Source: a virus
Taxonomy: Duplodnaviria > Caudoviricetes
Direction: 5' to 3' (one strand)
DNA: 63,400 bases
IMG/VR virus record: IMGVR_UViG_3300034101_001021
Span: 1-63,400 of that record
In this document: positions 1-63,400 of the stretch, one piece after another
How positions within the stretch are numbered: position 1 is the stretch's first letter
Layout: every line of letters begins with the position of its first letter
Translations under genes and position numbers: made by a program
Notes under the pieces: generated by a model
Told to the model about the DNA's origin: nothing
Seen by the model: the letters and a program-made list of their open reading frames with translations, nothing else
Databases searched by the model: none

Positions 1-145
1 GGAAGAGGCTACCGAGTTCTTGCGTATGCACCTGGAGGTTCAGTCCCGGTCGGATCTCAAAACTAATGACGCGGCGAGGATAAAGCTCGACATCATCTAC
101 AAGGACTTTCAAGCATGGGAAAGTTAGTTTCGTACTCGGTCTTCA
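1..145. repeat. Terminal direct repeat (left copy), circular/terminally redundant assembly
   Basis: 1-145 matches 63256-63400; exact over 20-145 (126 bp), mismatches at positions 1, 13 and 19. Confidence 0.97.
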
Positions 146-396
146 TACCCGAGGAGCACTACAAAAAGCTGAAGGAAGCAGCTCGATCTCGCGGCGCAGC
201 AGCACTAGTTCGTGACGGGCTATCAATCATTCTGGATAACAAAGAAGTATTCGATGCTGGCTACGAGAAGGGAATCAAAGACGCAGCCCAAGTTGTCTAT
301 GAGTGCCCCGAGGCGCAACTGGTAGCAGTCAAAGGCAGAGACATTGGGGTCTACCTATCTGAGCAGATCGAGATGCTTATAAAGGACAAGAAATGA
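115..396 (+). CDS. Hypothetical protein, possible ribbon-helix-helix DNA-binding N-terminus
   Basis: ORF in coupled operon; YSVFIPEEHYKKLKEAA...AALVRDGL resembles an RHH pattern. Confidence 0.6.
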   Translation: MGKLVSYSVFIPEEHYKKLKEAARSRGAAALVRDGLSIILDNKEVFDAGYEKGIKDAAQVVYECPEAQLVAVKGRDIGVYLSEQIEMLIKDKK

Positions 397-929
397 AAGA
401 CAAGATTGCAGCAATCAAGAGCCGGTACGACCTCCCTAATCTCATTCCTTTTCATGGCATTTCTATTGAGCTAGGCGTAGCTGAGGGTGGGTTTTCTGAA
501 GCCATACTCGTTAAGGGGCGGGCCTCCTATCACTACGGGGTGGATCGTTATACCGGGGAGCGTGGGCATACGGATGACGAGTATCTGAAGGCCCTGCATA
601 AATTGGAGAGGTTTAAGCATCGGTTCACCCTGCTGCGGTGTGACTTCTCTGTAGCGGTCCACCTTTTTCCAGACGAATACTTTGACTTTGTTTACGTTGA
701 TGGATACGCCCATACCGGTCAGGAGCGGGGCAAAACCTTCTATGACTGGTGGCCGAAGGTAAAGCCTGGCGGGCTATTTGGTGGGGATGACTATGACGTT
801 CAATGGCCGGAGACAACCACTGCGGTTAACACGTTTGTGAAGAACGTAAACCGTGAACTATATGTAACTCAGTGCGACAAAGGGGAAGACTGGGCGAGTT
901 TGTTTCAGTCCTGGTTCGTACAGAAATAA
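393..929 (+). CDS. Class I SAM-dependent methyltransferase (Methyltransf_24-like)
   Basis: IELGVAEG motif I, DFVYVDG.H, WWPKVKPGG, GDDY. Confidence 0.9.
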   Translation: MKDKIAAIKSRYDLPNLIPFHGISIELGVAEGGFSEAILVKGRASYHYGVDRYTGERGHTDDEYLKALHKLERFKHRFTLLRCDFSVAVHLFPDEYFDFVYVDGYAHTGQERGKTFYDWWPKVKPGGLFGGDDYDVQWPETTTAVNTFVKNVNRELYVTQCDKGEDWASLFQSWFVQK

Positions 930-939
930 GGAGAGAGAG

Positions 940-1233
940 ATGACACCGATTGAAACATTCAAATTCCTAAAGAACAAAAATTTAGACCTAACAGCAATGA
1001 TGATCTTGGAAAGGATGGCGTTCTATGACCGCCCAATCATGACGGGACAGATGGTCACAGATGCAACAAATAATTCTGCGTTTACGTCTCACGCTACGGT
1101 GTATAAGTATCTGGCTAGGCTCAAAGAGCGAGGTCTTATCGGAGAAGTAAACGAGTACAGCGATGGTCGGTGCACGTACATAGAGGCAACAACCAAAGGC
1201 AAAAAACTTTTAAAGGAGTATGTAAATGGCTGA
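940..1233 (+). CDS. Winged-helix (MarR-like) DNA-binding protein
   Basis: SHATVYKYLARLKERGLI...DGR...T.KGK wing motif; RBS AGGAGAG. Confidence 0.75.
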   Translation: MTPIETFKFLKNKNLDLTAMMILERMAFYDRPIMTGQMVTDATNNSAFTSHATVYKYLARLKERGLIGEVNEYSDGRCTYIEATTKGKKLLKEYVNG

Positions 1234-1489
1234 GAATATTCGTATGAGCAAAAGCATGGTGGAGTGCTTCACTGCAAAAGTGAACTACGGAGACGGAAAA
1301 GTAGAAGTGCTTTTTGTACCGCTATTTGGTGGTAAACCAGGATGGGTTGGGCCAGGGTATTGGAAACCCCAACTAGAAGGAAAAGTCACATCGCCTCCCC
1401 CTTTCAATTACAACACACGCATATACACACGCGACGAACTTATGAAGGCTGGGGCTAAGTCTAAGTTTGAATATTTGTGGATGCGTTAA
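1226..1489 (+). CDS. Hypothetical protein
   Basis: ORF with AAGGAG RBS, overlaps upstream gene. Confidence 0.6.
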   Translation: MAENIRMSKSMVECFTAKVNYGDGKVEVLFVPLFGGKPGWVGPGYWKPQLEGKVTSPPPFNYNTRIYTRDELMKAGAKSKFEYLWMR

Positions 1490-1500
1490 AAGGGGTAGCC

Positions 1501-1818
1501 ATGAAAAAGATCTTAACTGGTTTACTGATGGTCCCTACGATGGCAAGTGCTGAGTTCATGTCTGGTAACAATCTGCTTAGTGATATGAACGGTGACATCG
1601 TAGATCAGATGATTGCCCTTGGTTATGTGATGGGCGTATCTGATGTGTTCACTAATGGAACCGTGTGCCCCCCTAACAATGTCACTGCGGGTCAGGTCAA
1701 AGACATCATTAAGCGACACTTAGAAGCCAACCCGTCTATCCGTCATTTCACCGCAGACAGCCTCATTAAGAATAAGTTAGAGGAGATCTGGCCGTGCCGC
1801 AGGGGGCGTGGAACATGA
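1501..1818 (+). CDS. Rap1a-family (T6SS amidase immunity-like) periplasmic protein
   Basis: Signal peptide MKKILTGLLMVPTMASA; SGNNLL, GYVMGVSD, CPP, GQV, NP..RH..A, C-terminal WPC. Confidence 0.8.
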   Translation: MKKILTGLLMVPTMASAEFMSGNNLLSDMNGDIVDQMIALGYVMGVSDVFTNGTVCPPNNVTAGQVKDIIKRHLEANPSIRHFTADSLIKNKLEEIWPCRRGRGT

Positions 1819-2033
1819 TTACCGTGGAGCAGTACGCCCAAAGAAATAGGATCTCGGAAAACAGCGCCCGCAAGAGATTGCAGCGCAAGGTCTTGGATGG
1901 CTACATGTTTAAAATGCGCGGGCCTGATAATCGTTTTGTTTACCACGACAAGCCGCCAGTAACAATCAAGTGGCATGACCCGTTCAACCGGATCAAGGAC
2001 TGTAAACCTAAAACCGAGGCACTAGAAACTTAA
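1815..2033 (+). CDS. Small HTH-like hypothetical protein
   Basis: ATGA overlap; ITVEQYAQRNRISENSARKRL. Confidence 0.6.
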   Translation: MITVEQYAQRNRISENSARKRLQRKVLDGYMFKMRGPDNRFVYHDKPPVTIKWHDPFNRIKDCKPKTEALET

Positions 2034-2044
2034 AGGGGTGAGAA

Positions 2045-2269
2045 ATGAGTATCCACACTTGTAGTTATTTCTGCGACAGACCTGATTGCATTAAGGCGCA
2101 AAGGGATGAGTTACGTCAAAAGTTTGAGCAAGCAGAGAAACCTTGGGTTGACCTAACTGATGAGGAGATCAAAGAAATCATAGGCCCCTGGGGTCCAACT
2201 CCGATCAGGGGCTATACCCGCAAACTGTTCGACGCCATTGAGGCTAAGTTAAAGGAGAAGAACACATGA
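2045..2269 (+). CDS. Hypothetical protein, W.xLT.EE / KEKNT cassette family (1)
   Basis: PWVDLTDEE...AIEAKLKEKNT. Confidence 0.8.
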   Translation: MSIHTCSYFCDRPDCIKAQRDELRQKFEQAEKPWVDLTDEEIKEIIGPWGPTPIRGYTRKLFDAIEAKLKEKNT

Positions 2270-2505
2270 CATGGGTGTTTCTAACCGACAAAGAACGGGA
2301 AAAAATTGCCTACGATGCAGGACCATATGTTGTAGACGGGCTTGACCCACATGAAACAGAGGTGCGTAAGCGTAACCCCCGTGATGACTGGAAAGGGTTG
2401 ACCAAAGAAGAGCGCAAAGAAACCATAGATTCAATGCCCAAACCGTTTTACATGAGACATTTGTATGCTTTGCTTGAAGACAAACTAAAGGAGAAGAACA
2501 CATGA
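2266..2505 (+). CDS. Hypothetical protein, W.xLT.EE / KEKNT cassette family (2)
   Basis: WVFLTDKER and WKGLTKEER; ends KLKEKNT; ATGA overlap. Confidence 0.8.
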   Translation: MTWVFLTDKEREKIAYDAGPYVVDGLDPHETEVRKRNPRDDWKGLTKEERKETIDSMPKPFYMRHLYALLEDKLKEKNT

Positions 2506-2696
2506 TCTGTACTTGCGGCGACCCTACCACTTTAGGTGTTGTACATCTCCGTGACAGACCGTGCTTTCACTATGTTGAGCGCGAATGGGTGCCACTCACC
2601 GATGAAGAGTTTGAAGAAGTAATTAAGGAACTTGGCAAAGATCCAAGAATCTTAGCTGTAGAGATTGAAATAAGACTGATGGAGAAAAATACATGA
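2502..2696 (+). CDS. Hypothetical protein, W.xLT.EE / KEKNT cassette family (3)
   Basis: REWVPLTDEE...RLMEKNT; ATGA overlap. Confidence 0.8.
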   Translation: MICTCGDPTTLGVVHLRDRPCFHYVEREWVPLTDEEFEEVIKELGKDPRILAVEIEIRLMEKNT

Positions 2697-2974
2697 ACTT
2701 TGAAGATAAACCTGGGTACGACTCGCACACTCACATGGTCACACTCAATACCTTTGGAGATGTACGTCGGTTGATCTTGGACACGATCTGGCAGCTCCGT
2801 GAGGGGAGCATGTCTCCGAATGTAGGCATGGCAATAGCCGCCAACATGAAGACTCTTAACGACAACATAAACGCCGAGATCAGCGCAGCCAAGCTATCAA
2901 TCATGACTGAGGACCGGGCAAACAACTTTGGGAAGCTGGTTAGCATGGGCACCAGGGCGATCAACGACAAATGA
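2693..2974 (+). CDS. Hypothetical protein
   Basis: ATGA-coupled ORF. Confidence 0.7.
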   Translation: MNFEDKPGYDSHTHMVTLNTFGDVRRLILDTIWQLREGSMSPNVGMAIAANMKTLNDNINAEISAAKLSIMTEDRANNFGKLVSMGTRAINDK

Positions 2975-3354
2975 GACGTAGGCTGGAAGATCTTGATGTA
3001 AGAGATCGACTACGGATCAGGTATGGAAATGATCGCTATGTCATCGAAGAACTTTGGGAAAGGTCAATTAAGAAGTTCAAGATTACATACCTGCCTTTTT
3101 ATTTCTATACCAAGTACCCTTACCTCAAACCGTATGAAGATAGATTTCTTAAGTTTCGTGACCGGTTTATTAAAAAGTTTAAACCATGGTATCCAAGTCA
3201 GCGTTTTGACTATTGGGGGAGGACTGGGGTGTCTTGCATAGAAGGCAAGCCCATACAGTTGTACTACATGAACGACCCTGAAAAAGAGATGTCAATTGCG
3301 GTGATGCTACGAACGCTGCTCTACACCGAGCAATTAGAAAGGAAGAAGAAATGA
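2971..3354 (+). CDS. Hypothetical protein (aromatic/basic)
   Basis: ATGA-coupled ORF. Confidence 0.6.
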   Translation: MRRRLEDLDVRDRLRIRYGNDRYVIEELWERSIKKFKITYLPFYFYTKYPYLKPYEDRFLKFRDRFIKKFKPWYPSQRFDYWGRTGVSCIEGKPIQLYYMNDPEKEMSIAVMLRTLLYTEQLERKKK

Positions 3355-3614
3355 ACTCACTACTTGATCAACGCATACAGAACGGCACCTACTGGTCTGG
3401 CTTTGTGCTCGGCGCATTTTCTATGATGTTCCTGGTCCTGGCCATTGGCCGTATGACAGATGACGATATGCCTAGTCAACTCACCATGCCAAAGGATGTT
3501 GTGGAGGCATACAGGATGGGACTCAAAGATGCCATGAAGACAAACCCTCCCTCGCTTGAACTAGAACAGACATGCTTAAATATGTGGGCAGAGAGACAAC
3601 CAATTAAAGAATAG
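3351..3614 (+). CDS. Hypothetical single-TM membrane protein
   Basis: Hydrophobic YWSGFVLGAFSMMFLVLAIG. Confidence 0.7.
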   Translation: MNSLLDQRIQNGTYWSGFVLGAFSMMFLVLAIGRMTDDDMPSQLTMPKDVVEAYRMGLKDAMKTNPPSLELEQTCLNMWAERQPIKE

Positions 3615-3616
3615 CG

Positions 3617-3720
3617 ACCAGCCGGAGGTGTCGTGGCCTAGACATCCGAACAACACCGGCAGCGGGGGCCTTCATCCGGTACCGAGGGGTTCCGGCTTGG
3701 CTCCAGAAGGTGACCCCGCA
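3617..3720 (+). ncRNA. Candidate structured cis-regulatory RNA
   Basis: GCCGG 3621-25/CCGGC 3656-60; GGTGTC/GACATC; GCGGGG 3662-67/CCCCGC 3714-19; GCCTTC/GAAGGT; ends about 10 nt before the RBS of 3740. Confidence 0.5.
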
Positions 3721-3739
3721 CCTACACTAAGGAGAGATC

Positions 3740-3979
3740 ATGAGAAAGAAAGTAGATCTGATTAACCACCCACCCCACTACACCGTAGGCGGGATAGAAA
3801 CCATAGACTTCATGCGGGCTAAATCTACCCCCGAAGAGTTCATGGGTCATTTAAGATTGACGGTCATCAAGTATCTCAGCCGTACTGGCTACAAAGATGA
3901 CGCGCTGGAGGATTTGAAGAAGGCCCATTGGTATCTTAGTTATCTCATTGCGGAGGCAGAACGTGAGGAAGGTAAGTGA
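3740..3979 (+). CDS. DUF3310 (SaV-like) protein
   Basis: DLINHPPHYT.GGIETID...KYLSR.G.K...EDLKKA.WYL. Confidence 0.9.
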   Translation: MRKKVDLINHPPHYTVGGIETIDFMRAKSTPEEFMGHLRLTVIKYLSRTGYKDDALEDLKKAHWYLSYLIAEAEREEGK

Positions 3980-4154
3980 AAAGGTCTGGACGTACCTGGT
4001 TGAGCACAAGAGGCCAGTCACCAGCGACAAGATTGCAGATCATTACTTGGTCAGCAATGATTCAGTAAGAAAAGTTTTGGGAGAATTGACCCGTAAACAA
4101 GTACTAGATCGAATTAAAACCGGCAATAAGTCTCTATACAAAATTAAGGATTAA
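3963..4154 (+). CDS. Small winged-HTH protein
   Basis: GGAGG RBS then GTG; RPVTSDKIADHYLVSNDSVRKVL. Confidence 0.65.
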   Translation: MRKVSEKVWTYLVEHKRPVTSDKIADHYLVSNDSVRKVLGELTRKQVLDRIKTGNKSLYKIKD

Positions 4155-4156
4155 CT

Positions 4157-4384
4157 ATGAACATCACGCCACTCACAGGAATGTATTCCGCAGCCGACAC
4201 CATCAAGGTCGAGATCAGAGAACAAGACCCACCGTTCACCATGTATGGATTGAGCCGTGAACCCAAAGAAGACGCTATGAAGCTCGCCTTGAACGCCCTT
4301 CTGCTATGGGAAGAGATGATCCCTAAAACAAACGCATCCAAGGTCAGGTCAGAAGCTATCGAGGCTCTTCAGAAGTATGTCTAA
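4157..4384 (+). CDS. Hypothetical protein
   Basis: AAGGA RBS; AMKLALNAL...AIEAL. Confidence 0.65.
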   Translation: MNITPLTGMYSAADTIKVEIREQDPPFTMYGLSREPKEDAMKLALNALLLWEEMIPKTNASKVRSEAIEALQKYV

Positions 4385-4673
4385 CTACCGCAACAAGGCG
4401 CTCCTGGAGGTTGTCCGGGAGTCTCCTTGTCAGATGTGCGGGGCCAAAGACGGTACGGTAGCGGCGGCTCACAGCAACAGACTGCGGGACGGTAAAGGTA
4501 AAGCCATCAAAGCCCATGACTTTCGTATCGCGGCTCTCTGTTACAGATGCCATTCACGCATCGACCAGGGGGCGGACATGAGCAAAGAGGAACGGATGGA
4601 GGCGTGGGAAGAGGCGCACCGGGCTACCATCGGCTGGTTGTTTATGAACGAGAAACTCAAGGTCTTGTCTTAG
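4377..4673 (+). CDS. DUF1364/Ref-like Zn-binding HNH-type nuclease
   Basis: PCQMC...AAHSN...GKG..IKA.D...ALC..CH..ID. Confidence 0.8.
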   Translation: MSNYRNKALLEVVRESPCQMCGAKDGTVAAAHSNRLRDGKGKAIKAHDFRIAALCYRCHSRIDQGADMSKEERMEAWEEAHRATIGWLFMNEKLKVLS

Positions 4674-4693
4674 GGGCGGGGAGGTGGTACTTT
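4665..4693 (+). promoter_or_regulatory. sigma70 promoter for a small RNA
   Basis: TTGTCT (4665-70), 17 bp, TACTTT (4688-93) with extended TG. Confidence 0.55.
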
Positions 4694-4699
4694 CCCTAG

Positions 4700-4773
4700 T
4701 GTTTCATGTGTAACTCTCCTCCCTGTTCACAGGGATTAGACCCAGACTCTCTCCCTGAGCTGGGTCTTTTTTT
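4700..4773 (+). ncRNA. Candidate sRNA (about 73 nt) with two CU-rich anti-SD motifs
   Basis: Between promoter and intrinsic terminator, no ORF; AACTCTCCT 4712-20, hairpin TCCCTG-TTCA-CAGGGA, terminator loop TCTCCCT. Confidence 0.55.
4738..4773 (+). terminator. Rho-independent terminator
   Basis: AGACCCAG/CTGGGTCT stem followed by a T-tract. Confidence 0.85.
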
Positions 4774-4775
4774 CA

Positions 4776-4849
4776 TGGGGGCCGGCAAGTCGGCGCGGCG
4801 ACTTTAAATAGCCCGTAACCTTTCCTTGGTGCAAATGATCCGGCCCCCA
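4776..4849 (+). ncRNA. Candidate structured RNA
   Basis: 10-bp closing stem TGGGGGCCGG/CCGGCCCCCA enclosing AAGTCG/CGACTT hairpin. Confidence 0.4.
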
Positions 4850-4938
4850 CCCTTCTAGGGAACTTTTTCTCAGTTGTGCTATCCTATGTCTGTCGGAAGT
4901 GACGCTCCGGTGTTGTGGCGAGAACTGTGGTATCCAAG

Positions 4939-5021
4939 AACCTCCTAGAGAGGGCTTGAAGTCATCGTTTGGTTCTCGCCCGATGCTGGCTCGTCAAAGC
5001 CCAAGTCCTCCCTAGGAGGTT
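4939..5021 (+). ncRNA. C4/CI-like antisense RNA (three-way junction)
   Basis: 19-bp closing stem with one mismatch; two hairpins whose loops (GTTCTCGCC, CGTCA) complement upstream GGCGAGAAC 4917-25 and TGACG 4900-04; extended -10 TGCTATCCT at 4877-85. Confidence 0.7.
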
Positions 5022-5210
5022 TTTCTTTTGGGTCTCCGGCTGCGGTACATGTGGACGGGGTCTCAACGCCAGCGCATGAACCAAAGATCTGATACTGGGG
5101 GAAAGCTGCGGAAGAATCGGAACGGGGTGGCGAAGCTAGTGCCCCAGCAGCGAACGACTGGCGAGTCAAAGCGGCTCCAATGGACAGACTTTGTAAAGGC
5201 ACCCGAGTCC

Positions 5211-5230
5211 ACTGTAACATTTGTTACAGT
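5211..5230. promoter_or_regulatory. ACTGTAACA palindrome (operator/origin-like site)
   Basis: ACTGTAACA-TT-TGTTACAGT; same half-site at 15293, 15365 and 60810. Confidence 0.65.
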
Positions 5231-5397
5231 ACACGGCTCGGGGATGGCTAAGTCTTGCCCACCAACGGACAGGTGGTGATAGACAAGGTAGAAACAGCAA
5301 GAAGTTAAGGTCAAAAACAACAAAGGGGGATAACTCCCCCCAAAAATCGTTTGTAACTGTGTTACAGTTGGAACATAGTTACATCAAGGAGAGCAGC

Positions 5398-6180
5398 ATG
5401 GATCCCTTCAAGATTACGGAACCCACCGTCATATCGTTCTCTGGTGGTCGTACATCTGCGTATCTACTCTGGCGTGTTCTTCAAACCAACAATGGTCTGC
5501 CGGCTGATGGCCTTGTCGTCTTTGCCAATACAGGGAAAGAAGAAGAGGCGACTCTGCGTTTTGTCCGTGACTGCGAAGTCAATTGGGGCTGCGAGATTCA
5601 TTGGCTGGAGTTCCAAATTGAAGACCCGAAGTTCCGTCGCGTGAACTTTGATACAGCCAGCAGGAATGGCGAACCTTTTGAGGCGCTCATTCGCAAAAAA
5701 AAATACCTTCCAAACATGGTCGCAAGATTTTGCACTCAAGAGTTAAAAGTGCTGACCATAGACCGTTATCTCAAAAGCCTCGGTCATAAAAACTACCTTT
5801 CGATGGTTGGTATAAGGGCAGACGAGCCGCGCAGAGTCACCAAGATTCGCGGACAAGAAGACAAGTTCTGTCCTCTAGCCGACGCCCAAGTAACGGAGCA
5901 ACAGGTGTGGCGATTCTGGGATGAGCAACCTTTTGATCTTGCATTGCCAAAAATGAGTGGTGCATCTAACTGCGACCTTTGTTTTCTAAAGGGTGGTCAG
6001 ATCGTAATGGGATTGATAAAACAAAAGCCAGAACGTGCGGTCTGGTGGGCAAGTATGGAGGAGAAGATTGGCGCTAGATTTAGATCAGACCGCCCCTCAT
6101 ACGCTCAGATGGCCAAGTTTGCCAAAGACCAACAAAATTTATTTACCGACGAAACTATCCCGTGTTACTGCGGGGACTAA
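5398..6180 (+). CDS. Phosphoadenosine phosphosulfate reductase family protein (PP-loop, Fe-S)
   Basis: SFSGGRTS, FANTGKE, RFCT.ELK, GIRADE, SNC.LCF.K, C-terminal CYCGD; AAGGAGAG RBS before ATG 5398. Confidence 0.9.
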   Translation: MDPFKITEPTVISFSGGRTSAYLLWRVLQTNNGLPADGLVVFANTGKEEEATLRFVRDCEVNWGCEIHWLEFQIEDPKFRRVNFDTASRNGEPFEALIRKKKYLPNMVARFCTQELKVLTIDRYLKSLGHKNYLSMVGIRADEPRRVTKIRGQEDKFCPLADAQVTEQQVWRFWDEQPFDLALPKMSGASNCDLCFLKGGQIVMGLIKQKPERAVWWASMEEKIGARFRSDRPSYAQMAKFAKDQQNLFTDETIPCYCGD

Positions 6181-6191
6181 AGGAGAAGAGC

Positions 6192-7004
6192 ATGAAACTT
6201 ACCGAAATCCGTACCGACGGCGGCACCCAGGCCAGGGCGCAGCTGAACCAAGAAGTAGTCAACGAGTACGCAAATCAGATGCAGGACGGGGTGGTCTTCC
6301 CGCCTGTCGTGATCTTCAATGACGGCTCAAAAAACTGGTTGGCTGATGGTTTTCACCGGTACTACGCCCACCGGCAGAACGGCGCGTTAGACATAGAAGT
6401 AGAAGTCCACAGCGGGACGGTAGACGACGCTACCCTGTACGCCTTTGGTGCCACCAATCGACGCGGCCTATCGTTCACCCGCTCAGATCTCACCGAGATC
6501 ATCGGCAGAATTAATAAGCATCCAGTCTGGAGCACCTGGTCTACCAGAAAGATCGCAGAGCATATTGGTTGTTCGCATATGACGGTCAGTCGTATCCGTA
6601 GTTCCTTTGAGGAGGCCCCTAAAAAGGTCTCCTACACCCGCAACGGGGAAGAGAAGACCATGGATACCTCCGCGATAGGAAAGACCCCTAAGAAGCCCAA
6701 AGAGAAGCCTCCCGAGGCGATAGAAGAAAACAATGTCCCAGAAGAATTGATAGATGAAATAAATAAACTATCGGAAGAGAACGAACGATTGAAAGATGCT
6801 ATCGCCATCGGTCAGTTGGATGTCAGCGACATTGAGAAGGCCGACATCGAGGACACGGTTAGGGAGTTGCGGGAGCAGCTGCGGGTCAAAGATGTAGAGA
6901 TCCTGGCTCTCAAAGAAAGCCGTGACATGTATCAGAATGAGAACGCGGAACTCAAGCGCACGGTTAAGTCACTACAGGCCAAACTCAAAAAGGTGGAAGG
7001 ATGA
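6192..7004 (+). CDS. ParB/Srx-like N-terminal domain + HTH + coiled coil
   Basis: GTQAR, FPPVVIF, LADGFHRY.A; WSTRKIAEHIGCSHMTVSRIR. Confidence 0.85.
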   Translation: MKLTEIRTDGGTQARAQLNQEVVNEYANQMQDGVVFPPVVIFNDGSKNWLADGFHRYYAHRQNGALDIEVEVHSGTVDDATLYAFGATNRRGLSFTRSDLTEIIGRINKHPVWSTWSTRKIAEHIGCSHMTVSRIRSSFEEAPKKVSYTRNGEEKTMDTSAIGKTPKKPKEKPPEAIEENNVPEELIDEINKLSEENERLKDAIAIGQLDVSDIEKADIEDTVRELREQLRVKDVEILALKESRDMYQNENAELKRTVKSLQAKLKKVEG

Positions 7005-7156
7005 GGGACTACGCAGAAATCAGTACCGATATCAAAGCAAAGATCACCGAACTCTATCGTCTTATGAACGAAGGCGATAGGGACGGCGCATTAAAACTAG
7101 CGGTTGATTTAAAGATTTTATCTACAGAACTTGTCCAATCTTTGCTGGACAAATAA
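7001..7156 (+). CDS. Small hypothetical protein (51 aa, not in ORF track)
   Basis: ATGA overlap; MRDYAEISTDIKAKITELYRLMNEG... Confidence 0.55.
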   Translation: MRDYAEISTDIKAKITELYRLMNEGDRDGALKLAVDLKILSTELVQSLLDK

Positions 7157-7200
7157 GTTCTTAAAGCCCACGCCGAGGGGGAATCTCGGCAGGAGAAAAC

Positions 7201-8676
7201 ATGGAACTAGCATTACGCGATCACCAAATGCGGACTATCGACGCATTGCGGGAGGGATTCAAGCAGGGCCACAGATGCCAATTGCTATACGCTCCCACAG
7301 GTACAGGTAAGACCGAGATGGCAATTTATCTTATGAAAGCCACCTCGGAAAATTATAAACGCTCTGTAATGTTGATGGACAGGATTGTTCTGGTGGATCA
7401 AACAAGCGCCAGGTTATCCAAGTACGGAATAGAGCACGGGGTCTACCAAGCAGATCACTGGAGATACAGGCCCCTTGAAAAAATTCAAGTCTGTTCAGCT
7501 CAAACTCTTGAGCGTAGAGATAACTTTCCCCAGACAGAACTACTAATTATAGATGAATGTCATATAAATCGACGCCAGACACTAGAGTTCATCAAGTCAC
7601 GGCCAGAGATGAAGGTCATTGGATTGACCGCTACGCCATTCACAAAGGGTCTGGGGGATGTCTATACCCATGTGGTCAACGGCAGCACCACGGACTTTCT
7701 GGTAACGAATAAGTGGCTGGCTCCGCTGCGGGTCTACATTGCCAAAGAGATCGACATGACTGGGGCCAAGAAGGTAGCAGGCGAGTGGTCTCAGGATGTT
7801 GCAACCGAGCGCGGCATGAAGATCACGGGCGACATCGTGGAGTCATGGATCACCAAGACTCATGAGGTATTCGGACGTCCTAGGAAGACGATTGTCTTTT
7901 GTTCTGGGGTTCAGCACGGCGCAGATCTGGTCGCAAAGTTTGCAGAGCGTGGCTATAACTTCGTGTCTATCAGTTACAAAGACGACGACGAGTTCAAACG
8001 CCAGGCCATCGAGGACTTCAGTAAACCAGACACAACGATTCACGGTCTAATCGCAACCGACATACTAACTCGCGGTTTTGATGTCCCCGATGTGATGATT
8101 GGCGTATCAGCACGACCGTTCTCTAAGTCTCTGTCCTCCCATGTGCAGCAGATGGGCCGTGTAATGCGTTCGTATTCCGGCAAAGAGTACGGCCTCTGGC
8201 TGGATCACTCGGGCAATTACCTGCGGTTCCGTGACGACTGGGACGAGGTATTCAATGACGGTGTGAAAGAACTGGACGATTCAAAAGAAAAGTCCAGGAA
8301 GGAACCGACAGAGAAAGAGAAGAAAGAATCCAAGTGTCCCGCGTGTGGGCATCTATGGCCCAAGGCAGCACTCAGTTGCCCGGCGTGTGGTCATGTAAAA
8401 CCACGGCGCTCATTAGTTTCAGAAATCCCAGGCGAACTACAGGAACTAGGCCAGACCGTCAGGAGAGATGATCGGCAGTCCTTCTATTCACAATTGATCT
8501 ACATTGCCAATGACCGTGGATATGCAAAGGGGTGGGCAGCGCACAAGTACAAAGAAAAGTTCGGTGTCTGGCCCCGTGGTCTTGAGGAAGTCACCAAGGT
8601 TCCAGAGTTCACGACAATGAATTGGATTCGGAGTCGACAGATCGCCTGGGCCAAGAGTAAACGGAGGTTAGCATGA
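7201..8676 (+). CDS. Superfamily II DEAD/DEAH helicase (RadD/YejH-like) with Zn ribbon
   Basis: APTGTGKT, DECH, LTATP, LTRGFD.P, QQMGRVMR, CPACG x2. Confidence 0.95.
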   Translation: MELALRDHQMRTIDALREGFKQGHRCQLLYAPTGTGKTEMAIYLMKATSENYKRSVMLMDRIVLVDQTSARLSKYGIEHGVYQADHWRYRPLEKIQVCSAQTLERRDNFPQTELLIIDECHINRRQTLEFIKSRPEMKVIGLTATPFTKGLGDVYTHVVNGSTTDFLVTNKWLAPLRVYIAKEIDMTGAKKVAGEWSQDVATERGMKITGDIVESWITKTHEVFGRPRKTIVFCSGVQHGADLVAKFAERGYNFVSISYKDDDEFKRQAIEDFSKPDTTIHGLIATDILTRGFDVPDVMIGVSARPFSKSLSSHVQQMGRVMRSYSGKEYGLWLDHSGNYLRFRDDWDEVFNDGVKELDDSKEKSRKEPTEKEKKESKCPACGHLWPKAALSCPACGHVKPRRSLVSEIPGELQELGQTVRRDDRQSFYSQLIYIANDRGYAKGWAAHKYKEKFGVWPRGLEEVTKVPEFTTMNWIRSRQIAWAKSKRRLA

Positions 8677-9458
8677 GTCCAACCGTCGCTGAGTACATAT
8701 CGCTTATGCCAATAAGTCCTGTCTCTCATATTTGGTTTGATGTAACAGAGGAGTCGGGATTTAGGCTCATGTTCGCCAAGTGGATGAAGGAAAATCCATT
8801 AGAAAACATGGACAAGAAGATTGCTGAGATGCCCATGCCCTTTGATCGAATCGGACTGGTCATCACACTAAAGCCAGAAGGAGATCGGTCAACCTGGATA
8901 CCGTATCCCTACTTGATTGATCGCAATGGTTCAGAAATCGCTATAAGGAGTTACATAGTAGGCCTAACAGAGCCAGCGATTTCGGTGGTGTTCAAGGAAA
9001 ACTTTAACTATAAAGATTCTTGCGTTTTAAAATATCACCCAAAATATTTGAAGGCTTTGGGTGTAGATCAAAAAGATGTCTCAAGTCTCCGAGAAGATAC
9101 GCTGAGATCAACAGAAATCCTGATGTCCAGAATCTTTATGTTGTGTTACGGCATCCCGGCCCAGGGCTACAAGGTAATTGGTTCCAAACTGCGAGACCAT
9201 CACCACAACGCCAAGCGCAGAGCAAAAGGTAAGCGGCAGTTTTTTGAGTGGACAACTGTCGAGATCGATACCAAATCAAGATCCGAAGAGATGGTCTCCC
9301 AAGGCGGGACTCACGCCAGCCCGAAACCCCATGATCGTCGAGGGCATCAGCGTCGATACAAAAATGGCAAGGTCGTTTACATTCGGCCAACAACGATCAA
9401 TCGGCACAAGATACCGACAGAGGGATTCATTCACCATGACTACAGGGTATCGGTATGA
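8673..9458 (+). CDS. Conserved phage hypothetical protein
   Basis: C-terminal GGTHASP.PH.RRGH.R motif. Confidence 0.75.
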   Translation: MSPTVAEYISLMPISPVSHIWFDVTEESGFRLMFAKWMKENPLENMDKKIAEMPMPFDRIGLVITLKPEGDRSTWIPYPYLIDRNGSEIAIRSYIVGLTEPAISVVFKENFNYKDSCVLKYHPKYLKALGVDQKDVSSLREDTLRSTEILMSRIFMLCYGIPAQGYKVIGSKLRDHHHNAKRRAKGKRQFFEWTTVEIDTKSRSEEMVSQGGTHASPKPHDRRGHQRRYKNGKVVYIRPTTINRHKIPTEGFIHHDYRVSV

Positions 9459-10291
9459 CATTTGAAGACTTCGCCCGTGCTCATGGTCTCGTCATCAATC
9501 AAGCCATTCACAATCGATGGGTGGCGACGCCCACGACAGATCACCCTCACAAACGGAACGGTAGATACAAGTTGATCGGGGATATTGGGTGGGTGCAGAA
9601 CTGGGCAACCATGGAAGGCCCGGCGATGTGGAAGTCAGACAAACCCGTCGCCATTCGTCCCGTCATGATCAAAGATGACCGCGCAGAACTGGCGGCAAAG
9701 GCGGCAAAGAAAGCGGCCTGGATTCTCAATCAATGCGAACTAAAGACGCATCCGTATCTGGAGAAAAAGGGATTCCCGAACGACCGGGGCAATGTCTGGG
9801 AGACCGAAGGAAAGAGCCTCTTAGTTATTCCCATGCGGCGGGCGGGCAGACTTGTCGGATGTCAGATGATAAGCGCAGAGGGGGAAAAAAAGTTCTTGTA
9901 TGGTCAGGCTACGAAAGGCGCAGCCTTCATGATCGATGCAAAAGGCATCCCCATTTTCTGCGAGGGTTACGCGACCGCCCTGTCCATAAGAGCCGTCATG
10001 CAGGCCATAAATATGCGCTACACGATCTACTGCTGTTTTTCGGCAGGGAATATGAAGGAAGTAGCGCGGAGCATCGTCGGGGGCATCGTCATCGCGGACA
10101 ATGACGCCAGCGGAACCGGTGAGAGATTTGCCCTTGAGATAGGCAAACCGTACTGGCTCGCCCCCACAACCGGGCACGACTTCAATGACGCACACCAAGT
10201 CGAGGGGGTGTTCCATGTCTCACAATCTCTCAAGAAAGTGTTGATAAGTGCGAAGCGAGTTTCCGTTGAAAATGGGCCTCAATCTGCCTGA
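9455..10291 (+). CDS. TOPRIM-domain primase
   Basis: HPYL..KG, CEGYATALS, FSAGN, IADND..G.G, DFND. Confidence 0.9.
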   Translation: MTFEDFARAHGLVINQAIHNRWVATPTTDHPHKRNGRYKLIGDIGWVQNWATMEGPAMWKSDKPVAIRPVMIKDDRAELAAKAAKKAAWILNQCELKTHPYLEKKGFPNDRGNVWETEGKSLLVIPMRRAGRLVGCQMISAEGEKKFLYGQATKGAAFMIDAKGIPIFCEGYATALSIRAVMQAINMRYTIYCCFSAGNMKEVARSIVGGIVIADNDASGTGERFALEIGKPYWLAPTTGHDFNDAHQVEGVFHVSQSLKKVLISAKRVSVENGPQSA

Positions 10292-10502
10292 TTCTCTCAA
10301 TCGAAACTTCGTGTTCTTTCGCAACCGTCGCCAGGGTCTGCCCCGATAGTCTCATGTTGATGATCGACCACATACGGTCGAGTATCTCCTGAGTCCGTCG
10401 GGGAAGCATGGCATCAAACGCCTCACGATCAGGCATCGGAACCAGCCTGTATCCGTCATCATCACGGATAGGTACGCGACCGCCGCCTTGTTTTAAGTTC
10501 AT
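10230..10502 (-). CDS. Sigma70 region 4-like HTH protein
   Basis: MRLSGQTLATVAKEHEVSIERIRQIE. Confidence 0.75.
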   Translation of the reverse strand: MNLKQGGGRVPIRDDDGYRLVPMPDREAFDAMLPRRTQEILDRMWSIINMRLSGQTLATVAKEHEVSIERIRQIEAHFQRKLASHLSTLS

Positions 10503-10636
10503 GGCGCCGCCTCAAAAAAGATCATCACCGCCCACAATCCAACCCATAATCCAGCCAACAGGCCGGCACTCACGATCAAGTTCTGGGCAAACTCCGACCA
10601 GGACTCCGCGAAGAATAAATCTTTTAACCAATTCAT
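10499..10636 (-). CDS. Small membrane protein (45 aa, not in ORF track)
   Basis: MNWLKDLFFAESWSEFAQNLIVSAGLLAGLWVGLWAVMIFFEAAP; ATGA-coupled. Confidence 0.55.
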   Translation of the reverse strand: MNWLKDLFFAESWSEFAQNLIVSAGLLAGLWVGLWAVMIFFEAAP

Positions 10637-10657
10637 GCTCATTCCTTTGTGATTAAT

Positions 10658-11227
10658 CTATATGACAATGCCGTCGCCATTGCACTCAGGGCAATCTATC
10701 CATACAGGTGTCAGACCATCAGCACCTTCAAAAGAATGCCCTTCATCCTGCCAATGACTAGCGCAACTTTCACAACCATGTGTGGCATTCCAAAGCCGAT
10801 TAGCCTCGGCATTGACTTCTTCGACAGTCTCATAAAACCGCTTGGCGAACTCCTCTGGTTCCTCGTCAAGGTGCTTAATCTCAACTTCAAACTCACCCGT
10901 CCCTTCGTCACAACCCTCGACAATCGAGCCAACCATAAGGGCAGTCACCAACACCCCTTGAGAATCCATGTCTGCCCATGTGCCCAGACGATACAGATCA
11001 TCAGAATGCATCCATTCGGTCACTTCTTTTTCATGCGGGTAATCGTCAAAACCATCAGGTTCAATCACCTTGATGTACTGAATCTGTGCAGATAACCAAG
11101 GCCCGCATTCGGTGTATTTGTAGGTCTGTCGGTAAAGATCGCCTAAGCCTTTTGCATCCGGGAATGCTTGGGCAAGTAGACTGTTATCGAGGTTTTCCTG
11201 GTCGTACTCCGGTGGATAGTCGTTCAT
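10658..11227 (-). CDS. Acidic hypothetical early protein with C-terminal Zn finger
   Basis: GGAGAG RBS before ATG 11227; CESC...CPECNGDG; very D/E-rich. Confidence 0.75.
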   Translation of the reverse strand: MNDYPPEYDQENLDNSLLAQAFPDAKGLGDLYRQTYKYTECGPWLSAQIQYIKVIEPDGFDDYPHEKEVTEWMHSDDLYRLGTWADMDSQGVLVTALMVGSIVEGCDEGTGEFEVEIKHLDEEPEEFAKRFYETVEEVNAEANRLWNATHGCESCASHWQDEGHSFEGADGLTPVWIDCPECNGDGIVI

Positions 11228-11238
11228 GATCTCTCCCC

Positions 11239-11616
11239 CTACCAGTTCGCCATCGTTTTGAAAACCCGCTTGTACTCTGCGTAGTCTTTGAATCCCGTGA
11301 TTGATTCGCAATGCCGCAGGAATTTGTCGTCCATGAAATGCCCTTGGGCTAATTCATCGCGGGATTTTGGAAGGGCTCGCCATTCCTCACCATCATAAGC
11401 ACTAGCCAGAACAAACTTGATCGAGTTCCAGGTCTTTTCGTCGTATCCATCGGGGCATAAATCCTCATCATCAACCCGTCCATAACCGTCGTAGTAACCC
11501 GTGATCTTCCGACCGTCTGGGTACAAGGCAACCACCTCGGAGAGCGCAGGAAACCCGCGTAACTGGTGAACGACTGGCTTATTTGTTTTCACGCACACTT
11601 TAGAAAAGAAACCCAT
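11239..11616 (-). CDS. Hypothetical early protein
   Basis: MGFFS..C...G.YDGYGRV motif. Confidence 0.75.
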   Translation of the reverse strand: MGFFSKVCVKTNKPVVHQLRGFPALSEVVALYPDGRKITGYYDGYGRVDDEDLCPDGYDEKTWNSIKFVLASAYDGEEWRALPKSRDELAQGHFMDDKFLRHCESITGFKDYAEYKRVFKTMANW

Positions 11617-11618
11617 GA

Positions 11619-11705
11619 TCAGACTCCCAGAATATTTAAGTAAATGATTCCCGCGCAGATGGTGAGAATCACAAAGTAGAAAATGAAAAGAATTTGGCCC
11701 ATCAT
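11619..11705 (-). CDS. Micro membrane peptide (28 aa, not in ORF track)
   Basis: MMGQILFIFYFVILTICAGIIYLNILGV; GGAGG RBS, ATGA overlap. Confidence 0.5.
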   Translation of the reverse strand: MMGQILFIFYFVILTICAGIIYLNILGV

Positions 11706-11941
11706 TCCCTCCATGCCGGGATTACCGGGTTCGTTTTGCTGGTCGTGAACAGTACGCCCGCGTCGTTTCCTTCATCATCAGCGGCGGGGAATATCATCGA
11801 TCCGTCGTCAAGTTCTAAGACCAGGGCTCGGCTCTGCCAAAAGAAGTCCTGCATCTCGGGAATGGTCATATATCGAACCCCCACGATACGGCGCCCTAGG
11901 AGTTGATCTGAGGCGATTTCCGCCCATTTGGTGAGTGTCAT
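11702..11941 (-). CDS. Hypothetical early protein
   Basis: LLGRRIV.VRYMT...DDEGND.G.LF motif. Confidence 0.75.
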   Translation of the reverse strand: MTLTKWAEIASDQLLGRRIVGVRYMTIPEMQDFFWQSRALVLELDDGSMIFPAADDEGNDAGVLFTTSKTNPVIPAWRE

Positions 11942-11951
11942 GATTTACCTT

Positions 11952-12290
11952 TCAGAATTTGGGGCAGTCATTCACGACAAAATCGTCGAAATGCTTCATT
12001 GCGTATTGCATCGCGGCTCCGTGGGTCTCAAAAACTCCCACGGAGTTGCCATCATTCACGACCACAAAGGCCCGTGCTGGCGGTTTCTTGAACGAAGGAA
12101 TGGAGAAAAACTCCTTCTCCTTCCCGTTCAGCGTCTCCCCGTCCTTATGGGTGAGGCCGATACAATGCCCGTTATCGTGGAATTTGATCAGGTATTGGCC
12201 CAGGTTATCCTTCACAACCTCATAGCCGTTATGCACCCAGAAAACCCGGTCTCCGCGTTCCAGGGCGGCTTTGATCTCGCGCGTGTTCAT
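11952..12290 (-). CDS. Hypothetical early protein
   Basis: GGAGG RBS; EIK.AL..G..V.W...GYEV. Confidence 0.7.
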   Translation of the reverse strand: MNTREIKAALERGDRVFWVHNGYEVVKDNLGQYLIKFHDNGHCIGLTHKDGETLNGKEKEFFSIPSFKKPPARAFVVVNDGNSVGVFETHGAAMQYAMKHFDDFVVNDCPKF

Positions 12291-12466
12291 GACTGCACCT
12301 CCTCATCGCAATAATCAGACACGCCGGCCTCGTAACCTTGTTGGTAAAAATGGCGACAATTCCCCTCGGATTCTGAATATGGGTCTGGATCGTAGCCCTT
12401 GGATCGTCCGTAGTAATAGCCCAGGGCGTAGGCGTAAAGATCCATTCGGGTGATGTCTTGGCTCAT
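12287..12466 (-). CDS. Hypothetical early protein (59 aa, not in ORF track)
   Basis: MSQDITRMDLYAYALGYYYGRSKG...YQQGYEAGVSDY; ATGA overlaps at both ends. Confidence 0.65.
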   Translation of the reverse strand: MSQDITRMDLYAYALGYYYGRSKGYDPDPYSESEGNCRHFYQQGYEAGVSDYCDEEVQS

Positions 12467-12735
12467 GACCGCACCTCGGCTCGGTAGGACGGCAGGGAGC
12501 GCACAAAAGAATCGTTTCGGGGTTCGTTTACCTCTAGCACCTTAAACTCACGACCAGCGGCGCCCATTGCCCGCGTGAAAAGGGAAAGGTCGCAATCCTC
12601 CTCAAGAAAAACCTTGTCGAGTCTCTGATAGGAATACCGGCTGATGTCGTCGGCAATGCCTAGGTCGTGCAACAAATCGCGTGGAACTTCTAACCAGCCG
12701 TGGCCAGGGTCAGCGTAGAAGGTGAATGTCTGCAT
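12463..12735 (-). CDS. Conserved phage early protein (DPGHGWL...LEEDCD)
   Basis: Motifs DPGHGWLEV, IS.YSY, FLEEDCD; AAGGAGAG RBS. Confidence 0.8.
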   Translation of the reverse strand: MQTFTFYADPGHGWLEVPRDLLHDLGIADDISRYSYQRLDKVFLEEDCDLSLFTRAMGAAGREFKVLEVNEPRNDSFVRSLPSYRAEVRS

Positions 12736-12804
12736 GGTTTATCTCTCCTTGGTTATGACGCAAAACGCGTCCCCTAACCCCCATAAGGGGCTAGAGGCCG
12801 GGTT

Positions 12805-13221
12805 CTAGTAGACGCATATTCCGCGCGAGTAGTAAGCGGCGGGGTCTTTACCCTCTGGAACATCGCCAGGGCGCAGGATATACAGAGCGGCTCCGCGTGG
12901 GTCTCCCTGGATGTAGGTACTGAGAACATCGGTTTCCGTCCGCTCGTTGCGTGTTTTGATAATCTCCGACAGTCGGCGGTGGGCTCCAGTCTCGCGGTCT
13001 GCCACCGGGTAGCGTCGTCCGTTTTTGGCCCCTACAAAATAAGGTTTCCCGGTAGTTTCGTCCCGCTCGATATGCCCGCTATGGTCTCCGCACTCCAGTT
13101 CGTGCCAACGGTGCAGGGTCATGGATATGCGGCGCATACGCTCGCACTCGTTGAAGGTGAACCCCAGGCGCATCATGGCGTTATAGGTATGGGTGCGGTT
13201 TTCGCGTTCGGCTTTGGTCAT
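12805..13221 (-). CDS. Hypothetical early protein
   Basis: LHRWHELEC, DRE.GA, Q.DPRGAALY motifs. Confidence 0.8.
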   Translation of the reverse strand: MTKAERENRTHTYNAMMRLGFTFNECERMRRISMTLHRWHELECGDHSGHIERDETTGKPYFVGAKNGRRYPVADRETGAHRRLSEIIKTRNERTETDVLSTYIQGDPRGAALYILRPGDVPEGKDPAAYYSRGICVY

Positions 13222-13225
13222 GGTT

Positions 13226-13405
13226 TTAGGCTCCGGTGGTTTCTTCGATTAATTTGGTGGCGCAGGGTTGGCAGTAATAGGCGGCATAAGCGGGCCCGTC
13301 TAGGTCTGCGACTGTCTGCGATAGGGCGAAAATGCGATTGCAGGCGTAACAGTAGACGCGGGCATCGTTGTGCGGCGTGTCTGGCAAGTATTGAAATAAG
13401 CGCAT
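13226..13405 (-). CDS. Small Zn-finger-like protein
   Basis: CYAC...CQPC; GGAG RBS before ATG 13405. Confidence 0.55.
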   Translation of the reverse strand: MRLFQYLPDTPHNDARVYCYACNRIFALSQTVADLDGPAYAAYYCQPCATKLIEETTGA

Positions 13406-13416
13406 GGCAAGGGCTC

Positions 13417-13439
13417 CAAAAAGCCCCCGAAGGGGCAAA
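13417..13439 (-). terminator. Rho-independent terminator (minus strand)
   Basis: GCCCC-TTCG-GGGGC-TTTTT on the minus strand. Confidence 0.75.
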
Positions 13440-13443
13440 GGGG

Positions 13444-13803
13444 TTATGCGGGGTTGGTGTCGTAGTAGGCCGGAACTGTTTCATAGCCGGCGGCGAGCAG
13501 TTCTAAACGGGCGTCGTCGTCCCAATGTTCCGGGAGTGAACCTTCGATCACGAAAGCCCATTCGGTTTGATCTTCGTCTTCGTCGTCGAAAATTGCTTGC
13601 ACTTCGTAATAAGTCCCGAAGTCGTGTCCGTTTGCCTTGGTGCGGAAGTACAGGCCGGTTTCTATTGCCTCGGGGAAAGTACGCTCTAGTTGGTGCTTGA
13701 ACACGCGACACTCTAGGCGGGCGCGGCGCTCGTAGTCGTCCGAACCTACACCGGCGCAGGGTTCGTTTACGGGTACGGAACAGAGTTCTAGGTAGTCTTT
13801 CAT
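13444..13803 (-). CDS. Hypothetical early protein
   Basis: P..EPCA.VG..DY, HDFGTYYEV, LPE.WD. Confidence 0.8.
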   Translation of the reverse strand: MKDYLELCSVPVNEPCAGVGSDDYERRARLECRVFKHQLERTFPEAIETGLYFRTKANGHDFGTYYEVQAIFDDEDEDQTEWAFVIEGSLPEHWDDDARLELLAAGYETVPAYYDTNPA

Positions 13804-13807
13804 GGTG

Positions 13808-14131
13808 TTATTCCTTGATTAGGTTATGTACTTGCATGGCACGGCGCCAATATTTGGCGGCGCGTGGTTTGTTGAGGCTGGAAAAATGGAGTGCGTATTG
13901 AGTCTGTTCGCCTGTTCTGTAATCCGTTTCCGGTTCAGTCTGAAGCCACTCATATGCCGATCCGGTTGCTGGCGAGCATGAAGGGTAAAGAAATCCTTCC
14001 CGGCCCATCATGTTGACCAGTTCCCGGAACCTAATTGGTTGATTTACAAATTCAAAGCCGCGCGTGTTTGTGTCTCCGGCTTCTATGTCGTCCTGCGTCC
14101 AGGTTTCAAAGGTGCGAGATATTAAGATCAT
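13808..14131 (-). CDS. Hypothetical early protein
   Basis: AAGGA RBS before ATG 14131 (MILISRTFETWT...E.GD...GF). Confidence 0.7.
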   Translation of the reverse strand: MILISRTFETWTQDDIEAGDTNTRGFEFVNQPIRFRELVNMMGREGFLYPSCSPATGSAYEWLQTEPETDYRTGEQTQYALHFSSLNKPRAAKYWRRAMQVHNLIKE

Positions 14132-14133
14132 GT

Positions 14134-14295
14134 TTACTTTCCTTTCGTGTGGTAGGGCATGAAGGCAACAAAAATGGAAAAGATGATTACCAGCCCAGTG
14201 ATGGCGCGGGCATAAAATGGGTGCAAGTCTCCGCTGAGTACCAGGGCGACTGTCGCGGCGATAACAGACAAAATGGTGAAAATATAGAGTTTCAT
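14134..14295 (-). CDS. Small two-TM membrane protein (53 aa, not in ORF track)
   Basis: MKLYIFTILSVIAATVALVLSGDLHPFYARAITGLVIIFSIFVAFMPYHTKGK; first gene of the minus operon. Confidence 0.6.
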   Translation of the reverse strand: MKLYIFTILSVIAATVALVLSGDLHPFYARAITGLVIIFSIFVAFMPYHTKGK

Positions 14296-14486
14296 TTGGT
14301 GGTTGGCTCCGTGTGGTTGATTGGTACAGTTGCATCCTACAGGTGTTTGGACTTGAAAAACAAGGGGTGTTCCATTCTTTGTTGCAATCGTTTGGCGCGA
14401 TTGATAGGATTCGGCTATTCCCGGTTTGTACCCGTCTGGCGGGCATAGTCGGCGGGGGTTAAAGCGCGAAGCGCAGAAGGCAAAGA

Positions 14487-15290
14487 ATGAAACTCAGTCG
14501 TAAAGCAATGAAGGAAGCACTAGACACAGTACCCATGGATGTCGTCCTACTGGGTAGTGCCGGCGCATCAGGGGAGAAAAGGCTTAGCCCAAAGGAAATA
14601 GAGTTTGCCAGGGCGATAGCACTCGGGGAAAGCAAGGCGGGCGCATACAGAAAAAGCCGACCAAATAGCAAGGCAAAACCAGAGAACCAGAGCCGAAGGG
14701 GTCAGGAGCTGATGAAGAAAAGCGCAGTACAAGCGCAAGTCGAAGCCTTCCAGCGGGCTATTGAGGCGCAAAGATATCAAACCCCTGCTCACTTGCGGGC
14801 TCTGGTCATCCACCAGCTTACCGAAGCGGCCCTGAACCCTGACTTTCCACCGGCTACCAGGGTGAACGCACTCAAGGCGCTGGGCACAGTTACCGAAGTC
14901 GCGGCATTCACAGAGCGGCGCGAAGTTATCAAGTCCACCGATTCCACCGAGGCTCGGGAACGCCTGCTCGCAAGCCTACGCATGGCCATGCAGTCGCAAG
15001 CCGTGGATGTCGATGCCAACGATCTATTGGCAGAACTCGCACCCGCCCCCATGCGAAACGCGGCAGACGCAGACCCCGCCACCCCCACCCCCCAAGACTG
15101 TAGCGATGAGGAGGGGCTAACTACGCATAGTAATCCGCACAACCAATCGTCAGACTGTAACAACTTTACAGACACCCCATCCAATGCCTGTACCAATTTT
15201 ACAGGGGGGGATCTAAATTTTCCCGATGGCTCTGTAACGCCGGATATAGAAGATACCCCCCCTTATGAAAAGGGTACCCCTGAAAAGTGA
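14487..15290 (+). CDS. terS: Terminase small subunit
   Basis: LSPKEIEFARAIALGESKAGAY HTH, RVNALKALG; position upstream of terL. Confidence 0.7.
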   Translation: MKLSRKAMKEALDTVPMDVVLLGSAGASGEKRLSPKEIEFARAIALGESKAGAYRKSRPNSKAKPENQSRRGQELMKKSAVQAQVEAFQRAIEAQRYQTPAHLRALVIHQLTEAALNPDFPPATRVNALKALGTVTEVAAFTERREVIKSTDSTEARERLLASLRMAMQSQAVDVDANDLLAELAPAPMRNAADADPATPTPQDCSDEEGLTTHSNPHNQSSDCNNFTDTPSNACTNFTGGDLNFPDGSVTPDIEDTPPYEKGTPEK

Positions 15291-15389
15291 GTACTGTAAC
15301 ATTATGTTACAGTGCAAATGTACCAAAGTTATAGTGCTACGTAACAGTGATACAGAGCAAGAGTACTGTAACATGATGTTACAGTGCAA
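15289..15389. repeat. Two 29-bp direct repeats, each containing a 21-bp palindrome
   Basis: GAGTACTGTAACAT[T/G]ATGTTACAGTGCAA at 15289-317 and 15361-389. Confidence 0.95.
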
Positions 15390-15416
15390 GTAACAGTGTT
15401 ACGGCAAGGATAGAAA

Positions 15417-15644
15417 ATGACGGATGCTCAGAGAGAGATATATGTAGTGATAGAGGGCTGGTGGAATAAGTTTGGTTATGGGCCGTCTATAGACAATATT
15501 ATGCTTGTGACTGGGGACAAGGGCCGTGGGAATGTGCATAGGAAGATCAAGGCGTTGCTGAAGGCTGGCTACTTGAAAGGTCGGCCTAGGGCGCCGAGGT
15601 CTGTGAGGCCGTCGTATATGCGGGTTCACAAAGTCGTTAAGTGA
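15417..15644 (+). CDS. LexA DNA-binding-domain-only protein
   Basis: MT.AQREIY..I...W...GYGPS..., VHR.IKAL...GYL...P..PRS; no peptidase domain. Confidence 0.8.
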   Translation: MTDAQREIYVVIEGWWNKFGYGPSIDNIMLVTGDKGRGNVHRKIKALLKAGYLKGRPRAPRSVRPSYMRVHKVVK

Positions 15645-17137
15645 AGATATTAGAGATCCTTGATGCTCTTCCTGAAGGGGAGAGGGAGTCTTTAGTTCAG
15701 ATGGCTCTACAGTATCAAGAGGCCATGTCTAGGGAGGCGGGGCAGAAGCAGTTCTTGTCCTTTGTGAAGACGATGTGGCCGGGGTTTATTAGTGGCCGAC
15801 ATCATGCTGTCATGGCAAAGAAGTTTGAAGAGATCGCTGAGGGGAAGCTAAAGAGGCTGATCATCAATATGCCGCCTCGACATACAAAGTCAGAGTTTGC
15901 TTCTTTCTTGTTGCCGGCGTGGTTTTTGGGAAGGTTCCCAGATAAGAAGATCATCCAGACTTCCCATACGGCAGAACTTGCTGTCGGATTTGGTCGGAAA
16001 GTTAGAAACCTGGTTGATAGCGACGCGTATGCAAAAGTCTTCCCTAATGTAGCCCTACGGCATGACTCCAAAGCGGCTGGACGATGGTCTACTAATAAGA
16101 GCGGGGAATACTTTGCTATTGGTATCGGGGGTGCTGTAACAGGTAAAGGGGCGGATCTACTGATTATTGACGATCCACACTCGGAGCAAGAGGCTGCTTT
16201 AGCCGAGATCAACCCTGAGATCTACGATAAAACGTATGAATGGTTTACCTCTGGTCCTCGTCAGAGGTTACAGCCTGGCGGGTCCATAGTCGTCGTTATG
16301 ACTCGATGGTCGAAGAAAGATTTAACCGGCCAAGTCTTAAAAGCAAGCGCCCAGAGAGAGGGGGATGAGTGGGAAGTTATCGAGTTCCCCGCGATTCTTC
16401 CGTCTAAAAAGCCTCTATGGCCTGAGTTCTGGCCGTTAGAAGAGCTACAAGCACTTAGAAATGAGCTGCCAAACTCTAAATGGATGGCGCAGTATCAACA
16501 AAATCCGACGTCAGAGTCGGCTGCGATCATCAAAAGAGAGTGGTGGAGGACATGGATACACGATGACCCTCCTCAGTGTGACTACACATTGATGTCTTGG
16601 GACACGGCGTTTGAAGCAAACAACCGAGCTGACTACTCGGCCTGTACTTTATGGGGGATATTTGATCATCCAGACGAGACTGGCACCCCTCAGTCGAACA
16701 TTATTCTTCTAAACGCCTTTAGAGACAGGATGGAATTCCCTGAATTGAAGAAAAGGGCAATTCAGAATTACAAAGATTGGGAGCCAGACTCAGTAATTAT
16801 TGAGAAAAAGGCGTCAGGTGCCCCGTTGATTTATGAGTTACGGGCCATGGGTATCCCTGTACAAGAATTTACCCCTGTCCGGGGGAACGACAAGATAACA
16901 AGACTTAATGCCGTATCAGATATTTTTGCTTCTGGGAGAGTTTGGGCGCCGACTACGCGTTGGGCCGAAGAAGTTGTAGATGAAGTAGCGGCATTTCCTG
17001 CTGGAGAACATGACGACTATGTAGACGCAACGTCTCTTGCCATCATGAGGTTTCGTAAAGGGGGCTTTATCCGTACACTATTAGATCAAGAGGACGACCC
17101 TCCCACACTTAGACGGCGAAACGAGCCGTATTACTGA
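15641..17137 (+). CDS. terL: Terminase large subunit
   Basis: INMPPRHTKS Walker A, LIIDDP Walker B, SWDTA, IEKKASG, HDDYVDA. Confidence 0.97.
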   Translation: MKILEILDALPEGERESLVQMALQYQEAMSREAGQKQFLSFVKTMWPGFISGRHHAVMAKKFEEIAEGKLKRLIINMPPRHTKSEFASFLLPAWFLGRFPDKKIIQTSHTAELAVGFGRKVRNLVDSDAYAKVFPNVALRHDSKAAGRWSTNKSGEYFAIGIGGAVTGKGADLLIIDDPHSEQEAALAEINPEIYDKTYEWFTSGPRQRLQPGGSIVVVMTRWSKKDLTGQVLKASAQREGDEWEVIEFPAILPSKKPLWPEFWPLEELQALRNELPNSKWMAQYQQNPTSESAAIIKREWWRTWIHDDPPQCDYTLMSWDTAFEANNRADYSACTLWGIFDHPDETGTPQSNIILLNAFRDRMEFPELKKRAIQNYKDWEPDSVIIEKKASGAPLIYELRAMGIPVQEFTPVRGNDKITRLNAVSDIFASGRVWAPTTRWAEEVVDEVAAFPAGEHDDYVDATSLAIMRFRKGGFIRTLLDQEDDPPTLRRRNEPYY

Positions 17138-17147
17138 GGAATAAGAC

Positions 17148-19658
17148 ATGGCTATCGAAAAAGCACTGAACCAAGCGCCCCTTGGAATGGGTACGGACAT
17201 GATGGAAGATCAAGAGCCGGCTATTGAAATTGAGATTGAAGATCCAGAGTCCGTAAAGATTGGGATTGGCGATCTGGAGATTGAGTTTGAGAAGCAGGAA
17301 ATGTCTGATGAAGACTTTAACTCTAATCTGGCTGAGTCAATGGACTCAGAAGCCTTAGCGACTATCGCCGGAGAACTCATTGGCGACTACGACGACGACA
17401 TTTCGTCTCGTAAAGACTGGATACAGACCTATGTAGACGGCCTAGAACTTCTCGGAATGAAGATTGAAGAGCGGGCTGAGCCGTGGGAAGGCGCGTGTGG
17501 TGTGTATCACCCGTTACTTTCTGAAGCCTTGGTGAAATTTCAGGCAGAAACCATGATGTCCACGTTTCCTGCCTCGGGCCCGGTCAAAACACAGATCGTC
17601 GGCAAAGAGACGCCAGAGAAAAAAGAAGCTGCAAAGCGCGTTCAAGACGATATGAACTATCAGTTGATGGACGTAATGAAAGAATATCGTCCAGAACATG
17701 AGAGGATGCTCTGGGGCCTGGGGCTTTCTGGTAATGCGTTCAAAAAGGTCTATTACGACCCAAATATTGAGCGACAAGTTTCGTTGTTTGTCCCGGCAGA
17801 AGACATTGTTGTTCCCTATGGAGCCTCTGATCTTGAGTCTGCCGAGCGCGTAACCCACGTTATGCGGAAAACAGAGAATGAACTACGTCGTCTCCAAGTC
17901 TCTGGTTTCTATGCAGACGTAGATCTCGGTCCTCCAAACAATATTCTCGACGAAGTAGAGAAGAAGATCGCTGAGAAGCTGGGATTTAGAGCGACGAGTG
18001 ACTCGCGATACAAGATTCTTGAAATGCACGTGGAGTTAGACCTCGCTGGCCACGAACACCGTGACGATAAAGGCGAACTAACAGGTATCGCTCTTCCATA
18101 TGTTGTAACTATTGAGAAGGGATCGAACACAATCCTGGCGATTCGTCGTAACTGGGAGCCCGATGATGAGACGTATCAAAAACGACAACATTTTGTTCAT
18201 TACGGATACGTTCCGGGCTTTGGGTTTTACTATTTCGGTCTTATTCACCTTGTTGGTGCTTTTGCCAAGTCTGGTACTTCTCTCATTCGTCAGTTGGTTG
18301 ATGCTGGAACACTATCGAATCTGCCGGGAGGCTTTAAAGCGCGGGGTCTGCGCGTTAAAGGCGATGACACACCGATAGCGCCAGGCGAGTTCCGTGACGT
18401 AGATGTCCCATCAGGTTCTATTAAAGATAACCTGATGCCGCTGCCGTACAAAGAGCCAAGTCAAACTCTGTATCAATTGTTCAATACGATCATTGAAGAG
18501 GGCCGTAGGTTTGCAAATACCGCAGACCTTCAGATCTCTGATATGTCTGCCCAGGCTCCGGTAGGAACTACGCTGGCAATCCTTGAGCGCACACTCAAAA
18601 CCATGTCGGCAGTCCAGGCCCGCGTTCATTACTCGATGAAGCAGGAGCTTGGGTTACTCAAGCAGATCATCGCGGCATACACACCTGATGAATACAGCTA
18701 TGAACCTGTAGACGGACATCGCAGGGCGAAGAAAGCAGACTATGACGATGTTGATGTCATCCCGGTATCCGATCCAAACGCGTCAACGATGGCGCAGAAG
18801 ATCGTTCAGTATCAGGCGGTCATGCAATTGGCGCAGGCGGCTCCCAATCTCTATAACCTTCCGCTTCTTCACAGGCAGATGCTCGACGTACTAGGGATTA
18901 AAGACGCGCAGAAGTTAGTCCCCATGGACGAAGATCAGAAGCCAGAAGATCCTGTTACAGAGAATCAAAACATTCTTCGCAGCAAGCCAGTGAAGGCGTT
19001 TATGTACCAGGACCACAGAGCGCACATCACGGTCCACATGTCTGCTATGCAAGACCCAATGATCCAGCAGCTCTTAAAAGACAATCCTGCTGCCGGACAG
19101 ATGCAAGCGGCCATGATGAATCACATCAATGAGCACCTTGGCATGGAGTATCGCAAGCAGATTGAATTGCAGCTTGGATTCAATCTGCCGCCGACACAAG
19201 ACGAAGCTGGTGATGACATTCACATTAATCCAGAAGTCGAAGCCCGTCTTGCCCCGATGTTGGCTCAAGCCGCACAAAGATTACTGGCACAAAACCAGGC
19301 GCAAGTTGCACAACAACAAGCGCAGCAGCAGGCCCAAGATCCGATCATACAAATGCAGCAACAAGAGCTTGCAATTAAACAGGCCGAGGTACAACGCAAG
19401 GCCCAGAAAGATCAAGCAGACATTGATCTACGTAAACGCCAGCAGGAGATCGAGGCTGGCCGCATCATCGCCCAGAACGAAATGGCAAAACAAAAACTCC
19501 AGGTTGATCAACAAATGGAGGCCATTAAAGCTGCGGCAGAAATGCGTGATGGCAGAGAGAAAGAAATCATTCGTCTTGGTGCTGATATTGCCAAGCAGCT
19601 CTCTAGCCAGGCGCATCAGAAAGAATTGCAACGTCAACCACAACCAAAGGTTAAGTAA
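17148..19658 (+). CDS. Portal protein (long C-terminal coiled coil)
   Basis: 836 aa after terL; G.AFKKVYYD, GFYYFGL; Q-rich barrel-like tail. Confidence 0.9.
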   Translation: MAIEKALNQAPLGMGTDMMEDQEPAIEIEIEDPESVKIGIGDLEIEFEKQEMSDEDFNSNLAESMDSEALATIAGELIGDYDDDISSRKDWIQTYVDGLELLGMKIEERAEPWEGACGVYHPLLSEALVKFQAETMMSTFPASGPVKTQIVGKETPEKKEAAKRVQDDMNYQLMDVMKEYRPEHERMLWGLGLSGNAFKKVYYDPNIERQVSLFVPAEDIVVPYGASDLESAERVTHVMRKTENELRRLQVSGFYADVDLGPPNNILDEVEKKIAEKLGFRATSDSRYKILEMHVELDLAGHEHRDDKGELTGIALPYVVTIEKGSNTILAIRRNWEPDDETYQKRQHFVHYGYVPGFGFYYFGLIHLVGAFAKSGTSLIRQLVDAGTLSNLPGGFKARGLRVKGDDTPIAPGEFRDVDVPSGSIKDNLMPLPYKEPSQTLYQLFNTIIEEGRRFANTADLQISDMSAQAPVGTTLAILERTLKTMSAVQARVHYSMKQELGLLKQIIAAYTPDEYSYEPVDGHRRAKKADYDDVDVIPVSDPNASTMAQKIVQYQAVMQLAQAAPNLYNLPLLHRQMLDVLGIKDAQKLVPMDEDQKPEDPVTENQNILRSKPVKAFMYQDHRAHITVHMSAMQDPMIQQLLKDNPAAGQMQAAMMNHINEHLGMEYRKQIELQLGFNLPPTQDEAGDDIHINPEVEARLAPMLAQAAQRLLAQNQAQVAQQQAQQQAQDPIIQMQQQELAIKQAEVQRKAQKDQADIDLRKRQQEIEAGRIIAQNEMAKQKLQVDQQMEAIKAAAEMRDGREKEIIRLGADIAKQLSSQAHQKELQRQPQPKVK

Positions 19659-19846
19659 TGGATGCACTCGACATAATAGTTGAACAAACCGACGAGAAGG
19701 TCGAGCAATTAAAGAATCACTTGGCAGAAGGCAAGTGTGAGTCGTTTGAAGAGTACAAAAGAATTTGCGGTGAGATCCGGGGTCTGCTCATCGCAAGGGG
19801 GTACACATTAGACCTCAAACAAAAGATGGAGAACTCGGATGAGTAG
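19658..19846 (+). CDS. Small conserved head-module protein
   Basis: L..G...FEEYK..CGEI.GL. Confidence 0.75.
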   Translation: MDALDIIVEQTDEKVEQLKNHLAEGKCESFEEYKRICGEIRGLLIARGYTLDLKQKMENSDE

Positions 19847-20255
19847 TCTGTTAATCGGTACAAATCCCGATCAACCCCAGGTTGTAGGCTCGATTGACCT
19901 AGAAGCAACAAACGAAGAGAAGGCAAGGCAGTTACCTAAACCATCTGGATACCGCATCTTGTGCGCGATTCCAGACATAGAGAAAGAGTATGAAAGCGGT
20001 TTAGTAAAAGCAGATACAACAATTCATTTTGAAGAGTTGTTGACCACGGTCCTATTTGTAGTTGATATGGGGCCAGATTGTTATAAAGACCCGACCCGTT
20101 TCCCGACTGGTGCCTGGTGCAAACAAGGCGACTTTGTACTCGTCCGCCCCAATGCAGGAACCAGAGTTGTTATTCATGGCAAAGAGTTTCGCCTGATTAA
20201 CGATGACTCGGTAGAAGCGGTTGTTCAAGACCCACGCGGCATTAAACGCAAATAA
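19839..20255 (+). CDS. groES: Co-chaperonin GroES-like protein
   Basis: P.GYRIL, SGL, V..MGP, GDFV, AGT.V...GKEFRLINDDSV.AVV. Confidence 0.85.
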   Translation: MSSLLIGTNPDQPQVVGSIDLEATNEEKARQLPKPSGYRILCAIPDIEKEYESGLVKADTTIHFEELLTTVLFVVDMGPDCYKDPTRFPTGAWCKQGDFVLVRPNAGTRVVIHGKEFRLINDDSVEAVVQDPRGIKRK

Positions 20256-20267
20256 CAGGAGGACAAG

Positions 20268-21227
20268 ATGCCTGAATTAGAGAAAAACGATTTTCAGTTT
20301 CCCGACGAAAAGCGCGAGTTAAGCGTAACTATGGAAGCCTCTGACGACAAAGTTGAGGTGGAGATAGAAGACGACACTCCAGCAGAAGATCGGGGCCGAC
20401 AGCCTCTCCCTATGCCTCTAAGAGAAGAATTAGAAAAAGACGATCTTGAGTCATACGACGAGGAAGTTAAACAAAAACTAAAGCAGATGCGTAAAGTCTG
20501 GCATGACGAGCGCCGAGAGAAAGAGGCTGCTTATCGTGAGCAGCAAGAGGCGGTTCAGTTTGCTCAGAAGCTAATGAATGAGAACAAGCGTATTAAGCAG
20601 ATCCTCGATACCGGGGGTAAAGAATATGCGACGACTCTGCAAGAAGCGGCTGGTTTAAAGCTAAAAATGGCTGAGCAGCTATACAAAGAAGCCTATGATT
20701 CTGGTGATTCTGACAAGGTATTAGAGGCGCAAAAGGCACTGCAAGAGGCTCATATTCGGGCCATGCAGGCGCAGCACTTCCAAATGCCCACTTTACAAGA
20801 GGAAAATTTTCAGGTACAAAATAATTATGAGACCCAGGCGCCCGTCGCCCGGACCAATCCCAAGTTAAATGCGTGGCAAGAACGCAACCCTTGGTATGGC
20901 CAGGATGACGAAATGACCGCGACTGCTCTAGGGCTACACGAAAAGCTCAAGAAGTCGGGGGAAGTGGAGATTGGGTCCGACGAGTATTACGCGATTTTGG
21001 ACAGAACAATTCGCAAACGGTTTCCAGAGCAGTTTGAGGAACCGGAAGTTCAAAAGGCAAGAACTGATCGGACAAAACCGAGCACAGTGGTAGCCCCAGC
21101 AGTTCGCAGCACGGCTTCTAACAGAATAAAGCTGAAAGCGAGCCAGGTAGCACTGGCAAAAAGGTTGGGATTAACCCCTGAACAGTACGCCATTGAACAA
21201 CGTAAATTGGAGGCCCAAAATGGCTGA
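20268..21227 (+). CDS. Capsid scaffolding protein
   Basis: Acidic N-terminus, coiled coil, W..RNPWYG, C-terminal AKRLGLTPEQYA. Confidence 0.75.
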   Translation: MPELEKNDFQFPDEKRELSVTMEASDDKVEVEIEDDTPAEDRGRQPLPMPLREELEKDDLESYDEEVKQKLKQMRKVWHDERREKEAAYREQQEAVQFAQKLMNENKRIKQILDTGGKEYATTLQEAAGLKLKMAEQLYKEAYDSGDSDKVLEAQKALQEAHIRAMQAQHFQMPTLQEENFQVQNNYETQAPVARTNPKLNAWQERNPWYGQDDEMTATALGLHEKLKKSGEVEIGSDEYYAILDRTIRKRFPEQFEEPEVQKARTDRTKPSTVVAPAVRSTASNRIKLKASQVALAKRLGLTPEQYAIEQRKLEAQNG

Positions 21228-21672
21228 ACAAACTAGAGCTTCACGCGATGTAGCAACCCGAGCAACAACCGAGCGCCCCAAACAGTGGGCGCCAGCGGAG
21301 TTACTCCCAGAGCCAGACAAAGAAGCTGGGTATGCTTATCGATGGATTCGTGTTTCCATGTTGAATCAGGCTGACCCACGTAACCTTTCTTCCAAAATGA
21401 GAGAGGGCTGGGAGCCGGTTCGGATTGAGGAACAACCGAAATTCCAACTGTTACTAGATCCCAATAGTCGTTTTAAAGACAACATTGAGATCGGCGGGTT
21501 GTTGTTATGCAAAACCCCAGAAGAGCTAGTTGACCAGAGGTCTAAACACTTTCGTGGCCAGACCCAAGCTCAGACGGAGGCTGTTGACAATACCCTTATG
21601 CGGCAAAGCGATCCGAGGATGCCAATCTTTAAAGAGCGGAAATCATCGAGTAGCTTTGGTAAAGGAACTTAA
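21220..21672 (+). CDS. Conserved head-module protein
   Basis: GGAGG RBS; YRWIR, EGWEPV, GGLLLCK. Confidence 0.75.
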   Translation: MAEQTRASRDVATRATTERPKQWAPAELLPEPDKEAGYAYRWIRVSMLNQADPRNLSSKMREGWEPVRIEEQPKFQLLLDPNSRFKDNIEIGGLLLCKTPEELVDQRSKHFRGQTQAQTEAVDNTLMRQSDPRMPIFKERKSSSSFGKGT

Positions 21673-21687
21673 ACTTAGGAGTTAAAA

Positions 21688-22344
21688 ATGGCTTACCCTA
21701 CTGTTAGCAAGCCTTATGGTTTGCAACCGATCAATTTGATCGGCGGTCAGGTCTTTGCCGGAGCAACTCGCTATCGTCGTATTGCCAGTGCTTATGCAAC
21801 GGCAATCTTCTATGGCGATCTGGTAAAACTGACAACGGACGGCACTGTTGTTCTAGCTAATGAAACCTCCACGGGTCCTTCAACGGGATTTGCTGGCGTC
21901 TTTCTTGGCTGTACATACACCGACCCCACAAGCAAGCAGATTCGTTTCCAACAGTTTTACCCTGGTGCGATTACTGTTCCCACTGGTACGTTTATTAACG
22001 CCATCATTGCTGACGATCCTGACACTCTGTTTAAGGTTGTTGTGGTCTCTGGCACGACGGTTGTTACTGGCGTTCAGTACAGTGCAATTGGTGAAAATGC
22101 TGACCTGGTGCAAAACACTGGATCGACGGTGACTGGTAATTCCGCAGTTGCTATTAACGCAACTACCGGAACTGCCAAGACAAAACCTATCCGTATTGTG
22201 GATGTTGTTACTGACACTTCTTATATCTCTAGTGGAAACGTTCTGTTCCCAGAGGTAATCGTCAAGATCAATGCTCCCTCGATGGATGGTGATGGCGTGT
22301 CATCCGGCGGCCATATGTACAACAACCCGCTTGGCATTGCTTAA
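21688..22344 (+). CDS. Putative capsid decoration/cement protein
   Basis: Beta-rich, just before MCP; PYGL.P, IFYGDLV, GVF.GC.Y, DDP. Confidence 0.65.
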   Translation: MAYPTVSKPYGLQPINLIGGQVFAGATRYRRIASAYATAIFYGDLVKLTTDGTVVLANETSTGPSTGFAGVFLGCTYTDPTSKQIRFQQFYPGAITVPTGTFINAIIADDPDTLFKVVVVSGTTVVTGVQYSAIGENADLVQNTGSTVTGNSAVAINATTGTAKTKPIRIVDVVTDTSYISSGNVLFPEVIVKINAPSMDGDGVSSGGHMYNNPLGIA

Positions 22345-22355
22345 GGAGCTAAATC

Positions 22356-23261
22356 ATGGCTATTTCACGCGCACAACTACTGAAAGAGCTTCTCCCTGGC
22401 CTGAACGCATTGTTCGGTATGGAGTATGCTCGCTACGGCGAAGAGCACAAAGAAGTCTACGAAACAGAGACTTCCGAGCGTTCTTTTGAAGAGGAAACCA
22501 AGCTCTCTGGCTTCTCAGCAGCGCCGGTCAAGAACGAAGGTTCGGCCATCGCTTATGACAATGCCCAGGAAGCCTGGACGGCTCGCTATAACCACGAAAC
22601 CATTGCTCTTGGTTTCTCGCTGACCGAAGAGGCCATCGAGGACAACCTGTACGACAGCCTGTCTGCTCGTTACACCAAAGCGCTGGCCCGTGCTATGGCT
22701 TACACCAAGCAGGTGAAAGCGGCTGCGGTTCTGAACAACGGCTTTGACGCCGCCTATCCAGGTGGTGACGGAGTTGCCCTGTTCTCTAACGCACACCCGC
22801 TGGTATCTGGCGGCACCAACAGCAACATCCCCACCACCCCCACGGACCTGAACGAGACGTCTCTTGAGAACGCCGTCATTCAGATCGCCGCTTGGACGGA
22901 TGAGCGCGGGTTGCTGATCGCCGCTCGGCCCAAGAAGCTCGTTGTTCCCCCCGCACTCCAGTTCGTGGCCACCCGTCTCCTTGAGACTGAGCTGCGTGTT
23001 GGTACGGCTGACAACGACATCAACGCCATCAAGAACAATGGTTCGATCCCCGAGGGATACACCATTAACCACTTCTTGACCGATACCAACGCTTGGTTCC
23101 TTACCACGGACGTACCCAATGGTATGAAGCACTTCGTTCGGGTTCCTTTGCAGAATTCCATGGACGGGGACTTCGACACAGGAAACGTACGTTATAAATC
23201 CCGTGAAAGGTACTCCTTTGGGTGGAGCGATCCGCTCGGGATGTTCGGTTCAGCAGGCTAA
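22356..23261 (+). CDS. Major capsid protein (Mu gpT-like)
   Basis: AISRAQLLKELLPGLN, GGDG..LF...HP, LVVPPAL, TDT.AWFL, DFDTGN.RYK.RERYSFGWSD. Confidence 0.9.
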   Translation: MAISRAQLLKELLPGLNALFGMEYARYGEEHKEVYETETSERSFEEETKLSGFSAAPVKNEGSAIAYDNAQEAWTARYNHETIALGFSLTEEAIEDNLYDSLSARYTKALARAMAYTKQVKAAAVLNNGFDAAYPGGDGVALFSNAHPLVSGGTNSNIPTTPTDLNETSLENAVIQIAAWTDERGLLIAARPKKLVVPPALQFVATRLLETELRVGTADNDINAIKNNGSIPEGYTINHFLTDTNAWFLTTDVPNGMKHFVRVPLQNSMDGDFDTGNVRYKSRERYSFGWSDPLGMFGSAG

Positions 23262-23285
23262 ACCCAATAGAATCAAGGGTTTAAG

Positions 23286-23307
23286 AGGGGACTTCGGTCC
23301 CCTTTTT
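23286..23307 (+). terminator. Rho-independent terminator after the major capsid gene
   Basis: AGGGGAC-TTCG-GTCCCCT-TTTT. Confidence 0.9.
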
Positions 23308-23316
23308 ATTTCCATG

Positions 23317-23345
23317 TTGCGTTATTTGTTATGTTGAGGTAAGAT
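23317..23345 (+). promoter_or_regulatory. sigma70 promoter for the homing endonuclease
   Basis: TTGCGT-17 bp-TAAGAT. Confidence 0.55.
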
Positions 23346-23372
23346 GGTCGCACTCTACAAAAGGAGGCAGTC

Positions 23373-24098
23373 ATGGGAATGGGTATCTATAAGATCATCA
23401 ACGTGGTTAACAACAAGTTCTATGTAGGCAGTGCGGTCAACTTTAGCCGCAGGAAAGCCAGGCACTTTTCAGAGTTACGCCACAACAAACACAACAACCG
23501 GTGGTTGCAAGCATCGTGGAATAAACATGGAGAAAGTGCGTTTGTGTTTGCCGTAGTGGAAGAGGTTCAAGACAAAACCTTGCTGCTTGAGGTAGAGAAT
23601 CGTTGGTTGAAAGATCACGTTGGTAAAGAGTATTGCTACAACCTTGGCGTTGACGCTACTGCTCCGATGCTTGGAATGTCTGGAGAATCAAGCCCAACTT
23701 GGGGGTACAAGCACACACCAGAGGCTATAGCAATTATTACTTCTGCTTCTATGGGTCGTAAACACACCCCAGAAGATATAGAAAAAATTCGTCAACATTG
23801 GATTGGTAAACCAAAGTCTGCCGCTACCCGCGCCAAGATCTCGGCCACACTCTCCGGTGAGGGCAACTTCTGGTATGGCAAAAAACGACCTGATCATGGC
23901 GCCAAAGTAAGCAAACCTGTTGTTGTTACAGATCCTTTCGGGAAAACTATGGAGTACGCCAGCATTTCTATCCTGCGAGAAGAGATAAAACTAAAGCCGC
24001 CGACAGTTAACCGGGCGCTGAAATCTGGCAAGCCGTTGAGCCGTGGACCTTATAAGGGCTGGTCCTTTAAATACCTTGACTCCCTCCCTAATCCCTGA
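23373..24098 (+). mobile_element. Free-standing GIY-YIG homing endonuclease with NUMOD3-like repeats
   Basis: GIYKI.N.VN.KFYVGSA, R..H, E..W, YN; G.KHT.E and KS..TR.KIS repeats; C-terminal HTH. Confidence 0.9.
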
Positions 24099-24108
24099 TA
24101 CAAAGAGA

Positions 24109-24181
24109 TAAGTCTAGGATTTATCACCCATGCAGACTGGCCTAGCAGACTTAGTAGAGACGGCATGGGAATGTGCTACTA
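24109..24181 (+). ncRNA. Candidate multi-pseudoknot leader RNA
   Basis: Three interlocking helices (see finding); upstream TTGACT-17-TACAAA promoter at 24076-24104. Confidence 0.55.
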
Positions 24182-24196
24182 CACAAGGAGGCTTTA

Positions 24197-24772
24197 ATGG
24201 CCCGCACTACCTTCTCCGGCCCAGTCGCGTCGGATAACGGCTTTATCTCTGGTACCGTAACCGATGAGATTTCGGTAACTACCGCATCAAACGTTTCTTC
24301 TTCCTACGTTTCGGCTTCCAATACTACTGGTGACGTTCGTCTGAACTACAGCCGTCTGACCTTTACCTCTACTGGTTCTGGTGAGACCGCACGGTTCCTG
24401 ACCCGCGTAACTGGCGCTGGCGCTGCTACTGGCGGCACGGTAAACGGCGCTCATATCTCCCTGTCCATTAATGGATCTGGAACGATCTCCGGTGCTGGTA
24501 ATGCTCTGCGTCTGACCCTTGGCGGATCGTCTACCAACCCTGGTGGCACGATTGCAGCTCTCCAGCTGGACTCTGACTTTGCTTCTGGTGGCACCTGGAC
24601 CAATGCTTCGTACATTCGCTGCACGAACTCTGGTACTGGCACGATTGGCACGTTTGCGGTTCTGCCCAATGCCATGATCGCAACCCAGTCGTCTGCTGCC
24701 GTATCTCATGTTATTGCCATTAAGAACGCTTCTGGTACCCCGTACTACCTCATGGTATCCAACGCGGCCTAA
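24197..24772 (+). CDS. Virion structural protein (G/S/T-rich)
   Basis: AAGGAGG RBS; MARTTFSGPV.S.NGF N-terminus. Confidence 0.75.
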   Translation: MARTTFSGPVASDNGFISGTVTDEISVTTASNVSSSYVSASNTTGDVRLNYSRLTFTSTGSGETARFLTRVTGAGAATGGTVNGAHISLSINGSGTISGAGNALRLTLGGSSTNPGGTIAALQLDSDFASGGTWTNASYIRCTNSGTGTIGTFAVLPNAMIATQSSAAVSHVIAIKNASGTPYYLMVSNAA

Positions 24773-24993
24773 TGGAAATTACTAAAGAGTTTCTTCTAGC
24801 CGAGATCAAGAAAATGGAGCAGCAACGTGACCACGCGCATGATGTGGCCGTTGCTTCCCAGGCGTCAATAGACACCATGCAGGCTTTGTTGGCGCGTCTT
24901 GATCTTCCCGAGGAAGAGGGGCTGAAATTTTCGGACTTAGGTCTACCTGACCCAGTGCCGATCTCGGAGATACAAGATGGCAATGCAATATGA
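24772..24993 (+). CDS. Small coiled-coil protein
   Basis: TAATG-coupled ORF. Confidence 0.65.
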   Translation: MEITKEFLLAEIKKMEQQRDHAHDVAVASQASIDTMQALLARLDLPEEEGLKFSDLGLPDPVPISEIQDGNAI

Positions 24994-25465
24994 TGTAAAG
25001 TCATATCACGCGACAAGTTCCTCGCTTGCCTATGCAGCCCGTACCCGGCTAAAGGGTGTAGTTATATCGCCTTCAACTTCGACGACTTTTAACTCATGTG
25101 TGGTTGATACTCAGGGTGCGTTGTCAGGTACGTACGATATTCCAGGCTCAACAACCTGTACGGTTACTATTGCTAATCACGGTCTGTCAAACGGCGACAT
25201 TGTTGGCTTTAACTTTACTAGCGGTACAGCAGTAGATGACTCATACACCGTAGCAAACGTAACAACCAACACGTTTACTATAACTACGGCAAGTCTGACC
25301 ACAAGTGGTGATGTGACGATGTATCCGTATGTTCTTGTTGAATTGGATTGTTCTTCAGGTACGGCGTTTTATACGCTGATTCCGGGTGAAGGTATTCTTG
25401 CACAGGGCGGTCTGTTTTGTTTGTTGCCGTCTACCACTGTAACGATGACTATTTTTTACGGGTAG
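24977..25465 (+). CDS. Structural protein paralog A with inserted beta domain
   Basis: MQYDVKS...R.K...NHGL..GD.V...IPGEGI...TIFYG. Confidence 0.75.
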   Translation: MAMQYDVKSYHATSSSLAYAARTRLKGVVISPSTSTTFNSCVVDTQGALSGTYDIPGSTTCTVTIANHGLSNGDIVGFNFTSGTAVDDSYTVANVTTNTFTITTASLTTSGDVTMYPYVLVELDCSSGTAFYTLIPGEGILAQGGLFCLLPSTTVTMTIFYG

Positions 25466-25469
25466 CGCC

Positions 25470-25961
25470 ATGATGCAATATGACGTTAAATCCGCTAGAG
25501 CAGCAAATACTGGGCTGTTGGTGACGCAGATTCCTGTTCGGCTAAAGTCAATTACGGTGACAAGCGCAACCGCGTCTTTAAGAACTACTTGTGTGTGCGA
25601 CCCGACACAACAAAAGTCTGGTACATATGCTCGTACAAGCCCGAGTGCCACAATTACTGTGACTATTACAAATCACGGCCTTGAGACCGGGGATCGAGTA
25701 TTTTTGGACTTCACATCTGGTACTGGGCGGGATGGAGCATATACCATCACAAAAACAGGTGATAACACGTTTACTTGTGAAGATGCACCGACTACAACCA
25801 CAAGTGGTAATGTCACGATGTATAGCAGTATTGCTTTAGAGATCGACACTTTTAATACAATTGGTTTACCCGTACTAATTCCCGGTGAAGGTATTTACTG
25901 CCCCAACGGTATTTTTGTGGGGTGTGGAGCTTCCGTAACTGCGACGGTGTTCTATGGCTAA
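25470..25961 (+). CDS. Structural protein paralog B with inserted beta domain
   Basis: Same motifs as 24977..25465. Confidence 0.75.
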   Translation: MMQYDVKSARAANTGLLVTQIPVRLKSITVTSATASLRTTCVCDPTQQKSGTYARTSPSATITVTITNHGLETGDRVFLDFTSGTGRDGAYTITKTGDNTFTCEDAPTTTTSGNVTMYSSIALEIDTFNTIGLPVLIPGEGIYCPNGIFVGCGASVTATVFYG

Positions 25962-26208
25962 GTCTCCAGCCTGGCAGCGTAAAGAAGGCAAGTCTGAAAA
26001 AGGCGGTCTTAACGCCAAGGGACGTGCTTCCTACAACGCTGCCAACCCTAGCAAGCCTGGCCTTAAAGCTCCACAGCCTGAAGGCGGTGCTCGTAAAAAG
26101 TCCTTTTGCGCCAGAATGACCGGCATGAAGAAAAAGCTGACTTCAGCCAAAACCGCCAATGATCCCAATAGCCGTATCAATAAGAGCCTCAGGGCGTGGA
26201 AATGCTAA
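25954..26208 (+). CDS. Small basic protein (DUF6321-like)
   Basis: GGLNAKGR, RKKSFCARM, DPNSR...LR.WKC. Confidence 0.75.
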   Translation: MAKSPAWQRKEGKSEKGGLNAKGRASYNAANPSKPGLKAPQPEGGARKKSFCARMTGMKKKLTSAKTANDPNSRINKSLRAWKC

Positions 26209-26457
26209 ATGGAAATGATGCTTTGGAATATCGTGTTAAGCGCGATAGTGGCAATCATGGGAATGATGCTTAAGGGCAAGTTTGATGAACTCAACCGCCT
26301 AAGTATCCTGCTTAACAGGACTCGGGAGGAAGTGGCGCGGGAACATATCACTCGTGCTGAAGTACGGCAAGACCTGGATAAGATCCGGGAACATTTTGAT
26401 GATGGCTTCCGCAGACTAGAGGCCAAACTTGACGCGATGGCGCAGAAAAGGATTTGA
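26209..26457 (+). CDS. Single-TM coiled-coil protein
   Basis: N-terminal TM; LLN.TREE, RLE.KLD. Confidence 0.7.
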   Translation: MEMMLWNIVLSAIVAIMGMMLKGKFDELNRLSILLNRTREEVAREHITRAEVRQDLDKIREHFDDGFRRLEAKLDAMAQKRI

Positions 26458-26458
26458 G

Positions 26459-26719
26459 ATGGAAAACAAAGACTCAAGCCGTACCAAAAAGATCAAAGAA
26501 GCCAAGATTGAAGATGACTTCATGGGTATTAAGAAGGGCGTCAAAGCCGCTACGGTAAAAGCCAGCGAGTTTGGTGATCGCCTTGGGTTTACCCAGGAGG
26601 ATTACTACGGTCCAAAAAAGACCGAGAAAAAAGCCAGTGGTGGAATGATTAAGTCGTCAGCCTCTAAGCGAGCTGATGGGTGTGCTGTCCGTGGAAAAAC
26701 GAAAGGGAAAATGATATGA
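26459..26719 (+). CDS. Small basic internal-virion-like protein
   Basis: KKASGG; ASKRADGCA.RGKTKG. Confidence 0.7.
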   Translation: MENKDSSRTKKIKEAKIEDDFMGIKKGVKAATVKASEFGDRLGFTQEDYYGPKKTEKKASGGMIKSSASKRADGCAVRGKTKGKMI

Positions 26720-26955
26720 AAAAGATGACTGGTATGGGTGCCTCTAAGATGGGTTCCGTTAAGACCGCTGCTCCAAGCAAAGACGGTGTTGCTACCAAAG
26801 GCAAGACCAAAGGCAAGATGATCAAGATGGCTGAAGGCGGAAAGATGCCCATGGTTATGAAGGGTGGGAAGTCTGTTCCTGCTTTCGCTGCCGACGGTAA
26901 AGGCAAAATGGCCAAAGGTGGCATGACCAAGATGCGCTATGGTGGTAAGTGCTAA
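26716..26955 (+). CDS. Small K/M/G-rich basic protein
   Basis: ATGA overlap; MAEGG, MAKGG repeats. Confidence 0.7.
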   Translation: MKKMTGMGASKMGSVKTAAPSKDGVATKGKTKGKMIKMAEGGKMPMVMKGGKSVPAFAADGKGKMAKGGMTKMRYGGKC

Positions 26956-27240
26956 ATGAGGCCGTCTCGCGGAATGGGCGATATTCGCCCTTCAAAGATG
27001 CCAGAAGCCAAAATAGGAAGGCGGAAAGATGGCGATAAATTCACTACTTTCAAAGATGGTGGGAAGGTTAAGTCTCGCGTCAATGAAGCAGGCGTTTATA
27101 CAAAGCCTTCAATGCGTAAAAAGCTCTTTGAGCAAATTAAAGGTTCCGCGACTCAAGGGACTTCTGCGGGCCAATGGTCAGCCAGAAAAGCCCAACTCTT
27201 AGCCAAGAAGTACAAAGCCAAAGGCGGCGGTTATAAGTGA
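26956..27240 (+). CDS. Small basic protein
   Basis: FKDGG; YTKP.MR, GQWSARKAQ.LA..YK..GGGY. Confidence 0.7.
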   Translation: MRPSRGMGDIRPSKMPEAKIGRRKDGDKFTTFKDGGKVKSRVNEAGVYTKPSMRKKLFEQIKGSATQGTSAGQWSARKAQLLAKKYKAKGGGYK

Positions 27241-27339
27241 TCAAGGCCCCGGTGTATGACCCAAAGAGAGACGGCAACGTTTTTCAATGGTTACTCATCG
27301 CGGCTCAGGTTTACAGACAACGGAAACAGGTAGAGTCAA

Positions 27340-27579
27340 ATGCCGCTAAAGAAGCCACAACAGAGCTTAAAAGACTGGGGAACCCAGAAGTGGAAAACTA
27401 AAAGTGGCAAACCGTCTTCCGTTACTGGCGAACGCTATCTCCCAGAGAAGGCGATCAACGCACTATCTCCAGCTGAGTATGCAGCGACGACTAGAGCGAA
27501 GCGAGCTGGTAAAGCTGGTGGAAAGCAGTTCGTTAAACAACCAAAGTCAATTGCAGCAAAGACAGCGAGGTTCAGATGA
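27340..27579 (+). CDS. Small basic protein (DUF5872-like)
   Basis: QQSLKDW..QKW.TKSGK.S..TGERYLP. Confidence 0.7.
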   Translation: MPLKKPQQSLKDWGTQKWKTKSGKPSSVTGERYLPEKAINALSPAEYAATTRAKRAGKAGGKQFVKQPKSIAAKTARFR

Positions 27580-27848
27580 AAACGGTTACTCCTAGTCCAT
27601 CCAAAGAAGACCAGATGAGCAAAGACCCGATTGAACAGATCAAGAAGGCCAAGGGCAAAACGGTCATAGCCAAGTCTGGTGGTTGGATCAAAGATGCCAT
27701 CAAGAAGCCTGGCGCCCTTCGTTCGTCTCTTGGCGTCAAAAAGGGTGAGAAGATACCGGCTGGGAAACTTGCTGCCGCTGCCAAAAAACCTGGAAAAATA
27801 GGCCAAAGAGCACGTTTAGCCCAGACATTGAAGAAATTAGGAAAGTAA
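27576..27848 (+). CDS. Small basic protein
   Basis: WIK.AIKKPGALR..LG...G.RARLAQTL. Confidence 0.7.
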   Translation: MKTVTPSPSKEDQMSKDPIEQIKKAKGKTVIAKSGGWIKDAIKKPGALRSSLGVKKGEKIPAGKLAAAAKKPGKIGQRARLAQTLKKLGK

Positions 27849-27849
27849 T

Positions 27850-28782
27850 ATGCCAACGTCCGGCACCGTAGCATTTAACCTAGACCTCTCCAACCTGATT
27901 GAAGAGGCGTTTGAGCGCGTCGGTGGTGAGCTGCGTTCAGGGTATGACTTACGGACGGCAAGGCGGTCTTTGAACCTGTTGACCATCGAGTGGGCTAACA
28001 GGGGTATCAATCTGTGGACGATGGAGCAGGGGTCTTTCCCGCTGGTTACAGGACAGGCCATTTATCCGATCCCCGTAGATACCATCCAGATCCTCGATAC
28101 GGTCATTCGGCAGAATCCTGGAACACTGAACCAGATCGACATCAACATCAGCAACATCGCGGAACCAACGTACTCCTCGATACCCAATAAGTTAACCCAG
28201 GGCAGGCCGATCCAGTATTGGTTCAACCGGCAGTCTGGTAACGACAATCCTACGACGATTCTTCTGGCCCAGAACATTACGGCCACTGACACGACCATAC
28301 CCCTGTCTACGACTACGGGCCTGGCTGCGGCAGGATTCATCAAGATCAACAACGAGACGATCAGCTACCCAAACATCTCCGGTAACTCGCTAATCAACTG
28401 CGCCCGTGGACAGAACGGCACCACGGCAGTAGGACACAACGTTATCGGCACCCCTGTTATCACGGTCCAAAACCTCCCGTGCGTGAACATATGGCCAACG
28501 CCAAACCCACCGGGAGACCAGTACACGTTTGTCTACTGGAGACTTCGTAGGATGCAGGATGCGGGCAATGGAACGACGGTACAGGACATCCCTTTCCGTC
28601 TTATCCCGTGCATGGTGGCTGGCTTGTCTTACTACTTAGGCATGAAGCTGCCAGGCATAGACCCCACCAGGATTCAGATGCTGAAGATGGACTACGAAGA
28701 GCAGTGGACACTAGCATCGGCTGAGGACAGAGATACAGCACCGCTGCGTATCGTCCCCCGCAATATGTTCTATTACGGGTAA
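27850..28782 (+). CDS. Head-tail adaptor / tail tubular A-like protein with inserted beta domain
   Basis: IEEAFER.G, ARRSLNL...W.NRG.NLW, GRP.QY, WPTP, GL.YYL. Confidence 0.7.
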   Translation: MPTSGTVAFNLDLSNLIEEAFERVGGELRSGYDLRTARRSLNLLTIEWANRGINLWTMEQGSFPLVTGQAIYPIPVDTIQILDTVIRQNPGTLNQIDINISNIAEPTYSSIPNKLTQGRPIQYWFNRQSGNDNPTTILLAQNITATDTTIPLSTTTGLAAAGFIKINNETISYPNISGNSLINCARGQNGTTAVGHNVIGTPVITVQNLPCVNIWPTPNPPGDQYTFVYWRLRRMQDAGNGTTVQDIPFRLIPCMVAGLSYYLGMKLPGIDPTRIQMLKMDYEEQWTLASAEDRDTAPLRIVPRNMFYYG

Positions 28783-28785
28783 GCC

Positions 28786-29214
28786 ATGTCTAACAGGTTT
28801 GCTTCGGGCAAGTTTGCAATTGCTGAGTGCGATAGGTGTGATCAGAGGTTCATGTTAAAAGAGTTGCGTATCCAGACGGTTAAGACCAGGCCATTTAAGA
28901 TCAAAGTGTGCCGGGCCTGTTGGGATCCTGATCAGCCCCAGCTACAGCTTGGTATGTACCCGGTCAACGATCCACAAGCCGTTAGAGAGCCGCGCCCAGA
29001 CGTCAGTTATAGGCAGTCTGGAACGACAGGATTGCAGGAGCTTACGACCAATAGCACGGCCCCACTGGGCTTTGGTTTTCCGGCAGAAGGCAGTAGAGTG
29101 TTCCAATGGGGATGGTACCCAATAGGTGGGGCCAGCGCTGAAGATGCGGGGTTGACGCCAAACGATTTAGTGGCTACAACAGCCGTAGGAACTGTATCAA
29201 TCTCAATATCCTAG
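28786..29214 (+). CDS. Zn-binding hypothetical tail-module protein
   Basis: CDRC...CRACW.P..PQL, DPQA...PRPD. Confidence 0.7.
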   Translation: MSNRFASGKFAIAECDRCDQRFMLKELRIQTVKTRPFKIKVCRACWDPDQPQLQLGMYPVNDPQAVREPRPDVSYRQSGTTGLQELTTNSTAPLGFGFPAEGSRVFQWGWYPIGGASAEDAGLTPNDLVATTAVGTVSISIS

Positions 29215-29223
29215 GAGTTTAAA

Positions 29224-29421
29224 ATGATGAAAAGTATGCGCGGCGTTGCAAAGCGGGAAGCCATGAAGGCCGTTAAGGGCCATGAGGCAACCATGCACAA
29301 GGCCAAGAAAATGAAGGCTGGCGGTCCCACCTCTATGGACATGAAGAAGTATGGCCGTGGAATGGCTAAGGTGATGAATCAGCGTTCGCCGGTTCGTAAA
29401 GTACGTGCTACGGGGATCTAA
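29224..29421 (+). CDS. Small basic protein
   Basis: AGGAG RBS; HE..MH, MKAGG, YGRGMAK. Confidence 0.7.
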   Translation: MMKSMRGVAKREAMKAVKGHEATMHKAKKMKAGGPTSMDMKKYGRGMAKVMNQRSPVRKVRATGI

Positions 29422-29423
29422 TC

Positions 29424-29714
29424 ATGGCTAAATACAGCAATAAAGTAATGGGCAAAGAGGTCGGAGACGGCGCTCTTTATGCCCCTCCCCATACGATGAC
29501 CGGAAAGGACATTGGCCCTAAAGAGGCTATGAAGGCTGTCAGTCGTCCTCCAGATCCCAACACCCTCGCTGCTAAAGACTTTACCTGCAACACCCCGGCT
29601 GGGCGTGTGAGCTTTGGTGACCCTGGCCGCGACTATGTAAAGACCGACGGGATCAAGATCCGTGGGACTGGTGCGGCTACTAAGGGTGTAATGGCTCGGG
29701 GACCGATGGCGTGA
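29424..29714 (+). CDS. Small basic protein
   Basis: GIKIRGTGAATKG.MARGPMA C-terminus. Confidence 0.7.
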   Translation: MAKYSNKVMGKEVGDGALYAPPHTMTGKDIGPKEAMKAVSRPPDPNTLAAKDFTCNTPAGRVSFGDPGRDYVKTDGIKIRGTGAATKGVMARGPMA

Positions 29715-30367
29715 ACTACACGGAACTGACCGCTGCAATTAAGGGCTATGCAGAAAATGATTTCCCAGAGACTGTGGGGAGTTTTACCTCTGCATCCCAG
29801 ATAGCCACGTTTGTCCAAGAGGCTGAGCAGCGGATCTACAATTCCATTCAGATTCTTGCCCTGCGGAAGAACTCGACTGGTACGGTTACGGGAGGAAGTC
29901 AGTATTTGACCGCCCCTGTAGACTGGTTGGCAACTTTCTCTTTGGCCGTGATTGACCCGGTTACGGGAGAGTACGAGTACCTTCTGGACAAGGATGTGAA
30001 CTTCATCCGCCAGGCGTATCCGTACCCGACGACATCAGGCAAGCCCCTGTACTACGGGTTGTGGGATGAAAATACGTTCATTCTCGGGCCGACACCGGAT
30101 GTTAACTACGTTATGGAGCTGCATTACTTCTACTATCCAGAGTCAATAGTGACGGCTGGAACGTCCTGGCTTGGCGATAACTTTGACTCTGTCCTTCTGT
30201 ACGGGGCTTTGCTGGAGGCTGCGGCGTTCATGAAGAGCGACCCAGATACAATAGCCAACTATACGGCTCGTTACGGTGAAGCCATGGATGTGCTCAAACA
30301 GCTCAGCGAAGGTAAGAACAGGTCTGACGCCTACAGAAACGGGCAGATTAGGGTTCCAATTAGATGA
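29711..30367 (+). CDS. Tail adaptor (gp11-like) protein
   Basis: MNY.EL..AI, F...AE.RI, G.P.YY, PTPD..Y, LLYG.L.EA. Confidence 0.75.
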   Translation: MNYTELTAAIKGYAENDFPETVGSFTSASQIATFVQEAEQRIYNSIQILALRKNSTGTVTGGSQYLTAPVDWLATFSLAVIDPVTGEYEYLLDKDVNFIRQAYPYPTTSGKPLYYGLWDENTFILGPTPDVNYVMELHYFYYPESIVTAGTSWLGDNFDSVLLYGALLEAAAFMKSDPDTIANYTARYGEAMDVLKQLSEGKNRSDAYRNGQIRVPIR

Positions 30368-30780
30368 TCGTTCAGACGCAGACCACCTCTTTCAAAGAGG
30401 AACTCTACGAAGGAATCCACGACCTTTTGACGGATACTTTGAAGATGGCTCTGTATACGGCCAACGCAGATCTAAACGCTGCCACAACCGTCTACACAAC
30501 AGATCAAGAAGTGTCTGGAACAGGGTATACAGCCGGGGGAGATACTGTAACAAATGTTACAGTGCAATCATCTGGGAATACTGCATACGTCAATTTTGAC
30601 AATGTCCAGTGGCCTGGCGCCTCGTTTACTACCCGTGGAGCTTTGCTCTACAACGCTAGCAAAGCAAACCGTTCGATTGCGGTCATCAATTTTGGTTCCG
30701 ATAAGATTGTAAATAACGGTACTTTTACCGTAACTATGCCTGCCAACACGGCCACAACCGCCCTGATAAGGTCAACCTAA
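30364..30780 (+). CDS. Tail structural protein
   Basis: SFK.EL, D.LKMALY, EVSGTGY.AGG. Confidence 0.75.
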   Translation: MIVQTQTTSFKEELYEGIHDLLTDTLKMALYTANADLNAATTVYTTDQEVSGTGYTAGGDTVTNVTVQSSGNTAYVNFDNVQWPGASFTTRGALLYNASKANRSIAVINFGSDKIVNNGTFTVTMPANTATTALIRST

Positions 30781-31646
30781 TGTTCGCCTCGTTCTTCTCT
30801 GAGCCGCCTACTGTCGTGGTATCTCAGATCCCGCCTACTGAGCATGAGACCTGGATGCCGGCAGAAGACTTTGAGATGTGTGGGTCGTTGAACATTGACT
30901 TGGATCTACTGAAAAACAACGTCTCAACCAACATCAAGCGGGGCTTTCAACAGATCGCTCCCCACCCTACCAATGAGGTAGAGGCAATGATTGTTGGTGG
31001 AGGGCCGTCCCTCAAAGAATACATCCACGAAATTAAGATGCTTCGCCGCAATGGCGTGAAGCTGATTACGTTAAACAATGCTTACCAATACTGCATCGAT
31101 GCTGGGGTCATGCCATCTGCCATGGTTATGGTCGATGCCAGGCCGTTTAATGCGCGGTTTGTGCAAAACATTGTCCCGGACTGCAAATACTTTATAGCGT
31201 CACAATGTGACCCATCGGTCTTTGATAACTTGCCAAAAGACAGGACGTACATCTGGCATACCAGCGCGGAAGAGATAAGCGATCTGCTGGCTACGGAATA
31301 CGCAAATTGGTATCCGGTTCCAGGTGGATCTACTGTCTTGTTGCGGGCGTTACCTTTGTTTAGAATGTTGGGATTCAAGCGTTTTCACATCTTCGGGTGT
31401 GATTCTTGTTTGGAGGATGGAGCGCACCATGCTTACGAGCAGCAAGAAAATGATGACCAGATGGTCATTCCTGTGCGTGTCGGCGGCAAAGTTTTTCACT
31501 GTAATCCGTGGATGGTTTCTCAGGCCAAAGAGTTTATTGACTTGATTGGCTGCATGGGTGACGTAATGGAGCTGGAAATCTACGGCGGGTTACTCCGTCA
31601 AATTTTGGAAACTGGCGCTTCTCGCGCAGACTTAGAGGAGATTTAA
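30780..31646 (+). CDS. Maf/DUF115 (MptE-like, sialyltransferase-like fold) putative glycosyltransferase
   Basis: IVGGGPSL, LN.AY, P...V.VD, ASQC.P..F, GGST, GF..FHIFG.DS. Confidence 0.7.
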   Translation: MFASFFSEPPTVVVSQIPPTEHETWMPAEDFEMCGSLNIDLDLLKNNVSTNIKRGFQQIAPHPTNEVEAMIVGGGPSLKEYIHEIKMLRRNGVKLITLNNAYQYCIDAGVMPSAMVMVDARPFNARFVQNIVPDCKYFIASQCDPSVFDNLPKDRTYIWHTSAEEISDLLATEYANWYPVPGGSTVLLRALPLFRMLGFKRFHIFGCDSCLEDGAHHAYEQQENDDQMVIPVRVGGKVFHCNPWMVSQAKEFIDLIGCMGDVMELEIYGGLLRQILETGASRADLEEI

Positions 31647-31647
31647 A

Positions 31648-32115
31648 ATGGCTGCAACCGCATGGCAACTGTATAACACTGCTAAACGCTACATCGGCAA
31701 CGGGACGATTGAACTCGGCGCTGGTAACTTCAAGATGGCATTGTTCCGTACTTCTAGTAATGCTTCGACTTTTACCCTGAGCACGTTTGCTTCTTTGACT
31801 GCTCAGATCTCTGCGACCGGCGGATATGTGAGTGGTGGTAAAGCCCTGGTCCCCGCTACGGGCCAGTGGACTACCGGCGCTTCTGCTAAGCAGATGAAGT
31901 TCACCTACTCCACAGTGGGCCTGACCTTCACAGCTTCTGGCGCATCACTGACAAACATTCGGTACGCGGTAATTACGTATGGTGCTTCGGCTGCGGTAGC
32001 TTCTGCCCGTAAGCTGGTCTGCTTCTGCCAGCTATCGAGCGCACAGTTTTCCGTAACGTCGCCTAATACTCTTACGGTGCTACCCGCTGCGACCGGCGTC
32101 TTCACCCTTACCTAA
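31648..32115 (+). CDS. Tail structural protein, distant paralog of 30364..30780
   Basis: FKMALF, GY.SGG, A.GA..T motifs shared. Confidence 0.7.
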   Translation: MAATAWQLYNTAKRYIGNGTIELGAGNFKMALFRTSSNASTFTLSTFASLTAQISATGGYVSGGKALVPATGQWTTGASAKQMKFTYSTVGLTFTASGASLTNIRYAVITYGASAAVASARKLVCFCQLSSAQFSVTSPNTLTVLPAATGVFTLT

Positions 32116-32131
32116 AAAGTAAGGGGGCAAG

Positions 32132-33028
32132 GTGTTTGCTCAAGCCCCGTTTTCCGGCGCTCCTTTTGCATCTGAAGAGGGGACGTCTAATCCCGTAATC
32201 ACTGTTGATACGGGAAGTATCTCTATTTCTGGGTTTGCACCAAGTGTTTTTTCTTCGGTGCTTGTAACGCCAGGAGTTGGAGCGCTAAATTTAACTGGTT
32301 TTGCGCCTGATTTAATAGTTGATGCTGTAGTAACACCAGCGTCAGGAAGCATTTCTATTCAAGGCTATGCGCCTTTAGTAGAAAACTTAATTGACATTAC
32401 AGTTGGCGCTGGGGCCATTTCAATAGACGGAAAGGTTCCGGTCGCTCTTGTAGGGAATACCGTATCAACAGTTGTTGGGTCGGTCAGCATACAAGGTTAC
32501 GCCCCAGAAGTTTTATCAAGTTTTGCAATTTCACCGGGAACCTATGATTTAAGTATTGTAGGTAACGTACCAGAAGTAATTTTAAAATTAAGTGTTACTC
32601 CAGCAACAGGGGCAATAGTTGTTGCGTCTGATGCAAGCACTGTTTTAACTGGTGCTGTAATTCAACCTGGCGTGGGATCTATAGCAATAACTGGGGCAGC
32701 GCCAAGTTTATCTTTTGTTATTCATACTCAAACTGGTTCTTTATCGGCCCAGGGGAACGCTCCGGTAGTTAACAGCGGGGTGTTTGTACCATCCACTGCC
32801 CTAACGTTTGCCGGCGCTGCGCCAAGTGTTGTTCCAGGAAGGGCAATTGCTCCGCAGTCTGGGTCGATGACAATTGCAACAAGCGTACCCACTGTTTTGC
32901 CAAGTTTTGAAATAAGACCAGGAACAGCAAATTTAGTTATCGTGACTTTTGCTCCCAAACGGCAGAGTCCAAATTGGGTTGTAATAAACGACACGCAAGA
33001 TCCTAATTGGATACAGATTGCCGCATAG
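32132..33028 (+). CDS. Repetitive beta-strand fibre/stalk protein
   Basis: About 23-aa repeats (TP..GSISI.G.AP.V); N-terminal MFAQAPFSGAPFAS; C-terminal W..IND.Q.PNW. Confidence 0.7.
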   Translation: MFAQAPFSGAPFASEEGTSNPVITVDTGSISISGFAPSVFSSVLVTPGVGALNLTGFAPDLIVDAVVTPASGSISIQGYAPLVENLIDITVGAGAISIDGKVPVALVGNTVSTVVGSVSIQGYAPEVLSSFAISPGTYDLSIVGNVPEVILKLSVTPATGAIVVASDASTVLTGAVIQPGVGSIAITGAAPSLSFVIHTQTGSLSAQGNAPVVNSGVFVPSTALTFAGAAPSVVPGRAIAPQSGSMTIATSVPTVLPSFEIRPGTANLVIVTFAPKRQSPNWVVINDTQDPNWIQIAA

Positions 33029-33038
33029 AGGATAGATC

Positions 33039-34274
33039 ATGGCATTAGTTCTCAAAGACAGAGTTAAAGAAACTACGACCACAACCAGCACGGGGGCCTA
33101 TACATTGGCTGGTGCAGTTGGTGGCTACCAATCATTTTCTGTAATAGGAAACGCCAACACTACGTACTACGCCGTAACAAACGGCACAGACTGGGAAGTT
33201 GGCATTGGAACCTATACAGCGTCTGGCACCATACTTAGTCGAGATACGATCCTAGAGTCCTCAAACTCTGGTAATGCAGTCAACTGGAGCGCAGGAACTA
33301 AAGAGATCTTTTGTACGTACCCCGCTGAACGTTCTATGTACGTTGATGGAACGACAATTACACCAGCTATATCCGCCAGGCTTGGGTTCGCTAATCTTGC
33401 TCAAGGATCTGCCCTGTCAGTCCTTGGTGTAACAGGCAATTCAACAGCAGACAACGCCAGTATCGCCGCCGGTACAGATAATCAGGTACTTCGTAGATCA
33501 GGGACGGCAGTGGCTTTTGGCGCAGTCAACCTAGCGTCTACTGCTGCTGTTACTGGCGATCTCCCCTTCTCCAATCTTGCCCAAGGTTCCGCTCTTTCCG
33601 TATTAGGTGTTACGGGAAACGCTACGGCAGATAACGCAAGTATTGCGGCGGGTACTGATCATCAAGTTCTTCGTAGGTCTGGTACGGCAGTAGCGTTCGG
33701 CGCAGTAAATCTTGCCCAAGCAGCAGCGATTACAGGAACTTTGCCGGTAGGTAATGGTGGTACAGGCATAACTTCCTTTGGTGCCGGTGTAGCCACTTGG
33801 CTTGGAACTCCTTCTTCTGCAAACCTAGCAGCGGCAGTGACTGACGAGACGGGTACTGGGTCTCTTGTCTTTGCAACCTCTCCGACTCTTGTAACCCCTA
33901 TTCTTGGAACCCCGACCTCCGGCGCTCTGACAAATTGCACGGCAGACGGTACCAATGCGGTTGGATATCGAAATATACCCGCTGTAGCAGACAAGACGAC
34001 CTCGTACTCATTGCAGACATCTGACGTTGGCAAGGTTGTGGGTGTTGGCTCTGGGGGCTCAATCACCATTCCAAACTCAACCTTTGCCGCTGGTGATGCC
34101 GTGCTGATCTTCAACAACACCGCTGGAGACGTAACAATCACGTGCACGATCACGACTGCTTATATTGCAGGTGCAGACGCTGATGTAGCTTCTGTAACCC
34201 TCTCGACCAGAGGTGTATGTAATATCCTCTTCTTGAGTGGTACCGCCTGCGTCCTTACAGGGAACATTGCATAA
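33039..34274 (+). CDS. Tail fibre: shared N-terminal domain, internal 60-aa duplication, C-terminal tip domain
   Basis: DRVKETTTT...WEVGIGTY...; TGTLPVGNGGTG; GTGSLVFATSPTLVTP. Confidence 0.85.
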   Translation: MALVLKDRVKETTTTTSTGAYTLAGAVGGYQSFSVIGNANTTYYAVTNGTDWEVGIGTYTASGTILSRDTILESSNSGNAVNWSAGTKEIFCTYPAERSMYVDGTTITPAISARLGFANLAQGSALSVLGVTGNSTADNASIAAGTDNQVLRRSGTAVAFGAVNLASTAAVTGDLPFSNLAQGSALSVLGVTGNATADNASIAAGTDHQVLRRSGTAVAFGAVNLAQAAAITGTLPVGNGGTGITSFGAGVATWLGTPSSANLAAAVTDETGTGSLVFATSPTLVTPILGTPTSGALTNCTADGTNAVGYRNIPAVADKTTSYSLQTSDVGKVVGVGSGGSITIPNSTFAAGDAVLIFNNTAGDVTITCTITTAYIAGADADVASVTLSTRGVCNILFLSGTACVLTGNIA

Positions 34275-35663
34275 ATGGCCTTCGTCGTAAGAGACCGCGT
34301 TAAGGTCACCAGCACAACAACCGGCACGGGGACTTATACCCTTGGTGCGGCTGTTGCTGGGTTCCAAACCTTCGCTGACATTGGCAATGCCAACCAGACC
34401 TACTACTCTGCGACCGACGGTACGAACTGGGAAGTGGGGATTGGAACCTATACCTCGTCTGGTACAACACTAAGCCGCGACACAATTCTTGGCTCTTCTA
34501 ATAGCGGCAATGCCGTGAACTGGAGTGCGGGGACCAGAGAGATTCGATGCGCTCAGCCTGCGGAGGCCACTATTGGATCTGCGGCTACGGCGGATAACTC
34601 GTCGATTGGCACTAATGAGTATGCCTACGACAATCTTAAAAAAACATTGGATGCAAGTGCCCAAGGCGGTGTTTTGTTTAACAATAACAATGTTGCTGGG
34701 GTTGTAAGCACCTTTAGCTTGGTTTATTCAACATCCGATGCAGCTCTTGGTGGGACTTTAAACCAAAACGGAGATATTCATATTGTTCCGTTTTTTGCTC
34801 AAGTAGGACAAAAAATATCTTCATCAAACGCTGTTTCTACATATTCACTTGTTTATACGAGAGCCGCTGCCTATGGTGGCGGGGTGTTGGCTCCAAATGG
34901 GGACATTCATTTTGTACCTTGTGCCGGGGACCGGGGCCAAAAAGTATCCTTGTCTGGGGTGGTTTCTACCTATTCGTTGGTTTACTCTTCTGTGGGAACG
35001 ACAAAGTATATAGGTGGTGTTGTAGCCCCAAATGGAGATATTCATTTTATTCCGCATAACGCTGTGGTAGGTCAAAAAATTTCTGCGGCTGGCGTGGTGT
35101 CTACTTACAGCCTTGCCTATACAGCAGGTGCGGCGTACGCCGGAGGGGTACTCGTTCAAAATGGAGATATTCATTTTGTCCCTTTTGACTCAGGTATCGG
35201 GCAAAAAATATCTGCTGCTGGAGTAGTTTCCACTTACTCTTTGATTGTTACCACCTCCCAAGCATATCAAGGTGGTGTTTTAGGGTTAGATGGGAGTATT
35301 TACTTTATAAACAGAGCAGCCCCAGTAGGGCAAAAAATATCTGCCGCTGGCGTTGTTTCAACTTTTTCATTGCTTTTTACAAGTGCCGGCGCTTACTACG
35401 GTGGTGTACTTGCACCAAATGGTGACATTCATTTTGTCCCTGCCGGAGCTTCTGTTGGACAAAAAATATCTGCCGCTGGAATTGTTTCAACTTACTCGTT
35501 AATCTTCACGTCTAGTATAGCGGCGGGTGGCGGGGTACTTCGTCCCGATGGAACCATTGTGTTTACTAGCTATTCACCACTTACATGCCAACAAATCTCT
35601 ACCCTCCCAGGCGTTCCATTTGGAGCTGAAATTGCGCTCAGCTCCTACTTAAACAAGTTCTGA
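34275..35663 (+). CDS. Receptor-binding-like protein 1, seven 43-aa repeats (predicted 7-blade beta-propeller)
   Basis: 7x GGVLAPNGDIHFVP..GQKISAAGVVSTYSL; 462 aa. Confidence 0.8.
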   Translation: MAFVVRDRVKVTSTTTGTGTYTLGAAVAGFQTFADIGNANQTYYSATDGTNWEVGIGTYTSSGTTLSRDTILGSSNSGNAVNWSAGTREIRCAQPAEATIGSAATADNSSIGTNEYAYDNLKKTLDASAQGGVLFNNNNVAGVVSTFSLVYSTSDAALGGTLNQNGDIHIVPFFAQVGQKISSSNAVSTYSLVYTRAAAYGGGVLAPNGDIHFVPCAGDRGQKVSLSGVVSTYSLVYSSVGTTKYIGGVVAPNGDIHFIPHNAVVGQKISAAGVVSTYSLAYTAGAAYAGGVLVQNGDIHFVPFDSGIGQKISAAGVVSTYSLIVTTSQAYQGGVLGLDGSIYFINRAAPVGQKISAAGVVSTFSLLFTSAGAYYGGVLAPNGDIHFVPAGASVGQKISAAGIVSTYSLIFTSSIAAGGGVLRPDGTIVFTSYSPLTCQQISTLPGVPFGAEIALSSYLNKF

Positions 35664-35665
35664 AT

Positions 35666-37054
35666 ATGCCACTCATCCTAGCAAACCGAGTCAAAGAGAC
35701 GACCACCACGACAGGAACGGGTACCTATACGCTGGCTGGTGCGGTGGCTGGGTATCAGACCTTTGCGGCAATTGGCAACGCCAACACGACCTACTATACG
35801 GTCACGGACAACATCAACTGGGAAGTGGGCATTGGTACATACACCTCCTCCGGCACTGCCCTGGCGCGCACTAGGGTTCTTGCATCGTCTAACAGTAACG
35901 CAGCGGTGAACTGGGGTGCTGGAAGCAAAGAGGTCTTTTGTGGTGGGCCAGCAGAGATCACGCAGGGCACCGTGCCGACTGGAGACAATAGCTCGATTGG
36001 CACCAACGAGATCGCGTTTAAGAACTTTGCCAAGACATTTTTGGCAGGTGAGACGATTGGGGTGCCATATGAAAATAATGGCACGAATGGGGTTGTTAGC
36101 ACTTATTCTTTGGTTCGCACAGGATCTCAACAATATTTGGGCGGGGTACTTGCTCCTAATGGGGACATTTATTTTGTAAACACAAATGCTCCAGTAGGTC
36201 AGAAAATATCCGCTGCGGGTGTAGTGTCTACTTTTTCGCTTATTTATACGAACAGCTCTAATTCATCTTATATAGGCGGTGTTTTAGCTTCTAACGGCGA
36301 TATTCATTTTGTTCCAGGTTTTGCCCCCGTAGGACAGAAAATATCTGCATCAGGGGTAGTGTCTACTTATTCATTGGTGTATACCAACCCAACCACTAAA
36401 TACATTGGAGGCGTCTTAGCCCCTAACGGCGATATTCATTTTGTTCCACAAAACGCTATCGTAGGACAAAAGGTTTCAGCGTCTGGAGTCGTTAGCACCT
36501 ATTCGCTTGTTTATACAACGTCAGCCGCCTATGCTGGTGGCGTACTTGCTCCCAATGGCGATATTCATTTTGTGCCTGATACCGCTGTTGTAGGCCAAAA
36601 AATATCTGCCGCTGGTGTAGTTTCAACCTATTCTTTGGTGTATACAACGAGTAATGCTTATTACGGCGGTGTTTTAGCTACGAATGGGGATATTTACTTT
36701 GTTAACTTTAGAGCGGCCGTTGGACAGAAAATATCTGCCGCTGGAGTAGTTAGCACGTATTCTTTGGTGTATACAACGAGTAATGCCTACGCTGGCGGTG
36801 TACTTGCTCCTAATGGAGACATTCATTTTGTACCTACGAGCGCAAACAGAGGGCAAAAAATATCCGCTGCGGGTACTGTATCCACCTATTCTCTTGCATA
36901 TACAGGGAATCAGTTGTACCGAGGGGGCGTTTTTACCCCTAGTGGAGATATTTACTTTATTCCATGGAACGCGGCAGTGGGGCAAAAAATCTCCACCGGA
37001 TCTTCTGCCTTCAAACTTGAAACAGCATTAAGCTCTTACTTGAATAAACTCTAA
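35666..37054 (+). CDS. Receptor-binding-like protein 2, seven 43-aa repeats
   Basis: Paralog, 462 aa. Confidence 0.8.
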   Translation: MPLILANRVKETTTTTGTGTYTLAGAVAGYQTFAAIGNANTTYYTVTDNINWEVGIGTYTSSGTALARTRVLASSNSNAAVNWGAGSKEVFCGGPAEITQGTVPTGDNSSIGTNEIAFKNFAKTFLAGETIGVPYENNGTNGVVSTYSLVRTGSQQYLGGVLAPNGDIYFVNTNAPVGQKISAAGVVSTFSLIYTNSSNSSYIGGVLASNGDIHFVPGFAPVGQKISASGVVSTYSLVYTNPTTKYIGGVLAPNGDIHFVPQNAIVGQKVSASGVVSTYSLVYTTSAAYAGGVLAPNGDIHFVPDTAVVGQKISAAGVVSTYSLVYTTSNAYYGGVLATNGDIYFVNFRAAVGQKISAAGVVSTYSLVYTTSNAYAGGVLAPNGDIHFVPTSANRGQKISAAGTVSTYSLAYTGNQLYRGGVFTPSGDIYFIPWNAAVGQKISTGSSAFKLETALSSYLNKL

Positions 37055-37056
37055 TC

Positions 37057-38445
37057 ATGCCTATCGTACTAGCCAATCGCGTTAAAGAGACCACCACGAC
37101 AACCGGTACTGGTACGCTTACGCTTGCTGGTGCTGCTGATGGATTTCAATCCTTTGCCGCAATTGGTGATGGCAACCAGACTTACTACACTATTACTAAT
37201 GGTACGGACTGGGAGACGGGCCTTGGAACCTATACGTCCTCTGGAACCACCTTTAGCCGAGATCAGATCTACGAATCTTCTAATAGCAATGCCGCTGTCA
37301 ACTGGGGAGCAGGGCTAAAGACGGTCTTCTCCACTTTCCCCTCTGAGGCATCAGGTGGCACGATAGCTACAGCAGACAATAGTTCAATTGGTACGGATCA
37401 GGTAGCCTGGGACAACTTTCAGAAGCTCATTAATCGAGGCGTGGTTGGTGGTGTGCCGTATCAGAACAACAATACTAATGGCGTAGTGAGTACGTATAGT
37501 CTCGTATCTACGGCTACTACAACCGTAAACTTTACTGGTGGGGTATTAGCACCAAATGGCGATGTGCACTTTATTCCCTACAACAGTGTGCGTGGTCAAA
37601 AAATATCCGCCGATGGAGTGGTATCTACGTATTCTCTTGTTTATACCGTCGCAGGAGCATACGCTGGAGGCGTGTTAGCAGGGAACGGAGACATACAGTT
37701 TGTTCCCGCTTCCGCTGTTAGAGGACAAAAAATCTCCGCCTCCGGGGTTGTTTCTACCTATTCGTTAGTCTACACGACAGCCATAGCTTATTTTGGTGGC
37801 GTATTAGCCCCCAACGGAGACATACATTTCGTTCCAAATGGAGCAGCCAGGGGACAGAAGGTGTCCGCCGCTGGAGTGGTTTCTACATACTCCCTCGTTT
37901 ATACGACTGCTGTAGGAGCTTATTTTGGTGGAGTATTAGCACCAAACGGGGATATACATTTTGTCCCAAGAATCGCGATAGTTGGCCAAAAGATTTCTGC
38001 GGCTGGAGTAGTTTCTACATACTCTCTTGTTTACACCGCATCGGATGCTTATAGGGGCGGTGTTTTGGCTCCTAACGGTGACATTTATTTTATTCCATAT
38101 AATGCTAATCGTGGCCAAAAGATATCAGCTGCTGGAGTAGTTTCTACTTATTCGTTGGCCTATACAGTCTCTGCTGCCTATAACTCTGGAGTATTGGCTC
38201 CAAACGGGGACATTCACTTTATTCCAGCTTCTGCCGCAGTTGGCCAAAAAATTTCTGTGAATGGAGTTGTGTCTACCTACTCTCTTGTGTATACAACAGC
38301 TGGAGCCTATGTAGGAGGTATTCTTCGTCCAAACGGCTCTATTGTCTTCATTCCTGGAAATTCAAATTTTGGTCAAATCATTTCAACTGGTTCTGGTCAG
38401 TTTCCCTTGGCTGTATGCTGTAGTTCGTATTTAAATAAATTATAA
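37057..38445 (+). CDS. Receptor-binding-like protein 3, seven 43-aa repeats
   Basis: Paralog, 462 aa. Confidence 0.8.
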   Translation: MPIVLANRVKETTTTTGTGTLTLAGAADGFQSFAAIGDGNQTYYTITNGTDWETGLGTYTSSGTTFSRDQIYESSNSNAAVNWGAGLKTVFSTFPSEASGGTIATADNSSIGTDQVAWDNFQKLINRGVVGGVPYQNNNTNGVVSTYSLVSTATTTVNFTGGVLAPNGDVHFIPYNSVRGQKISADGVVSTYSLVYTVAGAYAGGVLAGNGDIQFVPASAVRGQKISASGVVSTYSLVYTTAIAYFGGVLAPNGDIHFVPNGAARGQKVSAAGVVSTYSLVYTTAVGAYFGGVLAPNGDIHFVPRIAIVGQKISAAGVVSTYSLVYTASDAYRGGVLAPNGDIYFIPYNANRGQKISAAGVVSTYSLAYTVSAAYNSGVLAPNGDIHFIPASAAVGQKISVNGVVSTYSLVYTTAGAYVGGILRPNGSIVFIPGNSNFGQIISTGSGQFPLAVCCSSYLNKL

Positions 38446-38455
38446 AGGAGAGTTC

Positions 38456-39823
38456 GTGTACAACCGTGACAAAATTCTTGCGACGATGCAAGAAATCTAT
38501 GATGAGTCAAAGAGCATTGCACCCTACGTCGTCATCGCGCAGCCAAGGCGAGACCTAAAAGAAACGGCAGCGCAAAACTTCGATGGATATGAAGGGTTGC
38601 ATATCGACCTTCTTGGGTTTTCTCACGGTTTCGTACACATTGGCGGCGAGAAGGTAGACGTCGCCCGTAACTACCTTATTGAGCAGGCGCTTGAGTCTGG
38701 GGCCAAGTACCTCTTCTTCATTGGCGAAGATACGGTCATTCCTTATGATGGGTTTAAAGTCTTGCATGAGACGGCAGAGAAGAACCCTGATGCGGCTGTC
38801 GTTGGGGTTTATTACATCAAGTGCTCTGACGCCATGATCATGGTCCGTAACAACGACTGGATCACCATCCCGAACGTAGACCCAGGTCAACTTATCGAGG
38901 CGTGGCAGACCGGCATGGACGCCATGTTGATACCGATCTCAATCCTCAAGAAGATGAAAGAGGAGGCCCCCGAGCTTCCCTTTTGTTGCATCGCAAACAA
39001 CGTCGAGGGACCAAAAGGTACTATCCCGTTTATTGGTGAGGACAACTTCTTCGTCCACCGGCTGCACAAGCGAGGCACCAAGCTCCTGGTCAACACGGAC
39101 GTTCAATGCCTGCACATGGACCTTGCGTCTGGCATGTATACCGCTCACCCCTCTGTGGATCTGAAGCGCTACTACACCAACATCAAGCCTACCAGGCCGC
39201 TGACCCTGGACGACAAAGAGTTTATTGACAAACGCTGGCACGACCGCCTACCCGAAGGTACGGGGGCCAAGTCTGGATACAAGGCTATCATCACCCAGTT
39301 ACAGGCCGAGAATCAGCCAATTAAATTCAACATGGGCTGCGGCCAAGACAAGATTCCTGGCTACATGGGCGTGGACAAGCATAACCCCAATGCAGACATT
39401 AAGATGGATCTATTTGAGCTTGATCTGCCAGAGGGCTGCGCTGATGAGGTTTTGGCCTCTCACGTTATTGAGCACCTGCCTATGCACCGTGCACCCGAGG
39501 CATTGTCTGGGTGGTTAAAGGTTCTCAAGCCCGGTGGCAAGCTCGTTATGGAGCAGCCAGACCTGGAAGAAATGTGCCGAGATTTTTTATCTCAAGATGA
39601 GAAAGAACGGTTTATGACTACGGTCTGTATTTATGGCGCGGCAGCAGAGCCTGGGGTTGATGGGCTTGAGAAGACTGGTGCAGCCTCTCCCCATTTGTGG
39701 GGTTATACGCCAAAATCCCTGAGCGATCTTGTTGGCGCTGTTGGGTTCAAAGATATTCAGATTCTTCCGGCCACCGGACCGCATCCGGGCAAAAACTTCC
39801 GTCTTGAAGCAGTGAAAGGGTAA
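38456..39823 (+). CDS. GT-A (GT2-like) glycosyltransferase fused to class I SAM methyltransferase
   Basis: VDVARN, YLFFIGED, GEDNFF, DV.C.H; then NMGCG, HVIEHL, VLKPGG, H.WGY. Confidence 0.8.
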   Translation: MYNRDKILATMQEIYDESKSIAPYVVIAQPRRDLKETAAQNFDGYEGLHIDLLGFSHGFVHIGGEKVDVARNYLIEQALESGAKYLFFIGEDTVIPYDGFKVLHETAEKNPDAAVVGVYYIKCSDAMIMVRNNDWITIPNVDPGQLIEAWQTGMDAMLIPISILKKMKEEAPELPFCCIANNVEGPKGTIPFIGEDNFFVHRLHKRGTKLLVNTDVQCLHMDLASGMYTAHPSVDLKRYYTNIKPTRPLTLDDKEFIDKRWHDRLPEGTGAKSGYKAIITQLQAENQPIKFNMGCGQDKIPGYMGVDKHNPNADIKMDLFELDLPEGCADEVLASHVIEHLPMHRAPEALSGWLKVLKPGGKLVMEQPDLEEMCRDFLSQDEKERFMTTVCIYGAAAEPGVDGLEKTGAASPHLWGYTPKSLSDLVGAVGFKDIQILPATGPHPGKNFRLEAVKG

Positions 39824-39825
39824 TC

Positions 39826-40260
39826 ATGGCTACGATTTCATTAGAGGGCTTGGCCTCCGGTATTGCCGGAGAAGAACGCGCTGTGGCGTACGTGAAGGTT
39901 GACCACAATGGTCAGACCTACGATTGGAAGGTATTCGTTCCTCCCATGCAGGATCTGAGCTTGTACTTACAGTCTGTTACTGATGCTGTGGCCGCAGACA
40001 TTGACGCAAAAGAAACAGCTTGGGCGGCTTTGACACCGAAGACTCGGGAGATCGAAGACCCCCTGACCGGCGAGACGATTGTCGAGGAAATCCAAAAGGG
40101 CGAGATCGTTCGGGCTGATGACCCTGATTACTACGCCAAGCGCCGCGCAGAGTACCCGCCTTTGGCAGAGCAACTCGATGCCTTCTGGAAGGGTGGTCAG
40201 GCTCAGGCAGACATGCTTGCCAAGATCCAGGCCGTGAAGAACAAGTACCCGAAGCCTTAA
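39826..40260 (+). CDS. Tail fibre assembly/chaperone-like protein
   Basis: Y..KR..EYP.L.EQLD..W...I.AVK.KYPKP. Confidence 0.7.
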   Translation: MATISLEGLASGIAGEERAVAYVKVDHNGQTYDWKVFVPPMQDLSLYLQSVTDAVAADIDAKETAWAALTPKTREIEDPLTGETIVEEIQKGEIVRADDPDYYAKRRAEYPPLAEQLDAFWKGGQAQADMLAKIQAVKNKYPKP

Positions 40261-40262
40261 TT

Positions 40263-40535
40263 ATGTGGGCCATTGAAGACCGCCATGTCGGCAAGATCAT
40301 TCGCACGGACAGCATCGACCGCCTTACTATTCGCGGCCCATCTGTCACGGCAGGCCTTGCCTTTGTGATCTTTAATCCACGGGACACGGTAGTAACGATC
40401 TCATCGCAGATTAAAAAGACGTACAAGGCAGCAGATACGCAGGCAAGATCAGAGTTCCAGATCAAGCCCAAAGGGTTGGCAAACGTCCTCTACGTAGCCG
40501 AGGACATGGTGGTTGTTTCTGGAGACGTATTATGA
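40263..40535 (+). CDS. Stand-alone paralog of the C-terminal tip domain of the 33039 fibre
   Basis: HVGKII/DVGKVV, LTI/ITI, AG.A..IFN, VTI, Y.A, KGLANVLY/RGVCNILF, SGDV/TGNI. Confidence 0.7.
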   Translation: MWAIEDRHVGKIIRTDSIDRLTIRGPSVTAGLAFVIFNPRDTVVTISSQIKKTYKAADTQARSEFQIKPKGLANVLYVAEDMVVVSGDVL

Positions 40536-40645
40536 GCGGAATCGTATTGGCGTTTGTCGGTGCCTCTTTTGGGGGAGGTGGTGTTGTAATTGCGGGAGAT
40601 GCCGCTTATGCTGCATCGACCTATGGCGAAGTAGCTTTTGGATAA
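40532..40645 (+). CDS. 37-aa peptide (not in ORF track), candidate fibre adaptor
   Basis: MSGIVLAFVGASFGGGGVVIAGDAAYAASTYGEVAFG; GGAG RBS, ATGA overlap, fills the gap to 40659. Confidence 0.6.
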   Translation: MSGIVLAFVGASFGGGGVVIAGDAAYAASTYGEVAFG

Positions 40646-40658
40646 CCTGGAGTAAATC

Positions 40659-42014
40659 ATGGCGTCAACGTACAGCCCACTTAAGATCGAACTCATTGGC
40701 ACCGGTGAACAGGTTGCTACTTGGGGTCAGACCACTAACACAAACCTAGGCACGGCTATTGAGCAGGCCATAGGAGGCAAAGCAGATGTCACGATGTCCA
40801 GCACATCGGAGAGCCTGACCCTTACCAATACCAATGCGCTTCAAGATGCTCGGGCCTTGTACCTCAATCTCACTGGTACGCCAGGCGGAGCTGCGACTCT
40901 CAATGTCCCGGCTGTTCAGAAAGCCTACATAGTCCGAAATGGAACTACCGGTGGTAACGCGGTGACGGTCAAGGTCACTGGCCAGACAGGTGTTTCTGTT
41001 CCCAATGGTGCCACGATGCACCTGTATAACAATGGGACGGACGTAGTAAACGCCATGACAAACCTCCCTGCCGGTGCAACGGTAGGCGGAGTGGCAATCG
41101 GTACTGGTGGCGGATCTGTAACTTCTGTTGCGGGGACTGGTACGGTCAATGGAATTACTTTGACTGGCACGGTTACATCATCTGGATCGCTAACTCTTGG
41201 AGGCGCTCTTAGCAACGTTGACTTAGCTACCCAGGTAACAAATACCCTGCCAACAAATCGTGGCGGCACGGGACAAACTGTTACTCAGTATTGCAATTTA
41301 GCTACCAACGTATCCGGTATCCTCCCAATTGCTAACGGTGGTACGGGAACAAACTCAACGACATTTTGTAATCTAACAACAAATGTCACCGGAACATTGC
41401 CAGTTAATAGGGGCGGTACTGGGGCTGCGACACTTACCTCTAATGCAGCATTGATTGGTAACGGTACTGGGGCAGTGCTCGGCCTTTCGCCAGGCCCTGT
41501 TGGAAATCTTATGACTTCCGACGGAACGACATGGGTATCATCCGCTCCTCCGACGTCTTTTATAGCCGGCATGATCATCATGTGGTCCGGGACTATTGCT
41601 ACCATTCCAAGCGGATGGGCGCTCTGTAACGGATCAAACGGTACCCCGGATCTACGAGATCGTTTCATCATTGGTGCAAGCCAGGACAGCGGCGGGCAAG
41701 CACGAACAAACGTTACGGGATCACTAACGCAGACTGGCGGTACCAAAGACGCCATTGTTGTAAGCCATACGCACACGGCGTCATCATCTGTAACAGACCC
41801 AGGCCACACCCACACAGCCAATATCGTTAATGAGATTCTTGCTGGTGGACCATTCTCAACAGTTCGCCCGGTTCCGCTTGGATCTGGAACGATTGGTATG
41901 ACAACAGCAACTACCGGAATTAGTGTTGCCACCTCTGTTTCGACAGCTGGTTCGTCTGGCACTAATCAGAACTTGCCTCCGTACTATGCGCTGGCATTTA
42001 TTATGAAGACCTAA
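40659..42014 (+). CDS. Tail fibre with C-terminal collar domain
   Basis: MASTYS.LKIEL..TGE...WG..TN.N; LP...GGTG repeats; GMI.MWSG...IPSGW.LCNG.NGTPDLRDRF; LPPYYALAFIMK. Confidence 0.9.
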   Translation: MASTYSPLKIELIGTGEQVATWGQTTNTNLGTAIEQAIGGKADVTMSSTSESLTLTNTNALQDARALYLNLTGTPGGAATLNVPAVQKAYIVRNGTTGGNAVTVKVTGQTGVSVPNGATMHLYNNGTDVVNAMTNLPAGATVGGVAIGTGGGSVTSVAGTGTVNGITLTGTVTSSGSLTLGGALSNVDLATQVTNTLPTNRGGTGQTVTQYCNLATNVSGILPIANGGTGTNSTTFCNLTTNVTGTLPVNRGGTGAATLTSNAALIGNGTGAVLGLSPGPVGNLMTSDGTTWVSSAPPTSFIAGMIIMWSGTIATIPSGWALCNGSNGTPDLRDRFIIGASQDSGGQARTNVTGSLTQTGGTKDAIVVSHTHTASSSVTDPGHTHTANIVNEILAGGPFSTVRPVPLGSGTIGMTTATTGISVATSVSTAGSSGTNQNLPPYYALAFIMKT

Positions 42015-42015
42015 A

Positions 42016-42591
42016 ATGCTACAGATGCCAAGCAACCTGCCCGAGTACATCATGTACTTGGAGAATGTAGTCCCCCAGACTTTAATAGACGAGATCTTTT
42101 CTGAGTATGGTGGGGATGAAGACTGGGAAGACTCCAAGATTGGTGTCGATGGGCAGGTTATTAAAAATGTCAGAGGCGCTAAGATTAAGTCGCTGTCCCA
42201 AGCGGAAAGTATCCAAAAGAACGAGGCAGTAAGAAAAAACATTGACGCCCAGCTTTTCAAATGCGTAGAGATTGGGCTTCTTGCCTATACAAAGAAGTTT
42301 CCCATGTGCGTGGTACAGAAGGACACTGGATACGACTTGCTTAAATATGATGCAGGGACTGGATATACCCGGCACGTGGATAACTTTCTTGGATTCCAAA
42401 GGGCGGTGTCCTGCTCTATCGTCCTAAACGATGGCTTTGAAGGCGGTGAGTTTAGTTTCTTTAATGGTGAGGTGTCTTACAAGTTGGGCACTGGAAGCAT
42501 GTTGTTATTTCCAAGTTCCTTTCAATACCCGCATGAAGTAAAGACTGTTACATCTGGTACACGTTATTCAATAGTCACTTGGTTTAATTAA
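42016..42591 (+). CDS. 2OG-Fe(II) oxygenase (prolyl 4-hydroxylase-like)
   Basis: Y.RHVD, LND.FEGGE, LFPS...PH.V..V..G.RYSIVTW. Confidence 0.9.
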   Translation: MLQMPSNLPEYIMYLENVVPQTLIDEIFSEYGGDEDWEDSKIGVDGQVIKNVRGAKIKSLSQAESIQKNEAVRKNIDAQLFKCVEIGLLAYTKKFPMCVVQKDTGYDLLKYDAGTGYTRHVDNFLGFQRAVSCSIVLNDGFEGGEFSFFNGEVSYKLGTGSMLLFPSSFQYPHEVKTVTSGTRYSIVTWFN

Positions 42592-43005
42592 ATGAATACA
42601 GACATCGATTTATTAAAAATTCAGGCTCGTATTGAGCTAGATAAGTTAGAAGCCCAGGCTGCTGCTAAAGACGTAGCCGGTAAGGCTATCGGCAAGAACG
42701 GCCTTCCTTACATCACTGCCATAGTGGTCATCGGCGTGGTGGCTAGTATCTTCCTAGAAGAAGGCAAGATGGCTGCGGTCATGGGGCTACTCGGTGCTTC
42801 TCTGACGGCCCTGATTTCTATGCTTAACGGCATCGCCGGTACCGCACCCAAGCAAGAGCGGCCTGAGTTTGAAGTCATCAAGACCCTGATCGACCGGCTG
42901 GATAGGATTGCTGATAAGGCCGAGCCTATGGCGGTTACTGTTGATGGTGATCGGGTCACGGTTCGTAAGGGTGACGACATAGTGACGACTGGAAAGGAAA
43001 AGTAA
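42592..43005 (+). CDS. Two-TM membrane protein (lysis module)
   Basis: Two hydrophobic helices; adjacent to holin and endolysin. Confidence 0.65.
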   Translation: MNTDIDLLKIQARIELDKLEAQAAAKDVAGKAIGKNGLPYITAIVVIGVVASIFLEEGKMAAVMGLLGASLTALISMLNGIAGTAPKQERPEFEVIKTLIDRLDRIADKAEPMAVTVDGDRVTVRKGDDIVTTGKEK

Positions 43006-43436
43006 TGCTGCCTCTTGCTGCCATCCTATCAATCGGGGAAAAGGTACTGGACAAGGTACTGCCCGACCCTAATGCTAAAGCAGAGGCCCAAGCCAAGCTC
43101 ATGGAGATGGCCCAAAAAGGGCAGCTTGCCGAACTAGAGTTTCAGGCCAAAGAAATGGCCTCGGCTCGTGACCGTGAGATTCAGATTGCCACCAGCGAGT
43201 TTGCTCCGACTTTGAACAAGATTGTGACTCCCGTGCTGGCGTTGGGTACGGTTGCGCTGACTTTCATGCTCTACGCCGTGATCATTTTTGTGGATGTTGA
43301 CGAGCAGTCTAAAGACATCTTGATCTACGTGCTCGGTGCACTGACCTCTGCCGTGACCATGGTTCTCGGGTACTACTTCGGCAGTTCTGCGGGTAGCAAG
43401 GAAAAAGACCAGAAGATCAAGGATCTAATGAAATGA
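43005..43436 (+). CDS. Holin (3TM holin-like)
   Basis: LDK.LPDP..KA.A, SAR.RE, TM helices, YYFGSS.GS..K. Confidence 0.75.
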   Translation: MLPLAAILSIGEKVLDKVLPDPNAKAEAQAKLMEMAQKGQLAELEFQAKEMASARDREIQIATSEFAPTLNKIVTPVLALGTVALTFMLYAVIIFVDVDEQSKDILIYVLGALTSAVTMVLGYYFGSSAGSKEKDQKIKDLMK

Positions 43437-43900
43437 CACAATTAACCAAGAACTTTTCCCTGGCGGAGATGGTTAAGTCTGAGACTGCGCTGCGGCATGG
43501 TATGGAGAATAACCCTGGCCCGGACGAACTGAACAACCTGTTGCAACTTTGTGCCAATGTCCTCCAGCCTATTCGTGATCACTACCAGAAGGGTGTGAAA
43601 GTCAACTCGGGCTATCGCTCGCCGGATGTAAATGCTAAAGTTGGCGGGTCAAGAACGTCGGACCATACACGTGGTATGGCTGCTGACATAGAGATACCGG
43701 GGGTGCCCAATGCAGAGCTTGCTATTTATATTAGAGACAACCTGGCTTACACACAGCTTATTTTGGAATTTTATACTCCTGGCGTACCTGACAGTGGTTG
43801 GGTTCATGTTAGTTACGATGAGCAGAATCTGAAGAAACAGGTTCTGACGGCCACCAGGAAAGACGGAAAAACCGTATACCTACCAGGATTGGTTGCGTAA
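43433..43900 (+). CDS. Endolysin, peptidase M15A
   Basis: NFSL.E...S.TA, SGYRS...N..VGG...S.H..G.AAD, WVHVS. Confidence 0.92.
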   Translation: MTQLTKNFSLAEMVKSETALRHGMENNPGPDELNNLLQLCANVLQPIRDHYQKGVKVNSGYRSPDVNAKVGGSRTSDHTRGMAADIEIPGVPNAELAIYIRDNLAYTQLILEFYTPGVPDSGWVHVSYDEQNLKKQVLTATRKDGKTVYLPGLVA

Positions 43901-46120
43901 ATGTTAAGAAAAGTCACTCTTCGCCCAGGCATCAACAGAGATACAACGAACTATGCCAACGAGGGCGGTTACTATGAGTGCGACAAGATCCGCTTTTACT
44001 CTGGGTATCCACAGAAGCTGGGTGGCTGGGTTGAAGCTACGACAGAACGATTTTTGGGAACTTGTCGGCAGCTCTGGAATTGGGTTACATCCTTTACAGA
44101 CAACTTTCTTGCGGTTGGTACAGATCAAAAGGTCTACATTGAGGTCGGTGGACTTTACTATGACATCACCCCAATACGTAATCCTCTCGCTTCTCCAGAT
44201 CAAGAGTACACATTTAAGACCCCTACTACAGACAACTGTATAGATACGACCAATGGTTCAACCACGGTCAATATCAACATCACGGCTCACGGATGCTTGG
44301 TTGGGGACTACATAACCATAGCTGGATCTGCCGATGTTGGTGGCATACCTAGTGCGGTTCTTAATACCGAGCACAAAGTTACAGAAGTAACGGACACTAA
44401 TAACTTCAAAATTGTTGTATCGACTGCTGCGACGTCAACCGTAACTAACGGTGGTGGTACGTCTATATTTGTAGGGTGCCAGATACATCCAGGCTTTCCT
44501 CTTCAGACAGCAGGTTATGGCTGGGGAACTGGAGGATTCGGTGGTACAACCGGTTTATCCGCCATTGGAACGTTTACAGTTACCGTCGCATCCCCAGCGG
44601 TTCTTACCTTTGCAGCGCACACCCCCGTAGATAACACCGTAATCATCCTAAGTACAACCGGCGCTCTTCCTACAGGTTTATCTGCTGGTGTGGCGTATTA
44701 CATCGTCGGATCATCTGGTAGCACGTGTAGCCTGGCGCTTACCCAGGCAGGAGCCTCGATCAATACGACAGGAACTCAAAGCGGAACCCATAGTGCTCAG
44801 CTTGTAGCTTCTCCAACAGGATGGGGGTTTGCTAGTCCTCTACCTGTTTACCTACCTCAGAGAGACTGGTTCTTTGATAACTTTGACAACGACTTGGTGA
44901 TGAATATTAGAGCGGTGACTACTGGTACAGGTGTGGCTACTGGTGGACCAATTTATTACTGGAGTCGTGGTACGACGGTAAGTTCCCAGGCTGAGCTAAG
45001 CACTAGAGCCGTATTGTTGTCTGGGCTAACCATTGATGGAGTGGTCCCGGCAGATGTTCCTGAATCCGCTTACCAAATACTTGTATCCCAGAATGATAAG
45101 CATCTTCTGGCTTTTGGATGTCAGCCATATGCAGGATCTACAGGTGACTTCGATCCTCTTCTAATTCGTTGGGCAACCCAGGATCAGCCAAACGTATGGA
45201 CGCCGCTGCTTACTAACTCGGCTGGATTCATCCGAGTATCCCGTGGATCGAGGATTGTCAGGGCGCTGCCAACCAGGCAAGAGATCGTAGTCTTTACAGA
45301 TACACACCTGTATAGCTTTCAGTTCCTAGGCACTATTGAAGTGTTTGGGCTTCAGGAGCTATCAGACAACATCTCAATCATGTCGGCCAGATCTTGTATC
45401 TCCGTGAACAACGTGACTTACTGGATGGGGCTAGATAAGTTCTATGCCTATGATGGCCGGGTCCAGACTCTCCCCTGTACGCTCAGAGAGTACGTGTTCA
45501 AAGATATTAACTTGAACCAAGCAGACCAGGTTATCTGCGGGACGAACGAGGGATACAACGAAGTCTGGTGGTTTTATTGCAGCGCAAGTTCAAACTGGGT
45601 TGATCGTTATGTTATTTTTAATCACCTAGAAAGAGTCTGGTACTACGGGAGTCTTACTCGCACAGCGTGGCTAGATGTCTCTTCGAGGAATTACCCAACG
45701 GCGGTCTTTACTGACGAGAACCAAGATCCAGGTATTCTTTATACCCATGAACTTGGAGTGGATGATGGTTTGCTTCCGATGGAGGCGTTTGTCCAATCTT
45801 CAGACTTTGACATCGAGGACGGTGAAAAGTTGATGCTGACCAAGCGGATGATCCCGGACGTAAATTTCCGTGGGTCTACGGCAGCAAACCCAGAAGTAAC
45901 CATGGCCATACGGGCTAGAAACTTCCCAGGATCAGCTTTTACCAATAACGCCCTGAACGAGAAGCCGGTCATTCAGACTTCTATTGACCAGTACACAGAG
46001 CAGGTATTCATCCGTGCCCGAGGCAGACAGATGGCCATGCGGATCAGTTCAGATGGGCTTGGGGTTCAGTGGCAATTGGGTATGCCTAGGATTGACGCCC
46101 GAGAAGACGGCAAGAGATAA
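43901..46120 (+). CDS. Tail nozzle / DNA stabilisation (P22 gp10, T7 gp12-like) protein
   Basis: 739 aa; PGIN.D.T, RF..G.P.K.GGW, IRW..Q, WMG...FY.YDG, W.LG..R.D...DG.R. Confidence 0.75.
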   Translation: MLRKVTLRPGINRDTTNYANEGGYYECDKIRFYSGYPQKLGGWVEATTERFLGTCRQLWNWVTSFTDNFLAVGTDQKVYIEVGGLYYDITPIRNPLASPDQEYTFKTPTTDNCIDTTNGSTTVNINITAHGCLVGDYITIAGSADVGGIPSAVLNTEHKVTEVTDTNNFKIVVSTAATSTVTNGGGTSIFVGCQIHPGFPLQTAGYGWGTGGFGGTTGLSAIGTFTVTVASPAVLTFAAHTPVDNTVIILSTTGALPTGLSAGVAYYIVGSSGSTCSLALTQAGASINTTGTQSGTHSAQLVASPTGWGFASPLPVYLPQRDWFFDNFDNDLVMNIRAVTTGTGVATGGPIYYWSRGTTVSSQAELSTRAVLLSGLTIDGVVPADVPESAYQILVSQNDKHLLAFGCQPYAGSTGDFDPLLIRWATQDQPNVWTPLLTNSAGFIRVSRGSRIVRALPTRQEIVVFTDTHLYSFQFLGTIEVFGLQELSDNISIMSARSCISVNNVTYWMGLDKFYAYDGRVQTLPCTLREYVFKDINLNQADQVICGTNEGYNEVWWFYCSASSNWVDRYVIFNHLERVWYYGSLTRTAWLDVSSRNYPTAVFTDENQDPGILYTHELGVDDGLLPMEAFVQSSDFDIEDGEKLMLTKRMIPDVNFRGSTAANPEVTMAIRARNFPGSAFTNNALNEKPVIQTSIDQYTEQVFIRARGRQMAMRISSDGLGVQWQLGMPRIDAREDGKR

Positions 46121-47011
46121 ATGGCGCTTATTGGATTCCGGGCACCAGCTCTTCCTCTGCCAAGGCAGGAGTATGACCGTCAGCAGATGGACCAGCTTAT
46201 CAATGCGCTGCGTCTGTACTTCAACCAACTAGACTCCCTCACTCCGCAGCAGGCAAACTCCTACCGAGCAGACGAGTTTATTGGTGGGATCTTCTCTGGT
46301 TCAGCCTATACCGGAGGGACATTTACTGGAACGGTGTTTACCGGAGACAGCTTTAACGGTGACTTTTTCAATGGCGGGAACTTTAGCGGGGAACAGTTCA
46401 ATGGTGGTGTCTTTGCCGGCCAAGGAAGAAGGCTTGTATTTCCACACATAGCAGCATCGGATAGTACGGATCAGGTAGCGACGGGAAACAACACAGCTAC
46501 TTTAGTTAAGTTTGATACTTTGGATTCAGGGTTTGGTTGGACGCTTAACTCTCCCGGATCTGCTACGGCAGACTATGCTGGCGTGTACACCATAAGATAC
46601 AGACTACAGTACATAAATACAGCAAACGCTATTCACTATGCGGATGTCTGGCTCAAGGTAAATGGCAGCAACGTAGCCAACTCAACTACTAGATTCTTTA
46701 TTCCGGCTCATAAAAGCGCCTCTGCGGGAGAAGAAGGGTACCTCTGCGCTTACTCTGAGGTAACTTTTGCTGTTCAAATTGGAGATGAGATAGAGCTTTA
46801 CTGGGCTACAGACCTTGCAGGAAACCCGACTACACCGACTAACGGGGTGTATATGTTCCACGATGCTGCAAGCGCCAGCCCCTATTCCAGACCAGCTATC
46901 CCCTCGGCAATAGGATCAATTAGTTTTGTATCAGCAGTAGAAAGCGTAAGCGTGAAACCTGGGGTAAAAGCAGTCCTGCTTTCTGGTTCTTTACCCACGG
47001 TTACAACCTAG
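46121..47011 (+). CDS. Tail/needle-associated protein with F-x-G-x-x pentapeptide repeats and C1q-like C-terminus
   Basis: P.LP....Y...N.LRLYFNQLD N-terminus; ten pentapeptide repeats; GVY, VWLKVNG, GD.IELYW. Confidence 0.65.
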   Translation: MALIGFRAPALPLPRQEYDRQQMDQLINALRLYFNQLDSLTPQQANSYRADEFIGGIFSGSAYTGGTFTGTVFTGDSFNGDFFNGGNFSGEQFNGGVFAGQGRRLVFPHIAASDSTDQVATGNNTATLVKFDTLDSGFGWTLNSPGSATADYAGVYTIRYRLQYINTANAIHYADVWLKVNGSNVANSTTRFFIPAHKSASAGEEGYLCAYSEVTFAVQIGDEIELYWATDLAGNPTTPTNGVYMFHDAASASPYSRPAIPSAIGSISFVSAVESVSVKPGVKAVLLSGSLPTVTT

Positions 47012-47066
47012 TCAACAGTAGCTAAATCACGGATAATACGGTTAGTCAAGCATTTAGGAGGCTTTT

Positions 47067-47984
47067 ATGGGTACAGGCGTAGGCGAGGCAATGATCATTG
47101 GTGCTGTAACTGGCGCCGGTACTTCTGCTATTACAGGTGGAGATCCACTTAAAGGAGCGCTTCTTGGTGCTGCCGGGGGTGGCGTAGGAGCGGGGATTGC
47201 CGGGGCTGGAGCAGGGGCAGGCGCAGCTAGTGGAGCGGGAAGTGCAGCAGCTCCCATAACCACGGCAAGCACTACAGGGGCAACGACTGGTGCAACCATG
47301 GGTTCGGCAGCTCCAATTACTAGCGTCGGTGTACCAGGAGGCGCAGGACAAATAGGAATGTCAGCATTGCCAAGTGGAGCAACTGTTCCATCTATGATGA
47401 TGCCTAGTGGTGATATTTCCATGCTGGCGTCTCAGACCCCTGGAACCGCTTCAAGTGCCGCAGCGGGATCTCCAACATTCCCCTCAATGAATGCGTTCTA
47501 CGCCAGAAACCCGGTATTAATGCCCGCTGGCCTTGGCGCTGCGTCTGCGGCTATTGGCCAGTCTTATGACGTAGAAGGATTGCCCGAGCAAGAAAAGTAT
47601 AGCGGCCCTCTCAGCCGATTCCGCTATGACCCGGACAAGTATCGTACAGCCATGGCAGGCGGTGGCCTAGCAGACTCCGCAGTAGCACAGCGTTACATGA
47701 GGGGCGGGCATCTTGGCGCCTACTCAGATGGTGGGCGGTTAACCAAGGGGCCAGGCGATGGCATGTCAGACAACATCCCGGCACGTATTGGCGCTAAGCA
47801 GCCTGCTCGTTTAGCAGACGGCGAGTTTGTAGTACCGGCAGATGTCGTCTCTGGGATTGGCAACGGGTCAACCGATGCTGGTGCTCGTAAGCTCTACGCC
47901 ATGATGGACAAAGTTCGTAAAGCTCGTACAGGAACCAAGCGTCAGGGTAAAGAGATCAACCCCAGTAAGTACATGCCAGCCTAG
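47067..47984 (+). CDS. Internal virion (ejection-type) protein
   Basis: G/A-rich N-terminus; GG...GPGDGMSD.IPA...LADGEFV domain. Confidence 0.7.
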   Translation: MGTGVGEAMIIGAVTGAGTSAITGGDPLKGALLGAAGGGVGAGIAGAGAGAGAASGAGSAAAPITTASTTGATTGATMGSAAPITSVGVPGGAGQIGMSALPSGATVPSMMMPSGDISMLASQTPGTASSAAAGSPTFPSMNAFYARNPVLMPAGLGAASAAIGQSYDVEGLPEQEKYSGPLSRFRYDPDKYRTAMAGGGLADSAVAQRYMRGGHLGAYSDGGRLTKGPGDGMSDNIPARIGAKQPARLADGEFVVPADVVSGIGNGSTDAGARKLYAMMDKVRKARTGTKRQGKEINPSKYMPA

Positions 47985-47993
47985 GAGATAGAG

Positions 47994-48584
47994 ATGGGCG
48001 GAATGGTAAGTAACGCAATTAATCAGTCTGGGCTGCCTAACGCAATTAATCAGGCTGGATTTCAACAACAGCTTGGCCGGGTATCTAACCAGATGTACCA
48101 GCCGCCCAGTCAAATGGGTGGGTACGACCCATACACCGCTATGCGTCGGCCTAACTACATGCCATTTGGTCCAAACCAGCAGTTCTATCAGCCGATCTAC
48201 CAGCCTAGCTATTCCCAGTTCTCCAACTTTGGTTATGGCCAAGCGCCCTTTGGTGGGTTCTATCAGCCGCCGATGATGGGTTTTGGTATGCAAAGGTTTC
48301 AGCCTCAACAATTTCGGCCCATGCTATCTCCGCAGCCAATGCAGTCTCAGTATCGGCCTATTCCATACATGACTCAATCTCAGATTGATACTCGTAATGC
48401 AGCGGCAGCAGCGGCAGCAGCGCCCCCACCAAATATTTATGACGGTAGCGGCGGCGGTTATGGAGACGGCGGAGTTGGTGGTGACGGCGGTGGTGTTGGT
48501 ATGGGTGCTGGTAGCACCGGTGAAGGGGTATTTAAAAAAGGCGGCAATGTAGATGACGGTATCGCTTCTTTGCTGAAGAAATGA
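47994..48584 (+). CDS. Low-complexity Q/P/G/M/aromatic-rich protein
   Basis: AGGAG RBS; composition; C-terminal FKKGG..GIASL. Confidence 0.6.
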   Translation: MGGMVSNAINQSGLPNAINQAGFQQQLGRVSNQMYQPPSQMGGYDPYTAMRRPNYMPFGPNQQFYQPIYQPSYSQFSNFGYGQAPFGGFYQPPMMGFGMQRFQPQQFRPMLSPQPMQSQYRPIPYMTQSQIDTRNAAAAAAAAPPPNIYDGSGGGYGDGGVGGDGGGVGMGAGSTGEGVFKKGGNVDDGIASLLKK

Positions 48585-49012
48585 ATCTAAACATCCAAGT
48601 TGTAGATACAAACTACATCAGCCAGATTTGGAATCAGGTAGACCAGTATTTAATAGACGCACTAATAAAAGATAACGACGCCCCTGACTGGAGTAACTGT
48701 TACAACATTCATCATGTCCAGGGGTTTTTGACTAGCGGTGTGTGGTTATTGTTGGTGGCGGTAGATGAGGAAGGAAAGATCCACGGTGCCGCAACAGTGT
48801 CATTTGCGAACTATCCGATGGCCAGGGTAGCGTTCATCACACTGATAGGAGGTCGGATGATCTCCAATAGCAACACGTTTGAGCAGCTTAAGATGATTCT
48901 AAAGCAGCGCGGGGCGACAAAAGTCCAAGGGTACGGTAGAGAATCTATCGTTCGATTGTGGAAGAGATACGGCTTTGAGCCACGAACTACTTTAGTGGAA
49001 GTGCAATTATGA
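48581..49012 (+). CDS. GNAT-like protein (P22 gp14 / T7 gp13 position)
   Basis: Size, LLVA...GAA, AFIT.IGG, GAT...G.GR...RLW..YGF. Confidence 0.65.
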   Translation: MNLNIQVVDTNYISQIWNQVDQYLIDALIKDNDAPDWSNCYNIHHVQGFLTSGVWLLLVAVDEEGKIHGAATVSFANYPMARVAFITLIGGRMISNSNTFEQLKMILKQRGATKVQGYGRESIVRLWKRYGFEPRTTLVEVQL

Positions 49013-50628
49013 GATACGATCACTTTTCAATGCTGCCCGAACGGGCTTTCCAAAAGCGGCCATTTGGCGGCATGACCCTAGAGGGCGGTAGCGGTGGCGG
49101 TGGCGGTGGCCACACGACTAGCACGGTCACCCAATCTTCCATCCCTGATTGGCTACGTCCACAGACAGAAGCGCTCCTTGGTGCTGCGACGCAAGAGACC
49201 TTCCAGACTCAGAAGACCCCAGAGGGTACTTACGAGATCACTGGTGTTAAACCATTTGTTCCGTATAGCGCAGACCCCCGCGATTACTTTGCCCCGTTTA
49301 GCCCACAGCAACAACAGGTAATGTATGAAGCATCTCAGATGCAGCGGCCTGGTGGATTCGGTGTTGGCCAACAAATGGTTGGCAGTGCTGGAATGGGTGG
49401 ATTAGAAACCGCTGGTGGTGCCTATGACTACGGTCAGATGGGTGCTGGATACGGGGCGGCTGGTGCTCGATTGGGAACCCAAGGTGGAGCGCAATTTGGA
49501 AACCTAGGCGCTGGATACGGAATGATGGGCGCTGGTATGGCCCCCGAAGCTCAGATGTATGGCCGCACCGCAGCAGACATTGGTTCGATGGGTCTCCGTG
49601 CAGAAGAGCTTGGCCGTGACGTAGGCGAAGAAGCTCGTCAGTATGCTCGTCAAGCAGCAAGCATGGGTGGTACCTATGAGCGTATGGCAACAGACCCACG
49701 GGCTATCCAAGCCTACATGTCACCGTATCAACAAGGTGTCACAGAGGTAGCAAAACGCAAGGCAATTGATGACGCCCAACGTGCTCAGCTCGGGCAAAAC
49801 TTAGGGGCTGTACGAACAGGTACATACGGCGGTGCTCGACAGGCTCTTCTCCAGGGTCAGCGTGAGGCTGGATTACAGCAGCAGCTCAGCGACATTCAAG
49901 CTCAAGGACTTCAGCGGGCGTTTGAACAAGCTCAACAAGCACAACAGTTCGGTGTCACAACTGGTCTACAAGGACTCCAAGGAGGTCAGGCTGGACTTGG
50001 AACCGCTCTCCAAGGTGGTCAGCTAGGACTCTCTGGTATCGGCCAGGCAATAACTGGTCAAGAGGCTGGGCTTCGTGGACTGGGTCAGGCCGGTCAACTG
50101 TATGGTCTGGGTATGCAGGGTGCTGGTGTTGGACTTCAAGGAGTTCAGCAGCAACTCGCTGGCACAGAACAGGGTATGCGCGGAGCTGGCGTTGGCCTAC
50201 AGGGAATCTCTGGTGCCCAGGCTGGATACGGACTTATGGGTCAGATGGGCCGGTCACTTGCGGATATTGCTCAGCAGCAACAAGCATCAGACATTGCTCG
50301 CCTACAGTTCCAACAACAGATTGGTACGCTCCCACAGGAACAACAACAGCAAATCATCAATCAGGCGATCCAGAACTATGCGATGGCGCAACAGTACCCG
50401 CAGCAGCAGCTTGCCGCATACAACGCCTTACTACGTGGTTACGCGACACCGGTCACTACAGTATCTCAGTATCAGGCAGCAGCCAGCCCCGTCTCTCAAC
50501 TTGCTGGTCTCGGACTCACGGGCGCCGCAGCATATGGCATGGCAACCGGCAAGAAAAAGGGAGGCGAGATTAAAGAAGGTATAGACTCCCTCGCACTGAA
50601 GAAAGCTATGAAAAAGGTGGCAGCATGA
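49009..50628 (+). CDS. DNA ejection/transfer protein (P22 gp7-like position)
   Basis: GG-rich N-terminus, G/Q/A-rich, YMSPYQQ.V, G.YGG.R, P.QQL; hydrophobic C-terminus. Confidence 0.7.
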   Translation: MRYDHFSMLPERAFQKRPFGGMTLEGGSGGGGGGHTTSTVTQSSIPDWLRPQTEALLGAATQETFQTQKTPEGTYEITGVKPFVPYSADPRDYFAPFSPQQQQVMYEASQMQRPGGFGVGQQMVGSAGMGGLETAGGAYDYGQMGAGYGAAGARLGTQGGAQFGNLGAGYGMMGAGMAPEAQMYGRTAADIGSMGLRAEELGRDVGEEARQYARQAASMGGTYERMATDPRAIQAYMSPYQQGVTEVAKRKAIDDAQRAQLGQNLGAVRTGTYGGARQALLQGQREAGLQQQLSDIQAQGLQRAFEQAQQAQQFGVTTGLQGLQGGQAGLGTALQGGQLGLSGIGQAITGQEAGLRGLGQAGQLYGLGMQGAGVGLQGVQQQLAGTEQGMRGAGVGLQGISGAQAGYGLMGQMGRSLADIAQQQQASDIARLQFQQQIGTLPQEQQQQIINQAIQNYAMAQQYPQQQLAAYNALLRGYATPVTTVSQYQAAASPVSQLAGLGLTGAAAYGMATGKKKGGEIKEGIDSLALKKAMKKVAA

Positions 50629-52130
50629 TCGGAAGCACACTCAGCCGTGTTCAGACGGCAGAAAAGCTCAGCATCCCGCAGCTTCAGCAGGCCATTCAGT
50701 CTGGGACTATCCCGGCCTATATGGGCGTTCCTCTCCTGGAAGAGAAGATCCAGTTTGAACAGAGGATGCGTTCAGCCGCAGCAGCCCGCATGGCCCAAGG
50801 TCAGCAACCTACTATTGCCGAACAGGTCATGGACCAAGCCCAGATGGCTGATCAGGGTGGCATAGACCAGATCCCCATCCAAACTCCTGAGTTCGCAGGT
50901 GGCGGTATCGTAGCGTTTAGCGCAGGGGATAAGGTTCAGTCCGATGAGATGCTTTTGGAACAAGCCATTAATTCTTTGGTGCAACGAGACCCATCTATCA
51001 ATGCCAACTTCATCAGGCAGGCGTATGCCAGCTCTCCACCTGAAAGACGGGAGCAGCTCCTTGCTCAACTAAGAGACAGGGAGGCCTCTAAGTTTGCGCG
51101 TCAAGGAACAGGCGTTCCAATGACCCCTAATCAGGGTATTGCCGGCGCAGACATGGATAGGGAAGCAGCCAAGTTTGCTCGGCAGGGTACAGGCGTACCA
51201 GGCACTCCGCCCAAAGACACAGGTATTGCCCCCGAGATGGATGAAGATAAAGTCATGCCCGATGCTGGGATTTCTTCCATTCCTATCTCCCCGATCATTC
51301 AACGGGCTGGCGAGATGGCAACGGCTCTCCGTGGGACTGAACAGGCCACTCCGATTCCAACCATTGAAGAGGCTGGTAAGCAGACGAGCGACCTTCTCAA
51401 AGCATCTGGATACGATGAGAACGTTCTTGGAAACATTCAGAAAGAGATCGCATCGCAGCGTGAGTCCCTGGCCAAAGATAAGGCTGAGTCACGTAACTTC
51501 CGTCTCCTTGAGATGGGCCTTGGGATCATGGCTGGTACGTCTCCTAACGCCTTTGAGAACATTGGCAAGGGCGCAGCACCTGGCTTGAGGGGACTTGCTT
51601 CTGACATCAAGGATCTACAGAAGGCTGAGCGTGAGTTCAAACTGGCTGAGCAGAACCTTATGCTTAAGCAGAATGACGCTGCTATGGGTAAAGCCAAGAT
51701 CACTCAGGGCACCATTGATAAGGCTCAAGAGCGGGCTGATAAGAAGGCTGAGAAGTTTGACCAACTCAAGGCAGACCTTGCCAAGACGATGCTTACCACT
51801 GAGTCGCAGGAGCGTTTGGCTCGGGCGGCATACAGTACCAAACTCACGGACTTCGATAAACAGTGGAAACTGTACTCACGTGAGGCTGAAGCTAAAGGTG
51901 AAACGCCGTCGTTTACGGGATTCCAAACTGCCATTGGAGATCGTCCGTTGACCATGAAGGACGCTCTAGCTGCCGCGAGACAAGACATAGGCGCTGAAGG
52001 TACTATAGAAAGCAGGGCTCGTCAGATGGTAGAAGACGATAGGAAATACAGAGCGGCTCAGAGAGCTGGGCAAGTACCGCGTGGCCAAACGCCACCCCTA
52101 CCCCCAGGATTTGTCATACAAGGAAGATAA
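50625..52130 (+). CDS. DNA ejection/transfer protein
   Basis: FAGGGIVAF, LLEMGLGIMAG.SP.A..NIG; coiled coil. Confidence 0.7.
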   Translation: MIGSTLSRVQTAEKLSIPQLQQAIQSGTIPAYMGVPLLEEKIQFEQRMRSAAAARMAQGQQPTIAEQVMDQAQMADQGGIDQIPIQTPEFAGGGIVAFSAGDKVQSDEMLLEQAINSLVQRDPSINANFIRQAYASSPPERREQLLAQLRDREASKFARQGTGVPMTPNQGIAGADMDREAAKFARQGTGVPGTPPKDTGIAPEMDEDKVMPDAGISSIPISPIIQRAGEMATALRGTEQATPIPTIEEAGKQTSDLLKASGYDENVLGNIQKEIASQRESLAKDKAESRNFRLLEMGLGIMAGTSPNAFENIGKGAAPGLRGLASDIKDLQKAEREFKLAEQNLMLKQNDAAMGKAKITQGTIDKAQERADKKAEKFDQLKADLAKTMLTTESQERLARAAYSTKLTDFDKQWKLYSREAEAKGETPSFTGFQTAIGDRPLTMKDALAAARQDIGAEGTIESRARQMVEDDRKYRAAQRAGQVPRGQTPPLPPGFVIQGR

Positions 52131-52139
52131 AGGTTAATT

Positions 52140-55100
52140 ATGCAGAGAGCAGTCAACCCCCAAACTGGTGAGGTACTGTTCCTTGTTAATAACCAATGGA
52201 CCGCCCCGTTACAAACCGCGAGGAATCCGGACTCAGGCCAAATGGCCTACTTGGTTAATAACGAGTGGCAGGTCTTAGATCCGTTTAAGCAGGAAGAAAA
52301 AGGATTCCTTGAGTCCGTCTTTGGAGTAACGCCGCAACAGTTTGCTGAAGCGGCCAAGCCAGAGCCTTTCACCAGAGAAGTTCTTGACGTTCCTCTTAAA
52401 ATTGCTGAGGGGACTGTATCAACTACCCGTGCTATTACGGAAGCATTTGGTGCCAACAATGCTGCCGCTCAAAACATTCGTGGCGTAGAAAAGTACCTTG
52501 CTGAACTAGCGTCTGCACAGTCCAAACAGGACTCTCAGGCGATTGCCGCAATCATGAAGGATGCAGAAGACAAGGGGATTGGTGAACAACTTAAAGCCGC
52601 GCTGTCTGCGTTTGCCACAGCGCCAGTTGACTTCCTTGCTCAAGCTGCTGGATCGTCCGTTCCTATCCTGTTGGGCGCCGTTGCTGGTGTACCAGGTTTA
52701 GTTACCACCGCTGGATTGACGGGAGCTGGCGTAGTCAAAGGCACGATATACGACACCGTCAAAGAAGAACTTAAGAAGGCCGGCGCATCAGAGAAGGAAG
52801 CTGAAGAGCGAGCAATGGCTGCTCAAGAATATGGCGGTGAAAACCTTGACATGATTCTTGCCGGCACGGCTCTTGGTGCTGTTGCTGGTAGGACGGGCGT
52901 TGAGAAATACATTCTTGGAAAGATCGCGGCAAAGCAAGCGGCTCAACAAGCTGCTCAAAAGGGCGCTGTTCGTCAGGCGGTAGAAACCGGCGTAACAGAG
53001 GCTGTTCCAGAGGCTATTCAGGCTGGACAGGAACAATTGGCGGCTAACATCGCTGCTCAAAGAGAAGGACTTGATGTACCAACATTCCGAGGCGTAGCTG
53101 GTCAGGCTGCATTAGAAGCTATTGCAGGTGGCGCTCTGGGTGCTGGTATTGGAGCTGCTGGTGAAGCTGGTCCTGCTGCTCCTCCTGTCCCCCCTACCGC
53201 AACCCCACCCGCTGCCGCTGCACCAACGCCTGCTGCACCCCCAACTGCTGCTGCACCACCTACCGTAGTTACTCCTGTAACTCCTACGGGTGCCCCTCCT
53301 GGAACCACTCCGTCTCCAGTGGTACCCATTCCCCCAGGACCAGATCTCCTTGGCGGATATGCAGACGCTGGAAACAACATCGAGGTAAGGATAGCTCCAA
53401 CACCAGATGGAAGGTTCCAGGTCATATACGTAGATGGAAACTCTGGGCAGTCTTCTGATGCCGGTATATTCGATGACTTCGATGGCGCCAACGCAACGGC
53501 TGCAATGCTTGTTGGTGTAAATCCGGCTACCTTTGCTCCGCCGGCAGCGCCAACACCTCCTGCAGCTCCTACTCCACCCACAACGCCGGTTTCAACGACG
53601 CCTACGCCGCCCACGATTCCTGTTGGTACTACGCCAACACCACCAACCGGTGTTCCGCCTACTACTGGATTGACTCCTCCATCCATCCCAACAGGAACAA
53701 CGACAACCGCTGCGGCAGCACCTAAGCGCCCGGCAAAAGAGATTCAGGTAGATATAAACAAGGCACGGCAAGATCTCAGGAAAGCTGAGACAGCGTTTAA
53801 GAACAATCAAGTCGGACAAGAAGCTGTTGACTTTGCAGCGGCACGACTCAGTACGCTTGAGGCAGAGAAGACTACCCTGAAAGCACCAGAGGTTCCTGCT
53901 GAAGTAATGGCACCAGAGGTAGAGGCTGTGCCAGAGTTACCAGCGAAAGGCCCCAAGACCGCCTTTGAAGAGAAGATGTTTGGCAAAGAACCAATCTTGT
54001 CTGAAGAAGAGCTGGTAGCACGAAAAGACATTAGTGAGAAACAGAGGGCACTCAATGCCCAGTACAACCGTATTAAGGGAACTAAGGGATTTAGTAACCT
54101 TGCTGATTTTTTGTCTGGCCGGGCAGCTCAACCAGCAAAAGTCGAGGGTGCGGATCGCCCATTACCAGATGGGATGCTCGTTCTTGACGAGGATCTAAAG
54201 CGTATCGACTTTGGCTTGGGCAAAGGGGCGACCCTCAAGCGCAATAATTTGGTTAGCAAGACAGGGCGCGGAAGACCGTTACAGCAATTGATTGAAGACG
54301 AACAACTTAACGACTTCCTGCCTGATGATCTAAAGATCTTCGTTCGCGCAGAAGATGTTTACGATCCCAACGAATTTGCGAAGGTTCGCAATGCTGTCGA
54401 TTACATCATCGAGCGCTTTGAGAACAATGACTTCTTGACCGAAGACGACAAGATGGCGTTGCGGTTAATAGACGAAGACATTCAAAAACTATCTCAGGAG
54501 ATGACCCTTGAACAAGTCAATGCCAGACTCGCAGAAATCGCAGCAGAAGAACGCGCTGGAGAGGTTGAAGCAATTGCCCCTCCAGTCTCAGAAGAGGGTG
54601 TTAGAGGAGCTGCGCCGACAACTGTCAGAGAATCTTCCCCAGAAGAGCGAAGACAAGCAGACCTAGAGCGGGATCTATTCCGTCTTACGCCACCGGCTGT
54701 ACCAGAGCGCACCACCCCTCCTGGAGCACAGAGAGATCTGTTTGGTGCCGCTGGATATACCCCCGAAAATGTAACTAAAAGGAAGAAAGAAAATGCCCAA
54801 CAACTCTCTCTCTTCGATCAAAGCCCACTCCCGCCAAATGAAGACAATAAAGCCGGAGCTGATGCTAGACGGGAAGCCGTGTCCACCGTGGATGCTTTAC
54901 AGTCCACCGACACCCCTCTCGCTCTTGCCATGTCAACAGACTACGCAAGACGGCAACGCGTCAGCCTCGTTGGACAAACGCTAACAGGATACGATGATTT
55001 AGCTGTTCTCTCTCAAGTCTATCGGCATCCTAGATTTGAGACGTTCCGAATGTTTTTTGTAAACGACAAGGGAGAGGTCGTATCTCAATTGGGTGTATCT

Positions 55101-58100
55101 AGTAGGCTACCTGCAAGTGCTGTTGCTATTGTTGGTGACGATAGTGTGGCGTACATGAAAAAAGTGCAAGACGCTGCTGTAAAAGGCGGTGCCACAGGCG
55201 TATGGATGTTGCACAATCATCCAAGTGGAAACGTTGAGGTAAGTCAAGCCGATAAAAATTTGACAAAAGCCTTTACTGAGAACTTTGATAAGCTGGCATA
55301 TAAGGGCCACATAGTTATAGATACGAACAAGTATTCTTTAATTACCCCTGAAGGTGATGTTAAAACTCTGTCCAAGGATATGGGGCAAAAAGATTTAGTA
55401 AAAGTTGCGCCATTTACCGCTTCAGAGATCTTTAATCCCATTGAAATGGCACAGCGTGTAGATCAAAATCCAAGTTCAATGGTTGTTGTTGCTATAAATA
55501 ACTCGGCAAAAGTCACGGGTATTACAACAATCAGTAATGATTTTTTTGAAGGCAAAACTAGAGATCAAGCTAGAAGAGCTTTGTATAAGCTATCAATTGC
55601 AAACATAGGTGGTCGTTTAGCTGTCGCCTCAAGAGATGCAAAAGCTCTGGATAAAGTTGCGCCCATGGTTGAAGACGGTATCTTGATTCAGCCAGATGGT
55701 AGTTACAAACGTTTTTCTTCAATGTACACCTTTAGAACTAAGTTTCTATTTCCAGATGAAAGACCGGGAGTTGTAACACCAGATACGTCTAAGCTATTTG
55801 ATTTCTTGCGTGTGCCTAAAGTGCCTAGAACCGACGGTCCTGGAGTTTATCGTTGGAGCGATGCACGTAAGTTGATGGAACAACAAGTAACCATCAAAGT
55901 CCAAGAACCTCAAGAAGACCTATTTGGCGATGATGCTAAGACTCTTAACCAGATAAACGAAGAGCTTCCCAAGGCTAAGAAGAAGCTACCTCCTGGGCGT
56001 TCACCTGAGCTTGCTGCCATGGCTGAGCAGCTCCAGGCTGGCCTGCTTACCAAAGAGGAGTACGACGCAGCGGTCAACAAGTATCGTCCTATCCCTGTTT
56101 ATACAGAGCCGCTTGTTCCTGCGACCGATGAACAGGTAGTCAATGCCCTGTCCTCAGACAAGAAGCCCAAAGCAAACGTATCTATCCCTGATGGAACCAA
56201 GGTTGGTCTGCGCCTAGATATACCAGCCTGGAACAACCACAAGACGTTTGTTGTATCCATACATGAGGGCCGGCCTAAACCAACGTCGGCAAAGCCTGGT
56301 TTAGCCATTGGATACCGCAGCGTAGCGATGGTAAAGAATGTTACGTTTGCTCTGAGCAATCAAGCCAAGGCCCTAGAGATTGCCGCTGGCCAGGCCAAGG
56401 ACGCCCTTCAGACTATGGAAGGGGAGTACGTCAACGTATCTCCAGCCGAAGCCTATCAGATGGCGCAGCAGGCTATCAAAGATCCACGGTATGTCCAGTT
56501 AGGTTTTGATCCGACGAGACACGCCTACTTCTTTGATAGGGCTACTACCCTCCCAGTGGTAAAGGCCGATGCGGTTCTCCAGATCGGTAACATGATCTTG
56601 GCCCGTGGCGTTGAGTATGGTTCCAAGCAGAACTTCCTCTACAACATTGATGCTACTGCGCCTGTAACAGAGGTTGAAGTTGATGCTGGACGTATTACAT
56701 CAAGAGACGAACAGATTGCTGAGTACACCCGCCTCCGTGCAAAGCGCAGCCAGCTAGTCAAAGAATACGTAGCCCAGGGTCCAAGCATTGAATTGCAGCG
56801 CAACATTGCTCTTACAGATGAGCTTGCAAAGCAGCTCAAAGAAGACATTGATGCGTCAGCTGAACCCTCCCGTAGCCCTGAGAACTTCCTGCGTCGTGCT
56901 CTTGATGCCTATGAGAAGGGTGATCTCAGCCCAGAAGTGTTAGCGACTATCCGTGATGCGTATGTTAAGACGCCGTGGACTCTCAATGGCCTTCGTCTAT
57001 CTGTCAGGAAACCGAAGGAAGACAAGTCTTCAGGAAACTTCCAGCCATTTGCTAGGGTAGTCACGCTATGGAATGGAACGTCTGGGATTGAAGATCCTTC
57101 TACTGTCCGGCATGAAATCATGCACTCGCTTGAACAGATGATGACTGCCGATCAGAGAAAAGTAGTGATTGACTCTTGGCAAGATGCTTTGAAAGCTGCT
57201 GTCAAAAAAAGCACAGACGCGCAGTCACTGTTGTTTTTTGAAAATGTTTTAAAGTTTTTAGACACGCCTAGCGATTCGTCCTTTGCTGCGACTGTTCAGT
57301 CCATGCCGTCGTATGACTTCTATCAGTATCTGAGTCCATCAGAATATTGGGCGGTAAACGCTGAAAAACTCTTTGCTGCCAAGCTAGGGACTCAGTGGGA
57401 GCGGTTTAAGTCTGCGGTTCGTAAGCTCGTTGAGTCCATGAAGAAGGTCTTTGGATTCGATAATCGTCTTGGCGTACACAAAGTCTTTGATCGTCTGATG
57501 AAAGATCAGCCAGAGCGGATGGGCTACCCGATGCTTGTAGACTTCGTTACGTCTACTGGTGCTCGGGCAATGGTTCCTCAGAATGTCAGCAAGAATATCT
57601 TTGGCCAGCCGATGCCTAAAGCGTCATGGGGATCTCCTGATGATTCAAAGATTGACGACATCCTCTACGTTCTCCAAGACAAGAACATTGATACAAAGCG
57701 TGTTGTTCAAAAGATTACGGCGCAACGTAAGAGCCTGATTGATTCCTGGAACCCGTATCTCCAAGAGGAGCTGTATCACGGCAGGACGGCTAAACAGACA
57801 GAAGACTTCTTGAAGGATGAGCTTGAGCCATTGATGAAGGCGCTGCGTGATCGCAATCTAACCATGGATCAGGTAGAAGAGTACCTACAGAATCGCCATG
57901 CTGAAGAGCGCAATATCCAAAATGCCAAGCGTGATCCGACCATGCCTGACGGTGGATCTGGAATCCTCACGGCAGACGCTCAAGCCTATCTAGCAGCCCT
58001 TACCCCAAAGCAGAAAAAAGACTTTGACGACATCGCCAAGATGGTTGACGACATTGTTAGGGGGACGCAAGACCTTATTGTTTCAAGCGGCCAAGAGAAG

Positions 58101-60341
58101 CAAGAAGTAATTGATAACTGGAACAAGGCTTACAAGCACTATGTTCCCTTGAATCGTGAGGAAGCTGACTACGATGTTAAGAACGTTGGTGTCGGCGTAG
58201 GGTCTGGTTTTGCTATCAAGGGGCCGTTTAGCAGGGCGTCAGTAGGTTCTGGACGCAAGGTTGTGGACATCCTGGCCAACGTTGCTATGCAGCGTGAGCG
58301 GGCTATCATCCGGGCAGAAAAGCTCCGTGTGGCTAAAGCTACCTATGCTCTGGCAGTGACTAATCCCAACCCTGGATTCTGGTTGCCATACGATCCTTAC
58401 ATCAAGAAAGACCCGCAGCAGCTTGTCAATGATCTTATCTCAATGGGGATCAACCCGTCTGACGCACAGAACATTGCTGACACGCCGACTCGTAGAGAGG
58501 TTGATAAGGCAACCAACACTGTCAAAGAGATACCGAATGAACGGTTGATCACGGGCGCATTGTCGTTACCTATCCGTATTAACGGGGAAGAGAAGTTCTT
58601 AATCTTTAACTCCAACGATCCTCGGGCAGTGCGGATGGTGGAGTCGTTGAAGAACCTGGACGTTGATCAGCTTAGTAAAGCGCTAAGCATTTCTCAGGCG
58701 TTTACTCAATACTTCGCTAAGATCAACACACAGTACAACCCGATCTTCGGCGGAATCAACTTCCTGCGCGACGTTCAAGGTGCGATGTTACAGCTCAGCA
58801 CTACTCCTATTGCTGGTAAGCAGAAGCAAGTTCTTGCTGGTGTTATGCCTGCGCTCAGAGGTATATATGGGGAAGAGCGAGCGAGACGCAAAGGACAACC
58901 CTCTACAAATCGTCCCTGGGCACAGCTCTGGGAAGAGTTCCAGAAAGAGGGTGCACAGACCGGCTTTAGAGATATGTTTAGCCGTAGTCAAGAGCGGGCA
59001 GAGGCGCTGCAACGAATCCTCGATCCCTCATCTTGGACAAAGAGCAAACTTGGGAAAGTATTTACAGCAGGCGGGACGCTCAAGGTACCAGCAGAGATGG
59101 CCCGTAAAGCAGCCACCCCAGTCTTTGATTGGCTGTCTGACTACAACCAAACGATGGAGAACGCGGTTCGTCTTGCTGCGTATAAGGTAGCGCTTGATCA
59201 GGGAATGACGAAGCAGCAGGCAGCATCGGTCGCCAAGAACCTTACGGTGAACTTTAACCGCAAGGGGCAGATTGGCCGGCAGATGGGCGCCCTGTATGCG
59301 TTCTTCAATGCTTCTGTCCAGGGTACAACCCGGATGTATGAAACTTTGAAAGGTCCGGCTGGGAAAACAATTATTGGGGGAGGACTTATCCTTGGTGCGC
59401 TTCAAGCCATGGCACTTGCGGCGGCAGGATTTGATGAAGATGAACCACCTGAGTTCATAAAAGAGCGGAACATTGTTCTGCCGACTGGCGGATCAAAGTA
59501 CATCACCATTCCAATGCCGTTGGGATACAACGTTATTCCTAACACCAGCCGTATCGTTACAGAGTGGGCGCTTTCTGGGTTTAAAGATACGCCCAAACGG
59601 ATCGGCAGCATCCTCTCGGCGACGCTGGATATGTTCAACCCGCTTGGCAATGCTGGGTGGTCGGCTCAAACGATAACGCCTACCGTCTTAGATCCTGTTA
59701 TTGCTCTTACGGAGAACGTGGATTGGACTGGTAAGCCAATTGCAAAAGAAGACATCTCTGGGCTTGACCCTACGCCTGGGTATACACGGGCTAGAGAGAC
59801 GGCCAGCATCGTTGGAAAAGGCCTGTCCGAGTTCCTGAACTACGCCTCGGGTGGAACAAAGTACACCCCTGGAGGGATTAGCCCAACCCCAGATCAGATC
59901 GACTACCTGATAGGACAGTTCACTGGTGGTGTTGGCCGGGAGGTTATGAAAGTTGAACAGACTCTTCGTAGCCAGGTTACAGGCGAAGATCTGCCGATTT
60001 ACAAAGTGCCCCTAATCGGGCGCTTCGTTGGCGACACCCAAGGTCTTGCTGCCGAACGTAACCGCTTTTACAACAACATCATGCAGCTCAATAAGCATGA
60101 GCGGGAGATCAAAGGTAGGCGCGAGAACCGGGAGAACGTCCAGGAGTATCTGATGGACAATCCTGACGCCAGGCTCTTCTCTTACGCTAATCAAGTCGAG
60201 CGTAACCTTCAAGCCCTACGTAAGCGCCGGGATGCTCTGTTAGAGAGGGATGCCCCGAAGGAGCAGGTCAAGGCGGTTGAGAACCAGATCGCTGTTCAAA
60301 TGAAGCGGTTCAACGACAGGGTGGCAAACGCTCAGAAGTAA
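52140..60341 (+). CDS. Giant polyvalent ejection protein (JAB/RadC-like, zincin HExxH, LPD38-like C-terminus)
   Basis: HNHPSG...S.AD...HIVI at about 55212; RHEIMH...EYWA at about 57111; ENAVRL, NLTVNFNRKG, LY.FFNA.VQG. Confidence 0.85.
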   Translation: MQRAVNPQTGEVLFLVNNQWTAPLQTARNPDSGQMAYLVNNEWQVLDPFKQEEKGFLESVFGVTPQQFAEAAKPEPFTREVLDVPLKIAEGTVSTTRAITEAFGANNAAAQNIRGVEKYLAELASAQSKQDSQAIAAIMKDAEDKGIGEQLKAALSAFATAPVDFLAQAAGSSVPILLGAVAGVPGLVTTAGLTGAGVVKGTIYDTVKEELKKAGASEKEAEERAMAAQEYGGENLDMILAGTALGAVAGRTGVEKYILGKIAAKQAAQQAAQKGAVRQAVETGVTEAVPEAIQAGQEQLAANIAAQREGLDVPTFRGVAGQAALEAIAGGALGAGIGAAGEAGPAAPPVPPTATPPAAAAPTPAAPPTAAAPPTVVTPVTPTGAPPGTTPSPVVPIPPGPDLLGGYADAGNNIEVRIAPTPDGRFQVIYVDGNSGQSSDAGIFDDFDGANATAAMLVGVNPATFAPPAAPTPPAAPTPPTTPVSTTPTPPTIPVGTTPTPPTGVPPTTGLTPPSIPTGTTTTAAAAPKRPAKEIQVDINKARQDLRKAETAFKNNQVGQEAVDFAAARLSTLEAEKTTLKAPEVPAEVMAPEVEAVPELPAKGPKTAFEEKMFGKEPILSEEELVARKDISEKQRALNAQYNRIKGTKGFSNLADFLSGRAAQPAKVEGADRPLPDGMLVLDEDLKRIDFGLGKGATLKRNNLVSKTGRGRPLQQLIEDEQLNDFLPDDLKIFVRAEDVYDPNEFAKVRNAVDYIIERFENNDFLTEDDKMALRLIDEDIQKLSQEMTLEQVNARLAEIAAEERAGEVEAIAPPVSEEGVRGAAPTTVRESSPEERRQADLERDLFRLTPPAVPERTTPPGAQRDLFGAAGYTPENVTKRKKENAQQLSLFDQSPLPPNEDNKAGADARREAVSTVDALQSTDTPLALAMSTDYARRQRVSLVGQTLTGYDDLAVLSQVYRHPRFETFRMFFVNDKGEVVSQLGVSSRLPASAVAIVGDDSVAYMKKVQDAAVKGGATGVWMLHNHPSGNVEVSQADKNLTKAFTENFDKLAYKGHIVIDTNKYSLITPEGDVKTLSKDMGQKDLVKVAPFTASEIFNPIEMAQRVDQNPSSMVVVAINNSAKVTGITTISNDFFEGKTRDQARRALYKLSIANIGGRLAVASRDAKALDKVAPMVEDGILIQPDGSYKRFSSMYTFRTKFLFPDERPGVVTPDTSKLFDFLRVPKVPRTDGPGVYRWSDARKLMEQQVTIKVQEPQEDLFGDDAKTLNQINEELPKAKKKLPPGRSPELAAMAEQLQAGLLTKEEYDAAVNKYRPIPVYTEPLVPATDEQVVNALSSDKKPKANVSIPDGTKVGLRLDIPAWNNHKTFVVSIHEGRPKPTSAKPGLAIGYRSVAMVKNVTFALSNQAKALEIAAGQAKDALQTMEGEYVNVSPAEAYQMAQQAIKDPRYVQLGFDPTRHAYFFDRATTLPVVKADAVLQIGNMILARGVEYGSKQNFLYNIDATAPVTEVEVDAGRITSRDEQIAEYTRLRAKRSQLVKEYVAQGPSIELQRNIALTDELAKQLKEDIDASAEPSRSPENFLRRALDAYEKGDLSPEVLATIRDAYVKTPWTLNGLRLSVRKPKEDKSSGNFQPFARVVTLWNGTSGIEDPSTVRHEIMHSLEQMMTADQRKVVIDSWQDALKAAVKKSTDAQSLLFFENVLKFLDTPSDSSFAATVQSMPSYDFYQYLSPSEYWAVNAEKLFAAKLGTQWERFKSAVRKLVESMKKVFGFDNRLGVHKVFDRLMKDQPERMGYPMLVDFVTSTGARAMVPQNVSKNIFGQPMPKASWGSPDDSKIDDILYVLQDKNIDTKRVVQKITAQRKSLIDSWNPYLQEELYHGRTAKQTEDFLKDELEPLMKALRDRNLTMDQVEEYLQNRHAEERNIQNAKRDPTMPDGGSGILTADAQAYLAALTPKQKKDFDDIAKMVDDIVRGTQDLIVSSGQEKQEVIDNWNKAYKHYVPLNREEADYDVKNVGVGVGSGFAIKGPFSRASVGSGRKVVDILANVAMQRERAIIRAEKLRVAKATYALAVTNPNPGFWLPYDPYIKKDPQQLVNDLISMGINPSDAQNIADTPTRREVDKATNTVKEIPNERLITGALSLPIRINGEEKFLIFNSNDPRAVRMVESLKNLDVDQLSKALSISQAFTQYFAKINTQYNPIFGGINFLRDVQGAMLQLSTTPIAGKQKQVLAGVMPALRGIYGEERARRKGQPSTNRPWAQLWEEFQKEGAQTGFRDMFSRSQERAEALQRILDPSSWTKSKLGKVFTAGGTLKVPAEMARKAATPVFDWLSDYNQTMENAVRLAAYKVALDQGMTKQQAASVAKNLTVNFNRKGQIGRQMGALYAFFNASVQGTTRMYETLKGPAGKTIIGGGLILGALQAMALAAAGFDEDEPPEFIKERNIVLPTGGSKYITIPMPLGYNVIPNTSRIVTEWALSGFKDTPKRIGSILSATLDMFNPLGNAGWSAQTITPTVLDPVIALTENVDWTGKPIAKEDISGLDPTPGYTRARETASIVGKGLSEFLNYASGGTKYTPGGISPTPDQIDYLIGQFTGGVGREVMKVEQTLRSQVTGEDLPIYKVPLIGRFVGDTQGLAAERNRFYNNIMQLNKHEREIKGRRENRENVQEYLMDNPDARLFSYANQVERNLQALRKRRDALLERDAPKEQVKAVENQIAVQMKRFNDRVANAQK

Positions 60342-60781
60342 GCTCTCCGTAGCCACTCAGCTAGGAGAAGGGCCTCTGCCCTGCCGTTATCCTTCACTCT
60401 CTCAAGAGGAGAGTCTGGCCATAACTCTCGGGCCAAGACCAGGCTGTCCTTCTTGTCTGCCGTCAGTCCCATGTCCTTCTTCCAGACCCTGGGTGGAACA
60501 AGTTCAAACTGAGAGAACCGCGTTGCGATTGCAAGAGCAGCGCCATAGGCCATCCCAAACTTGAAGGAGCTTGATACACCCTGCTTCGGCATAGCATGTA
60601 CGGCCTCCACCACCACCATCACATCGTCTAATTGCCTGGCCTGCATGATGTCTCGGGACACTTGGTTGGTGTCTATCCAGCGGTCGTTATGCTTCATATC
60701 CCCGCAGGCAACGAAGTCCCCATGGTGATTTACAAGGCCCCATGCACCGGTGAATCCAGGGTCAATTCCAAGGTAGACCAT
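60332..60781 (-). CDS. ruvC: RuvC-like Holliday junction resolvase
   Basis: GIDPG..GA, E.VHAMP.QGV.S.F.FG, P..WKK, GRAEALL. Confidence 0.88.
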   Translation of the reverse strand: MVYLGIDPGFTGAWGLVNHHGDFVACGDMKHNDRWIDTNQVSRDIMQARQLDDVMVVVEAVHAMPKQGVSSSFKFGMAYGAALAIATRFSQFELVPPRVWKKDMGLTADKKDSLVLARELWPDSPLERVKDNGRAEALLLAEWLRRAYF

Positions 60782-60795
60782 AATTTTTCCTTATA

Positions 60796-60833
60796 AATCA
60801 ATATGTTGTACTGTAACATAATGTTACAGTACA
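60796..60833. promoter_or_regulatory. IHF-consensus box abutting a perfect 27-bp palindrome
   Basis: AATCAA-TATG-TTG (60796-808); TGTACTGTAACAT-A-ATGTTACAGTACA (60807-833). Confidence 0.7.
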
Positions 60834-60861
60834 GACGGACAGAAATATTTTTGGAACTTAG

Positions 60862-60890
60862 TTGCTATATGCACGATCAGAAGCTAGTAT
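60862..60890 (+). promoter_or_regulatory. sigma70 promoter of the recombination operon
   Basis: TTGCTA-17 bp-TAGTAT. Confidence 0.55.
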
Positions 60891-60921
60891 ATTGCATAGG
60901 AACAATATAACAGGAGAGAAC

Positions 60922-61821
60922 ATGAAGCTAACGAACAAACACAACATACCAGAGACGTTCCTCAATGTCTTGAAGCGCCCGACTTATTCAAAAGGTAAAG
61001 CCCATCTCTCGGCTACGCAGCTACTCAATAGCCCGAAGATTGTGGCTCTGACCAAGAAGTTTGAGGACGAGCTAGAGACGGATGTTGCTGACATGGTATG
61101 GAGTATCTTTGGTACAGCCGTTCATGGCGTACTGGAGCATGGCAAGGCAGACAACCATATCGTCGAGGAGCGGCTACACGCTACCTTGGAGGGCTGGCGT
61201 ATCTCTGGGGCCGTAGACTTACAGATCTTAGATGAGATGGGTGGGATCGCCATACGGGACTACAAAACCACCTCGGCATGGGCGGTGATGAACGAGAAGA
61301 TAGACTGGGAGAATCAGTTAAACATCTACGCTTGGTTGGTCGAGACTGCCAAGCATGACCATCATGTGAGCAACCTAGGCATCGTGGCCATTATCCGGGA
61401 CTGGTCGCGGCGGGAGGCAACAAGGAACCCAGACTACCCCCAGGCGCCCATCAAAGAGATTCCTATCAAGCTATGGCCCTATCAGGATCGAGAGGAGTAC
61501 ATAGCCAGGCGGTTGTCCCTGCACTCAGCCTGTGAGTTTGCTATGGAGACGGATGAGGATCTGCCCCCATGCACCCCTGATGAGATGTGGGAGCGGCCTA
61601 CAACCTACGCTATCAAGAAGAAGGGTGGCGTCCGGGCTATCAAGGTATATGAAGTCAAGGAGGAAGCGGAAGCTGCGCTTGATCCCAAGACGCAAGAGTT
61701 GGAGGTCCGTCCGGGCAGTCGGACCCGTTGTGAATCATTCTGCCCAGTCAACACGTACTGCCAGCAATGGCGGGACTATCAGGAGAGCATCAATGGAAAC
61801 AAGACAGGAACTGCTGCTTAA
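60922..61821 (+). CDS. PD-(D/E)XK (Cas4/RecB-like) exonuclease
   Basis: LSAT, GTAVH..LE, E.R, SG..D, DYKT, QLN.Y, C-terminal RC..FC.V..YC. Confidence 0.88.
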   Translation: MKLTNKHNIPETFLNVLKRPTYSKGKAHLSATQLLNSPKIVALTKKFEDELETDVADMVWSIFGTAVHGVLEHGKADNHIVEERLHATLEGWRISGAVDLQILDEMGGIAIRDYKTTSAWAVMNEKIDWENQLNIYAWLVETAKHDHHVSNLGIVAIIRDWSRREATRNPDYPQAPIKEIPIKLWPYQDREEYIARRLSLHSACEFAMETDEDLPPCTPDEMWERPTTYAIKKKGGVRAIKVYEVKEEAEAALDPKTQELEVRPGSRTRCESFCPVNTYCQQWRDYQESINGNKTGTAA

Positions 61822-61945
61822 GTTCATGTTGGCCTTGGCGTCTAACGCTGAGGTCATGGATTGGCTAGGCGATCCAGAGTTCACAAAAGATCTAGCGAAC
61901 TGCGCTGCGGCGTTGGTTGATGAATACTACAAAAGGATTTCTTGA
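61793..61945 (+). CDS. Small hypothetical protein
   Basis: AGGAGAG RBS; METRQELLLKFMLALASN. Confidence 0.6.
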   Translation: METRQELLLKFMLALASNAEVMDWLGDPEFTKDLANCAAALVDEYYKRIS

Positions 61946-62658
61946 TGACTGTCTACGCAAAACTACAACAAGCCCGCATCAAATTGCAGGGTCGCAAACT
62001 TACCAAGTCAGGGAAGAACAAGTTTGCAGGGTACGAATACTTTGAACTGGGAGACTTCCTTCCTGCCATCCAGGAGATCTGTAACGAAGTGGGGCTTTGT
62101 GGGGTGGTGACTTACACCGGGACAAACGCCTTCCTGAACATCTATGACACGACCAACAGCGAGTGCGTAGTCTTTAGTTCCCCCATGTCTTCGGCTGAAC
62201 TGAAGGGCTGTCATGCCGTCCAGAACCTGGGGGCCGTACAGACTTACCTCCGTCGGTATCTTTGGACGAACGCCTTTGAGATCGTCGAGCATGACGCCCT
62301 GGATGCCACGACAGGGGTGGAAGTTAAACCTACTCCCAAGCCAACACCTAAGCCTGAGCCAAAGGTCGAGCCCAAGGCAGAAGTCAAAGAGGCGCCCAAG
62401 AAGATCGTAGGCAGGGAGGGTGCCTGGCAGATCATTGCACCGGCTGAACCAGAGGGAGATCCTGATGAGTGGCTGGAGTTGGTTAAGAGAGCCTCTCATA
62501 TCGCCTTAGAAGCGGCTGGTTCGCAAGATGATGTCATGTCTATCTACCGCAATAACAAGACGCTCTTTGAGGTTGTGAAGAACGTTGACGCGGTGTTCCA
62601 CAAAGATTTGATGGCAGTCTTTACCAATGCTAAGAACAAGTTTCAGGAGGCAGCATGA
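61945..62658 (+). CDS. erf: ERF-family single-strand annealing protein
   Basis: K.G.NKF..Y.Y..L.D, Q.LG...TY.RRY.....F.I.E.D. Confidence 0.85.
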   Translation: MTVYAKLQQARIKLQGRKLTKSGKNKFAGYEYFELGDFLPAIQEICNEVGLCGVVTYTGTNAFLNIYDTTNSECVVFSSPMSSAELKGCHAVQNLGAVQTYLRRYLWTNAFEIVEHDALDATTGVEVKPTPKPTPKPEPKVEPKAEVKEAPKKIVGREGAWQIIAPAEPEGDPDEWLELVKRASHIALEAAGSQDDVMSIYRNNKTLFEVVKNVDAVFHKDLMAVFTNAKNKFQEAA

Positions 62659-62963
62659 CTTATCAGAACAAACCCAATACCGGCAAACTGTTTGTCAACG
62701 AATACAAAGAGAAAGACAGCCACCCAGATAGGAAGGGAAGTCTGTATCTGGACCGGGAGTTTCTTGCCAAGATGCTTGAGCAGTCAGATGAGCTTGTCGT
62801 CGTAGAAATAACTGCGTGGGAAAACGTCAGTGCTACTGGCAAGGAATACCTTGGTCTCAAAGTCCAGGCCCCCAGGGTTGTTAAAGAAAAGCCCGAGGCT
62901 AAGCCAGAGCCAAAGCCAGAGCCAAAGCCCCAAGAACCAGTAGACGATGACTTTCCGTTCTAG
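62655..62963 (+). CDS. Putative ssDNA-binding protein (DUF736-like) with SSB-type acidic tail
   Basis: G.LF.N..K....PD..G, AW...S..G..YL; ends DDDFPF. Confidence 0.75.
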   Translation: MTYQNKPNTGKLFVNEYKEKDSHPDRKGSLYLDREFLAKMLEQSDELVVVEITAWENVSATGKEYLGLKVQAPRVVKEKPEAKPEPKPEPKPQEPVDDDFPF

Positions 62964-62965
62964 CC

Positions 62966-63382
62966 ATGGACGTACTTAAATTTGAGGGAGTAAAGATCGC
63001 CTTGAAGCAGGACAAGAATGGTTATGTCCTGACTCTTGGCGTCCACCCCGACGATGTTCCAGAGAACCTGCTGCGGGATTACATAGGGGCTAGGTATCAA
63101 GTGGTCATGGTTCGTCTGAACCTAGTTGAAGAACCCATGGATCGGCAGCAAGAGTTTGAAGGTGACAAGGCTGTCCGTATTGCCGGGATGCTATGCCGGA
63201 ACCCTAAGTTCTGGGAATACCTGGAAGAGAAGAACGAGATCATGGAAGCCACCGAAGAAGAGGCTACAGAGTTTTTGCGTATGCACCTGGAGGTTCAGTC
63301 CCGGTCGGATCTCAAAACTAATGACGCGGCGAGGATAAAGCTCGACATCATCTACAAGGACTTTCAAGCATGGGAAAGTTAG
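62966..63382 (+). CDS. Hypothetical protein; its 3' end is also present at 1-127
   Basis: ORF runs through the terminal repeat and overlaps the start of the 115..396 gene. Confidence 0.75.
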   Translation: MDVLKFEGVKIALKQDKNGYVLTLGVHPDDVPENLLRDYIGARYQVVMVRLNLVEEPMDRQQEFEGDKAVRIAGMLCRNPKFWEYLEEKNEIMEATEEEATEFLRMHLEVQSRSDLKTNDAARIKLDIIYKDFQAWES

Positions 63383-63400
63383 TTTCGTACTCGGTCTTCA
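63256..63400. repeat. Terminal direct repeat (right copy)
   Basis: Matches 1-145. Confidence 0.97.

Follow-up and report, generated by a model that had tools for sequence, protein, structure and literature searches.

Nucleotides 4699-4773 on the plus strand of the 63,400-nucleotide stretch of phage DNA analysed here (the window) probably encode a trans-acting small RNA (sRNA) belonging to a phage-borne family that is uncatalogued in Rfam, a reading to which we assign a probability of roughly 0.55. Judged by its sequence, the locus is a real and recurrent phage RNA gene. Our verdict is that it would define a new phage sRNA family of the anti-Shine-Dalgarno (anti-SD) kind, the product of which most likely blocks the translation of selected mRNAs.

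Organization of the locus

The elements that we assign to the locus are listed below.

4665-4670, plus strand: -35-like hexamer TTGTCT, overlapping the last codons and the stop of the upstream HNH-like gene
4671-4673, plus strand: stop codon of the gene upstream of the sRNA, read from the sequence
Between TTGTCT and TACTTT, plus strand: promoter spacer of 17 nt, read from the sequence
4685-4693, plus strand: extended -10 element TGGTACTTT (TGnTAnnnT), with TG at 4685-4686 and TACTTT at 4688-4693
4699-4773, plus strand: putative sRNA transcript of about 75 nt, the 5' end placed from the promoter and the 3' end being the U-tail
4699-4712, plus strand: 5' leader with UUUCAUG, a candidate anti-start-codon element
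4713-4724, plus strand: CU-rich candidate anti-SD seed ACUCUCCUCCCU, with 4713-4719 unpaired and 4720-4724 inside hairpin 1
4716-4722, plus strand: CUCCUCC core of the seed
4720-4735, plus strand: hairpin 1, consisting of UCCCUG, the loop UUCA and CAGGGA; 4720-4725 pairs with 4730-4735 in the MFE fold
4736-4739, plus strand: linker UUAG, between hairpin 1 and the terminator
4738-4773, plus strand: intrinsic terminator with a bulged stem; 4738-4749 pairs with 4757-4767 in the MFE fold
4750-4756, plus strand: terminator loop UCUCCCU in the MFE fold
4767-4773, plus strand: U7 tail of the terminator

The promoter TTGTCT-17-TACTTT with its extended TG is present as the original prediction described it. 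It is weak, agreeing with the consensus at seven of 12 positions, and a consensus promoter scan of 3500-6500 called no promoter, this site included; the case for it rests on the extended -10 element and on the conservation of that element. The motif TGnTAnnnT is kept in all six syntenic relatives aligned (TGGTATTTT, TGCTACGCT), in which the spacer varies. The TTGTC of the -35 hexamer is also kept in the six same-position relatives aligned, an observation that is ambiguous since it lies inside coding sequence (Leu-Ser-stop).

The intrinsic terminator claimed for the locus was located as well, as a hairpin at 4738-4767 followed by the U7 tail in the MFE fold. A terminator scan overlooked it at 4738-4773 because the stem is bulged. 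The fold of 4695-4775 has a z-score of -3.57, equally stable folds occurring in one of 200 shuffles, and the MFE and centroid structures are the same, with no competing fold that opens the terminator. Nucleotides 4712-4719 are largely unpaired in the MFE fold of this segment, and the part of ACUCUCCUCCCU at 4713-4719 forms the exposed CU-rich single strand mirroring a Shine-Dalgarno (SD) sequence that had been proposed. Pyrimidine runs of this length (12 nt) are by themselves not unusual: with purines and pyrimidines equally frequent, some 30 would be expected in 2 x 63 kb. Leader and seed together are the reverse complement of AGGGAGGAGAG-UUACAC-AUG-AAA, that is, of a whole translation start site. 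The UUUCAUG element in the leader is an addition to the earlier description.

That description also held that about 73 nt are free of any open reading frame (ORF). There is indeed a non-coding stretch of about 75 nt, but an ATG ORF of 33 amino acids, without an SD, exists at 4706-4807 on the plus strand. Its frame and length vary among the relatives, the counterpart in homologue L004 having 13 codons, and we discarded it as a coding sequence on account of this lack of conservation. Viewed as a putative independent unit, the locus has a clear terminator, a sub-consensus promoter in the window and no conserved ORF.

Conservation and recurrence in viral contigs

A syntenic set of five homologues (L002-L006) was retrieved by means of the flanking protein alone, which shows 88-96% amino-acid identity. 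All five have an identical 12-nt seed, but they diverge in the promoter spacer, in the loops and in the terminator. Among the eight A-type and L143 sequences the UUAG linker is kept throughout and UUUCAUG is present in six. The loop of hairpin 1, UUCA in the window, is GUCA, CAC or CCAA in the relatives, and the terminator loop varies across the homologues (UCUCCCU, CCCUCCC, UUGAUUCCCCUCGC, AUGAUUCGCUCU), with plain tetraloops in groups B and C and in L143. The suggestion of two anti-SD motifs is not supported: the loop UCUCCCU lies where it was placed, but this second motif is unconserved among the homologues. Likewise, when the conservation of the CU motifs is used as a check, the seed is kept in the relatives but the terminator-loop motif changes or vanishes. 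Of the variants listed from four metagenome runs, at least 16 lie in the stretch 4587-4677 and several in the terminator loop, whereas the stretch 4678-4734 has none.

The unit of seed, hairpin, UUAG and terminator is present in 19 other viral contigs in four gene contexts. These derive from a pattern scan of viral sequences that gave 32 loci, 19 with a hairpin and a T-run straight after UUAG and 13 without; the pattern imposed the seed and UUAG, and the presence of both in groups B and C is therefore a product of the search. The unit lies 3' of an HNH-like gene in seven contigs, of a DNA polymerase A gene in seven and of a nuclease-like ORF in four. In the fourth context, found in one contig (L143), it is convergent with a RusA-like gene and alone on its strand. 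In three of the four contexts it is co-oriented with the next gene. For group B the scan called a promoter, TTGGCC-18-TATGAT, in the correct place, and the terminators of groups B and C and of L143 were detected by the terminator scan.

A model (R1) was constructed from the window RNA and six syntenic homologues. It recovers L143 and all 11 RNAs of groups B and C, none of which went into the model, with 28.6-41.5 bits; at E<=0.01 it finds the 19 family RNAs searched (19/19) and none of the 11 chance loci tested. In the family alignment of 16 distinct rows 99.4% of the cells pair, and in the terminator stem five of the eight pairs change on both sides with 100% of the cells paired, although the alignment used for these counts was fitted to the structure of the model, which favours that structure. 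The covariation score is 0.386 versus 0.157 +/- 0.023 for shuffles, none of 500 reaching 0.386, and at most 0.039 when the partners are slid. The CCC/GGG pairs of hairpin 1 are invariant in the 16 rows, UCACAGGG is nearly invariant in groups A, B and C, and conservation is higher in the seed and in hairpin 1 than in the terminator. The idea of a discrete, conserved non-coding unit is supported, and the unit recurs independently in other phages.

A blastn search of 4300-5500 against 50,697 phage records produced no match; against cultured-phage records, a group C query produced no match and a group B query only partial matches with E>=0.03. A pattern scan of species-representative bacterial genomes gave 32 loci, none with the sRNA architecture.

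The unit shares a 725-nt island with three or more other conserved RNA modules, one of them being Rfam's Betaproteobacteria-1 RNA. The genes downstream of the sRNA encode PAPS-reductase-like, ParB-like, helicase and primase products. A scan of the whole window at Rfam gathering thresholds returned RF02932 only, and neither tRNA nor tmRNA was found in the window. A pistol ribozyme at 4788-4830 was considered and rejected, since the score is 21.2 bits where 34.5 is the cut-off and the 3' half of the model is mostly deleted. The phage DNA occurs in lake-water metagenomes from 17 studies, with no RNA run among the sequencing-run matches. Two Rfam families and the lake habitat suggest that the host may be betaproteobacterial.

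Likeness to characterized sRNAs

The best Rfam match, at 4713-4773, is to RF02278 (Betaproteobacteria toxic/double-hairpin sRNAs; BdhR/NcS27). The score of 33.7 bits does not reach the cut-off of 50, and corresponds to E values of 1.8e-4 in 2 kb and 1.4e-6 for a 63-kb genome; the best chance score was 24.9 bits, in a 4.6-Mb Enterobacter genome. Among the relatives, L143 scores 26.7 bits, L003 26.8 bits and groups B and C about 26-27 bits. At E<=0.01 there is no match in L004, L005, L006 or L151, nor in L002 and L149, both of which end at a contig edge. Matches of the RF02278 type, with 29-54.5 bits, were obtained in 36 of the 151 sampled genomes of the GTDB class Gammaproteobacteria and in none of 14 control genomes. 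Only one of the 36 reaches 50 bits, and we regard the cut-off as strict because the other 35 host genomes also fall below it. The S17S/BdhR resemblance is reciprocal, in that R1, run on 30 host loci of the RF02278 type, finds 12 at E<=1, every one of them exactly on the host sRNA site. The CUCCUCC core occurs in 28 of these 30 loci, and the 10-mer ACUCUCCUCC is common to the phage RNA and one host locus (L205).

The RNAs of RF02278, which include BdhR1 and NcS03, NcS05, NcS27 and NcS62 of Burkholderia, are likewise of 60-90 nt with an unpaired 5' CU-rich CUCCUCC site, and they share with the phage RNA a short hairpin, a U-rich linker, a GC-rich intrinsic terminator and complementarity to the ribosome-binding site (RBS). 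Both the unpaired 5' CUCCUCC that defines Site 1 and the Rho-independent terminator in the second hairpin are found in the window RNA. Some phage members have a C-rich terminator loop, and S17S is described with a matching Site 3 loop (PMC11722255). The differences are equally clear. Host RF02278 RNAs carry a second CU motif (CCUCCU, Site 2) in the first loop, inside a nearly invariant block of 23-27 nt, and neither motif nor block is present in the phage RNA; the alignment to the window drops seven loop positions of RF02278. The phage RNA is without the ACUCCUCCAUCCUCCUUUGGUGG block, of which 14 of the 30 host loci carry an exact copy, and a search of viral contigs for a 22-mer of the canonical host block gave no match. 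Moreover, the phage seed is extended to CUCUCCUCCCU, and the carrier is a phage rather than a chromosome. Since the CUCCUCC core is shared and the invariant block and CU-rich first loop are absent, we suggest that the phage RNA works like those of RF02278 while standing below the threshold for membership, and we do not assign it to that family.

The sRNA S17S of B. pertussis is reported to be closely similar to the RF02278 family, bdhR1 differing from S17 by two nucleotides in the conserved region, and for that reason we equate the host consensus with S17S (PMC11722255). According to the same report, S17S is bound by Hfq, its 5' region is 100% conserved in many Betaproteobacteria, pairing is predicted at the 5' end, loop 1 and the terminator loop, the RBS is covered in most predicted targets, and BP2158 is directly repressed in a reporter assay (PMC11722255). 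For NcS03, NcS05, NcS27 and NcS62, unpaired CU-rich regions complementary to RBSs are described, and overexpression of NcS27 attenuated growth (PMC5688073).

The resemblance to RF02278 is not exclusive, since family members also match RF02837 (anti-hemB/Burkholderia RNA 7; NcS04), with which the phage RNA shares the UCCUCCCUG tract and the terminator. The scores of 19.4 bits for the window and 22.4-28.9 bits for family members are far below the cut-off of 49.5, and these matches delete most of the first two hairpins of the model. In RsaE/RoxS, AbcR and LhrC, unpaired C/U-rich motifs pair with SD regions and block initiation. The mechanism that we propose is the same, but these RNAs and NmsR, mentioned as a C/U-rich anti-SD sRNA (PMC5688073), are chromosomally encoded, with regulatory roles in metabolism or stress, and are not expected to be homologous to the phage RNA. 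With regard to phages, the regulatory RNAs described in a review are those of cultured phages, mostly enterobacterial prophages, and include DicF, c4 of P1/P7, IsrK, AgvB and AsxR (PMC12197685). The block of translation at or near the RBS by c4 and DicF is like our proposal; however, these five RNAs of enterobacterial temperate phages either act on a single specific target or a small number of them or serve as anti-sRNAs, and none of the five is presented there with a generic CU-rich anti-SD seed or a likeness to a core host sRNA (PMC12197685).

Proposed action, alternatives and significance

We infer the transcription, use of Hfq, translational repression and targets of the RNA as follows. 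Host sigma-70 RNA polymerase would transcribe the sRNA from the weak extended -10 promoter, within the early replication/recombination module, and transcription would end at the intrinsic terminator of the unit itself; alternatively, processing from the 3' end of the mRNA of the HNH-like gene would yield an identical RNA. On a target mRNA, the CUCCUCC-bearing seed would anneal to the SD region and UUUCAUG to the start codon, which would keep the 30S subunit from binding and reduce translation. Three elements would form the body of an Hfq-type sRNA: the small hairpin, the U-rich linker UUAG, and the terminator, which is GC-rich and carries the U-tail. In such sRNAs a U-tail and a U-rich linker are typical Hfq contact features. 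Candidate targets are the mRNAs of the host, the early mRNAs of the phage, or both. If they are phage early mRNAs there is a purely functional analogy with the RegA protein of T4, which shuts off the translation of early genes at their start sites; here the agent would be an RNA rather than a protein.

The original prediction saw a trans-acting repressor of the phage genes that use AGGAGAG as RBS, mostly early/middle ones, or of host mRNAs. This heptamer occurs 11 times on both strands of the phage DNA; seven occurrences lie 3-7 nt before the start codon of an ORF of at least 40 amino acids and one is the reverse complement of the sRNA's own motif. All seven sites that had been named (before 940, 3740, 5398, 12735 on the minus strand, 38456, 60922 and 61793) were confirmed, as was the perfect complementarity of AGGAGAGTT at 38446-38454 to AACUCUCCU. 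With seven uses AGGAGAG is nevertheless barely the commonest AGGAGNN site, AGGAGAT having six and AGGAGAA four. The mean pairing ddG is -6.3 kcal/mol at 131 crudely called start sites versus -4.9 kcal/mol in 154 intragenic windows. The strongest predicted partners are an exonuclease (60922, -19.8), the ParB-like gene (6192, -18.2) and the helicase (7201, -17.4), in each of which the SD and AUG are predicted to pair together. Shuffling of the 12-nt seed leaves the predicted start-site hits in the phage unchanged, 15 of 40 shuffles pairing as well or better in the cofold scoring, and specificity for AGGAGAG-class phage genes is not supported by this result. When the leader is shuffled, phage start sites at <= -14 kcal/mol drop from nine to a mean of 2.3 and none of 40 shuffles reaches nine, largely because any CAU pairs with AUG. 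AGGAGAG is retained at the PAPS-reductase start site in L004.

Other explanations can be judged against these data. The locus might be a cis-acting leader or attenuator, the terminator controlling how far transcription continues into the RNAs and replication genes that follow, with the short RNA as a by-product and the CU tract as a protein landing site or part of an alternative fold. The co-orientation with the next gene in three contexts is compatible with this, as are the position of the SD of the next gene directly after the U-tail in group C and, in the window, a conserved structured element that starts 3 nt past the U-tail and leaves no space for a promoter of its own. The explanation is nevertheless unlikely: the L143 unit runs head-on to the 3' end of the opposite-strand RusA-like gene and has nothing to gate, the identity of the MFE and centroid structures offers no alternative fold that opens the terminator, and each context has its own downstream genes, with the seed and hairpin 1 staying constant throughout. 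It is rather doubtful, too, that the RNA acts as a decoy or sponge through a pyrimidine- or U-tail-binding host protein such as Hfq or ribosomal protein S1, by competing out host sRNAs in the case of Hfq, and not by pairing with mRNA. The seed order is invariant, beyond mere composition, in independently retrieved homologues, and the closest characterized look-alikes act by base pairing (PMC11722255, PMC5688073), even if the exact seed order is irrelevant to the predicted pairing, the nearly invariant UCACAGGG-UUAG exceeds what a helix needs, and the U-tail and U-rich linker fit contact with Hfq.

Were the element only the terminator of the HNH-like gene, ending the upstream operon and having no other function, the CU tract would be an incidental spacer. 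Its location directly 3' of a same-strand gene and the weakness of the promoter by consensus agree with such a role, which we consider very unlikely because the whole unit of seed, hairpin, UUAG and terminator follows unrelated genes and in one contig is on its own, oriented opposite to its neighbours, and because the terminator should then be the best-kept part, whereas seed and hairpin 1 are kept better. It is scarcely credible that the minus strand is the functional one, with AGGGAGGAGAG-UUACAC-AUG the true RBS of a mini-ORF. The reverse complement of 4699-4724 does read as a textbook SD, spacer and ATG, but in the window the ORF reads MKH-stop and in L004 it runs for 16 unrelated codons, the neighbouring genes are all on the plus strand and the U-tail exists on that strand only. 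We rejected the mini-ORF for its lack of conservation and for the missing ATG in L130 and L143. A CsrA/RsmA site was also considered, ACAGGGAU in the window fitting the SELEX core, and was rejected: the GGA sits in a stem, and most homologues (AGGGUUAG, AGGGCUUAG) have lost it.

A trans-acting anti-SD sRNA is the reading that we prefer. A more tentative extension, which we think possible but would not favour, is that the phage family is a seed mimic of S17S/BdhR, a core regulator of the host, using its CUCCUCC Site 1 core on infection to work through the host Hfq network to switch the regulon to 'shut-down', with the anti-AUG leader extending its reach to phage early replication genes and timing their shut-off. 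The S17S/BdhR regulon referred to comprises transporters, sigma-54 activators, and carbon and amino-acid catabolism.

The analysis places an orphan Rfam motif, the Betaproteobacteria-1 RNA, in phage replication modules. The compact RNA gene described here recurs in about twenty uncultured phage contigs and appears to move between gene contexts as a module, and its generic, potentially ribosome-site-blocking seed overlaps that of a widely conserved betaproteobacterial sRNA. If the RNA works as proposed it would be a defined, easily synthesized object with which to study sRNA seed mimicry between phage and host. Should mimicry prove true, it would represent metabolic takeover by a counterfeit host sRNA; and if the preferred reading is correct, some environmental phages would steer the translation of the host, their own translation or both with a single 75-nt RNA.

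The sRNA unit and its recurrence in viral contigs

All 63,400 bases of one complete IMG/VR virus record (CheckV completeness 100%; GC content 50%) make up the window, and PHROG matches assign it to a tailed phage. The sRNA is located in the replication module, where a gap of 725 nt separates an HNH-like gene from a PAPS-reductase-like gene.

Features of the phage genome and of the sRNA unit
~60.9 kb to ~10.6 kb, spanning the ends of the record: replication/recombination module (PHROG: exonuclease, Erf-like, SSB, methyltransferase, PAPS-reductase-like, ParB-like, helicase, primase)
4377-4673: upstream 98-aa gene, HNH endonuclease (phrog_131, E 1.4e-22; DUF968 weak in Pfam)
4665-4670 (TTGTCT), 17-nt spacer, 4685-4686 (TG) and 4688-4693 (TACTTT), (+): predicted promoter
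4699-4773, (+): predicted RNA of ~75 nt, ending with the U-tail
4738-4767: terminator hairpin, loop UCUCCCU, with a U7 tail to 4773
5398-6180: downstream PAPS-reductase-like gene
15701: large terminase (PHROG)
17148: portal (PHROG)
22356-23258: major head protein (PHROG)
40659: tail fibre (PHROG)
43005-43897: holin and endolysin (PHROG)

A GIY-YIG/homing-endonuclease-like gene (23373-24095, +; phrog_314, E 2.8e-37) lies directly 3' of the major head protein gene.

The promoter, the stretch of ~75 nt and the terminator named in the original prediction are all found where it placed them; a consensus scan called neither the promoter nor the terminator of this copy. The stretch had also been described as free of ORFs. 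A 33-aa ORF (4706-4807) does in fact overlap the unit, and it is unconserved. Folding of 4695-4775 gives a z-score of -3.57, with identical MFE and centroid structures. The predicted RNA begins with a 14-nt leader (4699-4712), followed by a CU-rich tract of 12 nt (4713-4724), which we call the seed; by simple arithmetic, 63 kb may well contain a pyrimidine tract of this length. A mini-ORF on the minus strand is disfavoured, being unconserved.

Searching viral contigs with the upstream HNH-like protein gave 80 loci. In the closest five (L002-L006, 88-96% amino-acid identity) the unit is present with its position unchanged. The seed, ACUCUCCUCCCU, shows no differences among them and TGnTAnnnT is retained, while the promoter spacer, hairpin loop and terminator vary. 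Loci with identities of 74% or less lack the unit. In some of these more distant loci (L013-L019, L022 and L024) a different promoter-to-terminator RNA stands directly after the HNH-like gene, in the place of the sRNA. Its promoter is strong (TTGAC-N17-TGCTATATT), its RNA contains UUCCUCUCCUAGCAG and UUGUGCAAAGCA, and its terminator is followed by a Betaproteobacteria-1 RNA. This is another CU-containing RNA module.

Two pattern scans supplied further copies. The pattern CTCCTCCCT-N2-9-AGGG-N0-1-TTAG returned 32 loci, with a GC-rich hairpin and T-run directly after it in 19 and in none of the other 13. The family occurs in the following gene contexts; for groups B and C, the pattern used in the search itself dictated the seed and UUAG.

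Gene contexts of the sRNA family
Window-type: 7 contigs
L143: 1 contig, unit convergent with a RusA-like gene
Group B: 7 contigs, unit 3' of the DNA polymerase A gene
Group C: 4 contigs, unit flanked by nuclease-like and small winged-helix-like ORFs

The group B promoter, TTGGCC-18-TATGAT, was called by the promoter scan ~28 nt upstream of the seed. At E<=0.01, a covariance model built from the window RNA and six syntenic homologues (R1) recovered all 19 family RNAs searched and none of 11 chance loci (the 13 minus two duplicates). In an alignment of 16 distinct rows, which was fitted to this model, 99.4% of pairing cells are paired and five of the eight terminator-stem pairs have changed on both sides. 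The CCC/GGG stem of hairpin 1 shows no covariation in its three pairs, two being invariant and one varying on a single side. Covariation scored 0.386, against 0.157 +/- 0.023 for shuffled alignments (0/500 reached 0.386) and at most 0.039 with slid partners. Among the population variants listed for four metagenome runs, 16 fall at 4587-4677 and none at 4678-4734; the linker and terminator loop together have four.

Other elements in the gap

Several further elements lie between the two flanking genes. At 4777-4850 (+), starting 3 nt past the U-tail of the sRNA, is a conserved structured element with an outer helix GGGGCCGG/CCGGCCCC and an inner hairpin GUCGGCGCGGCGAC, followed by UUUAAAUAGCCCGUAA and UGCAAAUGA. 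Compensatory changes occur in both helices among L003-L006, and one G-U pair fits the plus strand only. Its sole Rfam match is a weak Pistol (21.2 bits against 34.5). Contig depth rises 3-7 fold at 4788-4811 in two metagenomes.

A third promoter-to-terminator unit (~4878-5029, +) opens with TGTGCTATCCT, which resembles an extended -10; a structured RNA of ~140 nt follows, and at 5007-5029 the unit has the terminator CCUCCCUAGGAGG-U5CU4. It matches no Rfam family. Exact copies of its core (4965-4994) stand in 27 viral contigs, some of them from phages that lack the window-type sRNA, and the summed contig depth there reaches 30-45 times baseline in one lake metagenome.

At gathering thresholds the only Rfam match in the whole window, and not on the sRNA, is the Betaproteobacteria-1 RNA RF02932 at 5044-5166 (+; 90 bits, cut-off 49.4). 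In 8/20 related phage loci scanned, this family is found 3' of the HNH-like gene, with a cut copy in L151, and this recurrence makes the orphan Rfam motif a module of phage replication regions. A full-text search for RF02932 by name found no relevant literature. In one related contig (L012, 1823-1898, +) an int-alpA RNA, RF02996, is downstream of the HNH-like gene (39.2 bits against 35.8). Ahead of the PAPS-reductase-like gene, GTAAC-N-GTTAC palindromes, CTGTAACATTTGTTACAG (5213-5230, +) and TTGTAACTGTGTTACAG (5350-5368, +), are retained in L004 and look like operators for a repressor of the downstream replication genes.

Predicted pairing with start sites

AGGAGAG occurs 11 times in the window and in seven cases sits 3-7 nt ahead of a start codon whose ORF has 40 aa or more; these are exactly the seven starts for which it had been proposed as the ribosome-binding site. 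As a Shine-Dalgarno (SD) sequence it is barely ahead of AGGAGAT (7 against 6 uses). Taken as its reverse complement, the unpaired 5' 26 nt of the sRNA, GUGUUUCAUGUGUAACUCUCCUCCCU, spells out an entire start site, with AGGGAGGAGAG, then 6 nt of spacer, AUG and AAA. Pairing was scored as the ddG from cofolding the sRNA with each start site (-30 to +15). The mean was -6.3 kcal/mol at 131 crudely called start sites and -4.9 in 154 intragenic windows. At all of the best predicted sites the modelled duplex joins the seed to the SD and the UUUCAUG of the leader to the AUG region, leaving an internal loop between them.

Predicted pairing of the sRNA with phage start sites (ddG, kcal/mol)
60922: exonuclease start, -19.8
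6192: ParB-like start, -18.2
7201: helicase start, -17.4
2693 and 2502: two small ORFs, -16.9 each
38456: glycosyltransferase-like gene start, -16.3
12735, (-): start, -15.0

When the 14-nt leader was shuffled, the number of sites scoring -14 kcal/mol or lower fell from 9 to a mean of 2.3 (0/40 shuffles reached 9). This effect is partly a trivial CAU-AUG match. UUUCAUG is retained in six of the eight window-type and L143 sequences and was not seen in those of group B. Shuffling the 12-nt seed produced no change (mean 8.2), and 15/40 shuffles equalled or bettered the top-10 mean, so any CU tract would serve for pairing with the purine-rich SDs of this phage. The proposed specificity for AGGAGAG-class genes is thus not borne out. 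Among homologues the other CU motif, that of the terminator loop, is not conserved either, whereas C-rich terminator loops are frequent in the host RNAs described below.

Resemblance to host sRNAs and interpretation

The best Rfam match of 4713-4773 is RF02278, the Betaproteobacteria toxic or double-hairpin sRNA, at 33.7 bits (gathering score 50). This score is not trivial, given a maximum of 24.9 bits in a 4.6-Mb Enterobacter genome, no match at E<=0.001 in 14 control genomes, and the range of host scores: 29-54.5 bits in 36 of 151 sampled genomes of the GTDB class Gammaproteobacteria (including Burkholderiales), only one of which exceeds 50.

The host family comprises the 'double-hairpin' RNAs NcS03/05/27/62, with unpaired CU-rich stretches complementary to ribosome-binding sites; start sites take 55-80% of their predicted interactions, and NcS27 overexpression attenuates growth (PMC5688073; PMC4603805). 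S17S of B. pertussis, 67 nt long, binds Hfq and undergoes processing by RNase E; pairing is predicted for Site 1 (the 5' end), Site 2 (the first loop) and Site 3 (the terminator loop), and a reporter shows repression by S17S of the sigma-54 activator BP2158. Its authors report a 2-nt difference from bdhR1 (RF02278), in a region with 100% conservation across many Betaproteobacteria (PMC11722255).

The host RNAs have a nearly fixed sequence, GACUCCUCC-AUC-CUCCUUU-GGUGG, then a U-rich linker and terminator; the 23-mer is exact in 14/30 loci and CUCCUCC is present in 28/30. The phage RNA has neither this invariant block nor the CU-rich first loop. At E<=1, model R1 matched 12/30 host loci, every time at the host sRNA itself, and one host RNA (L205) shares the 10-mer ACUCUCCUCC with the phage RNA. 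No viral contig contains the host 22-mer. RF02278 at E<=0.01 has no match in the close homologues L004, L005, L006 and L151, nor in L002 and L149, both cut at the contig end; family members also match anti-hemB (RF02837) at 22-29 bits. These limits lead us to class the phage RNAs as a family of their own. They probably work like the S17S/BdhR RNAs; common ancestry with them is rather doubtful.

Cultured-phage records gave no match to the sRNA region or to group C, and only partial matches (E>=0.03) to group B. In the full-text literature, anti-SD small RNAs encoded by phages yielded a single paper, which is unrelated, and Betaproteobacteria toxic small RNA, NcS27 and bdhR1 yielded no phage member. 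No RNA of this kind appears among the phage sRNAs in the available text of a review (PMC12197685).

Other roles were considered. The unit could act in cis as a leader or attenuator in the three co-oriented contexts, but not in L143. A decoy for Hfq or S1 would explain why pairing energy is indifferent to the order of the seed, but leaves the conservation of that order unexplained. If the unit were a plain operon terminator, neither its modular recurrence nor the stronger conservation of seed than of stem would be accounted for.

The unit is a real, recurrent phage gene for a putative sRNA of the anti-SD kind, and represents a new family whose design is close to that of S17S/BdhR. The RNA is best read as a putative Hfq-type, trans-acting repressor of translation, which would act on host targets, phage targets or both.

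Follow-up and report, generated by a model that had tools for sequence, protein, structure and literature searches.

The c4 and CI RNAs are processed by RNase P. The corresponding Rfam entries, C4 (RF01695) and c4-a1b1 (RF03163), belong to clan CL00128. As described for P4 (PMC4825925), the CI RNA is processed from a leader and pairs with seqA and seqC, with premature termination ahead of the replication genes. In pT181, according to PMC4878617, binding of an RNA to the 5′ sensing hairpin allows the terminator to form.

We analysed a viral record of 63.4 kb whose source is lake-water metagenomes and whose completeness was judged complete; this whole stretch of DNA is called the window below. 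An earlier note, made from the letters alone, had described a C4/CI-like antisense RNA next to two target boxes and had proposed RNA-based immunity or lysis–lysogeny control of the operon behind it. Its placement of the RNA ahead of a PAPS-reductase/ParB/helicase/primase block is borne out by Pfam and PHROGs (Table 1), the PAPS-reductase-like gene being the first gene downstream. The RNA also precedes replication-initiation genes in the relatives described below, where about 250–350 non-coding bases are followed by replication-initiation or primosomal proteins, HNH endonucleases or unknowns. The proposal of lysogenic control fared less well. Among the 82 ORFs of at least 70 aa in the window, none matched an integrase, an excisionase or a CI-type repressor, and because integrase and repressor were not found among the scanned ORFs, RNA-based immunity or lysis–lysogeny control is unsupported. 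The analysis predicts that positions 4892 to about 5029 encode a non-coding leader RNA, about 140 nt long, that is transcribed from its own promoter.

Table 1. Leader RNA, its parts and its downstream neighbours; positions refer to the window.
Feature	Position	Strand	Sequence or basis
Sigma-70-type promoter	4858..4885	+	-35 GGGAAC (4858-63), 16-nt spacer, extended -10 TG (4877-78), -10 TATCCT (4880-85); upstream alignment of 44 relatives on the 5′ hairpin
5′ hairpin hp1	4892..4910	+	stem CGGA 4894-97 / TCCG 4906-09; loop AGTGACGC
Box 2	4900-04		TGACG, within the hp1 loop
Alternative fold B	4895..5001	+	leader 4895-4926 pairs with ~4971-5001; RNAalifold consensus
Single-stranded leader	4911..4938	+	box 1 and variable linker (4926-38)
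Box 1	4917-25		GGCGAGAAC
Three-way junction (fold A)	4939..5022	+	RNAfold and covariation
Closing stem P1	4939-4958 / 5003-5022		AACCTCCTAG-A-GAGGGCTTG with CAAGTCCTC-C-CTAGGAGGTT; 19 bp
Hairpin P2	4963-67 / 4981-85		CATCG / CGATG; 13-nt loop TTTGGTTCTCGCC
Loop 1	4972-80		GTTCTCGCC, within the P2 loop
Hairpin P3	4988-91 / 4998-5001		GGCT / AGCC; loop CGTCAA
Loop 2	4992-96		CGTCA, within the P3 loop
U-run	5020..5029	+	TTTTTCTTTT; directly 3′ of P1
Post-terminator motif	5035..5040	+	TCCGGC; complementary to the first RNA bases GUCGGA
Betaproteobacteria-1 RNA (Rfam RF02932)	5044..5166	+	90 bits vs gathering 49.4, E = 2.2e-15
PAPS-reductase-like gene	5398..6180	+	Pfam and PHROGs
ParB-like gene	6162-7004		Pfam and PHROGs
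Helicase gene	7201-8676		Pfam and PHROGs
Primase gene	9455-10291		Pfam and PHROGs

Relatives were collected by several routes. A search with the PAPS-reductase protein gave 14 loci, of which only L011 has a common upstream region, the others having genes directly upstream, and a promoter scan gave L017, a close relative. Viral contigs scanned with the Betaproteobacteria-1 core and with the 5′ hairpin yielded 185 pattern matches, equivalent to 167 distinct stretches. Of the 167, 45 had the T-run and the TGTCAA/CGTCAA loop required by a filter, and removal of L240, an unrelated coding sequence, left 44 RNAs. Other viral rows left out were L164 (unrelated), L169 and L182 (RNA interrupted), L175 (contig end) and duplicates. 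The hp1 pattern had at least 120 matches in genome contigs as well; every one inspected proved to be a chance occurrence in unrelated DNA, most of it coding. Alignment A1 was made with MAFFT, its 42 distinct rows were used for covariation, and covariance model R1 was built from it. R1 scores 113.3 bits at 4890-5026, its sole + strand match in the window, where it also leaves a weak − strand echo (23.6 bits, 4934-5069); it matches the L020/L027 class weakly (32 and 31 bits). Two pieces of the window, 4680-5400 and 4885-5170, had no match in a phage collection. In four lake DNA runs, contigs break at the variable parts of the RNA, with higher summed depth at 4943-4996. The loose contig ends in these runs carry other specificities, several of which co-occur per lake metagenome.

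The family consensus of the promoter is TtgAaC-16-TAtnnT with the extended TG (−35 consensus TTGAAC), and it stands at a fixed distance from hp1 in 44/44 relatives despite differences in its letters. From this placement, transcription is predicted to start at about G4892. All four stem pairs of hp1 are invariant over the 42 distinct rows, a conservation owed in part to the search itself, as hp1 was the scan pattern that picked up 34 of the 44 sequences; the 10 relatives found through the Betaproteobacteria-1 core carry it too. There is no second copy of hp1 in the window. The linker that follows box 1 is unconserved or absent in many relatives.

Both loop/box complementarities on which the earlier note was built hold in the sequence. 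Loop 1 is the exact complement of box 1, and each occurs exactly once in the 63.4-kb window; one-mismatch matches to box 1 number 15, which is within chance. Loop 2 likewise complements box 2 in the hp1 loop. In a duplex-energy scan of the interior of the RNA against 12,670 50-nt windows, the leader (−41.3 kcal/mol) lies inside the extreme tail. It is not a unique outlier in the window, as three or four unrelated sites share that tail, among them 59201-59250 (−43.6 kcal/mol) and 24641-24690 on the − strand (−41.7 kcal/mol). The window alone is therefore insufficient to exclude chance; it is the relatives that do so, with box 1 and loop 1 changing in concert across 44 distinct sequences.

Compensatory loop/box changes among relatives, which the earlier note had named as a check, were found for box 1 and loop 1. 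Each of their eight pairs shows changes on both sides in 3–24 of the 42 distinct rows of A1. L017, for instance, has box 1 GGCGAACACC and loop 1 GGTGTTCGCC, a matched change relative to the window. Box 1 exists in 30 variants over the 42 rows, with a mean pairwise identity of 0.47, and loop 1 in 31 variants, with an identity of 0.36, compared with 0.81/0.74 for the P1 arms, 0.98 for P3 and 4–18 variants in the other helices. The differences between variants span several positions. In a test of own against foreign pairing, with 33 distinct box strings among the 44 relatives, leaders match their own P2 region over a longest Watson–Crick run of 8.48 nt on average (range 6–10), compared with 4.27 nt for foreign pairs; by duplex energy, only 33 of the 44 leaders have no better partner than their own P2. 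The kept pairing contains G·U pairs, e.g. in L183 and L166, which fits a + strand RNA, and a mismatch in L173. These data support pairing of loop 1 with its upstream box in the same transcript, and about 30 co-varying variants in 44 relatives support the suggestion that loop/box pairs set specificity. Box 2 and loop 2 are compatible in all relatives, with a single varying pair (GU in 38, GC in 4), but no both-side change occurs in the 42 rows, hence this pairing is not proven by covariation; the conservation of the P3 loop is moreover partly an ascertainment effect, its letters being in the filter. Judged from its letters, the RNA looks like a gate with a built-in address label, namely box 1 and loop 1.

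The secondary structure was examined by folding and by covariation. For 4939-5035, RNAfold returns the three-way junction that the earlier note had drawn, with two hairpins inside a closing stem, at −42.6 kcal/mol (z = −4.42); 0/200 shuffles fold equally well. Absent from that account is the U-run: a terminator scan detected the inner part CCTCCCTAGGAGG+TTTTTCTTTT, and P1 with the U-run is predicted to be an intrinsic terminator, a T-run at this position having been part of the selection for all 44 relatives. Across fold A and hp1 (32 pairs), 93.4% of cells are paired, and both-side changes (98 cells) affect 10 pairs, namely 7 of the 19 in P1 and 3 of the 5 in P2. The fold, the compensatory changes and the G·U pairs together support a non-coding RNA on the + strand. 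Past the terminator, TCCG[AG]C is found within 30 nt 3′ of the T-run in 32/44 relatives, compared with 2% of shuffled windows. Because this motif is located beyond the predicted terminator, it would be present only in read-through transcripts.

RNAalifold on A1 returned a different helix, fold B, and not the three-way junction. Beyond the two boxes of the earlier note, the comparison indicates that the whole leader is nearly continuously complementary to the interior of the junction. In fold B, the leader is paired over 23 alignment pairs with loop 1, the P2 3′ arm, the P3 5′ arm, loop 2 and the P3 3′ arm. The helix is composed of GG with CC of P3, TGACG with TGTCA (box 2/loop 2), CCGGCA with TGCTGG, two pairs into the P2 3′ arm, and box 1 with loop 1. 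Here 97.4% of cells are paired and both-side changes (124 cells) affect 9 of the 23 pairs, whereas the 13 pairs of helices 1 and 2, outside box 1/loop 1, show none and are compatible but unproven. The covariation score is 0.245 for fold A and 0.385 for fold B, compared with 0.140 and 0.166 for shuffles (0/500 in either case, counts that are not probabilities since the sequences are related) and at most 0.113 and 0.081 for slid controls.

The calculated energies of the two folds depend on the length of the transcript. For the partial transcript of the window, fold B has −48.9 kcal/mol compared with −19.3 for separate hairpins, and for transcripts of eight members ending before the P1 3′ arm the values are −38 to −49 and −16 to −22 kcal/mol, respectively. 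At full length, A minus B averages −4.6 ± 3.4 kcal/mol, with A lower in 39/44; for the window sequence, B is the more stable by 2.0 kcal/mol. Fold B is incompatible with hp1, P2 and P3; it crosses P1 but pairs with neither of its arms. We judge coexistence of the two folds implausible, considering helices of 23–28 and 19–20 bp and connectors of 3–13 nt. As the P1 arms are not sequestered, prevention of termination by fold B would follow from a steric and kinetic argument. With folds A and B each supported, they are candidates for mutually exclusive terminator and antiterminator folds.

We compared this putative two-fold leader with the systems described above. Searches of 4600-5500 with the Rfam models C4 (gathering 45 bits), c4-a1b1 and isrK (RF01394) gave no match at E ≤ 10. 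As a positive control, the same library recognized P4 CI as C4 with 74.9 bits and the P4 upstream boxes as c4-a1b1 and isrK. The three models also found nothing at E ≤ 1 in 20 other loci with analogous RNAs, and in the reciprocal direction R1 had no match at E ≤ 1 in P4 (L306); it does not find L011 either. There is no sign of a downstream second target, as no other box 1 exists in the window and the own box 1 recurs downstream in 2/44 relatives, compared with 1.44 expected by chance. With model searches negative both ways and no downstream target, membership in the C4/CI family, as the earlier note had it, was rejected.

The C4 consensus has a 17-bp closing stem around two hairpins, and the RNA studied here also consists of a closing stem and two hairpins. 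C4 carries a large loop on the second hairpin and a conserved 3′ junction strand, whereas here a large variable loop sits on the first hairpin; the C4 stem ends 3′ in a CCaCC tail, where the window has GGTTTTTCTTTT. No processing signal was found in the leader RNA. In P4 the boxes are divided from CI by a separate terminator that falls within the isrK-like match, whereas here P1 with the U-run would itself be the terminator, and the downstream second target set of P4 and of phages P1 and P7 (seqC; a2b2) has no counterpart. Like P4 CI, this is a sense RNA from the leader of an early/replication operon, with exposed segments complementary to upstream boxes (seqA in P4, a1b1 in phages P1 and P7), a putative link from pairing to premature termination, and specificity apparently in the pairing letters. 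Unlike C4/CI, it shows an almost unbroken complementarity that gives rise to a competing fold, and no lysogeny genes were found. The RNA plausibly works like P4 CI, though it is no family member.

By analogy, the two-fold logic equally resembles attenuation of the pT181 type. As in the plasmid rep leaders of pT181 and pIP501, in the terms of PMC4878617, a 5′ leader with an ON (anti-terminated) and an OFF (terminator) fold lies ahead of replication genes. As described there for pT181, the 5′ sensing hairpin could nucleate a spreading loop–loop kiss, with a short variable region as the specificity determinant. The two differ in that the pT181 regulator is a countertranscript from the opposite strand, whereas the regulator proposed here is the terminated sense RNA itself. 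They also differ in what becomes of the terminator stem: its 5′ half is bound by the antiterminator in pT181, whereas fold B crosses the stem and pairs neither P1 arm.

Between the leader RNA and the operon lies a Betaproteobacteria-1 RNA that the earlier note overlooked; the leader RNA (4892-5029) is not part of the RF02932 match. The motif reportedly comes from a later motif survey by the group of the 2010 Weinberg motif paper. A full-text literature search by motif name and Rfam id found no paper discussing it. In the window it begins 15 nt past the U-run, a gap that leaves no room for a promoter of its own, so here only read-through would produce it, an argument for a conditional terminator. 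Betaproteobacteria-1 also occurs without such a leader, for instance after primase genes and in Acidovorax phage AP1. Of 117 viral loci bearing its core, 58 are closely preceded by a T-run, corresponding to 43 distinct sequences, a few of them coding by eye.

Besides the type found in the window, several sequence-unrelated promoter–RNA–terminator classes occur upstream of Betaproteobacteria-1, examples being L026/L046, L105/L132 and L023/L029/L104/L126. In these classes, the loop of the 5′ hairpin has its match in a loop or junction strand of the domain that the terminator closes, and changes between relatives are matched. An automated test was applied to 27 other RNAs, of which 4 yielded no closing stem and 23 could be segmented. 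In 17 of these 23, the complementary runs are 7–11 nt long and were reached by at most 24/500 shuffles; the other six gave no significant run, partly from mis-segmentation. Own pairs in the other classes average 7.96 nt, compared with 4.80 nt for foreign pairs. L011 shares the promoter (90.6% over 32 nt) and has different RNA letters with the same two-fold design. At the level of sequence, the comparison shows that a leader complementary to the inside of a putative terminator-closed domain recurs in several unrelated sequence classes.

To account for these features, we propose a two-state attenuator whose terminated RNA acts in trans on nascent leaders with matching specificity, a reading by analogy for which belief and doubt are about balanced. 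A nascent transcript would take up fold B once loop 1 emerges, before the P1 3′ arm is made. Because fold B can precede the 3′ arm of the terminator, a lone nascent transcript would tend to read through, giving the Betaproteobacteria-1 RNA and the PAPS-reductase/ParB/helicase/primase block. In fold A, the terminator would be formed and loops 1 and 2 exposed. The terminated RNA, its own leader probably removed or displaced, would offer these loops to boxes 1 and 2 of nascent leaders; if still attached, that leader would compete in cis for the loops. The kiss in trans would block fold B and keep hp1, P2 and P3, so that P1 could form and transcription terminate. The outcome would be negative feedback together with exclusion of co-infecting kin, box 1/loop 1 serving as the address. 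Modulation of termination, the direction of the switch, the processing and the action in trans are the parts that we infer. Action in trans is favoured because a hypervariable address sits on a conserved scaffold.

That same variability bears on the most substantial competing explanation, a purely cis-acting element, either an intramolecular kinetic attenuator or a tertiary fold. The decision would then fall to a factor other than RNA, for example a protein of the phage or host, the speed of the polymerase or NTP levels, and the variability of box 1/loop 1 would reflect drift or recombination in a helix free of sequence constraint. Both partners do reside in one transcript, about 50 nt apart, the window holds no other box 1 or hp1, and downstream recurrence of the own box 1 in relatives is near the chance level given above. 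Co-transcriptional order favours pairing in cis, and P1 and P2 covary too. We nevertheless consider a cis-only element rather unlikely, given the 30–31 variants of box 1/loop 1 against 4–18 elsewhere and identities of 0.36–0.47 against 0.74–0.98; multi-position differences on near-identical scaffolds are not predicted by neutral drift of one helix. All readings other than the trans attenuator and the cis-only switch are unlikely even as a group. A promoter and a terminator of its own would also suit a stand-alone small RNA acting in trans, with loop 1 directed at other phage or host mRNAs and the leader box as a cis decoy or autoinhibitor, and the two distant sites at 59201-59250 and 24641-24690 have similar duplex energies. 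These sites, however, fall within the chance tail of the 12,670 windows, and each phage would need a co-varying external target, whereas the leader is the only co-varying partner seen; this makes such an RNA quite unlikely.

A regulator encoded on the − strand, as a countertranscript of the pT181 type with the sense complementarity serving only as antiterminator, would explain the two-fold logic and the 5′ sensing hairpin as set out for pT181 in PMC4878617, and the specificity regions of such systems are variable too. A simple promoter scan of 4300-5700 gave no site on either strand, although it is insensitive here and also missed the conserved + strand promoter. By eye there is neither a − strand −10-like element in P1 or the linker nor a − strand terminator to the left of hp1, and we take a countertranscript to be very unlikely. 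The general architecture is common to C4/CI, and in P4 the target boxes are also upstream in the same transcript, as would be expected of a diverged true member with lysogenic immunity, RNase P processing and both upstream and downstream targets. Such a member is highly unlikely, considering the negative searches with the C4, c4-a1b1 and isrK models in the window and in the 20 analogous loci, the failure of R1 to match P4, the missing downstream target, a U-run terminator in place of CCaCC, and 82 ORFs without integrase or repressor. Finally, the region could hold no RNA feature at all, being a coding stretch (− strand ORF 4945-5220 or + strand ORF 5028-5279) or a DNA inverted repeat. Both ORFs exist mechanically, but neither has a Pfam match and the Rfam RNA match covers much of both, while helix substitutions are compensatory and the G·U pairs are valid only for a + strand RNA, leaving next to no probability for this reading.

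Should the trans attenuator hold, a single transcript would be sensor, terminator and regulator at once, an RNA-only device for feedback and recognition. It is possible, if doubtful, that the terminated leader acts as a repressor of the early/replication promoter in any genome with the same 8–10-nt address. If so, lake phages would invent addresses by paired changes, which would amount to RNA-only kin recognition or superinfection exclusion without lysogeny genes. The orphan Betaproteobacteria-1 RNA would be gated by this module too, giving the Rfam motif its first functional context, a regulatory one. Orthogonal transcription attenuators are described as hard to design (PMC4878617); for RNA engineering, the family would offer a natural library of at least 30 orthogonal attenuator/regulator pairs, with dozens of naturally orthogonal variants if the mechanism holds. 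For phage biology, it would mean immunity-like exclusion without repressor proteins and a means of early replication-gene control in uncultured freshwater phages.

In four lake metagenome runs (X2, X6, X9 and X13), the assembled contigs covering window 4885-5040 break exactly at the variable parts of the leader RNA, namely the leader and the closing stem P1, while the summed depth over the conserved 4943-4996 is several-fold higher. Several phages with different address boxes therefore have this scaffold in common within one sample. In two viral contigs (L169 and L182), the leader RNA is broken after or within the 5' arm of P1 by unrelated sequence starting CCCGCTATATCCG; the RNA gene has there either been joined mosaic-fashion to other DNA or received an insertion. 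At a further locus, L011 (1638-1815), the promoter of the window's leader RNA (90.6% over 32 nt) drives an RNA that is unrelated in sequence and has the same two-fold design. The L011 promoter is directly adjoined by an opposite-strand ORF of 146 aa, and the L011 RNA has no Betaproteobacteria-1 RNA 3' of it, the place being taken by ~350 nt of GC-rich non-coding sequence.

Features flanking the leader RNA in the window
Feature	Position	Strand	Remarks
Terminator of the upstream HNH/DUF968 gene	4713-4773		CU-rich 5' hairpin
TCCGGC motif	5035-5040		3' of the U-run; complementary to GUCGGA, the first bases of the leader RNA
Betaproteobacteria-1 RNA (Rfam)	5044-5166		Directly 3' of the leader terminator; 90 bits
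TGTAACA..TGTTACA palindromes	5213-5228, 5352-5367, 5378-5383		Between Betaproteobacteria-1 and the first gene
Terminator-like hairpin GGGGGGAGTTATCCCCC with T-rich run	5321-5342	-	Facing the PAPS-reductase gene

Upstream, the terminator of the HNH/DUF968 gene gave a sub-threshold match to the 'Betaproteobacteria toxic sRNA' (33.7 bits; gathering score 50), and a like sub-threshold match (26.8 bits) was found in L011. At the other end of the leader RNA, the motif after the U-run occurs as TCCG[AG]C in 32 of the 44 relatives, against 2% of shuffles. Its pairing with the first bases could form a helix that closes the whole element in read-through transcripts, perhaps as a processing stem.

The palindromes preceding the PAPS-reductase-like gene, which are also found in L011 (2176-2222 and 2430-2470) and in the close relative L017, are candidate operator sites for a DNA-binding protein. 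One of them overlaps a promoter-like TTGTAA-17-CATAGT just 5' of the PAPS-reductase start. The palindromes suggest that the operon may have its own promoter as well. The terminator-like hairpin is kept in L017, and no minus-strand gene of the window ends at it.

Elsewhere in the window, the structural region carries four tandem ORFs (34275-39823) of ~460 aa each, three with Vgb_lyase-like beta-propeller matches and the fourth with a methyltransferase-domain match. A GIY-YIG-type homing endonuclease gene (23373-24098) lies directly 3' of the major head protein gene. An ORF of 2733 aa (52140-60341) matches phrog_14770, giant phage proteins of unknown function, over its C-terminal 900 aa (E = 2e-185), and also has a DarB-like antirestriction match.

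Among 117 loci in IMG/VR that have the Betaproteobacteria-1 core, a T-run stands directly 5' of the core in 58. Most of these 58 have an RNA with promoter, leader and terminator, which falls into one of several classes by sequence. In the remaining 59 the T-run is absent; many of these sit after coding sequence, several after a primase-like gene. Using blastn, an unannotated stretch resembling Betaproteobacteria-1 (74-78% identity) was found in the cultured Acidovorax phage AP1 (OM049504.1, 11882-11980; L307 3001-3099), in the gap 3' of its ParB-like, helicase and primase genes. This stretch may hint at Comamonadaceae-like hosts, and it may offer an experimental handle on the Betaproteobacteria-1 motif.
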